NCBI RefSeq assembly: GCF_006345805.1
Contig: NC_043026.1
Coordinates: 14,177,579 to 14,241,578 of the forward strand
Source of the DNA: Octopus sinensis
Lineage: Eukaryota
DNA length: 64,000 nucleotides
Reading direction: 5' to 3'
Shown: piece by piece, positions 1 through 64,000 of the stretch
How positions within the stretch are numbered: the first letter of the stretch is position 1
How the letters are laid out: each line of letters begins with the position of its first letter
Translations under genes and position numbers: made by a program
The notes under the pieces: generated by a model
Database searches by the model: none
What the model saw: only the letters and a program-made list of their open reading frames with translations
What the model was told of the DNA's origin: nothing

Positions 1-1135
1 AGTAATTATTGGGGCACTGTGATATGTACCAATCTGTGATATGTACCAATAGAGCTAAAGATCAGTGAAAAAGAAAATACCTACACTGGACTAAGTTTAT
101 ACCATAATTATTGGGGCACTGTGATATGTACCAATCTGTGATATGTACCAATAGAGCTAAAGACCAGTGAAAAAGAAAATACCTACACTGGACTAAGTTT
201 ATACCAGTAATTATTGGGGCACTGTGATATGTACCAATCTGTGATATGTACCAATAGAGCTAAAGACCAGTGAAAAAGAAAATACCTACACTGGACTAAG
301 TTTATACTAGTAATTATTGGGGCACTGTGATATGTACCAATCTGTGATATGTACCAATAGAGCTAAAGACCAGTGAAAAAGAAAATACCTACACTGGACT
401 AAGTTTATACCAGTAATTATTGGGGCACTGTGATATGTACCAATCTGTGATATGTACCAATAGAGCTAAAGACCAGTGAAAAAGAAAATACCTACACTGG
501 ACTAAGTTTATACCAGTAATTATTGGGGCACTGTGATATGTACCAATCTGTGATAAGTACCAATAGAGCTAAAGATCAGTGAAAAAGAAAATACCTACAC
601 TGGACTAAGTTTATACCAGTAATTATTGGGGCACTGTGATATGTACCAATCTGTGATATGTACCAATAGAGCTAAAGACCAGTGAAAAAGAAAATACCTA
701 CACTGGACTAAGTTTATACCAGTAATTATTGGGGCACTGTGATATGTACCAATCTGTGATATGTACCAATAGAGCTAAAGATCAGTGAAAAAGAAAATAC
801 CTACACTGGACTAAGTTTATACCAGTAATTATTGGGGCACTGTGATATGTACCAATCTGTGATAAGTACCAATAGAGCTAAAGATCAGTGAAAAAGAAAA
901 TACCTACACTGGACTAAGTTTATACCAGTAATTATTGGGGCACTGTGATATGTACCAATCTGTGATATGTACCAATAGAGCTAAAGATCAGTGAAAAAGA
1001 AAATACCTACACTGGACTAAGTTTATACCAGTAATTATTGGGGCACTGTGATATGTACCAATAGAGCTAAAGATCAGTGAAAAAGAAAATACCTACACCG
1101 AACCAAGATCATACCAGTAATTATTTGGGCACTGC
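1..1135 (+). repeat. 103-bp tandem satellite, about 11 copies, truncated by the window start
   Basis: Unit AGTAATTATTGGGGCACTGTGATATGTACCAAT...CTAAGTTTATACC recurs every ~103 bp (positions 1, 104, ..., 721). It has an internal 17-bp duplication CTGTGATATGTACCAAT. Confidence 0.95.
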
Positions 1136-1264
1136 CTAAATACCAATCTTGTGAAATTAAGCTTCTTTAAACCAGAGGAGAAAGCTGATTCGAATTTTAC
1201 AGATCTAAATCATAATTGGAAATGTAAAAATCTGTAACACTTTCCAGAAGTTTTTATTTACATA

Positions 1265-1644
1265 CTAGCAGTATCGCCCGGCGTTGCTCAGGTTTGTAAG
1301 GGAAATAACTATAAAGCATTTTTAGAGAGTTATAGCCACAAAATAGCAAAAAAATGGAAAAAATGATGGTAAATTTTTTTTGAGTAAAAAAAGGTGGAGT
1401 TGCGTCCCCTAGACAGTTTGCAGTTTGTGTTTCTGATTCTCGACCCCATGTCGAATTTATCGATTTTTTTCAGAACTGGGTGAACTTTCAAAATTTTCGC
1501 TGCGTTAGTTTTGAATTATGACATTGGGCTATGTGTGTGTCAAGTTTCATCAGAATCGGTTGAAAGCCGTGGTCAGGGTGAGGGTACAAGCAAACAGACA
1601 CACAGAAACACGCACAGACAAACTGCCGTTTATATAAAGAGAGA
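1265..1644 (-). mobile_element. Non-autonomous Helitron, family H1
   Basis: On the minus strand it starts TC, ends with the AGCAACGCCGGG subterminal hairpin and CTAG, and sits between A and T. It is a near-identical reverse complement of 40412..40784. Confidence 0.85.
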
Positions 1645-1705
1645 TACAGATCATCGTCGACTTACGACCTATCCGACTTACGACCGATCAACTTTATGAC
1701 GATTT

Positions 1706-1938
1706 TTTTTATTTCTCTATTACCTACAAGGGGCTAAACACTGAGGGGACAAACAAGGACAGACAAACGGATTAAGTCGATTATATCGACCCAGTGCGTA
1801 ACTGGTACTTATTTAATCGACCCCGAAAGGATGAAAGACAAAGTCCACCTCGGCGGGATTTGAACTCAGAACGTGACGGCAGACGAAATACGGCTACGCA
1901 TTTCGCCCGGCGTGCTGACGCTTCTGCCAGCTCGCCGC
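1706..1938 (-). mobile_element. tRNA-derived SINE, family A, single copy
   Basis: Minus strand head GCGGCGAGCTGGCAGAAG (A box), GAGTTCAAAT (B box), and the same body as the other family A copies in the window. Confidence 0.85.
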
Positions 1939-2186
1939 TTTTATGATGATCGGCGCGCCACCTCCCGTCAGCAATGATGAATAGTGTGGTTGAAATGTAA
2001 TTGGTTTAATTTCTTAGAAATTAACCCGTCTAAGTTATCTAAGTTATTTAAGTTATCTACGGGTGATATCAGCTAACAAACGCTTCCCCTGGGTTTGGTT
2101 ATCGATCGCCTCTGTGATTATCTTAAGTGTTGGATGATTATCCTGTGGCGGAGACATCGAGGCAACCTCGTATTTGTTTATAAGAC

Positions 2187-3142
2187 GACTGCTTGAGACT
2201 CCGAAATTTTTACTAACGCCGACTGCTTGAGACTCCGAAATTTTTACTAACGCCGACTGCTTGAGACTCCGAAATTTTTACTAACGCCGACTGCTTGAGA
2301 CTCCGAAATTTTTACTAACGCCGACTGCTTGAGACTCCGAAATTTTTACTAACGCCGACTGCTTGAGACTCCGAAATTTTTACTAACGCCGACTGCTTGA
2401 GACTCCGAAATTTTTACTAACGCCGACTGCTTGAGACTCCGAAATTATTACTAACGCCAACTGCTTGAGACTCCGAAATTTTTACTAACGCCGACTGCTT
2501 GAGACACCGAAATTTTTACTAACGCCGACTGCTTGAGACTCCGAAATTTTTACTAACGCCGACTGCTTGAGACTCCGAAATTTTTACTAACGCCGACTGC
2601 TTGAGACTCCGAAATATTTACTAACGCCGACTGCTTGAGACTCCGAAATTTTTACTAACGCCGACTGCTTGAGACTCCGAAATTTTTACTAACGCCGCCG
2701 ACTGCTTGAGACTCCGAAATTTTTACTAACGCCGGACTGCTTGAGACTCCGAAATTTTTACTAACGCCGACTGCTTGAGACTCCGAAATTTTTACTAACG
2801 CCAACTGCTTGAGACTCCGAAATTTTTACTAACGCCGACTGCTTGAGACACCGAAATTTTTACTAACGCCGACTGCTTGAGACTCCGAAATATTTACTAA
2901 CGCCGACTGCTTGAGACTCCGAAATTTTTACTAACGCCGACTGCTTGAGACTCCGAAATATTTACTAACGCCGACTGCTTGAGACTCCGAAATTTTTACT
3001 AACGCCGACTGCTTGAGACTCCGAAATTTTTATTAACGCCGACTGCTTGAGACTCCGAAATTTTTACTAACGCCGACTGCTTGAGACTCCGAAATTTTTA
3101 CTAACGCCGACTGCTTGAGACTCCGAAATTTTTACTAACGCC
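2187..3142. repeat. 34-bp minisatellite, about 28 copies
   Basis: GACTGCTTGAGACTCCGAAATTTTTACTAACGCC repeated head-to-tail without spacers. Confidence 0.95.
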
Positions 3143-4072
3143 AGTATGCTGTGTGTGACTTTTACCTGTGGATATACCTTAAGAATGTAAAAATATAAAA
3201 CAAAGCTATGTAGACCTCTAGGCCGACTTACGATCAGTCAGTTCGGACCAGTTGTGGTTGTAAGTCGACGACGACCTGTATACACACATGTCTAGACATG
3301 CAAATATAAGCATGAGAATACATAAGTGAAACAGATGATACAAACCTGAACATGTAATAACACCAAATACTGCACATATATACACATACATGCGAAAATA
3401 CTCTGATGTTGAAGTTCCAAAGAAGGAGCTTTGGATCTAGAAACCTGCTCTTTCTCATTGGCACGAAATCCTGAAATAAAACTAAATAATGACATGCAAA
3501 TATACACAATGGCAAGAGCTGTTGATGGTCCAAGAATCGGACATGAGCCATTACTACACATAGAAAAGTAGCGTACGATGTATTGGAAAAGTTGAGTTAC
3601 TGAATGAGGCAAGATTGTGTAGAAGTTTTTTTTTTCTTTAATAAATATTTTAAACATTACATATATTGCAACATACCTACATAGATGATCCCTACATTTC
3701 AACATATTTATATAAGCACAACTCTGTAACGTGACACACATAAAGAAATAAATCATGTAACGATGGAAACGAATTCACGAAAAGAAAAATAAACACTGTT
3801 CAATATGTTTGTTTGAATACGGTTGTAGAAGTAAAAACAGTCCGAAAGGAAAGATTACCCAAAAAGGGGACAACATTGAATTTAATGATGACAAAACTTT
3901 GCCGAAAATTTTAAATAATTTTAAAGGGTTTTCTTATTTTCGTGAGAATTTGCAGTTTTCAAGTTCTCTTACCTCTTCCCTACCTTTCCCGCCTCCTCTC
4001 AATCTCTCCCTCAATATGTTACATCCCGCTCAATGACTACATCATGGACATTATATCACAATATCCTATGTT

Positions 4073-4394
4073 TTATGTCCACCGGTCCTTTCCAATACAC
4101 TGACCCTTTCCTCCCCACCATTCCCATATGTTCTCATACCATGTCGGCTTGTAATAATCGGCAGCGTGTAGCATCGCACAAACACGACACCAAAATTGGA
4201 AATCAATAAATTCTCCTGTTCCTTTCCATTTGAAATACTCATTATAAAGAGTATCATTTTTATCAAGTTTATGCAGATAATCTGCCAATTCTTTTGGGGA
4301 TTTGAAATCCTCGTAGTGGATGTACGAATTCTCGGGTGCTACTTTACGATAGTCGTCGGGATGGGCACCCATTACAATTGGAATAACATTATAT
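4073..4394 (-). CDS. FucTA: Alpha-1,3-fucosyltransferase (GT10, FucTA-like), exon 2 of 2
   Basis: Acceptor TTTGTCTATTGCAG ends at 4395. It translates (K)YNVIPIVMGAHPDDY...SYIHYEDFKSPKELADYL...FWCRVCAMLH and joins exon 1 in phase 2. Confidence 0.9.
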
Positions 4395-4559
4395 CTGCAA
4401 TAGACAAAAGAAAAGAAAAAACGAAAATACAGCTGCCATAAACAATATTGGAATAAGAAATAATGATTCATGCGAGCAAATTATAGATAAATCATATATA
4501 ATGATATCATATAAAGAATAAGTTTATAAAAAGTTATGATAGCTTATGATTTGTTTGGC

Positions 4560-5004
4560 TCATTATTAAAGGTAAAGTGAAGACTTTAAAAACAAGATCT
4601 GGGTAGAATAGAAGCCTGGAAACTGAAAAAGTTAAGAAACACATGATTTAAGTCTTCTCTTGAGAAGATACTGGAAGCAGGTAAGCTTTTCGGATATCAG
4701 AAAAGGATGGATCAATATCCGCAGAACAGACTCTTTGAGACAGACCACTGGAGATTTTTATAAAGTACCAAAGATGAGAAGCCTAGTGCAGAAGTAAGTG
4801 CTGGAGTAAAATTTAGTATAATCCAGTCAATCATAATGAAGATGCAACATGATTGAAGAAAGTGGAGGAAGAAGTAGTGAGTGAAAAGCAGACAGATCTA
4901 AGACTAATGAGTGAAGTGATGGGGAAAATGCCGAATCGAAAGGGCTCAGGACCAGATTTCGTTCAAGGGTATTGGTTAAATAAATTTAGAAGCTTACATA
5001 TAAT

Positions 5005-5042
<38 letters not shown>

Positions 5043-5560
5043 CTTTTACTTGTTTCAGTCATTTGACTGCGGCCATGCTGGAGCACCGCCTTTAGTCGAA
5101 CAAATCGACCCCGGGACTTATTCTTTGTAAGCCCAGTACTATCGGTCTCTTTTGCCGAACCGCTAAGCTACGGAGGACGTAAACACACCATCATCGGTTG
5201 TCAACCGATGTTGGGGGGACAAACACAGACACACAAACATATACACACACATACATATATATATATACATATATACAACAGGCTTCTTTCAGTTTCCGTC
5301 TTCCAAATCCACTCACAAGGCATTGGTCGGCCCGAGGCTATAGCAGAAGACACTTGCCCAAGATGCCACGCAGTGGGACTGAACCCGGAACTATGTGGTT
5401 GGTAAGCAAGCTACTTACCACACAGCCACTCCTGCGGAGTGAACTGAGGAGAGAACTTTACGATCAGCTTAATGCAGGAATAATACCAGAATTGATAACT
5501 AGAGGGAGAAAATTACTCCTTATAAAAAGACAAAATCAATTAGAAAAGCTAGACTGAAGA
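4560..5560 (+). mobile_element. Decayed non-LTR retrotransposon RT fragment (R4/Dong-like), interrupted by a family C SINE, in the FucT intron
   Basis: MPNRKGSGPDFVQGYWLNKF resumes after the SINE as ELYDQLNAGIIPELITRGRKLLLIK, resembling early RT motifs. Confidence 0.55.
5040..5436 (-). mobile_element. Composite SINE, family C (tRNA-like head, CORE-like segment, microsatellite, second body). Other copies lie near 10780-11178, 14800-15195, 26561-26835, 28995-29320, 45800-46190 and 50050-50410.
   Basis: Minus head GGAGTGGCTGTGTGGTAAG...GGGTTCAGTCCC, then CTTGGGCAAGTGTCTT, and tail CCAGCATGGCCGCAGTCAAATGACTGAAACAAGTAAAAGA. Recurs many times in the window. Confidence 0.8.
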
Positions 5561-5894
5561 ACTAGCTACTGGGAAAATGCCAGCGAATGTGCGCCTACAC
5601 AGAAGCAAACAAGACATTATATAGATAGAACAGATAATGAAGTATACATATATGACTGCAGGAAGTCTTACGGATGTATACAGGAGGACAAATGTAACAT
5701 GCGACCCTCATTGTTGTACGTACATGCTAAAGCATACCCACAAAGCGTACACACATCGTTGCTAGAGTTTCATTGAAATAACATTAACTATAGGGAATTA
5801 ACCAACTCTGAAGAATGAGAGCCATTCGAAAAGCACTACTTAGTCTCATTAATTCAAATACAAAGACACACGGATTTAAAATTCAAGTACTTAC

Positions 5895-6838
5895 TTCAAA
5901 CCATTAATGAAGAATTTTTCAGTAATATAATCTCTACAATTGGAATTTTCGAATGCCAAATAAAATTTGTATTCCTTTTTTAATATCTCAAAGCATTTAT
6001 TTTCATTCCTTCTCGTGCAAATTTTTGTACCACATCTACCGTAAATATCCACTTGGATATATTTTCCGAGCTCCTTAGCATAACCCATGCGATTGTTGCT
6101 TGGACCACAGTTCGATACGAACCAAGCAACCTTCTTTGTTTTTCCCGCTGCATAATTTTGAAATTGTACTTTTTGTCTTACTGACTTGTTAAAATATCGA
6201 AATTTTCCGTAAGGATATACAATCGTACTGTCCTGCTTATAAGTAATCGTCCAGTTGATTTTGTTTCCCAGGTGTTTCACTGATGGGTTGAAAAAAGGAC
6301 ACTCATGTGTCGTGTAAATCCATATTTGGTTCGTGTGGTTTGTTTTCTGTGATAGTCCCACTCTCTCATAAAAGAAAATAGCATCTACACTATTTTGCAT
6401 TGCTTTGTTGTTTGTGACTAAACATTCATTAACTGGACATTTATATTCCAGGAAACTCGTTTGATTTTCCTTCAATGGTTGCAGATATCTTAAACTATAT
6501 ATTAACAACGTTTTAAACTTTGGTCTATTTGGCTTTAACTTTACATTTCGATCAGAGTCTGACTGATTTTGGTGCCTATTCCGTTCATAATTTTCCCATT
6601 TTTCCTCTCCTGGTAGGACATATTTCATTTGAGCTTCGATACGATCGTTTTCAGGCTGATTACCTGGAAACAATCGAGAGGTATTCCTTGTGTAGGAAAC
6701 ATACTGCTTAGTTGTTGAAGTCCAATTCCAAATGTCTTGTAGTTTCTTGAGATTATATTCAAATTGAGAAATATAAAAACAAATGCATACTACTATGAAT
6801 ATGACAAAGAGGAAAAATATCTTGCGGTAGGTGTCCAT
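5895..6838 (-). CDS. FucTA: Alpha-1,3-fucosyltransferase (GT10, FucTA-like), exon 1 of 2. The spliced protein is 421 aa with a type II membrane anchor.
   Basis: N-terminal TM segment, VAWFVSNC, and the alpha-1,3-FucT motif YKFYLAFENSNCRDYITEKFF. Donor AA|GTAAGT at 5894. The intron is 1500 bp. Confidence 0.92.
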
Positions 6839-7249
6839 TCCTTATTTGGTGTGATGTGAACAGTTTCAAGTAGTTATTCATGTAGCAGTAAGTATTTCTT
6901 GAAAGAGGCAGTGAACTAGTTGACAGTTGAAGCACAGTTGACAAAATGTTTCGTTAGTAACTAGGATTTATAAAGACATACAACAAAAAATTATGAGCCA
7001 ATACACCGGCGATAAAATGCAGCCAAAATACATTCTAACGTCCTAAACAATGATGGAACGTATTTGTATTGAGATGTAAAATTTGAAAATCTAATAATGT
7101 AATCTGACCCGAGACTATTCAATTACGGGTTTGTTTAAATTTCCATTTGAGATCATGACATCTGTATTGATTTGAAACAACCTGCCAGTATGACGTTTCG
7201 TAGAGATCGATACAATAAAACAACTGGTCATACAACTACACTAGGACTG

Positions 7250-7291
<42 letters not shown>

Positions 7292-7475
7292 TACATACAT
7301 ACACACATATATAAATACATATTTTTTTCTTGTCTAGTTTCAACTTGAGAGTTGTGGCCATGCTGGTGCACTGCTGTTTGCTTTGCAACACATTCACTAA
7401 ACTTTCTCTGATATGTGGCATTTGGTAGATGCCGTGAGGTAGCTTCGTCCGCAACTCTTGACAGAATATCCAATT

Positions 7476-8108
7476 TTGGTTTGAAGAACCCCTAGGTGTT
7501 GGTTATTTAAAAATTAGTGGACTGATTATGTTCAATAATAAAAAAAAACTTATTTACCTGTTTTAACATCCTCGCCATCGAAATTATCTCTTTTTGCAGC
7601 AATACGCCGCTCCCAACGTACCTGTCTCTTGGAATCCAGCGTTGAGGTCGTTTTCTGTAAGCGAGGCGTGGACCTTCTACGATTCGCTTTGGATTTCGAC
7701 AAGGGTGTTAAAATGGTGACTTTTAGGCTGCAGTTTCATCATTGGGAAGAAATGGAAGTCCGCAGGTGCTAAATCTAGCGAACAGAACGGGTGCAGAAGT
7801 GATACCATGTTGTTTTTGTCGAGAAATTCATGTGTAAGGAGAACTCGGTGAAGAATCCAATTCATCGCACAGATCCGGTCGTTTACGCCGAATGTCGTCC
7901 TCCTTGAAACGCTCCAAAACGCCGAAGTAAAACTCTCGATTGACGGTCTGGCACTGCGTAACGAAATTCTCGATGCACAATACCACATTTCCGAGAGTAA
8001 CGCTCGTGGCAGCTCTTCCAGCTCGCTCATCATCTTCCAGGAACATTCTTCCCACATTGAAGTGCCCGTGCTACACGAAACATTGCATATGGCCCATTGC
8101 TTCATCGC
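7476..8108 (-). mobile_element. Degenerate mariner transposase remnant
   Basis: LLHPFCSLDLAPADFHFFP matches the mariner HPPYSPDLAPSDF motif. The frame is shifted. Confidence 0.75.
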
Positions 8109-8763
8109 CCATGTAGGTCTCTCAGGCTTTGTGGGAAGATATTAAAGAGCTGTGGTCCCTTGAAGTACAAGCTGCTGCAGTATATGGGGTCCTGTGCCCT
8201 GATAGCAATGTTGGGATTTTTGGTATTATGCAGTGGCGCCCCTTTCTGATGTTTGAGTAACTGACAAGGCCAAAGTTTGCTACAAGTTCTCCAGATTTTC
8301 CCAAATCTATTTTACCGCGTATCTTTTCCGCCTCCATTCTAGAGAGTAGTCTTCACTTTATTCAGTCTCTCTCAGTAGCTGACATGTCGCATTGAGACGA
8401 TCTTTTTGTGTAACTTCGCTGGATTGCTTCGAGTTCCGTTGTTAATTTTACCCTGTGTGGGGACTGTATTTACGAGCAGTAATTCAAAGGGCTCGGGACG
8501 AAAGTCCTGTACAAGAACATCAAGACTTTCTGTTCCTTCATTCTGAAAGGTCGAAGAATCCATCCCACCAGCTGTCTGCATATTATTGTCAACTTCGTAA
8601 TATGCACCTGGAAAGATGCATCATTACTCATGTCGACGCCCAGGTCACACATTGATTTTGATTGAGACTTTGCCTCCTGATCAATCTAGCATATCTACCT
8701 TTCATTGAATGCATGTGTTGGTAGGGCAGGGTTTTGGAATTTTCCAGCATGAAAACTGCGTTT

Positions 8764-9833
<1,070 letters not shown>

Positions 9834-10737
9834 AAACTGCGTTTTATTTTCCTCATCCCACCTGTACATTGTGTCCAACTCCCGTCGCAGATGCGCAACC
9901 TCTCCAGGTTCCGTGTCCTCTGAGAGACTTTTGTATCATCTGCATTGCTAGCAAGCGTGGCTACCCGAGTAGCTGAGTGCATGTCTGAGAGGGCCACTAT
10001 AAATATCAGCTACCCCAAGATAATGCCCTGTGAAACAACACTCATTTTTGTGTTTCCATGGAGATCCCCCGTTGCCAACTTCTCCCCTGATTTATATCTT
10101 AAGAAGTCATGTAACCATTCTCCAAGTTTTCCAAATATGCCAACACTGCGCAGCTTCTGACATATCATACTGTTATGTCGCAATACTACACGATCGCAGC
10201 GTGAGCTACGATCGTCGGCACTGTTATGTCGCACGTTCGGATGCCTTTAACTCGACTCCACTCTTCACAGAAAAGTTATGATAGCTTATGATTTGTTTGG
10301 CTCATTATTAAAGGTAAAGTGAAGAATTTAAAAACAAGATCTGGGTAGAATAGAAGCCTGGAAACTGAAAAAGTTAAGAAACACATGATTTAAGTCAGAA
10401 GATAGTGGTAGCAGGTAAGCTTTTCGGATATCAGAAAAGGATGGTTCAATATCCGCAGAACAGACTCTTTGAGACAGACCACAGGAGATTTTTATAAAGT
10501 ACCAAAGATGAGAAGCCTAGTGCAGAAGTAAGTGCTGGAGTAAAATTTAGTATAATCCAGTCAATCATAATGAAGATGCAACATGATTGAAGAAAGTGGA
10601 GGAAGAAGTAGTGAGTGAGAAGCAGACAGATCTAAGACTAATGAGTGAAGTGATGGGGAAAATGCCGAATCGAAAGGGCTCAGGACCAGATTTCGTTCAA
10701 GGGTATTGGTTAAATAAGTTTAGCAGCTTACAAGTAA

Positions 10738-10780
<43 letters not shown>

Positions 10781-11637
10781 CTTTTACTTGTTTCAGTCAT
10801 TTGACTGCGGCCATGCTGGAGCACCGCCTTTAGTCGAACAAATCGACCCCGGGACTTATTCTTTGTAAGCCCAGTACTTATTCTATCGGTCTCTTTTGCC
10901 GAACCACTAAGATACGGGGACGTAAACACACCAGCATCGGTTGTCAACCGATGTTGGGGGGACAAACACAGACACACAAACATATACACACACATACATA
11001 TATATATATACATATATACAACAGGCTTCTTTCAGTTTCCGTCTACCAAATCCACTCACAAGGCATTGGTCGGCCCGAGGCTATAGCAGAAGACACTTGC
11101 CCAAGATGCCACGCAGTGGGACTGAACCCGGAACTATGTGGTTGGTAAGCAAGCTACTTACCACACAGCCACTCCTGCGGAGTGAACTGAGGAGAGAACT
11201 TTACGATCAGCTTAATGCAGGAATAATACCAGAATTGATAACTAGAGGGAGAAAATTACTCCTTATAAAAAGACAAAATCAATTAGAAAAGCTAGACTGA
11301 AGAACTAGCTACTGGGAAAATACCTGCGAATGTGCGCCTACACAGAAGCAAACAAGACATTATATAGATAGAACAGATAATGAAGTATACATATATGACT
11401 GCAGGAAGTCTTACGGATGTATACAGGAGGACAAATGTAACATGCGACCCTCATTGTTGTACGTACATGCTAAAGCATACCCACAAAGCGTACACACATC
11501 GTTGCTAGAGTTTCATTGAAATAACATTAACTATAGGGAATTAACCAACTCTGAAGTAAGAGAGCCATTCGAAAAGCACTACTTAGTCTCATTAATTCAA
11601 ATACAAAGACACACGGATTTAAAATTCAAGTACTTAC

Positions 11638-12581
11638 TTCAAACCATTAATGAAGAATTTTTCAGTAATATAATCTCTACAATTGGAATTTTCGAATGCC
11701 AAATAAAATTTGTATTCCTTTTTTAATATCTCAAAGCATTTATTTTCATTACTTCTCGTGCAAATTTTTGTACCACATCTACCGTAAATATCCACTTGGA
11801 TATATTTTCCGAGCTCCTTAGCATAACCCATTCAATTGTTGCTTGGACCACAGTTCGATACGAACCAAGCAACCTTCTTTGTTTTTCCCGCTGCATAATT
11901 TTGAAATTGTACTTTTTGTCTTACTGACTTGTTAAAATATCGAAATTTTCCGTAAGGATATACAATCGTACTGTCCTGCTTATAAGTAATCGTCCAGTTG
12001 ATTTTGTTTCCCAGGTGTTTCACTGATGGGTTGAAAACAGGACACTCACGTGTCATAAAAATTCATATTTGGTTCGTGTGGTTTTGTTTCTGTGATAGTC
12101 CCACTCTCTCATAAAAGAAAATAGCATCTACACTATTTTGCATTGCTTTGTTGTTTGTGACTAAACATTCATTAACTGGACATTTATATTCCAGGAAACT
12201 CGTTTGATTTTCCTTCAATGGTTGCAGATATTCTAAACTGTATATTAACAACGTTTTAAACTTTGGTCTAATTGGCTTTAACATTACATTTCGATCAGAA
12301 TCTGACTGATTTTGGTGCCTATTCCGTTCATAATTTTCCCATTTTTCCTCTCCTGGTAGGACATATTTCATTTGAGCTCCGATACGATCGTTTTCAGGCT
12401 GATTACCTGGAAACAATCGAGAGGTATTCCTTGTGTAGGAAACATACTGCTTAGCTGTTGAAGTCCAATTTCAAATGTTTTGTAGGTTCTTGAGATTATA
12501 TTCAAATTGAGAAATATAAAAAGAAATGCATACTACTATGAATATGACAAAAACTGAAAATATCTTGCGGTAGGTGTCCAT
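11638..12581 (-). pseudogene. FucT exon-1 duplicate with three in-frame nonsense codons and no downstream exon 2
   Basis: Colinear with 5895..6838 (offset 5743). TGG>TGA at 12471-12473 and 12063-12065, CGC>TGA at 11832-11834. The copied intron stops at ~10271, short of the exon-2 acceptor. Confidence 0.9.
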
Positions 12582-14068
12582 TCCTTATTTGGTGTGATGT
12601 GAACAGTTTCAAGTAGTTATTCATGTAGCAGTAAGTATTTCTTGAAAGAGGCAGTGAACTAGTTGACAGTTGAAGCACAGTTGACAAAATGCTTCGTTAG
12701 TAACTAGGATTTATAAAGACATACAACAAAAAATTATGAGCCAATACACCGGCGATAAAATGCAGCCAAAATACATTCTAACGTTCTAAACAATGATGGA
12801 ACGTATTTGTATTGAGATGTAAAATTTGAAAATCTAATAATGTAATCTGACCCGAGACTATTCAATTACGGGTTTGTTTAAATTTCCATTTGAGATCATG
12901 ACATCTGTATTGATTTGAAACAACCTGCCTGTATTACGTTTCGTAGAGATCGATACAATAAAACAACTGGTCATACAACTACACTAGGACTGAGTACACA
13001 TACACACACACAAACACACACACACACACACACACACACCACACACACACGCACGCACATACATACATACACGCATATATATACATATTTTTTTCTTGTC
13101 TAGTTTCAACTTGAGACTTGTGGCCATGCTGGTGCACTGCTGTTTGCTTTGCAACACATTCACTAAACTTTGTCTGATATGTGGCATTTGGTAGATGCCG
13201 TGAGGGGGAGCTTCGTTCGCAACTCTTGACAGAATATCCAATTTTGGTTTGAAGGAACCCTAGGTGTTGATATAAAAAAATTCGTGGACTGGTTCTGTTC
13301 AATAATAAATAAAACACTTATTTACCTGTTTTAACATCCTCGCCATCGAAATTGTCTCTTTTTGCAGCAATACGCCGCTCCCAACGTGCCTGTCTCCACT
13401 CTTCACAGCTGTCCTACACAGCTGTGCTCCTAACGTCTAGGCTTCTCCCTCTATATCTCCCTCTATATTCATCGTCTGGGAGCGTCCAGACAACACATAC
13501 CATGGGCGATATTTGAGTTGTTGGACCGCTGCTTTACCAATCAATTGTAGTGCTGAAAGAGCTATGTCAAACAGGCTTCTACCTGGTCGAAAACAGTACT
13601 GAGTGTCAGTCACCAAGTAATCCCCTTCAATGAATGCCATTACTTTCCTGTAGACTATTCGCTCCATGACTATGCTGACGTGTGAGGTCAGAGAGATCAG
13701 AGGTCTATAGATTTTAACATCTGCTCTGCTTCCCCCTTTATCAATAGGGCATATTAGTCCCTCGTTCAGTTTTCCTGGGAGCTTATCATTTGCAAGGAAG
13801 TTCCGAAAATGAAATTGCAGTGGCTTTGCAAGGGCTCGATTGCATGACCACTTGAGAAGGATTCCGGGATTCTATTGGGGCCAGCAGTCGAGTCTGCTTC
13901 TACGACATCTATTGCCAGTGTTACATCCTCTTCTTTCAATAGTTACTCTTCCCTACCTTTCCCACCCCTCCCTCTCAATCTCTCTCCCTCTCTATCTCTC
14001 TCTCTCTGAATATATTTCATCCCGGTCAATGACTACATCATGGACATTATATCACAATATCCTATGTT

Positions 14069-14390
14069 TTATGTCCACCGGTCCTTTCCAATACACTGAC
14101 CCTTTCCTCCCCACCATTCCCATACGTTTTCATACCATGTCGGCTTGTAATAATCGGCAGCGTGTAGCATCGCACAAACACGACACCAAAATTTGGTATT
14201 AATAAATTCTCCTGTTCCTTTCCATTTGAAATACTCATTATAAAGAGTATCATTTTTATCAAGTTTATGCAGATAATCTGCCAATTCTTTTGGGGATTTG
14301 AAATCCTCGTAGTGGATGTACGAATTCTCGGGTGCTACTTCACGATAGTCATCAGGATGGGCACCCATTACAATTGGAATAGCATTATAT
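14069..14390 (-). pseudogene. Orphan FucT exon-2 duplicate with an open frame and intact acceptor. No exon 1 was seen upstream in the window.
   Basis: Colinear with 4073..4394 (offset 9996): YNAIPIVMGAHPDDY...EFINTKFWCRVCAMLH. Homology spans about 13945-14510. Confidence 0.65.
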
Positions 14391-14931
14391 CTGCAATAGA
14401 CAAAAGAAAAAAATAAACGAAAATACAGCTGCCATAAACAATATTGGAATGAGAAATAATGATTCATGCAAGCAAATTATATATAAATCATATATAATGA
14501 TATCATAAAAAGTATATGTTTATAAACAGTTATATAACGGAGGAGTGTGCGTGTGTGTATACGTTTGCGTGTCTGTGTTTGTCTACCCAACATCGACTGA
14601 CAACCGATGCTAGTGTGTTTACGTCCCCGTCACTTAGCGGTTCGGCAAAAGAGACCGATAGAATGAGTACTGGGCTTACAAAGAACAAGTCCCGGGGTCG
14701 ATTTGCTCGACTAAAAGGCGGTGCTCCAGCATGGCCACAGTCAAATGACTGAAACAAGTAAAGGAGTAAAAGAGTGAAAATAGGAGAACTGTATATCCTG
14801 TGAGACCCCGGGACTTATTCTTTTGTAAGCCCAGTACTTATTCTATCGGATCTCTTTTGCCGAACCGCTAAGTGACGGCGACGTAAACACACCAGCATCG
14901 GTTGTCAAGCAATGCTAGGGGGACAAACATA

Positions 14932-15033
<102 letters not shown>

Positions 15034-15460
15034 CACGACAGGCTTCTTTCAGTTTCCGTCTACCAAATCCACTCACAAGGCATTGGTCAGCCCGGGGCTA
15101 TAGCAGAAGACACATGCCCAAGATGCCACGCAGTGGGACTGAACCCGGAACCATGTGGTTGGTTAGCAGGCTACTTACCACACAGCCACTCCTGCGCTGA
15201 TTATTTATCAAGACTGATTTCAAAAAATGCTGAACCATTTGAAGACATCATATCATGGTTACTGCATTTCTATCAGAACATGAAATTAAAAACTCCCTTT
15301 TTTTCTTCCCCTCATCCTCTCACATTCCTCCCTTCTTCTCTGCCTATCCGTTCTCACGTGACTGCACGCCATTTTTTGTTTCACCTCTGTGTTTTCTGTG
15401 TGCTTTTGTTGGTGTTATGGTGTCACAGATTTACCATGCAAGCATTTTACACGCTTGTCT

Positions 15461-16545
15461 GGATGGAAGCACTCCGTCGGTTACGACGACGAGGGTTCCG
15501 GTTGATCCGAATCAACGGAACAGCCTGCTCGTGAAATTAACGTGTAAGTGGCTGAGCACTCCACAGACACGTGTACCCTTAACGTAGTTCTCGGGGATAT
15601 TCAGCGTGACACAGAGAGTGACAAGGCCGGCCCTTTGAAATACAGGTACAACAGAAACAGGAAGTAAGAGTGAGAGAAAGTTGTGGTGAAAGAGTGAAAG
15701 TACTCCGTCGGTTACGACGACGAGGGTTCCGGTTGATCCGAATCAACGGAACAGCCTGCTCGTGAAATTAACGTGTGAGTGGCTGAGCACTCCACAGACA
15801 CGTGTACCCTTAACGTAGTTCTCGGGGATATTCAGTGTGACACAGAGAGTGACAAGGCCGGCCCTTTGAAATACAGGTACAATAGAAACAGGAAGTAAGA
15901 GTGAGAGAAAGTTGTGGTGAAAGAGTGGAAGCACTCCGTCGGTTACGACGACGAGGGTTCCGGTTGATCCGAATCAACGGAACAGCCTGCTCGTGAAATT
16001 AACGTGTAAGTGGCTGAGCACTCCACAGACACGTGTACCCTTAACGTAGTTCCCGGGGATATTCAGCGTGACACAGAGAGTGACAAGGCCGGCCCTTTGA
16101 AATACAGGTACAACAGAAACAGGAAGTAAGAGTGAGAGAAAGTTGTGGTGAAAGAGTGGAAGCACTCCGTCGGTTACGACGACGAGGGTTCCGGTTGATC
16201 CGAATCAACGGAACAGCCTGCGCGTGAAATGAACGTGTGAGTGGCTGAACACTCCACAGACACGTGTACACTTAACGTAGTTCTCGGGGATACTCAGCGT
16301 GACACAGAGAGTGACAAGGCCGGCCCCTTGAAATACAGGTACAACAGAAACAGGAAGTAAGAGTGAGAGAAAGTTGTGGTGAAAGAGTACAGCAGGGATC
16401 ACCACCATCCCCTGCTGGGGCCTCGTGGAGCTTTTTTTAGGTGTTTTCGCTCAATAAACACTCACAACGCCCGGTCTGGGAATCGAAACCGCGATCCTAC
16501 GACCGCGAGTCCACTGCCCTAACCACTGGGCCATTGCGCCTCCAC
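15461..16545 (-). mobile_element. tRNA-derived SINE, family B, with one head and four tandem 231-bp 3' parts
   Basis: Minus head GGAGGCGCAATGGCCCAGTGGTTAGGGCAG...GGTTTCGATTCCC. Target-site duplication TACACGCTTGTCT at 15448-15460 and 16546-16558. Confidence 0.85.
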
Positions 16546-16857
16546 TACACGCTTGTCTACATACACGTGGAAATACGTGCGTATATATTTATATATATAT
16601 TCTTACATATGTACATTCACACACACACACACACACATGTATATATATATATATAGAGAGAGAGAGAGACAGAGAGTTGAATTTTACAGAAAGACAGATT
16701 TACAAGCAGCAAGCAGGTGTATTTGTTTAAGGCTCGGGAAGGTGAGACAGTCTTTTACGTTTCGATCCTACGCTCGTCAACAGATATTCATTGCGGTAAT
16801 CAAATGTTTGGCATTCAGGTTGGATTTCAACACCATCTTCACCCTTTGTTGATACAC

Positions 16858-16889
<32 letters not shown>

Positions 16890-16914
16890 CATCATCATCA
16901 TCATCATCATCATC

Positions 16915-16988
<74 letters not shown>

Positions 16989-17012
16989 GATAGTAATAAT
17001 AATAATAATAAT

Positions 17013-17553
17013 ACAGGCAGTGGCTCTCATGGCTTCTGATCTTAACTGATTGGAAGTGTTATCATGTACATTGTTTTGTCTTGGTATAAAAGATGGGCTG
17101 CAGCAAATATTCTGCTCAATACCACAGATTTGCTTGGTCAGTTGTTTGACCTTAACCAGTTGACCATGTCCCTTAGTGGCTGACGATATGTGCATCTCTG
17201 ATCACGAGCAGAAGTAGTGGGGGAGCATCATAGCCATGTGTTGAGGGGGATTCTTTGGGGTTTGAATAGTTCACCTCTGGAAACATGGGTGGTTCTTTCA
17301 ACATCCTTAAACAACCCTTATTCAGGGACCGCTTGAGCGGGATGGGCTACTCAACCTGAAGAAAATTCTAACTGGGCCCCACCTGCAAGGTCATGTGCTG
17401 TTTATCTTGATATGAGATCACCATGTCGCGCACATATGGTTGTGGTGCATGTGCCTGGTGTACCCTTATCAGACGGGTTGTCATGATGGGTATACTGGGC
17501 TTCGTATATTTTACCCCAGTGTCACTTTGATGGCATGCACTGCTCTCTCACTC

Positions 17554-17644
<91 letters not shown>

Positions 17645-18008
17645 TAATAATAATATTAAGTACCAGACAGTGGCTCTCATGGCTTCTGATCTTAACTGAT
17701 TGGAAGTGTTAGAGGTTTGGATAATTCACCTCTGGAAACATGGATGTTTCGTTCAACATCCTTAAACAATCCTTATTCAAGGACCTTTTGAGCGGGATGG
17801 GCTACTCAACCTGAAGAAAATTCTAACTGGGCCCCACCTGCAAGGTCATGTGCTGTTTATCTTGATATGAGATCACCATGTCGCGCACATATGGTTGTGG
17901 TGCATGTGCCTGGTGTACCCTTATCAGACGGGTTGTCATGATGGGTATACTGGGCTTCGTATATTTTACCCCAGTGTCACTTTGATGGCATGCACTGCTC
18001 TCTCACTC

Positions 18009-18045
<37 letters not shown>

Positions 18046-18460
18046 TATAATACTAATAATAATAATAATAATAATAATAATATATAATAATAATAATAAT
18101 AATAATATTAAGTACCAGACAGTGGCTCTCATGGCTTCTGATCTTAACTGATTGGAAGTGTTAGAGGTTTGGATAATTCACCTCTGGAAACATGGATGTT
18201 TCGTTCAACATCCTTAAACAATCCTTATTCAAGGACCTTTTGAGCGGGATGGGCTACTCGACCAGAAGAAAATTCTAACTGGGCCCCACCTGCAAGGTCA
18301 TGCGCTGTTTATCTTGATATGAGATCACCATGTCGCGCACATATGGTTGTGATGCATGTGCCTGGTGTACCCTTATCAGACGGGTAGTCATAACGGGTAT
18401 ACTGGGCTTTGTATATTTTACCCCAGTGTCACTTTGATGGCATGCACTGCTCTCTCACTC
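17013..18460 (+). mobile_element. Three copies (one long, two internally deleted) of a non-coding element embedded in (TAA)n, probably a non-autonomous or 3' part of an R4/Dong-like LINE
   Basis: Copies at 17013-17553, 17659-18008 and 18111-18460 all end TGCTCTCTCACTC then (AAT)n. A reverse copy lies at 36457-37009. Confidence 0.65.
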
Positions 18461-18503
<43 letters not shown>

Positions 18504-18981
18504 GTAATAATAATAGTAGTAGTAGTAGTAGTAGTAGTATAGTAGTAGTAGTAGTAGTGGTGGTGATGATAATGATGATGATGATGATGATGATGGTGGT
18601 GGTGCTGGTGGTGCTGGTGGTGATGGTGATGGTGGTGGTGGTGATGGTGATGGTGGTGGTGGTGATGGTGATGGTGATGGTGATGTTGATTGTGGTGATG
18701 TTGATGGTGGTGGTGGTGATGATGATGATGATGACGATGATGAGGGTGGCGGTGGCAGTGGTGGTGGTGGCGCTGGCGAGGGTGGTGAAGATGTGTGGAT
18801 GACGATGATGATGATGAAAAGGCGGAGATTGATGACGATCAAGAAGAGAAGGAGGAGGAGGAAGAGGAGGTGGAACGGGAGGAGTGTGATGATGACGGTG
18901 GTGACGGTGGTGAAGTTGGTGATGGTGATGGTGATGGTGATGGTGACGATGATGATAATGATGATGATGATGATGATGATA

Positions 18982-19012
<31 letters not shown>
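18461..19012. repeat. Compound trinucleotide microsatellite (AAT/AGT/GGT/GAT)
   Basis: Directly visible low-complexity tract. Confidence 0.9.
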
Positions 19013-19013
<1 letters not shown>

Positions 19014-19294
19014 ATAAAGGCCAGCAAAACTGGCAGAATTGTTAGCACGTCGAGGGAAATGCTTTGCGGTATTTCATTTTTGTCTTCGAGTTCCGAGTTC
19101 AAGTTCGGCCGACGTCGACTGCCTCTGATTGTTCAAGGATCGATAAAATAAGAACCGGCTGAACACTGGGGTCGATCTAATCGAACAGTTCTCATCCTTG
19201 GAAATTGCTGGCACTGCTCTAATATTTGTAATTACCATTATTGTCTTCCGTCAGAGGTTTTGCAATATTTTGGTAACTTGTTTGCTTCATTGAC

Positions 19295-20372
19295 CTCCAG
19301 TGCGTAACTGGTACTTAAATTTATCGACCCCGAAAGGATGAAAGGCAAAGTCGACCTCGGCGGAATTTGAACTCAGAACGCAGCGGCAGACGAAATACCT
19401 ATTTCTTTATTACCCACAAGGGGCCAGACATAGAGGGGACAAACAAGGACAGACAAAAGGATTAAGTCGATTACATCGACCCCATTGCGTAACTGGTACT
19501 TAAATTTATCGACCCCGAAAGGATGAAAGGCAAAGTCGACCTCGGCGGAATGTGAACTCAGAACGCAGCGGCAGACGAAATACCTATTTCTTTACTACCC
19601 ACAAGGGGCGAGACATAGACGGGACAAAGAAGGACAGACAAAAGGATTAAGTCGATTACATCAACCCCATTGCGTAACTGGTACTTAAACTTATCGACCC
19701 CGAAAGGATGAAAGGCAAAGTCGACCTCGGCGGAATTTGAACTCAGAACGCAGCGGCAGACGAAATACCTATCTCTTTACTACCCACAAGGGGCCAGACA
19801 TAGAGGGGACAAACAAGGACAGACAAAAGGATTAAGTCGATTACATCGACCCCAGTGAGTAACTGGTACTTAAATTTATCGACCCCGAAAGGATGAAAGG
19901 CAAAGTCGACCTCGGCGGAATTTGAACTCAGAACGCAGCGGCAGACGAAATACCTATTTCTTTATTACCCACAAGAAGTTAAACATAGAGGGGACAAACA
20001 AGGACAGACATAGGTATTAAGTCGATTACATCGAACCCAGTACGTAACTGGTACTTAAATTTATCGACCCCGAAAGGATGAAAGGCAAAGTCGACCTCGG
20101 CGGAATTTGAACTCAGAACGCAGCGGCAGACGAAATACCTATTTCTTTATTACCCACAAGGGGCTAAACACAGAGGGGACAAACAAGGACAGACAAAGGG
20201 ATTAAGTCGATTACATCGACCCCAGTGCGTAAATGGTACTTAAATTTATCGACCCCGAAAGGATGAAAGGCAAAGTCGACCGCGGCGGAATTTGAACTCA
20301 GAACGCAGCGGCGGACGAAATACCACAAAGCATTTCGCCCGGCTTGCTAACGTTTCTGCCAGCTCGCCGCCT
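19295..20372 (-). repeat. Tandem array of SINE family A, about six 185-bp units with one head
   Basis: The junction TACCTAT recurs at 19396, 19581, 19766 and onward. A single head lies near 20372. Confidence 0.9.
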
Positions 20373-20792
20373 TATTGCCAGCTCGCCGCTTCATTCTTCG
20401 ACTTACAACAATAGCAGCCAGGTATTCAAAGTTGAGTCGACTGTTTTGTACCCTCTGAAGGCACCTTCCTGCCAGTTCTTCGATCCCACGCTGATACTGG
20501 TTCTACCCCTTCGAAGCGAAGAACTTCTTCACTGAAGTGTGCAACCCCCTTTTTGGTGGCCTGGCTTATTCCAGTTTTTGCTCTCTAAATACACACACAA
20601 GGCTTTGGTCGGTCCTGGGTTCTAGTCGCAGACACCCAACGTGCGACGCACAAAACGGCCGAAGCTAGAACCATGGGCTGGGAAGCAACTTCTTGCCAAA
20701 GAGCTACCTTTGTCCCTACACACACATACACACACACGCATGTATTTATGTATTTATCCAACAATGCGTACATGCATACATACGTGTGTTTG

Positions 20793-21391
20793 TGTGGTGG
20801 TGGTGGTGGTGGTGGTGGTGGTGGTTGTGGTGGTGGTGGTTGTGGTGGTGGTGGTTGTGGTGGTGGTGGTTGTGGTGGTGGTGGTGGTTTTGGTGGTGTT
20901 GGTGGTTTTGGTGGTGGTGGTGGTGGTGGTTTTGGTGGTGGTGGTGGTGGTGGTGGTTTTGGTGGTGGTGGTGGTGGTGGTGGTGGTTGTGGTGGTGGTG
21001 GTGGTGGTGGTGGTGGTTTTGGTGTGGTGGTGGTGGTGGTGGTGGTGGTGGTGGTGGTTTTGGTGGTGGTGGTGTTTTGGTGGTGGTGGTGGTGGTTGTG
21101 GTGGTTGTGGTGGTGGTGGTGGTGGTTTTGGTGGTGATGGTGTTGGTGATGGTGGTGGTGGTGTTGGTGTTGGTGTTGGTGGTGGTGTTGGTGGTGATGG
21201 TGGTGGTGGTGGTGGTGGTTTTGGTGGTGGTGGTGGTGGTGGTAGTGTTAGTGATGGAGGTGGTGGTTTTGGTGGTGTTGGTGGTGGTGGTTTTGGTGGT
21301 GGTGGTGGTTATTTGGTGGTGGTGGTTTTGGTGGTGGTGATGGTGTTGGTGGTGGTGATGGTGTTGGTGGTGATGTGTGTGTGTGTGTGTG
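20793..21391. repeat. (GGT)n microsatellite
   Basis: About 600 bp of degenerate GGT repeat. Confidence 0.95.
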
Positions 21392-21700
21392 TTCGGCAAT
21401 ATGGGATGAGTACTATTAACGATGGTCCCGTTTGGTTAATTTGAAATACCAGTGGTTTAACTAGGCGAAAACAAAACGATTTGACGCCACACAGACGAAG
21501 AGACAAAGAGGGAACCTAGATGAAAGAGTGTGTAAGAATGGGAAACAGAGAACTGACAGACAAACAGCAATTTATATCGGACCCAAGATTTTATCAGTAT
21601 TTTCGTTCGTCCGTAAAACTCTGCTCTAGATAATAGGAGGTGCATTCCAGAAGTTTTGAAACTTCTTTATAATAGAAGCAGTTAGGACTGTCCTCAAAAA

Positions 21701-23788
21701 GGCGGCGAACTGGCAGAAACGTTAGCACGCCGGACGAAATGCGTAGCCGTATTTCGTCTGCCGTTACGTTCTGAGTTCAAATTCCGCCGAGGTCGACGTT
21801 GCCTTTCACCTTTTCGGGGTCGATAAATTTAAGTACCAGTTACGCACTGGGGTCGATGTAATCGACTTAATCCATTTGTCTGTCCTTGTTTGTCCCCTCT
21901 GTGTTTAGCCCCTTGTGGGTAATAAAGAAATAGGTTTGTCGGGCTGGCAGAAACGTTAGCACGCCGGACGAAATGCGTAGCCGTATTTCGTCTGCCGTTA
22001 CGTTCTGAGTTCAAATTCCGCCGAGGTCGACGTTGCCATTCATCCTTTCGGGATCGATCAATTAAGTACCAGTTACGCACCAGTTACGCACCAATCGACT
22101 TAATCCCTTTGTCTGTCCTTGTTTGTCCCCTCTGTATTTAGCCCCTTGTTGGTAGTAAAGAAATATATATTATCATTACTACTGTTCAAATTCTGCCGAG
22201 GTGGACTTTCATCCTTTCGGGGTCGATAAATTAAGTACCAATTACGCACTGGAGGTCGATGTAATCGACTTAATCCGTTTGTCTGTCCTTTTTTGTCCCC
22301 TCTATGTTTAGCCCCTTGTGGGCAATAAAGAAATTTATAACTGTCCGGAATTATTTTAATTCCTTATATCACTTTAATGCATCTGATAAGCTAACCTGCC
22401 AACTTTTGTTATTCCAGATCGAAGGACGTGGCTTTAACAGCATTTTGAACGGACCCTACTAAACATTGTTTGTCACAGCTGATTTGTTTGAAGAATGCAG
22501 TAAAAATGGGATGTCAATTTGGGTGATCGATACGCAATAAAATTTTGTGTTAAACAGAACAAAAATGTACCAGAAACGTCTGAAAGGCTTCAGATGCGAA
22601 TGGATTTTACACTTAATGAGCCAAGCATCTGTTACTAGCTGAAACAAAAGGCCACTGTAAAACTCATGAAAATCCTCTTTTTCAATAGCAAAAGTATCAT
22701 CTACATCCACCGGGTTCCTCTCGGCCACATAGTCAACAATCAATATTCTGTAGAGGTTTAGGAGTTCAGGCAGATATTTTCTCGCAAAAGACTACAGCTC
22801 TCCCACTCGCGTCGGTAACAGCTGCACCACGTTAGCACGCCGTTATGGGTATTTCGTCTGCCGTTATGTTCTGAGTTCAAATTACGCCGAGGTCGACTGG
22901 TCGACTTTGCCTTTCATCCTTTCGGAGTCGATAAATTAAGTACCAGTTACGCGTTGGGGTCGATATAATCGACTTAATCCGTTTGTCGGTCCTTGTTTGT
23001 CCCCTCTGTGTTTAACCCCTTGTGGGTAATAAAGAAATAGGTCTGCCGCTACGTTCTGAGTTCAAATTCCGCCGAGGTCGACTTTGCCTTTCATCCTTTC
23101 GGGGTCGATAAATTAAGTACCAGTTATGCACTGGGGTCGATGTAATCGACTTAATCCCTTTGTCTGCCCTTGTTTGTCCCCTCTATGTTTAGCCCTTTGT
23201 GGGTAGTAAAAAAATAGGTATTTCCTCTGCCGTTATGTTCTGAGTTCAAATTCCGCCGAGGTCGACTTTGCCTTTCATCCTTTCGGGGTCGATAAATTAA
23301 GTATCAGTTATGCACTGCGGTCGATGTAATCGACTTAATCCGTTTGTCTGTCCTTGTTTGTCCCCTCTGTGTTTAGCCCCTTGTGGGTAGTAAAGAAATA
23401 TATATTATCATTACTACTGTTCAAATTCTGCCGAGGTGGACTTTCATCCTTTCGGGGTCGATAAATTAAGTACCAGTTATGCACTGGAGGTCGATGTAAT
23501 CGACTTAATCCGTTTGTCTGTCCTTTTTTGTCCCCTCTATGTTTAGCCCCTTGTGGGCAATAAAGAAATTTATAACTGTCCGGAATTATTTTAATTCCTT
23601 ATATCACTTTAATGCATCTGATAAGCTAACCTGCCAACTTTTGTTATTCCAGATCGAAGGACGTGGCTTTAACAGCATTTTGAACGGACCCTACTAAACA
23701 TTGTTTGTCACAGCTGATTTGTTTGAAGAATGCAGTAAAAATGGGATGTCAATTTGGGTGATCGATACGCAATAAAATTTTGTGTTAA
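21701..23788 (+). repeat. SINE family A clusters with mariner-end remnants, including a local duplication (about 22095-22552 repeated at 23330-23788)
   Basis: Repeated family A bodies. The non-SINE sequence TATAACTGTCCGGAATT...TTTTGTGTTAA occurs twice. Confidence 0.75.
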
Positions 23789-24375
23789 CCCCTTACCCAA
23801 CAATTATTTTGAAAATAAATGTATTTTTTCAGACATATTTTTTAATTGTTTTATTTTACTATGTTTTGAATGGTGATTTCGAGGTATATTTCAAACCTTA
23901 TTTATTATGAATTTTAATTCAATAATATTGATTTTAAATTACCGCTTTGGGCAGAAACGAGTTAACTTTGTGGGTAGTAAAGAAACAGGTGTACAAGTCC
24001 ACAATTCCATCGTAGTTACCTACCATTTGATAGAGATGGGCATCACATGTGTCCTTCACCCTCCTTACAGACCAGACCGTGATTCCTGAAGTTCTGGTTG
24101 TCCCCCAAGCTGAAGGAGAAGTTGAAGGATCCCGAAAACGTTCACTTTGGTGGGAGGGCCTTCCAAAGGGCCTTCACAGGCGGCTTGGGCACCAAAACAA
24201 ATGCATTGAAGTCAGAGGTTCCCACCTTGAATTGTATTAGAGTATTGTACTTCTTTGAAATTAATAAATGTCACCCTTGAAATAGTCTCAAAACTTTTCA
24301 AATGCCCCTTCTATATAATTCCCTCATTTTGATCAATTTTCTCACAACTTGAGTGTGAGTATAAGCTCTCACAAT

Positions 24376-24767
24376 GGATGGTAGCACTCCGTCGGTTACG
24401 ACGACGAGGGTTCCGGTTGATCCGATCAACGGAACAGCCTGCTCGTGAAATTAACGTGTAAGTGGCTGAGCACTCCACAGACACGTATACCCTTAACGTA
24501 GTTCTCGGGGATATTCAGCGTGACACAGAGAGTGACAAGGCCGGCCCTTTGAAATACAGGTACAACAGAAACAGGAAGTAAGAGTGAGAGTGAGAAGAAG
24601 TTGTGGTGAAAGAGTACAGCAGGGATCACCACCATCCCTGCCGGAGCCTCATGGAGCTTTAGGTGTTTTCGCTCAATAAACACTCACAACGTCCGGTCTG
24701 GGAATCGAAACCGCGATCCTACGACCACGAGTCCGCTGCCCTAACCACTGGGCCATTGCGCCTCCGA
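24376..24767 (-). mobile_element. SINE family B. Other copies at 39520-39912, 45359-45743, 50784-51120, 57153-57536, and 61740-62400 (dimer).
   Basis: TSD AAGCTCTCACAAT at 24363-24375 and 24768-24780. tRNA-like head with A and B boxes. Confidence 0.85.
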
Positions 24768-25569
24768 AGCTCTCACAATAAGAGCAATAAGAGTCTCATC
24801 ATCGTTCTTTCTCTCTCCAACAGACTTAACCCTTTAGTATTTAAACCGGCTGTATCCGCCCAAATATTCTACAATTTTTTTGCTCAAGCTGGCCTGAACC
24901 AGCATCTCACACCTACCCTGCAATGTCATTCTAAAAATAAGCAATTACATCTTCTCCTCTTTTACTCTTTTACTTGTTTCAGTCGTTTGACTGCGGCCGT
25001 GCTGGAGCACCGCCTTTAGTCGAGCAAATCGACCCCGGGACCTATTCTTTTGTAAGTCCAGTACTTATTCTATCGGTCTATTTTGCCGAAACGCTAAGTA
25101 ACGGGGACCTAAACACACCAGCATCGGTTGTCAAGCAATGCTAGGGGGACAATCACACATATACACAAGCACACACACACACACACATTTTTTTTTCTAG
25201 TTTCAGCTCAGAGCTGCGGCCATGCTGATGTTTTGACTCGATAGTTTATTTGTTTTTACATTGATAGTGAAAGTGAAAGTAGAATAAAATGCTCTCTTAT
25301 TTCTGAAAGGGAAAAAAACGTTGCACCAACAATTAAAAAGATATGTGCAGTTTTTGAGTTTGTGGGGAGGGGTACCCCAGCTGATAGGGCTGTTCGTAAG
25401 TGGTTCTCTAAGTTTGGGCGTAAAATTTTGACCTCGAAGACCGTGATTGAAAAAAATATGGATTTCTAATTTTTATCATATATTTATTTTTATCGTATAT
25501 TTTATTTTTTCTATATGGTATGATTTACGTCTATCATTGTTTGAATTACATATTAGTGCTTTTTCTCTA

Positions 25570-25624
<55 letters not shown>

Positions 25625-25846
25625 TATTAGCTGGTGTTTTTCAAACGATGAATAGCTTTGCGTAAACCATGGTCCGTTTTGTTCTCTTACTTTATTATCA
25701 TCTTATAATCATCTCATAATAATGACTTTTATGACTCGTATTACTACCTCAGTCAATCTAAATGTATATATTTGTCGTTACCTGCCATAAATAGCCTTTT
25801 TTTATTTGCAATGTGCATTATTATATTTTCTTTTTGTAACATATTT

Positions 25847-25887
<41 letters not shown>

Positions 25888-25953
25888 ACACATATAGATA
25901 GATAGAAATGTATATACATATATATAATATATATATATATATATAATATATAT

Positions 25954-26020
<67 letters not shown>

Positions 26021-26119
26021 GTATAATATATATATACATATGTATGATATATATATATATATGTGTATGCATGTATGTACGTATACAAAAGTTCGTCAAG
26101 TATAAAGTTTGTAGTAAGG

Positions 26120-27050
26120 TATATGGTAAATTTTGACAGCAATTTCTTCCACTTGATCTCTTCTAAGAAATTTTCACTCAGTTGTATAGTGTGTGGTGGG
26201 CGAGCATTATCGCGAAGCAAGCTTCCTCTCTTTGACTAAGAACGGGTGATTTTTGTCCAAAGTTGCTTTCAAGCAACGAAGTGGATCGCAATAAAGATTG
26301 GTGTTGATCGTTTGATTATTGGCAACAAATCATCAAAAAAAAAAAAGAAAGCTTAGATTATTCAACAGATCCACTACTATTTTATTGCAAGACAACGCCA
26401 GACCACACATCGCAAAAGTGACATAGACGAAACTAAAGGAGTTGGGATTGGAAGTTCTCCATCATTCACATTACTCACCTGATCTCGCCCCCACTAATTA
26501 CCAGTTCTTCCAGAATTTGGATAATTTTTTGATAGGAAAACAATTTAATTCCGACGATACTGGAGTGGCTGTGTGGTAAGTAGCTTGCCTACCAACCACA
26601 TGGTTCCGGGTTCAGTCCCACTGTGTGGCATCCTGGGCAAGTGTCTTCTGCTATAGCCTCGGGCCGACCAATGCCTTGTGAGTGGATTTGGTAGACGGAA
26701 ACTGAAAGAAGCCTGTCGTATATATGTATATATGTATGTGTGTGAATAAGTACTGGGCTTACAAAGAATAAGATTTGCTCGACTGGAGGCGGTGCTCCAG
26801 CATGGCTGCAGTCAAATGACTGAAACAAGTAAAAGAGTATACTGTAAAACAGGCCTTCCAAGGTTTTATTGACTCTAGATTGCCAGGCTTTTACAGTTCC
26901 GTGCTGGACAAGCGACCGCTGAAATGGCAAAAGTATATTGACAATATGGGTGCATACTTTGATGAATAAAACTATTCCTTGTATTAATAGAACATTAGCA
27001 AACTTTTTTTTTTCCTTTTCTACAAATTTCATACTTGAAGACTTAATAGA
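26120..27050. mobile_element. Mariner transposase remnants in both orientations, interrupted by a family C SINE
   Basis: Plus strand LLQDNARPH..LEVLHHSHYSPDLAPTNYQFF. Minus strand [11 protein letters not shown], a fragment repeated at about 30810-30990. Confidence 0.7.
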
Positions 27051-27842
27051 AAAAGAAAGTCGCCAGAATTTTGGAAAACACTTTTTATTTATTCATCATT
27101 ATTATTAGCGCCTTTGTTCTTTTTCTCTATATAAAAGTGAAATGGCCAAAAGTTGTGCTTGCGTGTCTCATTTAGTGGTTATGCAAGGTTCAATGGCAGT
27201 AGGCGCGCTCGAATTGCGGCGAAAATTTACAGGGACATGTAAAATGAAGCGAGGAAGCGACTGGACTAGGTTAGAAATCTCCATCTCTGTAGTTACTAGG
27301 GGAACAAAACCCATTTTCAATCGATTCTGCAAGCTGTGGGCGATTTATATAAAAAGCACACTTGCATAATCTACAGGCTCTTCTGTTTAATAGTTCGCCA
27401 TTTTTTTGTGGAAATTGTTTAAAAATAAAGACCTTATGTAGTGAAAAGGGTTACATTTTTAGTCGTTTTACCGTTTGATTTTTTGCCTATACGATTTGAC
27501 AAGAAATATTTTTTGGATTTTGATTCGTTCGAAAATTCCGCCTATAAGTACAAAATTTATTCAAGTTTACGGTTATTTTTCGTTTTATTTTCTCGATTTT
27601 GTGGCAGGAGACGATAGACGTGAAATATATTCAAAGACATTTCATTTTTTTTTTTTTCTTCAAATGTTGCGGTTCGAGAATAGATCCGAATGAAATCGGG
27701 TCAAAAATCTAGTAATAAATGAATTAAAAATTATTTTCCATAATTCTGGCGACCTCCTTTTTTTCTCAATATATAATATCTGTACACTACTTCTAACTCC
27801 CTCTCTCTCTCCCTCTCTCTCACTCTCTCTCACTCTATATAT

Positions 27843-27897
27843 ATATGTGTGTGTGTGTATGTGTGTGTGTGTGTGTGTGTTTGCGTGTGTGTTTGTG

Positions 27898-27930
<33 letters not shown>

Positions 27931-27945
27931 ATGTGTTTGTGTGTG

Positions 27946-27976
<31 letters not shown>

Positions 27977-28095
27977 TTGTGTGTGTTTGTGTGTGTGTGT
28001 TTGTGTGTGTATGTGTGTGTGTGTGTGTGTTTGCGTTTGTGTGTTTGTGTGTGTGTGTGTTTGCGTGTGTGTTTGTGTGTGTGTGTGTGTTTGTG

Positions 28096-28139
<44 letters not shown>

Positions 28140-28146
28140 CGTGCGT
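27843..28146. repeat. (GT)n microsatellite. Similar tracts at 48639-48737, 50151-50232 and 51655-52065.
   Basis: Directly visible. Confidence 0.9.
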
Positions 28147-28781
28147 AAATTCCCACGGAAGCACAAGCTTGGATTCAGACATACAGATACATATGCATTT
28201 AACATATATATATCCAAAGATGTGTGAGGAGTGGAGAGTGGTCGCGGTTCAGGAATATCATTGTTAATGACGATCCTGTTTGGTTAATTTGAAATACCAA
28301 TGGATTAACGAGGCGAAAACAGATGATTTGACGACACCCAGAAAACCTCAGAAGCATCTCAGACTGGGATGGGGGACGGGAAACAAGAGTGAGTGAACGG
28401 AAGGGAGAGAACGGGCGTGGGAACAGAGAGACAGAGAGCAAGATGTACTTTCTAACCGTCCAATCATACCGAAGACCTCATCTGATTTCCCGTTATAATG
28501 CACTCGCTTTGATCAATTGTCTCACAACTTGAGTGTGAGTATAAGCTCTCACAACAAGAGTGTCATCGTCGTTCTTTCTCCCTCCAACGGACTCCTGTGC
28601 GGTGCAACCCTCAACAACATTTCACCTCTCTCATCCACCTTCAAAGTCGGCCGCCTTTGCTGTTTGTATCTGGCTATTGTTGTTGCTGTCTTCGGGCCGA
28701 AAGTCCACTATTTCATTCCTACGTGACCAGTTGCTTCTAGTGTTCAACTGTGACGGACCACTGTCACACAGAAAGAAAAAA

Positions 28782-28830
28782 ATGGCTACGTGTGGTGTAC
28801 GTTACTGCTTCCTGTTTGGTGTATTATTCG
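28782..28830 (+). CDS. Predicted coding exon 1 (signal peptide) of the M4 metalloprotease
   Basis: AAAAATGG start encodes MATCGVRYCFLFGVLF plus 1 nt, followed by donor G|GTGAGT. Phase 1 matches the acceptor at 37453, giving MATCGVRYCFLFGVLFAFLGRHIVASAKW. Confidence 0.7.
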
Positions 28831-29342
28831 GTGAGTTTAACATATTTTTCTATGTATATATATCTGTAGGTTTGTATGTGTGTGTCTGTGTGTCTGTGCA
28901 TAAGTTTGTTCGTGCGTTTGCGTGTATGTATGTATGTATGTATGTATGTATGTATGTATGTATGTATGTATGTTATATATATATATATCTTTCTCTTTTA
29001 CTTGTTTCAGTCATTTGACTGCGGCCATGCTGGAGCACCGCCTTTAATCGAGCAACTCGACCCCGGGACTTATTCTTTTGTAAGCCCAGTACTTATTCTA
29101 TCGGTCTATTTTGCCGAACCGCTAAGTGACGGGCACATAAACTCACCAGCATCGGTTGTCAAGCAATGCTAGAGGGACAAACACAGACACACAAACATAT
29201 ACACACACATACATATATATATACGACGGGCTTCTTTCAGTTGCCCAAAATGCCACGCAGTGGGACTGAACCCGGAACCATGTGGTTGGTTAGCAAGCTA
29301 CTTACCACACAGCCACTCCTGTTCCTATATATATACATATAT

Positions 29343-29411
<69 letters not shown>

Positions 29412-29447
29412 TATATATTATATATATATATATATTATATATATATA

Positions 29448-29479
<32 letters not shown>

Positions 29480-30039
29480 TGTACAGTCGCAAGCGTGGCT
29501 GTGTGGTAAGTTTGCCAACCAACCGCTTCGTTCCGGTTTCACCCGTAGTGTGGCACCGTGGGCGAGTGTGTTGTTCTATTGCCTCGGACCTACCAAAGCA
29601 TTGTGAGTGAATTTCATATATATGTGTGTGTGTACGTGTGTGCATATGTATATATGTATGTATTTGTGTGTGTATGTGTGTATATCTGTGTCTGTGCTTG
29701 TTCTCCCACCATCGCTCCACAACCAGTATCAGTGTGTTTACGTCCGCGTAACCTAGCGGTTCAACAAAAGAAAGCGATAGAATAAATACTAGGCTTAAGA
29801 AAATTCTTGGGGTCGATTTGTTCGACTAGAACCCCTGAAGGCGGTGCTCCAGCGTGGCCGCAGTCAAAAGACTCAAGCAAGTAAAGCTGGAAAGTAGGTT
29901 GTATCCAATTTTAAAGTCTTTATTTATTAATGAAAAACTTATGTTAAACGAAATACTTAATCATTAACATAACGTCCATTACTTCGTAGAATCTAATTCC
30001 ATCTCTCAACAAGCTTATAGATGCCACACTTGAAATATA

Positions 30040-30641
30040 TATTTCTTTACTGCCCACAAGGGGCTAAACATAGAAGGGACAAACAAGGACAGACAAAGGG
30101 ATCAAGTCAATTACATCGACCCCAGTGCGAAACTGGTACTTAATTAATCGACCCCGAAAGTTTGAAAGGCAAAGTCGACCTCGGCGGAATTTGAACTCAG
30201 AACGCAGCGGCAGACGAAATACCTATTTCTTTATTATCCACAATGGGCTAAACACAGAAGGGACAAACAAGGACAGACAAACGGATTAAGCCGATTACAT
30301 CGACCCCAGTGCGTAACTGGTACTTAATTTATCGACCCCGAAAGGATGAAAGGCAAAGTCGACCTCGGCGGAATTTGAACTCAGAACGTAACGACAGACG
30401 AAATACCTATTTCTTTACTGCCCACAAGGGGCTAAACATAGAGAGGACAAACAAAGACAGACAAAGGGATCAAGTCGATTACATCGACCCCAGTGCGAAA
30501 CTGGTACTTTATTTATCGATCCCGAAAGGATGAAAGGCAAAGTCGACCTCGGCGGAATTTGAACTCAGAACGTAACGACAGACGAAATACTACTAAGCAT
30601 TTCGCGCCCGGCGCGCTAACGTTTCTGCCAGCTCACCGCCT
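30040..30641 (-). repeat. SINE family A trimer
   Basis: Three ~184-bp bodies, one head, and the same junction as the other arrays. Confidence 0.85.
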
Positions 30642-31007
30642 ATGTCCCACACTTGAAATATAATTTAGGTTTTGATGCAAAGTTCGGTACCAATTAGATT
30701 TCAACCTGTTCTTCTCTCGTTGTCAACCTGAAACCATTGAAATTAATTCCGTAATCCCCTAAACAAATGATAATCAGAAGCTGCAAGGTCAGAAGAAGGT
30801 GGAAGATAAAGCAATTCCTCCCACCTGATCTCTTCTAAGGAATTTTTACTCGGTTGTACAGTGTGTGGTGGGCGAGCATTATCGCGAAGCAAGCTTCCTC
30901 TCTTTGACTAAGGACGGGTGATTTTTGTCCAAAGCAGCTTTCAAGCAACGAAGTGGATCGCAATAAAGATTGGTGTTGATCGTTTGATTATTGTGTAACA
31001 GTTTGTA

Positions 31008-31957
31008 TTTGGTTGTCCGGAAAGTTCGTGCTGATTTATAGTAGCTTACCTTTCGACTTATTTTAGAACATGGTTGAGTCCATAAAATAGGATTTGACTA
31101 CACCTCCATTTAGAGCACAGTTTAAGCTATCTTTTCGTGGAAGAAGGTTTATGTTCCTATAACCTGTGTTAATTCTGTAACCCTTTAAAATGGAAGATAA
31201 GAAAGTTCATTTTCGGCACTTGATGCTTTGGGAACCAGACGAAAATTGTTGCAGCTCGGCTGGGATGTGTTACCCCACCCTCCATATTCACCAGATATTG
31301 CTCCTTCGGATTTCCACTAATTCAGGTCTTTACAGAATAGTTTTAATGGTAAAAATTTCAATTCCTTGGATGACGTAAAAAGATACCTTGATGAATTCTT
31401 TGCCATGAAACCCCTCTCAATTCTGGGAAAAGGGTCTTTTCAAGTTAAAGGAAAGATGGAAACCCATAAAATAGGATTTGACTACACCTCCATTTAGAGC
31501 ACGGTTTAAGCTATCTTTTCGTGGAAGAAGGTTTATGTTCCTATAAACTGTCTTAATTCTGTAACCCTTTAAAGTGGAAGATAAGAAAGTTCATTTTCGG
31601 CACTTGATGCTTTGGGAACCAGACAAAAATTGCTGCAGTTTGGCTGTGATGTGTTACCCCACCCTCCATATTCACCAGATATTGCTCCATCGGATTTCCA
31701 CTAATTCAGGTCTTTACAGAATAGTCTTAATGGTAAAAATTTCAATTCCTTGAATGACGCAAAAAGATACCTTGATGAATTCTTTGCCATGAAATCACCT
31801 CAATTCAGGGAAGAGGGTATTTTCAAGTTAATGGAAAGATGGAGACGCATTGTGCAAGAAAATGGTTCATATTTGGTTGATTAAAAATGTAATGGCAAGT
31901 ATTTATTGACCTTTTTCTTTCCTTTAAAAATCGGCACGAACTCTCCGGACAACCCAA
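31008..31957 (+). mobile_element. Internally deleted mariner element with TIRs and a ~383-bp internal tandem duplication
   Basis: TIRs TTTGGTTGTCCGGAAAGTTCGTGCTGATTT and AAATCGGCACGAACTCTCCGGACAACCCAA, with TA flanks. MEDKKVHFRHLMLWE is joined to LGWDVLPHPPYSPDIAPSDFH. Confidence 0.85.
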
Positions 31958-32397
31958 TAATAGCTAATTCCTTGAAAATTCCACCATACATTGAACATGT
32001 TCTTCTTTGAATGAAATAATTCTCTTTGTTGCTATGGAGATCTGCTTCCTCGACTGATCTATTGACGACGGTTTTTAACGTTATGATAAAGTTTCCACTT
32101 CTCATCACTCGTAACAAACCTACCCTCAAAGCGGCTTCTGACGTTGTTGTGTAGGCAATGGTTGACAACAAGCGACACATTGTTGCTGATTCTCCGGAGA
32201 CAGGTCGTACGGAACCCATTTTCTAACCACTGAAACCTTTCTACTAACGGTTTTTTTTAAAATACTTAATAACGTTCTGTTTATCATTTAGGCAGTCATC
32301 GTAATTGTTATAACGTCTTTTTGTTGAGATAGGCTCTCTTTCTTTCCCGATGAGAAGATTGCATTTTACACATAGTTTATTCCTTTGGAATAAATCA

Positions 32398-32643
32398 ATG
32401 TTGTCTTCGAAATATATGTCGAAAGTAAAAGAATTTTAATAACATCTTCGTTCAACTCCATTTATTTACTTATACTACACAAATTACTGCACATTAACCC
32501 GGAGCTTCTACCTTTGAATAGGTCGCTTCATCCGTGTTACTTGCGTGAATTTTGCTACCCTGGTAACTGTTTATTGAATTTTCCATGTTAATGGTAAACA
32601 AAGGATAATTCATTCATCCATTTATTTATACATACATACATAC

Positions 32644-32689
<46 letters not shown>

Positions 32690-33842
32690 ATACTAAGAGA
32701 GAGAGAGAGAGAAAAGAGAAAGGTTTTTCATAAATGTAGAAACATTGAGTGGCGTGGGTTGGTATTTTATAGAAAACCAAGTGAATTTTCAACGCGGGTT
32801 AGCTGTGAATACAGCCTTGAAAATTGAGTAAATTCTTCTTGGTTATTTTTTCCCCGTCTTCTAGGGGTATTTATCGAATTTTCTAGGCTGTATTCACAGT
32901 TATTCCACGTTCGAAATTTTATCTATATATATAAAACTGTATTTATCGAATTTTCTAGGCTGTATTCACAGTTATTCCACGTTCGAAATTTTATCTATAT
33001 ATATAAAACTGTAGTTGTGTGAGTGTCTGTCTCCTACGATTTAGATTCCTAACTCCTCCCACATTTTGCGGTGCAGTTTAACCAAATTCGGGTATCATAT
33101 AGTCGTGATTAATATCGAGCCCGTCTGGGTATTAGCGCGCGTCTACGATGAATCTACAATTTTAAAAATAATTTAACATCATTTTTATTCCATTTTAATG
33201 CATAATTTTTCGTGTGTCGATGGCGGCGGAGTTGGCGTCCACGCTCAAACACCTGCACCTGTGTTTGCTTCTCCCCCTTCTTCCCTCCCTCGTGAATCTG
33301 TGGGGAAGGGAGTTTAAGGAAATCAACGTCGTAATGCGTTGTCAAGGAGACCAGCGTTCTTTTAGAACAACGACTTCATGGCTTGAAGACACCAAAACCG
33401 AAATGGCTAAGAAAGCCCGAATTGGCATCTATAAGGGAAGTAACTCTCTAAAAATGCTTATATAGTTATTTCCCTTACAAACCCGAGCAACGCCGGGTGA
33501 TACTGCTAGTATATATATAAAAGGTATTTTTAATACAGATTTTCTAAATATATTTTTAAGAGTATATTTTTTATTGCAAAATTTTTTAACAACAACTGTG
33601 TTAAAATCTGAAGTTCGTAAATTTATATCTTCGAGCTCCGCAGCCCATTGTAATTTCGGATAATGGGCGAAAAATCAATTTATAACACGTTTGCCGTTCC
33701 TCATTTTATTTTTTACATTCATTGTTACGAATCGATTTTCTTTTAATGTGTAGTAATTTGTGTAGTATAAGTAAATAAATGGAGTTGAACGAAGATGTTA
33801 TTAAAATTCTTTTCCTTTCGACATGTGTTTCGAAGACAACAT
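32398..33842. mobile_element. Foldback/MITE-like element with ~100-bp inverted arms
   Basis: 32398-32497 is the near-perfect reverse complement of 33743-33842. Confidence 0.65.
32994..33509 (+). mobile_element. Non-autonomous Helitron, family H2
   Basis: A|TCTATATATATAAA ... CCCGAGCAACGCCGGGTGATACTGCTAG|T. Related copy at 51133..51510. Confidence 0.85.
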
Positions 33843-33848
33843 ATTATT

Positions 33849-33907
<59 letters not shown>

Positions 33908-33999
33908 TAGCATCATTATAATAATAATAAGAAGATTTCAATAAGATTTCAATAAGATTTTAATAATAATAATAATTATTATTATTATTATTATTATCC

Positions 34000-34036
<37 letters not shown>

Positions 34037-34045
34037 TAGCATCAT

Positions 34046-34077
<32 letters not shown>

Positions 34078-34193
34078 GATTTTAATAAGATTTTAATAAG
34101 ATTTTAATAATAATAATTATTATTATTGTAATTATTATTATCATTATTATTATTATTATCATCATCATCATTATCATTATAATAATAATAATA

Positions 34194-34238
<45 letters not shown>

Positions 34239-34296
34239 GAAGAAGAAGAGAAGAAGAAGAAGAAGAAGAAGAAGAAGAAGAATGATAATAATGATA

Positions 34297-34327
<31 letters not shown>

Positions 34328-34596
34328 GTATCCAGTCATTCGTTATTTCGAGATATTTGGCCAGTCCAATTGTGGTTGTTTTGTAAGCTAGTTCAAATTG
34401 GATCAGGCCTCTACCTCCTTGGGCTCTGGGAAGGTAAAGGCGATCTACGTCTGCCTTTGGGTGGTGCATCCTATTACAACTCAGCAGCTTGCGTATTTTC
34501 CCATCGATATTCTTTACTTCACTCATATTCCAGTTCAACACATTGTAGCTATAAGTAACAACTGGAACTGCTAAGGAAAGTAACAACTGGAACTGC

Positions 34597-34631
<35 letters not shown>

Positions 34632-35624
34632 TATGTTTGACTTTTGCTTTATATTTGTACAAGTTGGCTCCAAGTCTCACCCAGAGACCTCAAGAGACAA
34701 CAGGTTGGAAGTTCATGTTGTTGTTATGCCTAGTGTGCCATATATTGGGGGGGGGTATTTTGGTGTTGTACTAATGAATGTCTAAAAAATAATTTTTTTT
34801 TTTTTTTAAACCGAAAATTATGTTTGTTTTAAACCTTGAGATTACATAGAAAGTATTTTGCGTAGGATAGGAGCAGTTCCCATGAGCACTATCTTTTGAA
34901 TTTCTGCCATTTTTGGGTTTCTTGGTATCTGAGTTAGGTAGCTATCAGTCCCTTTTGCTATCATTCCCAGGGCACCTATGACAACAGGTATTGTTTTAGT
35001 CTTCAGGTTCCACATTTTGCTGATTTCTATTTCAAGATCTTTATATTTACTCAGTTTTTGGTAGGTCTTGACAGATACGTTTATATCGATAGGGACAGTC
35101 ATATCAATGAGGAGGCATGTTCTTTATTTGAAGTCTTTCAATATGATGTCTGGCCTATTTGCATCTATCTTTCTGTCAGTTTGAATGGTGAAGTTCCAGA
35201 GGAGTGAGATGTGGTCATTTTCAAGCACTGGGGGTGGTTTGTGTTCCCACCAGTTTTTTTCATGGGGCAAATCCAGGTTTTTGCAGATTACCCAGTGAAT
35301 ATATTGTGCAGCTCTATCGTGCCTGTTGAGATACTCTGTAGGCGCTAGAAGACTGCACTTGGAGACCACATGATCAATGGACTGCACTTGGAGACCACAT
35401 GATCAATGGACTGCACTTGGAGACCACATGATCAATGGACTGCACTTGGAGACCACATGATCAATGGACTGCACTTGGAGACCACATGATCAATGGACTG
35501 CACTTGGGGACCACATGATCAATGGTTATTATTATTATTATTATTATCATCATCATCATTATTATTATTATTATTATTATTATCATTATTATTATTATTA
35601 TTATCATTATTATTATCATCATCA

Positions 35625-35658
<34 letters not shown>

Positions 35659-35747
35659 CATTATTATTATTATTATCATTATTATTATTATTATCATTAT
35701 TATTATAATTATTACTATTATTATTATTATTATTATTATTATTGTTA

Positions 35748-35787
<40 letters not shown>

Positions 35788-35841
35788 CATCATCATCATC
35801 ATTATTATTATTATTATTAACATTATTATTATAATTATTAC

Positions 35842-35917
<76 letters not shown>

Positions 35918-36128
35918 GAAACAAAGCACAGGTTCGGATTTATGTGGGTAGTGGCTCATTGTCTGTAATCTTAAGTATCAACAGGTTTTCGGTAGTTCTT
36001 AGAACCCTCCTGATAATTCTAACTGTCCCCAAGAAGCAAACTTTCTGTAGGAGATCTACCGGGAATTCTATTTTAATATCCTCCAGCCCTTTTTCTATAT
36101 CTTGGCTTACTCTCCCCCAACGCCCCAA
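34328..36128 (-). mobile_element. R4/Dong-like (restriction-like endonuclease) non-LTR retrotransposon fragments inside (TAA)n tracts
   Basis: RT C-terminus HHPKADVDRLYLPRAQGGRGL (34328-34586). Zinc knuckle and endonuclease IDHVVSKC..RHD..NRPDII..KY..IPVVIGALG (34842-35390). A second C-terminus LLQKVCFLGTVRIIRRVL (35940-36128). Confidence 0.85.
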
Positions 36129-36394
36129 TTATTATAAGCACGATCTTTACTGTTCGAATACCTATTTCTTTATTACCCACAAGGGGCTAAACACAGAGAG
36201 GACAAACAAGGACAGACACACGGATTAAATCGATTATATCGACCCCAGTGCGTAACTGGTACTTATTTAATCGACCCCGAAAGGTTGAAAGGCAAAGTCG
36301 ACCTCGGCGGAATTTGAACTCAGAACGCAGCGGCGGACGAAATACCGCAAAGCATTTCGCCCGGCGTGCTAACGTTTCTGCCAGGTCGCCACCT

Positions 36395-36456
<62 letters not shown>

Positions 36457-37009
36457 GAGTGAGCGAGCAGAGCATGCCATCAAAGTGACACTGGGGTAAA
36501 ATATACGAAGCCCAGTATACCCATCATGACTACCCGTCTGATAAGGGTACACCAGGCACATGCATCACAACCATATGTGCGCGATATGGTGATCTCATAT
36601 CAAGATAAACAGCACATGACCTTGCAGGTGGAGCCCAGTTAGAATTTTCTTCAGATCGAGTAACCCATCCTGCTCAAATGGTCCCTGAATAAGGGTTGTT
36701 TAAGGACGTTGAACGAAACACCCATGTTTCAGAGGTGAATTATTCAAACCCCAAAGAATCCTTCTCAACACATGGCTATGATGCTCCCCCACTACTTCTG
36801 CTCGTGATCAGAGATGCACATATCGTCAGCCACTAAGGGACATGCTCAACTGGTTAAGGTCAAACAACTGACAAGCAAATCTGTGGTATTGAGCAGAATA
36901 TTTGCTGTAGCCCATCTTTTATACCAAGACAAAACAATGTACATGATAACACTTCCAATCAGTTAAGATCAGAAGCCATGAGAGCCACTGCCTGGTACTG
37001 CATCAGGGC
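36457..37009 (-). mobile_element. Longest copy of the (TAA)n-embedded non-coding element
   Basis: Reverse complement of 17013-17553, with TAA repeats on both sides. Confidence 0.65.
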
Positions 37010-37029
37010 TATCATTATTATTATCATCA

Positions 37030-37081
<52 letters not shown>

Positions 37082-37362
37082 CATTATTATTATTATTATC
37101 ATCATCATCATCATTATTATTATTATTACTGTTCGAATACTCCAAGTTTTTCCTCATTCAAATTTTAAGGGATTCTCTTTCTCTATTTTCTCTTTTACTT
37201 GTTTCAGTCAGTTGACTGCGGCCGTGTTGGAGCACCGCTTTTAGTCGAGCAACTCGACCCCGGGACTTATTCATTATTATTATTATCATTATTATTATTA
37301 TTGTTATTGATATTATTATCATTATTATTATTGTTGTTATTATTATTATTATTATCATTATT

Positions 37363-37421
<59 letters not shown>

Positions 37422-37453
37422 CATTATTATTATTATTCTCTTCCTCTGTCTAG

Positions 37454-39303
37454 CTTTCCTGGGGAGACACATCGTGGCGTCAGCGAAATGGCGGCAGGCC
37501 AGGGACGTTTTCCTGTCAAACGTGGATACGCTTAGCGAGACGATGAAGCGACAGCCTAGTCACATGATCACCACACGTGACCTATTCGGTCTAACGAAGG
37601 ACGAGGACGTCGCACTAATGGACTCGGCACTCAGTGAACAAGGAACCGATATCAAAAAATACGGCGAGACTTACAGAGGAATTCCAGTATTTGATGCCAG
37701 CCTCACTGTGGAAGAGGACGCCAAAACGCACGTGTACACTGGTCAGGTGACTGGTAAACTGGTTCAGAACCTTGACGATGACATCAACTCTACGATCCCA
37801 AATTTGACCGACGAGGAAGCGAAGCAATTAGCTGCCAACTACGGAAACTTCTCTATGGAAGGGGCCCGCATTGACTATGATAAACCCCAGCTGATGATCT
37901 TCGTGAAGGACGATATAGGAATCCTGGTCTATCGAGTTCAATATTATGCCGTGTCTGATGCAAAAAATCATCGATTTTGCATGATGATTGATGCAAAGAA
38001 CGGAACACTTGTCTACAAATGGAACGCATTAGAGAATGTAACCAACAAATATGAAATGAAAGGTACGGGTGGTAATATGTTGATTGGCAAACAGAGCTAC
38101 GGAGAAAAACTACCATTTTTGAAAGTGACACGTAAAGGCGATGAGTGTTATTTCGCGAACGATGTCGTCAAAGTGGTGAATTTGCAAGGAGCACAGTTTT
38201 TGCCTAACGAGGAAGAACAAGTCTATCACGTCAACTGCCAAGATGGTGCGACAGATGAAGCGAACGGAGCTTTTTCTCCGATAAATGATGCTCTTTTCTA
38301 TGGCAACATCATCCACAGTATGTTCATAGAATGGCTGAAAGTTCCTCCGAAAAAAGTCTTGCCTATGGTCTTCCGCGTGCACTATGGTTACGATGTAGTG
38401 AATGCCTTTTTCAATGGCAGAAACTTCACGTTTGGTGATGGAGACTGGGATCACATGCCACTCGTCACCCTCGACATTGCGGCCCACGAAGTTGCCCATT
38501 GCTTCACGGAGGAACACTCAGGTTTAATATACGCGGGACAGTCGGGTGGTATCGACGAATCGTTCAGTGACCTGGCTGCTGAAGCGGTTGAATCCTTTTT
38601 TAATATAAACGAAAATAACGACTGGAAAATTGGAGAAGACATTGCAACAATACCAATGCGCAATATATGCAACCAATCAGAAGACGGGATGTCGATCACA
38701 CATGCCGGCAACTATAAAAGCAGTTTGGACGTTCATTACCTAAGCGGAGTATTCAACCGGTTCTACTGTTTGTTAGCCAAGTGGAAAGGCTGGAGTATTC
38801 AAATGGTCTTCCGGACAGCAGCACATTCCAACCGTTTCTATTGGCACCCAACAACCAACTACACTGAAGCCGCCTGTGACTTTATGAAGTCTGCCTATGA
38901 CCTTGGCTACGACACTGGACCCGTGTTAAAAGCTTTCACAAAGGTGGGCATCGAAGTATGTGATTTATCCTCATACATCAGAACAGTCCACCAGAACTCA
39001 AAAATCGAGGGTCTAAAAGCGATTGCCGGTCAAGAAGTCTTATTTCAACTAATCTTAACAGATTTGCCTTTAAAGAATGTGACAATTGCTACGTTTGGCG
39101 GCGGTGAAACAGATTTGTTTGTTTGCTACGAGAAGGTTCGCTGCAGTGAACATTTGACACAATGGCGATCGAACCTGCCTGGTTCTGAGCAACAGGTTTT
39201 GATTGAAAGTCCAAAGCAAGGCAAATATTTCATAATATTAAAACCAAAAGCCTCGAGTTATATCGAAGATGTAACTTTAGTGGTGACACTTGAAGAAGAT
39301 TAA
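37454..39303 (+). CDS. Peptidase family M4 (thermolysin/vibriolysin/elastase-like) zinc metalloprotease, main exon: FTP and PepSY propeptide, M4 catalytic domain, C-terminal PPC-like domain
   Basis: Propeptide YGETYRGIPVF and MIDAKNG. Catalytic motifs NAFFNG..FGDG, HEVAH (HExxH), GGIDESFSD and DVHYLSGVFN. PPC-like tail. Acceptor TTCTCTTCCTCTGTCTAG ends at 37453, and AATAAA follows the stop. Confidence 0.93.
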
Positions 39304-40411
39304 CAAATAAATTTGTTATGTTTTAAAGTAAAAACAAAAAAATAATTTTTGAACGATCTAAAACCCTGTTTCAAAAGGTTTATTAAAATAAAGATATTAA
39401 GCAATCACGTGACTTTTAGTTAATTTTCTCCAAAATTTTCAAGATTGAATCGGAAAGAATTCCAATGATCCAAACATGGGGAATTTCCGAAATCATTATC
39501 GATTATAATGTTTATATGTGGATGGATGGAAGCACTCCGTCGGTTACGACGACGAGGGTTCCGGTTGATCCGAATCAACAGAACAGCCTGCTCGTGAAAT
39601 TAACGTGTAAGTGGCTGAGCACTCCACAGACATGTGTACCCTTAACGCAGTTCTCGGGGAATATTCAGCGTGACACAGAGAGTGACAAGGCCGGCCCCTT
39701 GAAATACAGATACAACAGAAACAGGAAGTAAGAGTGAGAGAAAGTTGTGGTGAAAGAGTACAGCAGGGATCACCACCATCCCCTGCCGGAGCCTCATGGA
39801 GCTTTAGGTGTTTTCGCTCAATAAACACTAACAACGCCCGGTCTGGGAATCGAAACCGCGATCCTATGACCGCGAGTCCGCTGCCCTAACCACTGGGCCA
39901 TTGCGCCTCCACTGTTTATATGTATCTATGTATGTTTATATGAATGTATCTTTCTCTCTCTCTTTCTCTCTCTTCCTCTGTGTGTGTGCGTATAAGAGGG
40001 AGAGAGAGAGAGAGAGAGAGATAGGGAGAGAGGGAGAGAGAGAGAGGTATGTATATGATACAAAACACATTGAAATACGAATCCAAAACCGAAGAAACTA
40101 GCAAAGAAAGAAAGAAAGAAATATTGAGAAAAAGGTAAGAGAGATGAAGAAAGAAAAAACCTCAATGCAGTACCAAGTGTTTCAATTGGTCGCACACCAC
40201 AAGGTCCAACGGAACCTGCAAAAGTAAGCCAACGCACTCGTGGTATTACCACCGGTGATGACGAGGCCAAGGCTTTGGAAGAGCCAAGCACACTCACGAA
40301 GTTAAGCAATAGCAGCAGTCCTAGAGTAAAATATTTCTATAGTCAGACTTATAGAATGTGTAACGTTGAAAGTCCAGAAGCTACAGAAAAAGAAAACCCT
40401 TTATAGTAGTA

Positions 40412-40784
40412 TCTCTCTCTATATAAACGGCAGTTTGTCTGTGTGTGTGTTTCTGTGTGTCTGTTACGTTGTACCCTCACCCTGACCACGGCTTTCAACC
40501 GATTCTGATGAAACTTGACACACACATAGCCCAATGTCATAATTCAAAACTAACGCAGCGAAAATTTTGAAAAGTTCCCCCAGTTCTGAAAAAAATCGAT
40601 AAATTCGACATGGGGTCGAGAATCAGAAACACAAACCACAGACTGTCTAAGGGACGCCACTCGACATTCTTAACTAAAAAAAAATTTACCATCATTTTTT
40701 TCCCATTTTTTGGCTATAACTCTCTAAAAATGCTTTATAGCTATTTCCCTTACAAACCCGAGCAACGCCGGGCGATACTGCTAG
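40412..40784 (+). mobile_element. Non-autonomous Helitron, family H1
   Basis: A|TCTCTCTCTATATAAACGG ... CCCGAGCAACGCCGGGCGATACTGCTAG|T. Confidence 0.85.
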
Positions 40785-40899
40785 TTGTGTTTAAAAGACA
40801 AAACGAAAATATATTCTTCAGAGCTATGAGAAATGAGATAGACCCAGAAATAAGCGTGTCCTCAACAGCCACGTATTTCATTGTGAGCCAATGTGACAT

Positions 40900-43030
40900 A
40901 CTCTTTTACTCTTTTACTTGTTTCAGTCATTTTGACTGCGGCCATACTGGAGCACCGCCTTTAGTCGAGCAAATCGACCCCAGGACTTATTCTTTTGTAA
41001 GCCCAGTACTTATTCTATCGGTCTCTTTTACTTGTTTCAGTCATTTGACTGCGACCATGCTGGAGCACCGCCTTTTAATCGAGCAAATCGACCCCAGGAC
41101 TTATTCTTTTGTAAGCCCAGTACTTATTCTATCGGTCTCTTTTACTTGTTTCAGTCATTTGACTGCGGCCATGCTGGAGCACCGCCTTTAGTCGAGCAAA
41201 CTCGACCCCGGGACTTAATCTTTTATAAGCCCAGTACTTATTCTATCGGTCTCTTTTGCCGAAACGCTAAGTGACGGGGACATAAACATACCAGCATCGG
41301 TTGTCAAGCAATGCTAGGGGGACAATCACAGACACACAATCACACACACGCATATATATATATATGCATATATACGACGGGCTTCTTTCAGTTTCCGTCT
41401 ACCAAATCCACTCACAAGGCATTGGTCGGCCCGAGGCTATAGTAGAAGACACTTGCCCCAGGTGCCACGCAGTGGGACTGAACCCGGAACCATGTGGTTG
41501 GTAAACAAGCTACTTACCACACAGCCACTCCTGCACACACATATATATATATACATATATACGATGGGCTTCTTTCAGTTTCCATCTACCAAATCCACTC
41601 ACAAGGCTTTGGTCGGCCCGAGGCTATAGTAGAAGACACTTGTCCAAGGTGCCACGCAGTGGGACTGAACCCGGAACCATGTGGTTTGTAAACAAGCTAC
41701 TTACCACACAGCCACTCCTGCACACACATATATATATATATACATATATACGATGGGCTTCTTTCAGTTTCCGTCTACCAAATCCACTCACAAGGCTTTG
41801 GTCGGCCCGAGGCTATAGTAGAAGACACTTGTCCAAGGTGCCACGCAGTGGGACTGAACCCGGAACCATGTGGTTTGTAAACAAGCTACTTACCACACAG
41901 CCACTCCTGCACACACATATATATATATATACATATATACGATGGGCTTCTTTCAGTTTCCGTCTACCAAATCCACTCACAAGGCTTTGGTCGGCCCGAG
42001 GCTATAGTAGAAGACACTTGCCCAAGGTGACACGCAGTGGGACTGAACCCGGAACCATGTGGTTTGTAAACAAGCTGCTTACCACACAGCCACTCCTGCA
42101 CACACATATATATATATACATATATACGATGGGCTTCTTTCAGTTTCCGTCTACCAAATCCACTCACAAGGCTTTGGTCGGCCCGAGGCTATAGTAGAAG
42201 ACACTTGTCCAAGGTGCCACGCAGTGGGACTGAACCCGGAACCATGTGGTTTGTAAACAAGCTACTTACCACACAGCCACTCCTGCACACACATATATAT
42301 ATATATACATATATACGATGGGCTTCTTTCAGTTTCCGTCTACCAAATCCACTCACAAGGCTTTGGTCGGCCCGAGGCTATAGTAGAAGACACTTGTCCA
42401 AGGTGCCACCCAGTGGGACTGAACCCGGAACCATGTGGTTTGTAAACAAGCTACTTACCACACAGCCACTCCTGCACACATATATATATATACATATATA
42501 CGATGGGCTTCTTTCAGTTTCCGTCTACCAAATCCACTCACAAGGCTTTGGTCGGCCCGAAGCTTTAGTAGAAGACACTTGTCCAAGGTGCCACGCAGTG
42601 GGACTGAACCCGGAACCATGTGGTTTGTAAACAAGCTACTTACCACACAGCCACTCCTGCACACATATATATATATATACATATATACGATGGGCTTCTT
42701 TCAGTTTCCGTCTACCAAATCCACTCACAAGGCTTTGGTCGGCCCGAGGCTATAGTAGAAGACACTTGTCCAAGGTGCCACGCAGTGGGACTGAACCCGG
42801 AACCATGTGGTTTGTAAACAAGCTACTTACCACACAGCCACTCCTGCACACATATATATATACATATATACGATGGGCTTCTTTCAGTTTCCATCTACCA
42901 AATCCACTCACAAGGTTTTGGTCGGCCCGAGGCTATAGCAGAAGACACTTGTCCAAGGTGCCTCGCAGTGGGACTGAACCCGGAACCATGTGGTTTGTAA
43001 GCAAGCTACTTACCACACAGCAACTCCTGC
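40900..43030 (-). repeat. SINE family C with nine tandem ~189-bp 5' modules (41370-43030) and a triplicated 3' module (40900-41255)
   Basis: ACGATGGGCTTCTTTCAG...CCACTCCTGC repeats at 41561, 41750 and onward. TTTTACTTGTTTCAGTCATTT...CTATCGGTCTC occurs three times. Confidence 0.9.
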
Positions 43031-43539
43031 ATACTAATATCACTTTCGAAAGGAAGTCGAAAAAGATTTTACTCCAGAGCTGTTGATGCGAAGAGCCTTA
43101 CGAGAACATTTCCTGCCATAGGCCCGGGCCTTCTTACTAGATTTAGTAGACGGAAACTGAGAGAATCCCGTTGAATCATCATCATAATTCCATCATCATC
43201 GTTTAACATCTGCCCTACATGGTGGCATGGGTTGCATGGTTTAACAAGAGCCAGTCAGGTAGAAGACATCCCCCGGCTACTGTCTCTGTTTTGGTATAGG
43301 TTTTAGGACTAGCGGCCGTTCAAACCGAAAAGTTCCCAAAAGTTTAAAATCTATATCAATTTGACGAAAACAATGAACAGAGTCTGGGAGCGAACCCGTG
43401 TCGTCGCCCTTTTGTGCATGTGCGTAAAATGGAAATCTAACACTTTAGGGCAGATTTCGTCAAATTGTGTTTGAGAAATAAAATGCGTTTACCTGTTTAA
43501 AATGTGAAACGCTGGGGAAATTAAAACAACGAATTGAAA

Positions 43540-44094
43540 GGATCTTTTCGGTTTGAACGGCAGTTTTTTCTAGCGGTGTCATATGAAATTGTCACCCATA
43601 ATTATGACACTAGAATCGATCTATTGCATTTCAATCTGTTTTAGGTTTAGGGGTGGGGGCAAGGGTATCTTTTTTTCTTCACAAATGTAAATGAACCCAA
43701 TCTGTTTCTTAAACGGGGGACATATTCATACGGCACAGAATGTTTTTTTACCTCAATAGACGTCAGTGATTGGTTGAAGTTGCAGAAATTGAAGAAAAAA
43801 AACCCAAATATCTTACAAACTATAGAATTTTCTCAAGAAAGCCAAGAGAAAAATGATGTTTTATAAACACATTCTACCAGTATACGAAGTTTAAAAGTGT
43901 TTAGTTACCTAGAAATTATGTTAAAAACTGCCGTTCAAACAGAAAAGATCCATATCTTACAAACTATAGAATTCTCTCAATAAAGCCAAGAAAAAAAGAT
44001 GTTTTATAAACACGTTCTACCAGTATACGAAGTTTAAAATTTTTTAGTTACCTAGAAATTATGTTAAAAACTGCCGTTCAAACAGAAAAGCTCC
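43540..44094. mobile_element. MITE with ~29-bp TIRs and a duplicated 143-bp right end
   Basis: GGATCTTTTCGGTTTGAACGGCAGTTTTT at 43540. The inverted copy ends at 43951 and again at 44094. Confidence 0.8.
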
Positions 44095-44363
44095 GACCCC
44101 ACCTCTCAGCGATCTTGCGTACAGCGGCTCTCTTTCAATAAACAAACATATTGTAAAAAAATGGAACGAACCGTCTGTTTTGATAAATAATCAGTTTTAA
44201 CTACATTAGCGACATCGATTCCAAGAGCAGTCACAATTTGAGAGCAACAAAAAGACATCTGTGAGTGCGTGTTTGTGTGTGTGTGTGTGTATGTCTATTT
44301 GTGTGTGTGTATGTCTATTTGTGTGTGTGTATGTGTGCGTGCGTGAGAGTGAGAGAGAGAGTA

Positions 44364-44394
<31 letters not shown>

Positions 44395-44419
44395 CAGAGT
44401 AAGGATGTATATATATATA

Positions 44420-45165
44420 TATTTCTTTATAGCCCACAAGGGGCTAAAACATAGAGGAGACAAACAAGGACAGACAAAGGGATTAAAGACGATTACATCG
44501 ACCCCAGTGCGAAACTGGTACTTTATTTATCGACCTCGAAAGGATGAAAGGCAAAGTCGACCTCGGCGGAATTTGAACTCAGAACGTAAAGACAGACGAA
44601 ATAACTTATTCTTTACTACCCACAAGGGGCTAAACACAAAGGTGACAAACAAGGACAAACAAAGGGATTAAAGTCGATTACATCGACCCCAGTGCGAAAC
44701 TGATACTTTATTTATCGACCCCGAAAGGATGAAACTCAAAGTCGACCTCGGCGGAATTTGAACTCAGAACGTAACAGTAGACGAGTATGGAAGTATATAT
44801 ATTTCTTTATTGCCCACAAGGGGCTAAACTTAGAGGAGACAAACAAGGACAGACAAAGGGATTAAAGACGATTACATCGACCCCAGTGCGAAACTGGTAC
44901 TTTATTTATCGACCCCGAAAGGATGAAAGGCAAAGTCGACCTCGGCGGAATTTGAACTCAGAACGTAAAGACAGACGAAATAACTTTTTCTTTACTACCC
45001 ACAAGGGGCTAAACACAAAGGTGACAAACAAGGACAGACAAAGGGATTAAAGTCGATTACATCGACCCCAGTGCGAAACTGGTACTTTATTTATCGGCCC
45101 CGAAAGGATGAAAGGCAAAGTCGACCTCGGCGGAATTTGATCTCAGAACGTAACAGCAGACGAGT
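44420..45165 (-). repeat. SINE family A tetramer organised as two dimers
   Basis: Four bodies, with alternating variants repeating at about 399 bp. Confidence 0.85.
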
Positions 45166-46340
45166 ATGGATGTATATAAAGATAGATAAAAAGATTGATA
45201 GAAATAAGTTATTTCTCGTTCAAATTCCTTCTTTCAATACATGACTGGGCACAGTCATAGAGAAGTTAATGTCTCTTAAACTTGCCCCGCGAGCAAGTAG
45301 AGACTTTCGTGCAGTCGCTTCCCAGTCAGAGGAAAGGCGTTCAAAACTCTCGTGGATGGATGGAAGCACTCCGTCGGTTACGACGACGAGGGTTCCTGTT
45401 GATCCGAATCAACGGAACAGCCTGCTCGTGAAATTAACGTGTAAGTGGCTGAGCACTCCACAGACACGTGCACCCTTAACGTAGTTCTCGGGGATATTCA
45501 GCGCGACACAGAGAGTGACAAGCCCGGCCCCTTGAAATACAGGTACAACAGAAACAGGAAGTAAGAGTGAGAGAAAGTTGTGGTGAAAGAGTACAGCAGG
45601 GATCACCACCATCCCCTGCCGGAGCCTCGTGGAGCTTTAGGTGTTTTCGCTCAATAAACACTCACAACGCCCGGTCTGGGAATCGAAGCCGCGATCCTAT
45701 GACCGCGAGTCCGCTGCCCTAACCACTGGGCCATTGCGCCTCCACTCTCGTGGATACGGATTGTACAACGGTCTGAGGGTGGTAAAAAAATGAAAGGAGA
45801 TGGCTGTGTGGTAAGTAGCTTGCTAACCAACCACATGGTTCCGGGTTCAGTCCCACTGCGTGGCATCTTGGGCAAGTGTCTTCTGCTATAGCCCCGGGCC
45901 GACCAATGCCTTGTGAGTGGATTTGGTAGACGGAAACTGAAAAGAAGCCCGTCGTATGTATGTATATATATATATATGCGTGTGTGTGTTTGTGTGAGTG
46001 TGTTTGTCCCCCTGGCATTGCTTGACAACCGATGCTGGTGTGTTTATGTCCCCGTTACTTAGCGGTTCGGCAAAAGAGACCGATAGAATAAGTACTGGGC
46101 TTACAAAAGAATAAGTCCCGGGGTCGAGTTTGCTCGATTAAAGGCGGTGCTCCAGCATGGCCGCAGTCAAATGACTGAAACAAGTAAAAGAGTGTTCGGG
46201 CGTTCGTTGGCAGTGAAATTAGATGTAATGGTAGCAGCGAAGTGGAGATAGCTATGCGGGGCACAACACTGAGGCTGCAGGCGATTGTGATTGCCATTGT
46301 GGTAGACGGAATTGGTGTGGTGATGGGCATAGGCACATAA

Positions 46341-48312
46341 AGGCGGCGATGTGGCAGGTCGGGCGAAATGCTTAGTGGTATTTCGTCTGCCGCTACGCTC
46401 TGAGTTCTGAGTTCAAATTCCGCCGAGGTCGACTTTGCCTTTCATCCTTTCGGGGTCGATAAATTAAGTACCAGTTACGCACTGGGGTCGATACAATCGA
46501 CTTAGTCTGTTTGTCTGTCTTTGTTTGTCTCCTCTGTGTTTAGCCCCTTGTGGGTAATAAAGAAATAGGTATTTCGTCTGCCGCTACGCTCTGAGTTCAA
46601 ATTCCGCCGAGGTCGACTTTGCCTTTCATCCTTTCGGGGTCGATTAAATAAGTACCAGTTACGCACTGGGGTCGATGTAATCGACTTAATACCTATGTCT
46701 GTCCTTGTTTGTCCCCTCTGTGTTTAGCCCCTTGTGGGTAATAAAGAAATAGGTATTTCGTCTGCCGCTACGCTCTGAGTTCAAATTCCGCCGAGGTCGA
46801 CTTTGCCTTTCATCCTTTCGGGGTCGATTAAATAAGTACCAGTTACGCACTGGGGTCGATGTAATCGACTTAATACCTATGTCTGTCCTTGTTTGTCCCC
46901 TCTGTGTTTAGCCCCTTGTGGTAATAAAGAAATAGTATTTCGTCTGCCGCTACGCTCTAAGTTCAATTCCGCCGAGGTTCCTTTGCCTTTCATCCTTCGG
47001 GGTCGATTAATAAGTACCAGTTACGCAATGGGGTCGATGTAATCGACTTAACCCTATGTCTGTCCTTGTTTGTCCTGTCTGTGTTTAGCCCCTTGTGTGT
47101 AATAAAGAAATAGGTATTTGTCTGCCGCTACGCTGAGTTCAAATTCCGCCGAGGTCGACTTTGACTTTCATCTTTTCGGGGTCGATTAAACAAGTACCAG
47201 TTACGCACTGGGGTCGATGTAATCGACTTAATACCTATGTCTGTCCTTGTTTGTCCCCTCTTGTTTAGAGCCCCTTGTGGGTAGTAAAGATAGGTATTTC
47301 GTCTGCCTCTACGCTCTGAGTTCAAATTCCGCCGAGGTCGATTCTGCCTTTCATCCTTTCGGGGTCGATTAAATAAGTACCAGTTACGCACTGGGGTCGA
47401 TGTAATCGACTTAATACCTATGTCTGTCCTTGTTTGTCCCCTCTGTGTTTAGCCCCTTGTGGGTAGTAAAGAAATAGGTATTTCGTCTGCCGCTACGCTC
47501 TGAGTTCAAATTCCGCCGAGGTCGACTTTGCCTTTCATCCTTTCGGGGTTGATTAAATAAGTACCAGTTACGTACTGGGGTCGATACAATCGACTTAGTC
47601 CGTTTGTCTGTCTTTGTTTGTCCTCTCTTGTTTAGCCCCTTATGGGTAATAAAGAAATAGGTATTTCGTCTGCCGCTACGCTCTGAGTTCAAATTCCGCC
47701 GAGGTCGACTTTGCCTTTCATCCTTTCGGGGTTGATTAAATAAGTACCAGTTACGTACTGGGTCGATACAATCGACTTAGTCCGTTTGTCTGTCTTTGTT
47801 TGTCCTTCTGTGTTTAGCCCCTTATGGGTAATAAAGAAATAGGTATTTCGTCTGCCGCTACGCTCTGAGTTCAAATTCCGCCGAGGTCGACTTTGCCTTT
47901 CATCCTTTCGGGGTTGATTAAATAAGTACCAGTTACGCACAGGGGTCAATGTAATCGACTTAATACCTATGTCTGTCCTTGTTTGTCCCTTCTATGTTTA
48001 GCCCCTTGTGGGTAATAAAGAAATGGGTATTTCGTCTGCCGCTACGCTCTGAGTTCAAATTCCGCCGAGGTCGACTTTGCCTTTCATCCTTTCGGGGTCG
48101 ATAAATTAAGTACCAGTTACGCACTGGGGTCGATGTAATCGACTTAATCCCTTTGTCTGTCCTTGTTTGTCCCCTCTGTGTGTAGCCCCCTGTGGGTAAT
48201 AAAGAAATAGGTATTTCGTCTGCCTCTACGCTCTGAGTTCAAATTCCGCCGAGGTCGACTTTGCCTTTCATCCTTTCGGGGTCGATTAAATAAGTACCAG
48301 TTACGCACTGAG
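46341..48312 (+). repeat. SINE family A array, about eleven 184-bp units with one head
   Basis: Junction AAAGAAATAGGTATTTCGTCTG at 46568, 46752 and onward. Confidence 0.9.
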
Positions 48313-48650
48313 GTCGTAGGAGAAGGAGATGGCTGCAGTGTAGCGGTGGTGAGGTCGTCCTGGAAATCGGAAGTGTCGAAGTGCTGACGCAGCTCGGCTC
48401 TGAAAAGCAAAGTATTACAACCACAAGAACGAGGCGCAGTGCTAAGAGACTGAAAACTGGTTCCGAGGTTGGTTTGAATCGTATTCTCTTTCTCGCATTA
48501 CAGTTCCCTCACATTAACAGACGTTTATTTGTACTATATCTCTATTGATTTGTGTTTATCAGCGTAAATTCAAAAGATAAGCAAATACACACACACACAC
48601 GCACAGGCACAAGCACAAGAACGTACATTCTTATCTACATGTGTGTGTGT

Positions 48651-48682
<32 letters not shown>

Positions 48683-48837
48683 CTGTCTGTCTGTGTGTGT
48701 GTGTGTATGTGTGTGTGTGTGGTGTGTGTGTGTGTGTCTTAGAAATAGAGAAAACTAAATAGACATTAAGAAAGTGTAGTGGTAGGAGTTACAAATAGAA
48801 TAATATATATATATATATATACATATATATATAATAT

Positions 48838-48888
<51 letters not shown>

Positions 48889-49344
48889 TATACACATATA
48901 TATATATGTATGTATATATATATAAAAGAAAGATGTAGATGAAAAATAAGTAATATCTTAGCAAAACTTACGATGAGTAGCTTAATCGGTTGGAAGAAAA
49001 AAATTGAACTTTTTCCAAGACAGATTTATAACAACTGAAGACTTTTAATTTATATCTGCAGAAGACGACGAAAGCGCAACATTCGAATTTACAAAAATAC
49101 TCCGTCGTTTCTGAAGGTAACGCTGAAATTATCCTACTTTTGACCGTATGTTACAAATATCATGTAAAAAGCGCAGGCTTTCCAAAAAAAAAAAAATGAC
49201 TCTCTTCGCTAAGCTCGATGTGGTTGTCAGTTTAGTCGTCGACGACCCGAACATGCGACTGGTTGTTACTATCTCTTTGTTTGTCTCTACTGCTGATGTC
49301 TTTGTTTGTTTTTGCTTGTGGTGCTCTTTCTAGACGTATACATG

Positions 49345-50030
49345 TTGCCCGGGCGAAATCCGTAGCCGTTATTCGTCTGCCGTTACGTTCTGAGTTCAAA
49401 TTCCGCCGAGGTCGATTCTGCCTTTCATCCTTTCGGGGTCGATAAATTAAGCACCAGTTACACACTGGGGTCGATATAATCGACTTAATCCCTTTGTCTG
49501 TCCTTGTTTGTCCCCTCAGTGTGTAGCCCCTTGTGGGTAGTAAAGAAATAGGTATTTCGCCTGCCGTTACGTTCTGAGTTCAAATTCCGCCGAGGTCGAT
49601 TCTGCCTTTCATCCTTTCGGGGTCGATAAATTAAGCACCAGTTACACACTGGGGTCGATATAATCGACTTAATCCCTTTGTCTGTCCTTGTTTGTCCCCT
49701 CAGTGTGTAGCCCCTTGTGGGTAGTAAAGAAATAGGTATTTCGCCTGCCGTTACGCTCTAAGTTCAAATTCCGCCGAAGTCGACTTTGCCTTCCATCCTT
49801 TCGGGGTCGATAAATTAAGCACCAGTTATGCACTGGGGTCGATATAATCGACTTAATCCGTTTGTCTGTCCTTGTTTATCCCCTCTGTGTTTAGCCCCTT
49901 GTGGGTAGTAAAGAAATATATATTATCATTACTACTATTCAAATTCTGCCGAGGTGGACTTTAATCCTTTCGGGGTCGATAAATTAAGTACTAGGTACGC
50001 ACTGGGGTCGATGTAATTGACTTAATCCCA
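49345..50030 (+). repeat. SINE family A array, 3-4 units
   Basis: Same bodies and junction as the other arrays. Confidence 0.85.
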
Positions 50031-50150
50031 GAGTGGTAAAAAGTGACACATTGAGCAAGTGTCTTCTGCTATAGTCTCCGGCCGATTACAACCTTGTGGT
50101 TGGATTTCGTAGATGGAAACTGAAAACAACCTATCGTATATATAAATGTG

Positions 50151-50234
<84 letters not shown>

Positions 50235-50462
50235 TTGTTCTTTGCCCCACCGCCGCTTAACAACCGCTTAACGTAGCGGTTCGGCAAAAGCGGAAGAAAA
50301 AGTACTAAACTTTAAAAGAATACGACCCGGGGGTCGAGTTGTACGGCGAAAAGCCTTCGAGGTGGTGCCCCAGCATGGCCACAGTCAGATGACTGAAACA
50401 AGATAAAAGTCAAACGATAAAGGTACATACATACACACACACACATATATATAAATATATAC

Positions 50463-50493
<31 letters not shown>

Positions 50494-50504
50494 CATACAT
50501 ACAC

Positions 50505-50538
<34 letters not shown>

Positions 50539-51132
50539 TTCTTTACTACCCACAAGGGGCTAAACACAGAGGGGACAAACAAGGACAGACAAACGGATTA
50601 AGTCGATTATATCGACCCCAATGCGCAACTGGTACTTAATTTATCGACCCCGAGAGGATGAAAGGCTAAGTCGACCTCGGCGGAATTTGAACCCAGGACG
50701 TAGCGGCAGACGAAATGCGGCTACGCATTTCGCCCGGCGTGCTAACGATTCTACCAGCTCAAATATATATATATATATATACGTGGAGGCGTAATGGCCC
50801 AGTGGTTAGGGCAGCGGACTCGCGATCGTAGAATCGTCGTTTCGATTCCCAGACTAAGCGTCGCGAGTGTTTATTGAGCGAAAACACCTAAAGCTCCACG
50901 AAGCTCTGGCAGGAGGTTGTGGCGGACCCTGCTGTACCCTCTCACTCCTGATTCTGTTGTAGTTCAAAGGGCCAGCCTCGTCACACTGAGCCTCCCCGAG
51001 AACAACATTAAGAGCACACGTGTCTGTGGAGTATTCAGCCGCTTGCGCGTTAATTTCACGAGCAGGTTGTTCTGTTGATTGGATCATCTGGGACGCTCGT
51101 CGTCGAAATCGACGGAATGTCACGACGATATA

Positions 51133-51510
51133 TCTTTATATATAAAAGTGAAGTTGTGTCTGTCTCCTACGATTTAGATTCCTAACTACTCCCACATTTT
51201 GCGGTGCAGTTTAACCAAAACCGGGTATCTTATAGTCGTGATTCATATCAAGCCCTTCTGGGTATTAGCGCGCGTCTACGATGAGTCTACGATTTAAAAA
51301 AAAAATTGCCATCATTTTTTTCCCTATTATATAAGGGAAGTAACTCTCTAAAAATGTCTACGATGAGTCAACGATTTTTAAAATAATTTACCATAAATTT
51401 TTTCCCATTTTTAATGCATTTTTTTTGCTATTTTTTTGCTATAACTCTCTAAAAATGCTTATATAGTTATTTCCCTTACAAACCCGAGCAACGCCGGGCG
51501 ATACTGCTAG
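51133..51510 (+). mobile_element. Non-autonomous Helitron, family H2, shorter internal variant
   Basis: A|TCTTTATATATAAA ... CCCGAGCAACGCCGGGCGATACTGCTAG|T. Confidence 0.85.
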
Positions 51511-52501
51511 TATATATATACACATGAAGTTCCTAGCCATATTAGATTTCAAAATATCCCCACCCATTTCTTGTATCTTTCATGATGTACCAGTCTCCGT
51601 AATTTTTAATTGTTTGAAATCTGCACTCCTGATAATATACATGTTTATATATTTGTGTGAGTGCGTGCATGTGTGTGTGTGTGTGTGTGTGTATGTGTGT
51701 GTGTTTGTGAGTGCGTGCATGCGTGTGTGTCAGTGCATGCGTGTGTGCGTGCGTGTGTGTGTTTGCGCACGTGTGTGTGCGCGCGTGTGTATGTGTGTGT
51801 GTGAGTGCGTGCATGTGCGTGTGTGTATGTGTGTGTGTGCGTGCATGTTTGTGTGTGCGTGAGTGCATGTGTGTTTGCGTACGTGTGTGTGCGCGCGTGT
51901 GTATGTGTGTGCGTGAGTGCATGTGTGTGTTTGCGCACGTGTGTGTGCGCGCGTGTGTATGTGGGTGCGTGTGAGTGCGTGCATGTGTGTCCGTGTGTGT
52001 GTTTGTGTGAGTGCGTACATGTGTGTGTGTGTGCGTGTGTGCGCGCGCGTGTGTGTGCGCACGCGTATAATTGTCATTGCGTGAGCTAATAATTTCGAGC
52101 TTATGTACATTACTGATTTTTCTCAGCCAGAATGATTAACAATGTACACTACGACCTCGAAGCATTCAGACGAAGGCCATCAATAAAACTATGGTCAGAT
52201 GAGTAATGAACTGGTCCAGTTTAAAAACACCAGCCAGCATGTATTTGGTTTGATGTATGTGTATAGTGGTTAAATGTGTGTATCCGGTGAACAGGTGCAA
52301 AAGGAGTGTGTATGCCTTTGAAGTAAACAAATGAATGACATTGATTCATAGTTCAAAAATCATTTATTCACTGGACTTATTTGTCGTAGGTACACGTAAT
52401 TCTTCACTACATGCAAAAATGTTGACAACTGCCACGAGTTGCTAGAAATAGAAACAGGGTACATCTGTGGAAGAGATGGGTCGGAATTGAATATGTTTGA
52501 A

Positions 52502-53788
52502 GGCGGTGAGTTGGCCGAAACGTTAAGCAAGCCGGGCGAAATGTGTAGCCGTATTTCGTCTGTCGCTACGTTCTGAGTTCTGATTTCTGAGTTCAAATTC
52601 CGACGAGGTCGACTTTGCCTTTCATCCTTTCGGGGTCGATAAATTAAGTTCCAGTTACGCACAGGGGTCGATGTAATCGACTTAATCCCTTTGTCTGTCC
52701 TTGTTTGTCCCCTCTGTGTTTAGCCCCTTGTGGGCAATAAAGAAATAAGAAACGTTAGCAAGCCGGGCGAAATGCGTAGCCGTATTTCGTCTGTCGCTAC
52801 GTTCTGAGTTCTGAGTTCAAATTCCGACGAGGTCGACTTTGCCTTTCATCCTTTCGGGGTCGATAAATTAAGTTCCAGTTACGCACTGGGATCGATGTAA
52901 TCGACTTAATCCCTTTGTCTGTCCTTGTTTGTCCCCTCTGTGTTTAGCCCCTTGTGGGCAATAAAGAAATAAGAAACGTTAGCAAGCCGGGCGAAATGCG
53001 TAGCCGTATTTCGTCTGTCGCTACGTTCTGAGTTCTGAGTTCAAATTCCGACGAGGTCGACTTTGCCTTTCATCCTTTCGGGGTCGATAAATTAAGTTCC
53101 AGTTACGCACTGGGGTCGATGTAATCGACTTAATCCCTTTGTCTGTCCTTGTTTGTCCCCTCTGTGTTTAGCCCCTTGTGGGCAATAAAGAAATAAGAAA
53201 CGTTAGCAAGCCGGGCGAAATGCGTAGCCGTATTTCGTCTGTCGCTACGTTCTGAGTTCTGAGTTCAAATTCCGACGAGGTTGACTTTGCCTTTCATCCT
53301 TTCAGGGTCGATAAATTAAGTTCCAGTTACGCACTGGGGTCGATGTAATCGACTTAATCCCTTTGTCTGTCCTTGTTTGTCCCCTCTGTGTTTAGCCCGT
53401 TGTGGGCAATAAAGAAATAAGAAACGTTAGCAAGCCGGGCGAAATGCGTAGCCGTATTTCGTCTGTCGCTACGTTCTGAGTTCTGAGTTCAAATTCCGAC
53501 GAGGTCGACTTTGCCTTTCATCCTTTCGGGGTCGATAAATTAAGTTCCAGTTACGCACTGGGGTCGATGTAATCGACTTAATCCCTTTGTCTATCCTTGT
53601 TTGTCCCCTCTATGTTTAGCCCCTTGTGGGCAATAAAGAAATAAGAAACGTTAGCAAGCCGGGCGAAATGCGTAGCCGTATTTCGTCTGTCGCTACGTTC
53701 TAAGTTCTGAGTTCAAATTCCGCCGAGGTCGACTTTGCCTTTCATCCTTTCGGGGTCGATAAATTAAGTACCAGTTACGTACTGGGGT
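52502..53788 (+). repeat. SINE family A array of 224-bp units, about six
   Basis: GAAACGTTAGCAAGCC at 52749, 52973 and onward. The units share a private TTCTGAG duplication. Confidence 0.9.
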
Positions 53789-54950
53789 TTAAAAGTAGTA
53801 TCGATCATTATGCCGAGATCCTTTTCTTCAGTGACCATCTTAAGATGTTGGTGTTGGAGGCCAATAGTCAAGGGAGTGTTTGGAGGTGAACCTATTGGCA
53901 AATGGCTGCATTTAGAAGCGTCCGAGAGCAGATTCCATTCTTCCGCCCAATTCCAAGCTCGGTTCAGCGACGATTGGAGTAATTCGTATTGATTCCTAGG
54001 CGAGACAGATTTGACGTCGTCTGCAAATAGGAGGACTCTTCCATCAAGGAAATCTGGCAGGTCGTTGATATAGAGAAGGAAAAGTATTGGCTCCAGTACC
54101 AACCCCTGGTGAACACCGCTTCAGGCATTCGTCTCAGCGGAGATATCTCCTGTTATCTGCACCGGAAAGGTTCGATGGTTCAGGAAGGAAGAAATCCACG
54201 AAGTCACCAATGGGTGAATCTTGTATGCTTGAAGTTTGTGCAAGAGACGTCGGTGATTAACGGAGTGAAACGCCTTTGCGAAGTCCACCGAGTCCTTTTC
54301 ATCCATGGTGCTTGTAAGCTACTCTTCAAGGCGGAGAAGATTTGTTAGGCAAGTTCTTCGGGGTAGAAATCCATGCTGCCAGTCGGATATAGCATTTGAA
54401 ATAAGGAGATGGCCCATGAGAAATTACTTGTTGATGGTATCGATGGAAGGCGGCGAGCTGGCAGAAACGTTAGCACGCCGGGCGAAATGCTCAGCGGTAT
54501 TTCGTCTGCTGCTACGTTCTGAATTCAAATTCCACCGAGGTCGACTTTGCCCTTCATCCTTTCGGGGTCGATAAATTAAGTACCAGTTACGCACTGGGGT
54601 CGATCTAATGGACTTAATACCTATGTCTGTCCTTGTTTGTCCCCTCTATGTTTGGCCCCTTGTGGGTAATAAAGAAATAGGTATTTCGTCTGCTGCTACG
54701 TTCTGAGTTCAAATTCCACCGAGGTCGATTTTGCCCTTCATCCTTTCGGAGTCGATTAAATAAGTACCAGTTACGCACTGGGGTCGATGTAATCGACTTA
54801 ATCCGTTTGTCTGTTCTTGTTTGTCCTCTCTGTGTGTAGCCCCTTGTGGGTAGTAAAGAAAAAGGTATCGATGGATTTGCAGAGGATGGATGTCAGACTG
54901 ACCGGTCGATAATTAAGGGGTGTCTTCCTTACTGCCCTTTTTGAATATTG
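53789..54950 (-). mobile_element. CR1-like LINE RT fragment interrupted by a family A SINE dimer (54448-54863)
   Basis: NYRPVSLTSILCK, DFAKAFHSVNH, PILFLLYINDL..LFADDVK, KDLGIMID. The SINE is flanked by TSD GGTATCGATGGA at 54436-54447 and 54864-54875. Confidence 0.85.
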
Positions 54951-55054
54951 GACATTCACTGAGAATATTGGATTAACTGAGTATAGCAAATTTTAACTTA
55001 CTTGAGTTTCAACGTAGCTGGCCAGCATTGATAGTGAATTAACTTTGTATATTG

Positions 55055-55646
55055 TGGAGGCATATGGCCTAGTGGTTGGAGCAGCGGTCAAGGGATCGCG
55101 GGTTCGAATCTCGGACCGGGCGATATTTAAGAAATATAAAAGAAATTAAAATATACGCACTGTGACCTCATGCCAGAAACAGCAATAAAGTGCCTACAGT
55201 TTTATGTTCTTTTATAAATAAACATTGAAAGGTTGTTAGAGCAGCGGACTCACGGTCAGGTGATCGCGGGTTCGAATCTCAGACCGGACGATGTGTGTGT
55301 TTATGAGGGAAACACCTAAGCTCCACGCGGCTCCGGCGGAAAGTAATGGCGAAACTTCTGCTGATTCTTTTGCCACAACTTTGGTGGAGGCACATGGCCT
55401 AGTGGTTAGAGCAGCGGACTCGCAGTCCAGGGATCGTGTTCGAATCTCAGACCGGGCGATGTGTGTGTTTATGAGCGAAACGCCTAAGCTCCACGCGGCT
55501 CCGGCAGAAGGTAATGGCGAAACTTCTGCTCACTCTTTCGCCACAACTTTCTCTCACTCTTTCCTCCTGCATCTTGCGGCTCACCTGTGACGGACTGGCG
55601 TCCTGTCCAGGTGGGGTAACCTATACGCCAAAGAAACCGGGAAGCC
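55055..55646 (+). mobile_element. Cluster of family B-related SINE copies with a different 3' body
   Basis: Heads such as GGAGGCACATGGCCTAGTGGTTAGAGCAGCGGACTCG...GTTCGAATCTC, followed by GAAACRCCTAAGCTCCACG. Confidence 0.7.
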
Positions 55647-56970
55647 GGTCACAGATGCTAGGTTACATACACTCGGGAGCAGACATAATGGCAGGCACGT
55701 GAGTGTACACACACACATACACACTCACACACAATCACACTTACACACACTCACACACACTCACATACACTCACACACACTCACACACACTCTCACACAC
55801 ACTCACACACACACACTCACATACACTCACACACACATACACACTCACACACACTCACTCACACACATACACACACACTCACACACTCGCACACACATAC
55901 ACACTCACTCACACACACTCACACACACACTCACACACACATATACACACTCACACACACACACACTCACTCACACATGGCTCGAGAATGAACAACCTTT
56001 GTATATTCCTGTACTCCAAAATTGTATTTAAGTACTAAATTTGTTCGACGCACGCCTAAGACTTAATCAATCACTTAAATATCTAAGCAACTAAATATCT
56101 AAGCAACTAAATGTCTAAGCAACTAAATATCTAAGCAACTAAATGTCTAAGCAACTAAATGTCTAAGCAACTAAATATCTAAGCAACTAAATATCTAAGC
56201 AATTAACTGGTCGTCCGTTTGCTGAGGTTGTTGTTTAAACAATTAATTGTTTGTCGAAGTTCTTTGGTTGCTATTCGTAACCTTATCAATGGCAGACTTC
56301 CCCACCCTTCACACTCAATGTCAACCCCCACCCCCGAGAATTAAGTTTATGCCTGTGTGCGTGTATGTGTGTATGTGTGTATGTGTGTATGTAGGTGTGT
56401 GGTAGATTACAAAGGAAAGAAAGGGTGAGATAATCGAAGAATGTCCCTGTGGTGTGTGTGTCTGTGTGTGTGTGAGTGTGTGTGTGTGAGTGTGTGTGTG
56501 TGAGTGAGTATGTGTGTGAGTGAGTGTGTGTGAGTGTGTGTGTGAGTGTGTGTGAGTGTGTGTGAGTGTTTATGTGTGTGTGAGTGTGTGAGTGTGTGAG
56601 TGTGTGTGTGAGTGTGTATGTGTGTGTGAGTGAGTGTGTGAGTGTGTGAGTGTGTGTGAGTGTGTATGTGTGTGAGTGTGTATGTGTGTGTGAGTGTATG
56701 TGTGAGTGTGTGTGAGTGTATATGTGTGTGAGTGAGTGTGTGTGAGTGTGTGAGTGTGTATGTATGAGTGTGTGTATGTGAGTGTGTGTGTGAGTGTGTG
56801 TGAGTGTGTGTGAGCGTGTGTGTGAGAATGTGTGTGAGTGTGTATGTGTGTGTGAGTGTATGTGAGTGTGTGTGTGAGTGTGAGTGTGTATGTGTGTGTG
56901 TGTGTGTGTACACTCACGTGCCTGCCATTATGTCTGCTCCCGAGCGTATGTAACCTAACCATCTGTGACC
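55647..56970. mobile_element. Foldback-like element: ~60-bp unique TIRs extended by inverted CA/TG microsatellite arms, with an internal 16-bp minisatellite
   Basis: GGTCACAGATGCTAGGTTACATAC...GTGAGTGTAC at 55647, with its reverse complement ending at 56970. AAATRTCTAAGCAACT repeats at about 56078-56205. Confidence 0.75.
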
Positions 56971-57716
56971 TAGTTCAATGTTCGTCTTCTTTTGTGAAGG
57001 CCAGCCCGGTCTTAGATCTGCCAGGGATTGATTGCCGCGCTTAGATTTATGAGCGAAGTTCGTTGCATGTGGAGGGGGAAAGGTTGCGAAAATAGGGTTG
57101 GTGTTTATGTGTATGTGTGTCCGCGCACGATTTTGTATGATCTAATGTGTATGAGGCGCAATGGCCCAGTGGTTAGGGCAGCGGACTCGCGGTCATAGGA
57201 TCGTGGTTTCGATTCCCAGACCGGGCGTTGTGAGTGTTTATTGAGCGAAAACACCTAAAAAGCTCCACGAGGCTCCGGCAGGGGATGGTGGTGATCCCTG
57301 CTGTACTCTTTCACCACAACTTTCTCTCACTTTTACTTCCTGTTTCTGTTGTACCTGTATTTCAAGGGGCCGGCCTTGGCACTCTCTGTGTCACGCTGAA
57401 TATCCCCGAGAACTGCGTTAAGGGTACACGTGTCTGTGGAGTGCTCAGCCACTTACACGTTAATTTCACGAGCAGGCTGTTCTGTTGATTCGGATCAACC
57501 GGAACCCTCATCGTCGTAACCGACGGAGTGCTTCCACATGTGGAGGGGGAAAGGTTGCGAAAATAGGGGGAATGTTTATGTGTATGTGTGCGCGCGCACG
57601 ATTTTGTATGATCTAATGTGCGTGTAGCAATTGAGTCGGTTCTGTGAATGTATTTGCTCGAATGGGTCCAGGTGAGAATATGTGTTTACTTCTGTGTGTG
57701 TGTGCATTCATATGTG

Positions 57717-60700
57717 GGATCTTTTCGGTTTGGACGGCAGTTTTTAACATAATTTCTAGGTAACTAAAAAATGTTAAACTTCGTATACTGGTAGAATGTG
57801 TTTATAAAACATCTTTTTCTCTTGGCTTTATTGAGAAAATTCTATAGTTTGTAAGATATGGATCTTTTCGGTTTGAACGGCAGTTTTTAACATAATTTCT
57901 AGGTAACTAAAAAATTTTAAACTTCGTATACTGGTAGAATGTGTTTATAAAACATCTTTTTCTCTTGGCTTTATTGAGAAAATTCTATAGTTTGCAAGAT
58001 ATGGATCTTTTCGCTTTGAACGGCAGTTTTTAACATAATTTCTAGGTAACTAAAAGATTTTAAACTTCGTATACTGGTAGAATGTGTTTATAAAACATCT
58101 TTTTCTCTTGGCTTTATTGAGAAAATTCTATAGTTTCTAAGATATGGATCTTTTCGGTTTGAACGGCAGTTTTTAACATGATTTCTAGGTAACTAAAAGA
58201 TTTTAAACTTCGTATACTTCGTAGTGTAGAATGTGTTTATAAAACATCTTTTTCTCTTGGCTTTATTGAGAAAATTCTAGAGTTTCTAAGATATGGATCT
58301 TTTCGGTTTGAACGGCAGTTTTTAACATAATTTCTAGGTAACTAAAAGATTTTAAACTTCGTATACTGGGTTAGAATGTGTTTATAAAACATCTTTTTCT
58401 TTTGGCTTTATTGAGAAAATTCTATAGTTTGCAAGATATGGATCTTTTCGGTTTGAACGGCAGATTTTAACATAATTTCTAGGTAACTAAAAAATTTTAA
58501 ACTTCGTATACTGGTAGAATAGTGTGTGTTTATAAAACATCTTTCTCTTGCCTTTATTGAGAAAATTCTATAGTTTGCAAGATATGGATCTTTTCGGTTT
58601 GAACGGCAGTTTTTAACATAATTTCTAGGTAACTAAAAGATTTAAAACTTCGTATACTGGTAGAATGTGTTTATAAAACATCTTTTTCTCTTGCCTTTAT
58701 TGAGAAAATTCTATAGTTTGCAAGATATGGATCTTTTGGGTTTGAACGGCAGATTTTAACATAATTTCTAGGTAACTAAAAAATTTTAAACTTCGTATAC
58801 TGGTAGAATGTGTTTATAAAACATCTTTTTCTCTTGGCTTTATTGAGAAAATTCTATAGTTTCTAAGATATGGATCTTTTCGGTTGTTTGAACGGCAGTT
58901 TTTAACATAATTCTAGGAACTAACTAAAAGATTTTAAACTTCGTATACTGGTAGAATGTGTTTATAAAACATCTTTTTCTCTTGGCTTTATTGAGAAAAT
59001 TCTATAGTTTGTAAGATATGGATCTTTTCGGTTTGAACGGCAGTTTTTAACATAATTTCTAGGTAACTAAAAGATTTTAAACTTCGTATACTGGTAGAAT
59101 GTGTTTATAAAACATCTTTTTCTCTTGGCTTTATTGAGAAAATTCTATAGTTTCTAAGATATGGATCTTTTCGGTTTGAACGGCAGTTTTTAACATAATT
59201 TCTAGGTAACTAAAAGATTTAAAACTTCGTATACTGGTAGAATGTGTTTATAAAACATCTTTTTCTCTTGGCTTTATTGAGAAAATTCTATAGTTTGTAA
59301 GATATGGATCTTTTCGCTTTGAACGGCAGTTTTTAACATAATTTCTAGGTAACTAAAAGATTTTAAACTTCGTATACTCGTAGAATGTGTTTATAAAACA
59401 TCTTTTTCCCTTGGCTTTATTGAGAAAATTCTATAGTTTGTAAGATATGGATCTTTTCGGTTTGAACGGCAGTTTTTAACATAATTTCTAGGTAACTAAA
59501 AGATTTTAAACTTCGTATACTGGTAGAATGTGTTTATAAAACATCTTTTTCTCTTGGCTTTATTGAGAAAATTCTAGAGTTTCTAAGATATGGATCTTTT
59601 CGGTTTGAACGGCAGTTTTTAACATAATTTCTAGGTAACTAAAAGATTTTAAACTTCGTATACTGGTAGAATGTGTTTATAAAACATCTTTTTCTCTTGG
59701 CTTTATTGAGAAAATTCTATAGTTTGTAAGATATGGATCTTTTCGGTTTGAACGGCAGTTTTTAACATAATTTCTAGGTAACTAAAAGATTTTAAACTTC
59801 GTATACTGGTAGAATGTGTTTATAAAACATCTTTTTCTCTTGGCTTTATTGAGAAAATTCTATAGTTTCTAAGATATGTATCTTTTCGGTTTGAACGGCA
59901 GTTTTTAACATAATTTCTAGGTAACTAAAAGATTTTAAACTTCGTATACTGGTAGAATGTGTTTATAAAACATCTTTTTCTCTTGGCTTTATTGAGAAAA
60001 TTCTATAGTTTCTAAGATATGGATCTTTTCGGTTTGAACGGCAGTTTTTAACATAATTTCTAGGTAACTAAAAGATTTTAAACTTCGTATACTGGTAGAA
60101 TGTGTTTATAAAACATCTTTTTCTCTTGGCTTTATTGAGAAAATTCTATAGTTTCTAAGATATGGATCTTTTCGGTTTGAACGGCAGTTTTTAACATAAT
60201 TTCTAGGTAACTAAAAGATTTTAAACTTCGTATACTGGTAGAATGTGTTTATAAAACATCTTTTTCTCTTGCCTTTATTGAGAAAATTCTATAGTTTGCA
60301 AGATATGGATCTTTTCGGTTTGAACGGCAGATTTTAACATAATTTCTAGGTAACTAAAAAATTTTAAACTTCGTATACTGGTAGAATGTGTTTATAAAAC
60401 ATCTTTTTCTCTTGCCTTTATTGAGAAAATTCTATAGTTTGCAAGATATGGATCTTTTCGGTTTGAACGGCAGATTTTAACATAATTTCTAGGTAACTAA
60501 AAAAATTTAAACTTCGTATACTGGTAGAATGTGTTTATAAAACATCTTTTTCTCTTGCCTTTATTGAGAAAATTCTATAGTTTGCAAGATATGGATCTTT
60601 TCGGTTTGAACGGCAGATTTTAACATAATTTCTAGGTAACTAAAAAATTTTAAACTTCGTATACTGGTAGAATGTGTTTATAAAACATCTTTTTCTCTTG

Positions 60701-60769
60701 CCTTTATTGAGAAAATTCTATAGTTTGCAAGATATGGATCTTTTCGGTTTGAACGGCAGATTTTAACAT
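57717..60769. repeat. 143-bp satellite, about 21 copies, derived from a MITE terminus
   Basis: Unit GGATCTTTTCGGTTTGAACGGCAG...GTAAGATAT (57717, 57860, ...) is the reverse complement of 43809-43951. Confidence 0.95.
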
Positions 60770-62509
60770 TGTAAGAACCATGAACGCACGTGGTCGCATT
60801 GTGCAGGAAATACGATCGCACGTGGTCATATTCTTAATGATTTTTTTATAAGCCATAAATACATGCAGTACAAAAAGAACATAGGTGAATTGACGACAAA
60901 GCCGTTCCACTGTTTGAGAGAAGATAAGCTTTTATTTACAATTAGTGTTAAGGTTGAAAGTTGTGAGTGCTATCAAGTGCGTATGTGCATGCAACACGTG
61001 TTTGTGTCTGTGTGTTCGTGTGTGTGACAGATACAATAAGGGTGAAAGCGTGTGACATAGTAGGTACAGAGCATAGAGTTAATGATGGAAATTGATTTAC
61101 TGTTCATGAGGTTCACGAAGTGTAAGCGTTCGATATCAAGATGTTGTGTCTCGAAGCTGACATTAGTTGAATCACTTGTGCCTATCTTTCTCTTGATATA
61201 GATATTCTTTCAGATATATATACTGCAACTGTTTTTCCGTGGTGAGATTTTCACCTAACAGCATGAGTTGAATCTGTAGTTATCTTGTGTACAAGTTAAA
61301 TCTTCGTAGATAGAGACGATGTTGGCGATGACGTTATGTCTGTCGCTTGGTTTACTATAGCGTCTTCATATCATGTTTTGCTTGGTTATTTTTCTCTTGA
61401 TATAGATATTCTTCCAGAAAAAACTGCCGTTTGACTTGTTCTTCTTTTCGGATTATGGCTGCTGTTGCTTAGTAAGTGGGATTGACTCAGTGCACAGCCT
61501 TTCCTCACTTTAAAAAGAAATCTTCTTGCACAGGCATTGCACGATATCAACATTGATTAAGCTTCGTGCAATGTCCATACTCGATAACGAGGGGGCAGCC
61601 ACCATGTATGTATGTACGCATAGGTACACACGTAGACGAGGGTCGACTCACATGAAAAAGAAAGTGAACAAAACAATATGATCACTTGCCTATCGGAAAA
61701 TTTACAAAGTTGGATTAAAGTTGGAATAATGGATACAGTGGAGGCGCAATGGCCCAGTGGTTAGGGCAGCGGACTCGCGGTCGTAGGATCGCGGTTTCGA
61801 TTCCCAGACCGGGCGTTGTGAGTGTTTATTGAGCGAAAACACCTAAAAGCTCCACGAGGCTCCGGCAGGGGATGGTGGTGGTGATCCCTGCTGTACTCTT
61901 TCACCACAACTTTCTCTCACTCTTACTTCCTGTTTCTGTTGTACCTGTATTTCAAAGGGTCGGCCTTGTCACTCTCTGTGTCACGCTGAATATCCCCGAG
62001 AACTACATTAAGGGTACACGTGTCTGTGGAGTGCTCAGCCACTTACACGTTAATTTCACGAGCAGGCTTCGATTCTCAGACCGTGTGTTGTGAGAGTTTA
62101 TTGAGCGAAAACACCTAAAAGCTCCACGAGGCTCCGGCAGGGGATTGTGGTGATCCCTGTTGTACTCTTTCACCACAACTTTCTCTCACTCTTACTTCCT
62201 GTTTCTGTTGTACCTGTATTTCAAAGGGGCCGGCCTTGTCACTCTCTGTGTCACGCTGAATATCCCCGAGAACTACGTTAAGGGTACACGTGTCTGTGGA
62301 GTGCTCAGCCACTTACACGTTAATTTCACGGGCAGGCTGTTCCGTTGATTTGGATCAACCGGAACCCTCATCGTCGTAACCGACGGAGTGCTTCCCTCCC
62401 TCCTCCAATGGATACATGTCATAGCAATTAAATGCATTTCATTGTTTTTAATGAAATTATAAGTGAAATATTCTTATCTGTTTCAGGTTTGCTGCGAGTT
62501 ACGAAAGAA

Positions 62510-64000
62510 ATGAACAGAAAGCTATTGTTTCCAATTCTGTCCACGTGCTCCATCATTTCCACGTATCTTGTATGGAATTTCAGTCTCAACAATGACAATT
62601 TTAAACAATTAATCAAAACACACTTTACATACTTGGTTGATTCAGAAACGTGTCGGATTCCCAATATCGACCCATTCGACATTTCCGTACGTAAATATAT
62701 CTCGATACGTAAATGGCGACCGTGTCCGGGAGGTTCTTCTTTGACGTACCAAGAGGATAATACGTTGAAAATTAATAAATCTGTTATCAAACAACACTAT
62801 GAAAACAATTTTCATTCATGCAAAATATATCCAATTGTGCGGAATGATGTTGACGATGATCATATCGACTACCTGAAAGAGTCGTTACAGTTTAAAACAG
62901 ACGTGAATATATCGCATGAATTTATAAAAGTTCAATGTTTTAATAGAGATAACAAAACAATTTACACGAATTTCCATGCCTTTGTCCAGAGGAAGGAATT
63001 ACTGCACAAAAATAGATCAAGGAATACACATGACAATGTCAATAGCTCTTCAAAAAACATTCATTTTACAAATTTTGTCGATAAAGAAAACAAGCTTTTG
63101 CTAAATGTTCTTTTAATAGGAATTGATTCAGTTTCGCGATTGAACTTCATACGACAAATGCCTCTAACTCGTCAGTTTTTATTAAACCATGGTGCTGTCG
63201 AAATGTTTGGTTATAATAAAGTGGCTGATAATACATTTCCTAATATGGTGCCGTTCCTTACTGGTAAATACGTAGAAGAACTACCTGGATCAGAGAATCT
63301 GAAATCGAAACCATTCGATGAATACGATATAATTTGGAAACACTATAAAAAATCTGGTTACGTTACTATGTTTGCAGAAGATTCAACATCGGGCGCAATG
63401 TTTAACTATTTGAGATACGGCTTTATGAAACAACCGACTGATCATTATTTCAGACCTTTTGCGCTAGAAAGAGAGAAACAAAGTTCCTTTTGGTCAAATA
63501 ATGGGTTTTGTTTTGGTAATCGGATGGAACCAGCTATTGAGTTACAGTATACATACGATTTTATGAAAGTCTATAAAGATAAGCCATATTTCATTTTAAC
63601 GTTCATTACACGCATTTCACATGATGACATGAATGACGCTGGGCGGGGAGATTTTGAATATCTGAGGTTCCTTGAGAAATCATTTAGTCAAGATCTACTA
63701 AACAATACTATTTTGCTTTTCTTTTCTGATCACGGAATTAGATTTGGTTCATTTCGTAAGACTTATGTTGGTCGACTGGAAGAACGGCTTCCTGCTATGT
63801 ATGTACTTCCGCCCGAATGGTTCAGAGATGGATTTCCTACTTTATGGAATAATCTTAAAGCAAACAGCTACCGATTGACGACACAATTCGACATATATGA
63901 AACCCTACAAGATATCTTAGAGATCGAAAAAGCAGCAGAACATTCTAAATCTAATGAGATCGACTATAGAAATCTAAAACGCATCAGCCTCTTCAAAAAG
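62510..64000 (+). CDS. DUF229 family protein (alkaline phosphatase/sulfatase-like fold) with an N-terminal membrane anchor, 3'-partial
   Basis: Manual translation: MNRKLLFPILSTCSIISTYLVW..CRIPNIDPF..NVLLIGIDSVSRLNFIRQMP..GYNKVADNTFPN..FFSDHGIRFG..LEERLP..RLTTQFDIYETL. No stop was seen before the window end. An acceptor TTTCAG ends at 62486. Confidence 0.9.
   Translation, partial: MNRKLLFPILSTCSIISTYLVWNFSLNNDNFKQLIKTHFTYLVDSETCRIPNIDPFDISVRKYISIRKWRPCPGGSSLTYQEDNTLKINKSVIKQHYENNFHSCKIYPIVRNDVDDDHIDYLKESLQFKTDVNISHEFIKVQCFNRDNKTIYTNFHAFVQRKELLHKNRSRNTHDNVNSSSKNIHFTNFVDKENKLLLNVLLIGIDSVSRLNFIRQMPLTRQFLLNHGAVEMFGYNKVADNTFPNMVPFLTGKYVEELPGSENLKSKPFDEYDIIWKHYKKSGYVTMFAEDSTSGAMFNYLRYGFMKQPTDHYFRPFALEREKQSSFWSNNGFCFGNRMEPAIELQYTYDFMKVYKDKPYFILTFITRISHDDMNDAGRGDFEYLRFLEKSFSQDLLNNTILLFFSDHGIRFGSFRKTYVGRLEERLPAMYVLPPEWFRDGFPTLWNNLKANSYRLTTQFDIYETLQDILEIEKAAEHSKSNEIDYRNLKRISLFKK

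Follow-up and report, generated by a model that had tools for sequence, protein, structure and literature searches.

How a bacterial-type zinc protease comes to stand in octopus DNA, and what it could do there, is the question raised by a 64,000-nucleotide stretch of the Octopus sinensis genome (hereafter the window). The explanation that we favour, at a probability of about 0.7, is that an octopus gene in the window, spliced and transcribed, encodes a zinc protease that is predicted to be secreted, that it likely descends from one ancient bacterial transfer into a mollusc ancestor, and that its product most likely serves protein digestion in gut or digestive gland.

A spliced octopus gene

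The gene lies on the forward strand, as do all features given below. The coding part of exon 1 (28782..28830) comprises 49 nt (16 codons and one base). Its start codon is an ATG flanked by A (-3) and G (+4). It encodes residues 1-16 of the predicted signal peptide, identical in the RefSeq model, and ends at a phase-1 GT donor (G/GTGAGT). The phase-1 GT-AG intron (28831..37453; 8,623 nt) lies inside the signal peptide and contains dispersed repeats and microsatellites. A pyrimidine-rich acceptor (...CTAG) stands ahead of the coding part of exon 2 (37454..39303; 1,850 nt), which holds the rest of the signal peptide, the propeptide, the catalytic domain, the PPC tail and the stop. The joined exons give a 632-aa model with the same sequence as RefSeq XP_029653361.2 of O. 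sinensis, automatically named 'virulence metalloprotease-like'. An AATAAA signal (39387-39392) and a poly(A) site near 39405 (together 39387..39405) were located from A-runs in contigs and from the sequence. GC3 was 0.50 in exon 2 versus 0.35 in one neighbouring exon, a single comparison that carries no donor signal at such an age.

The earlier note had joined the 49-nt exon to the 1850-nt exon at 28830/37454 and proposed a search for sequence across this junction. The junction was found in 3/3 RNA-like contig sets, from three studies: matching ended at 37453 and continued into the final 30 letters of exon 1, which is present as loose contig ends only, the whole intron not being spanned. An A-run after 39405 ended two of these three sets. 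A fourth run, large and of unrecorded kind, leaves the junction uncovered and is uninformative there. The RNA nature of the runs is a guess, none being on record as RNA, and the transcript is claimed because of the splice and the A-tail rather than the run labels. Four runs from the same species contained next to none of the gene's words and have no bearing on expression. The bacterial-code reading frame does begin, as had been noted, at a GTG (37474). A single-exon model with this start is ruled out by the spliced contigs and by the identity to the RefSeq protein of 632 aa.

Bacterial contamination of the assembly, for which the bacterial type of the sequence speaks and nothing further, has a negligible probability. 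It is refuted by the spliced and polyadenylated transcript, by the presence of orthologues in Argonauta and in three species of Octopus, and by 10 copies on five large contigs. The earlier note's reading of the locus as an animal gene is borne out by the intron, the repeats, the paralogues and the spliced, A-tailed contigs. The gene is a real, spliced octopus gene.

Architecture of the predicted protease

Sequence and predicted model place the protein among the M4 proteases of the vibriolysin/pseudolysin type. Its set of catalytic residues is complete, and it has both a propeptide and a PPC tail, the architecture that had been proposed from the DNA alone. The catalytic domain (38050..38958) matched Pfam PF01447 and PF02868, with Peptidase_M4 at E 4e-18 (66.7 bits, cut-off 22.4) and M4_C at E 5e-26 (91.9 bits, cut-off 24.4). 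The AlphaFold model (mean pLDDT 90) has a predicted thermolysin-like fold, and its best Foldseek match was vibriolysin MCP-02 (E 7.5e-33; rmsd 1.4, target TM 0.96). The HEVAH, ESFSD and DVH motifs reported earlier are all present. H344, E345 and H348 of the zinc-binding HEVAH (38485..38499), the third zinc ligand Glu (38557..38559; E368 of P0001), Arg402 and the His of DVH (38734..38736; H427 of P0001) were invariant across 90 sequences. By analogy with thermolysin, we take H427 to be the transition-state histidine. The zinc ligands are the same as in MCP-02, pseudolysin (LasB) and ProA, and over the mature domain most top matches show 37-40% identity and rmsd 1.3-2.2.

For the propeptide (37486..38049, approximate bounds), the FTP- and PepSY-like character suggested earlier was recovered by phmmer (MCP-02 propeptide chain, E 5.5e-8) and Foldseek (3nqz_A, E 4e-11). 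In Pfam, however, FTP reached only E 0.029, below the cut-off, and PepSY gave no match in the octopus protein; among relatives, at E<=1, FTP was detected in 15/16 and PepSY in 13/16. The PPC-like C-terminal beta domain (38980..39300, approximate bounds) was likewise upheld: a custom profile from 17 bacterial tails scored it at 38 bits, the best of 580 shuffles reaching 5.6, but Pfam PPC did not match. Foldseek matched the tail weakly, at E about 1e-3, with PPC and collagen-binding domains. The order signal-propeptide-catalytic-PPC is common to vibriolysins and, with a predicted signal peptide, the octopus protein, which has one PPC domain where E495 and MCP-02 have two, according to the available portion of PMC3327674.

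The protein is predicted to be secreted. Its highest hydrophobicity over the whole protein (11-residue windows) lies at residues 9-19 (KD 2.79; next 1.58), the residues V-A-S-A come after this core, and the phase-1 intron falls within the hydrophobic N-terminus, as had been proposed. A dibasic pair, Lys48-Arg49 (37546..37551), lies in the early part of the propeptide. This candidate proprotein-convertase site was found in 32/36 animal-type versus 1/46 bacterial rows of the alignment. N-glycosylation sequons did not separate the cores (2.4 per core in animal-type, 2.5 in bacterial sequences). Unlike MCP-02, pseudolysin and ProA, the octopus gene has a spliceosomal intron, and the early propeptide of its product is longer and carries the dibasic site; the protein also has extra cysteines.

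These features are consistent with the following course. The signal peptide would send the precursor through the secretory path, where a host convertase would clip the Lys-Arg site. The propeptide would guide folding and inhibit the enzyme until it is removed by self-cleavage, as in the bacterial relatives. The HExxH+Glu zinc site would then cut ahead of hydrophobic residues, and the PPC tail may bind protein substrates.

Relatives, copies and origin

The O. sinensis genome contains at least 10 copies, 7 of them open, on five large contigs; four belong to a group that we call A, which is distinguished from a group B. In 10/10 genomic copies the splice acceptor has one and the same offset within the signal peptide. 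A phase-1 first exon was found in 5/7 upstream stretches searched, with both groups represented; within 9.8 kb upstream none was found for the copies on C27 and at C11:71.46 Mb. Among three paralogues dN/dS was 0.15-0.19, showing purifying selection, and in one run 7/10 variant codons were silent.

Relatives were found in cuttlefish, argonaut, bivalves and gastropods; in age and in spread the transfer goes far beyond octopus. Mollusc 'elastase-like' M4 proteins (Pecten, Argopecten, Tegillarca, Pinctada, Haliotis, Pomacea, Sepia, Argonauta) fall in the same clade and have the same architecture; they are 31-61% identical where reported, form three deep groups and carry automatic annotations only. 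The literature search found no functional paper on them. A tree of bacterial and metazoan M4 proteins, as recommended in the earlier note, was built with 51 rows. In it, 12 named mollusc and 6 unnamed rows formed a clade without a named bacterium (97/95). A wider animal-type clade received 99/88, a value that is partly circular, the unnamed rows having been labelled animal-type after FastTree results. Together with pseudolysin-type bacteria it was separated from Bacillus, Streptomyces and Burkholderia-plasmid outgroups (100/99), and the animal clade lies inside bacterial M4 as a whole.

Group A unites cephalopods and scallop (100/99); in group B, cephalopods stand with bivalves and gastropods (100/98). 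Monophyly of the cephalopods was rejected (AU p=2e-5, with groups named after the tree was seen and a 'cephalopod' row, P0017, that has no species name), and the A/B duplication therefore predates the cephalopod-bivalve split. This result and the bivalve and gastropod members rule out an octopus-only transfer. Several independent transfers might be read from the short base of the tree and from the catalytic domains of A and B, which are only about 37-41% identical, but the mollusc clade, the intron site common to the copies of the O. sinensis genome and the shared dibasic site make such a history, like the octopus-only one, very improbable.

An old eukaryotic gene, vertically inherited and lost in most lineages, with no transfer into animals, would fit an animal clade that is sister to all sampled pseudolysin-type bacteria, and one member is filed under an apicomplexan. 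The source library of that member is from polychaete-gut parasites, however, and the study admits host contamination. The other named eukaryote matches are all molluscs save an isopod record that is flagged as contamination and groups with Vibrio; named matches thus comprise molluscs and two probable contaminations, in searches that were not exhaustive and whose matches are mostly unnamed. The Atlas clusters shown are 98-100% bacterial, in a resource that contains no small clusters, and a prokaryotic source agrees with the single very large coding exon. We consider vertical descent highly improbable.

A single ancient bacterial origin is, by this evidence, very probable. There was likely one transfer, which took place before the lineages of octopuses, clams and snails separated. 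One signal-peptide intron and the dibasic site would have been gained after it, followed by duplication into groups A and B before the cephalopod-bivalve split and then by octopus-level duplications. The earlier note's old transfer from a marine bacterium, with a domain order that it tied to Gammaproteobacteria, is supported as to age and bacterial origin, but not as to donor. Legionella-type bacteria appeared as sister of the animal clade (93/81, unstarred), and a tree with all 21 pseudolysin-type bacteria constrained together was not rejected (p=0.485). The donor cannot be named, because the AU test leaves the animal clade as sister to all sampled pseudolysin-type bacteria.

The transfer of the octopus M4 gene is already known, and novelty is not supported: the gene is in RefSeq, and its Octopus bimaculoides orthologue ZnMP1 (XP_014767445.1; 632 aa, 545/632 identical without gaps, sister in trees) was published in 2018 (Liu et al.) among seven bacteria-derived Zn-metalloproteinases (PMC6011040). 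In the available part of this data paper, the eukaryote screening list is without invertebrates, and neither the position of the intron nor the dibasic site nor the A/B duplication is reported. Modest detail is added here: at least 10 copies, the common intron site, the pre-split duplication, the dibasic site and wider relatives. The main article, in Gene (2018), may cover age and introns. Our literature search, outside which most subscription journals lay, listed no paper that deals with the intron, with the dibasic site or with members from annelids.

Possible roles and significance

A digestive or mucosal role, with predicted activity, has about even odds in our estimate. RT-PCR on hepatopancreas cDNA yielded each of the seven ZnMPs, as described in the portion available of PMC6011040; this was a single tissue of market animals from China, of unsure species, and indicates presence rather than enrichment.

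With the same origin, a copy could have been recruited to saliva or venom as a tissue-digesting enzyme, as the earlier note suggested. The predicted secretion, the four group A copies and the tissue damage caused by bacterial relatives are compatible with this, and metalloproteases are abundant in the posterior salivary gland of O. vulgaris (PMC7693380, in part). However, term searches gave the suggestion no support: neither the M4 name nor the gene's peptides occurred in the searched portion of the PMC7693380 supplement, and neither a 2026 preprint on cephalopod venom nor a Paroctopus gland transcriptome paper mentioned it; these are term searches and not expression data. Group A occurs also in scallops. 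We regard a venom role as unlikely.

An improbable alternative, again with the same origin, is a part in immune defence, in the turnover of mucus or in the remodelling of matrix, be it in skin, arms or embryos. The Gene 2018 article reportedly favoured roles in immune defence and tissue remodelling, a likeness exists between PPC tails and collagen-binding domains, and the family is kept in filter feeders and grazers alike. On the other side, a skin-mucus proteome supplement contained neither the M4 name nor the accession (PMC10138644), and elastin and insoluble collagen are not cut by MCP-02 or E495, according to the portion available of PMC3327674.

The digestive reading may be extended, tentatively and at somewhat less than even odds, to Lophotrochozoa. 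More than half a billion years ago, one bacterial vibriolysin-type gene would have passed into the common ancestor of molluscs and annelids and gained signal-peptide intron and convertase site at once, founding an unrecognised gut-protease family whose activation shifted from pure self-cleavage to host control. The apicomplexan-library member hints at annelid carriers and, if true, an annelid member would move the transfer to the root of Lophotrochozoa.

According to the available part of PMC7851659, the M4 family is all but confined to bacteria, and an old animal M4 branch is therefore a clean case of a domesticated bacterial secreted enzyme. Domestication is already in print for octopus; its depth and manner could still matter, and the common intron and common dibasic site are testable marks of one event. 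M4 or 'virulence metalloprotease' matches in mollusc transcriptomes should not be taken as Vibrio infection.

The M4 gene and its protein

The Octopus sinensis M4 protease gene is real. The gene consists of a 49-nt coding exon with a GT donor (28782-28830, plus strand) and a 1,850-nt exon (37454-39303), which are separated by a phase-1 intron of 8,623 nt and together encode 632 aa. The earlier note had proposed this phase-matched GT-AG join from the sequence, and it was confirmed by transcripts and annotation. In 3/3 RNA-like contig sets from three studies (a fourth run was uninformative) the match to exon 2 stopped at 37453 and was continued across the 28830/37454 junction by the final 30 nt of exon 1. 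Two of the three sets carried an A-run past 39405, with an AATAAA signal upstream at 39387 (plus strand). The RefSeq protein XP_029653361.2 was identical to the model in its first 16 residues, the junction Ala and the exon-2 translation. The bacterial-code ORF leaves the signal uncovered and begins with a GTG, as the note had also stated; this codon lies at 37474. An O. vulgaris annotation of the same gene (P0003, CAI9743214.1) has 579 aa and lacks the signal exon and early propeptide.

The reported propeptide, catalytic motifs and PPC-like tail were all recovered in the large exon. Pfam M4 and M4_C both scored above their cut-offs, and His344, Glu345, His348, Glu368, Arg402 and His427 (numbering of the model protein, P0001) did not vary across a 90-sequence alignment. 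The propeptide resembled that of the bacterial vibriolysin MCP-02 in sequence and in fold; in a Pfam scan of it FTP fell under the cut-off and PepSY gave no match. The C-terminal tail scored 38 bits against a custom profile of 17 bacterial PPC tails, with a maximum of 5.6 among 580 shuffles. The AlphaFold model had a pLDDT of 90 and best matched MCP-02, ProA and pseudolysin, and dN/dS was 0.15-0.19 for the three paralogues compared. Cephalopod group A (A and B being two of the deep mollusc M4 groups) and some relatives carry a Cys after the second zinc His (HEVAHC; 38500-38502) where most others have Gly, and an additional Cys pair in the helical domain is common to group A.

Elsewhere in the window, tandemly duplicated GT10 fucosyltransferase genes lie on the minus strand (4076-6841, 11.6-12.7 kb and 14072-14476): one apparently intact two-exon copy, a 96% identical first-exon copy with in-frame stops, and an additional second-exon copy at 14 kb. 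At 41354-43031, 46406-48316 and 57717-60769 lie long tandem arrays whose units measure 143-189 bases; the first array matches a dispersed repeat present elsewhere in the window.

Bacterial ancestry and prior publication

FastTree placed 51/243 and 71/217 rows, those without organism name being labelled by tree position, in a single clade with all named molluscs and zero named bacteria. Named relatives included Argonauta, Sepia, Pecten, Argopecten, Tegillarca, Pinctada, Haliotis and Pomacea. In a maximum-likelihood phylogeny (IQ-TREE) of 26 of the 71 clade rows and 25 bacterial rows, hand-picked and including one long branch (P0289), support was 99/88 for the animal-type clade, 97/95 for the mollusc-containing clade, 100/99 for group A including scallop, 100/98 for group B including bivalves and gastropods, and 100/99 for animal-type plus pseudolysin-type bacteria against four outgroups. 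The proposed transfer from a marine bacterium thus stood as to bacterial ancestry but not as to donor: forcing 21 pseudolysin-type bacteria into one post hoc group was not rejected (AU test, p=0.485), and no donor can therefore be named. An isopod record flagged as contamination (P0155) clustered with Vibrio, a useful negative control. In a third mollusc group (P0282, P0286, P0290, P0338 and P0365, including Haliotis asinina), which was not found in the O. sinensis genome, the propeptide and the catalytic domain are joined by long Thr-rich linkers.

This bacterial ancestry is real and already published, and the gene is already annotated. Seven Zn-metalloproteinases of O. bimaculoides were counted as bacterial transfers in PMC6011040; ZnMP1 among them (XP_014767445.1, P0004) is the sister of the O. 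sinensis protein in the trees and identical to it at 545/632 residues. With the orthologue in print and XP_029653361.2 in RefSeq, the core claim was not new. Hepatopancreas cDNA yielded amplicons of all seven ZnMPs; Table 2 prints the ZnMP1 forward primer identical to the reverse, and the animals came from a Chinese market, which leaves the PCR species unsure (PMC6011040).

The gene family and its intron

Two genome searches found at least 10 M4 loci in O. sinensis, with group A on contigs C30 (two), C27 and C10 and group B on C11 (five) and C3. The large exon was open in 7/10 loci and interrupted in three in this assembly. Four group-B copies lie in tandem over ~82 kb (C11:71405335-71486937), one with an early in-frame stop; two further copies, L108 (C11:31.41 Mb) and L109 (C10:4.19 Mb), are broken by frame changes or a stop and are pseudogenes or assembly errors. 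Forcing the seven cephalopod rows together, a grouping likewise chosen post hoc, was rejected (AU test, p=2e-5), and the A/B duplication therefore precedes the cephalopod-bivalve split. A companion article in Gene to the O. bimaculoides transfer paper reportedly put the majority of transfers in a molluscan ancestor, mentioned introns and proposed immune and remodelling roles. An AG stood at an identical offset ahead of the aligned anchor in 10/10 copies (C3 after a two-codon anchor correction), and a first coding exon (16-17 codons and one extra base, followed by a GT donor) was present in 5/7 upstream stretches of 9.9 kb each, in both groups. The alignment supports homology of the anchors; on that condition the signal-peptide intron would be older than the A/B duplication.

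Proposed activation and role, and possible range beyond molluscs

Among animal-type rows with an intact N-terminus (8/44 excluded as truncated), 32/36 had a KR or RR pair in the early propeptide, versus 1/46 bacterial rows (alignment A2); a looser count gave 35/38 versus 8/83. Since kin have such traits in common, the 32 sites count as a single event. Dibasic pairs typically mark where proprotein convertases cut, and convertase cleavage at this site is suggested by the sequence. In the best reading, a secreted zymogen would be clipped by a host convertase and would then activate itself by propeptide removal, as described for bacterial M4 precursors (PMC3327674). The mature enzyme would be a broad endopeptidase of the digestive tract, a location proposed because of one RT-PCR and one gut-derived library. 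Term searches of the available text of PMC7693380, PMC12607849 and bioRxiv 2026.02.02.703354 gave no support for the suggested saliva or venom role, and a search of the available supplement of PMC10138644 gave none for a role in skin mucus; these are weak negatives.

Eight animal-type rows fell outside the mollusc-containing clade in IQ-TREE, seven of them without organism name. The eighth, P0296, is filed under Siedleckia nematoides, a gut parasite of the polychaete Scoloplos cf. armiger, and that study itself reports host contamination (PMC6733595); P0296 may derive from an annelid gut. The available text of a Perkinsus marinus EST paper (PMC2868825) mentions Peptidase_M4 twice. Several animal-type proteins without organism name, called on long contigs, start just ahead of the propeptide with an incomplete signal, a pattern that an intron there would cause. 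A tentative reading, to which we give a probability of roughly 0.4, is that one lophotrochozoan-wide transfer took place, with one intron and one convertase site as its marks.
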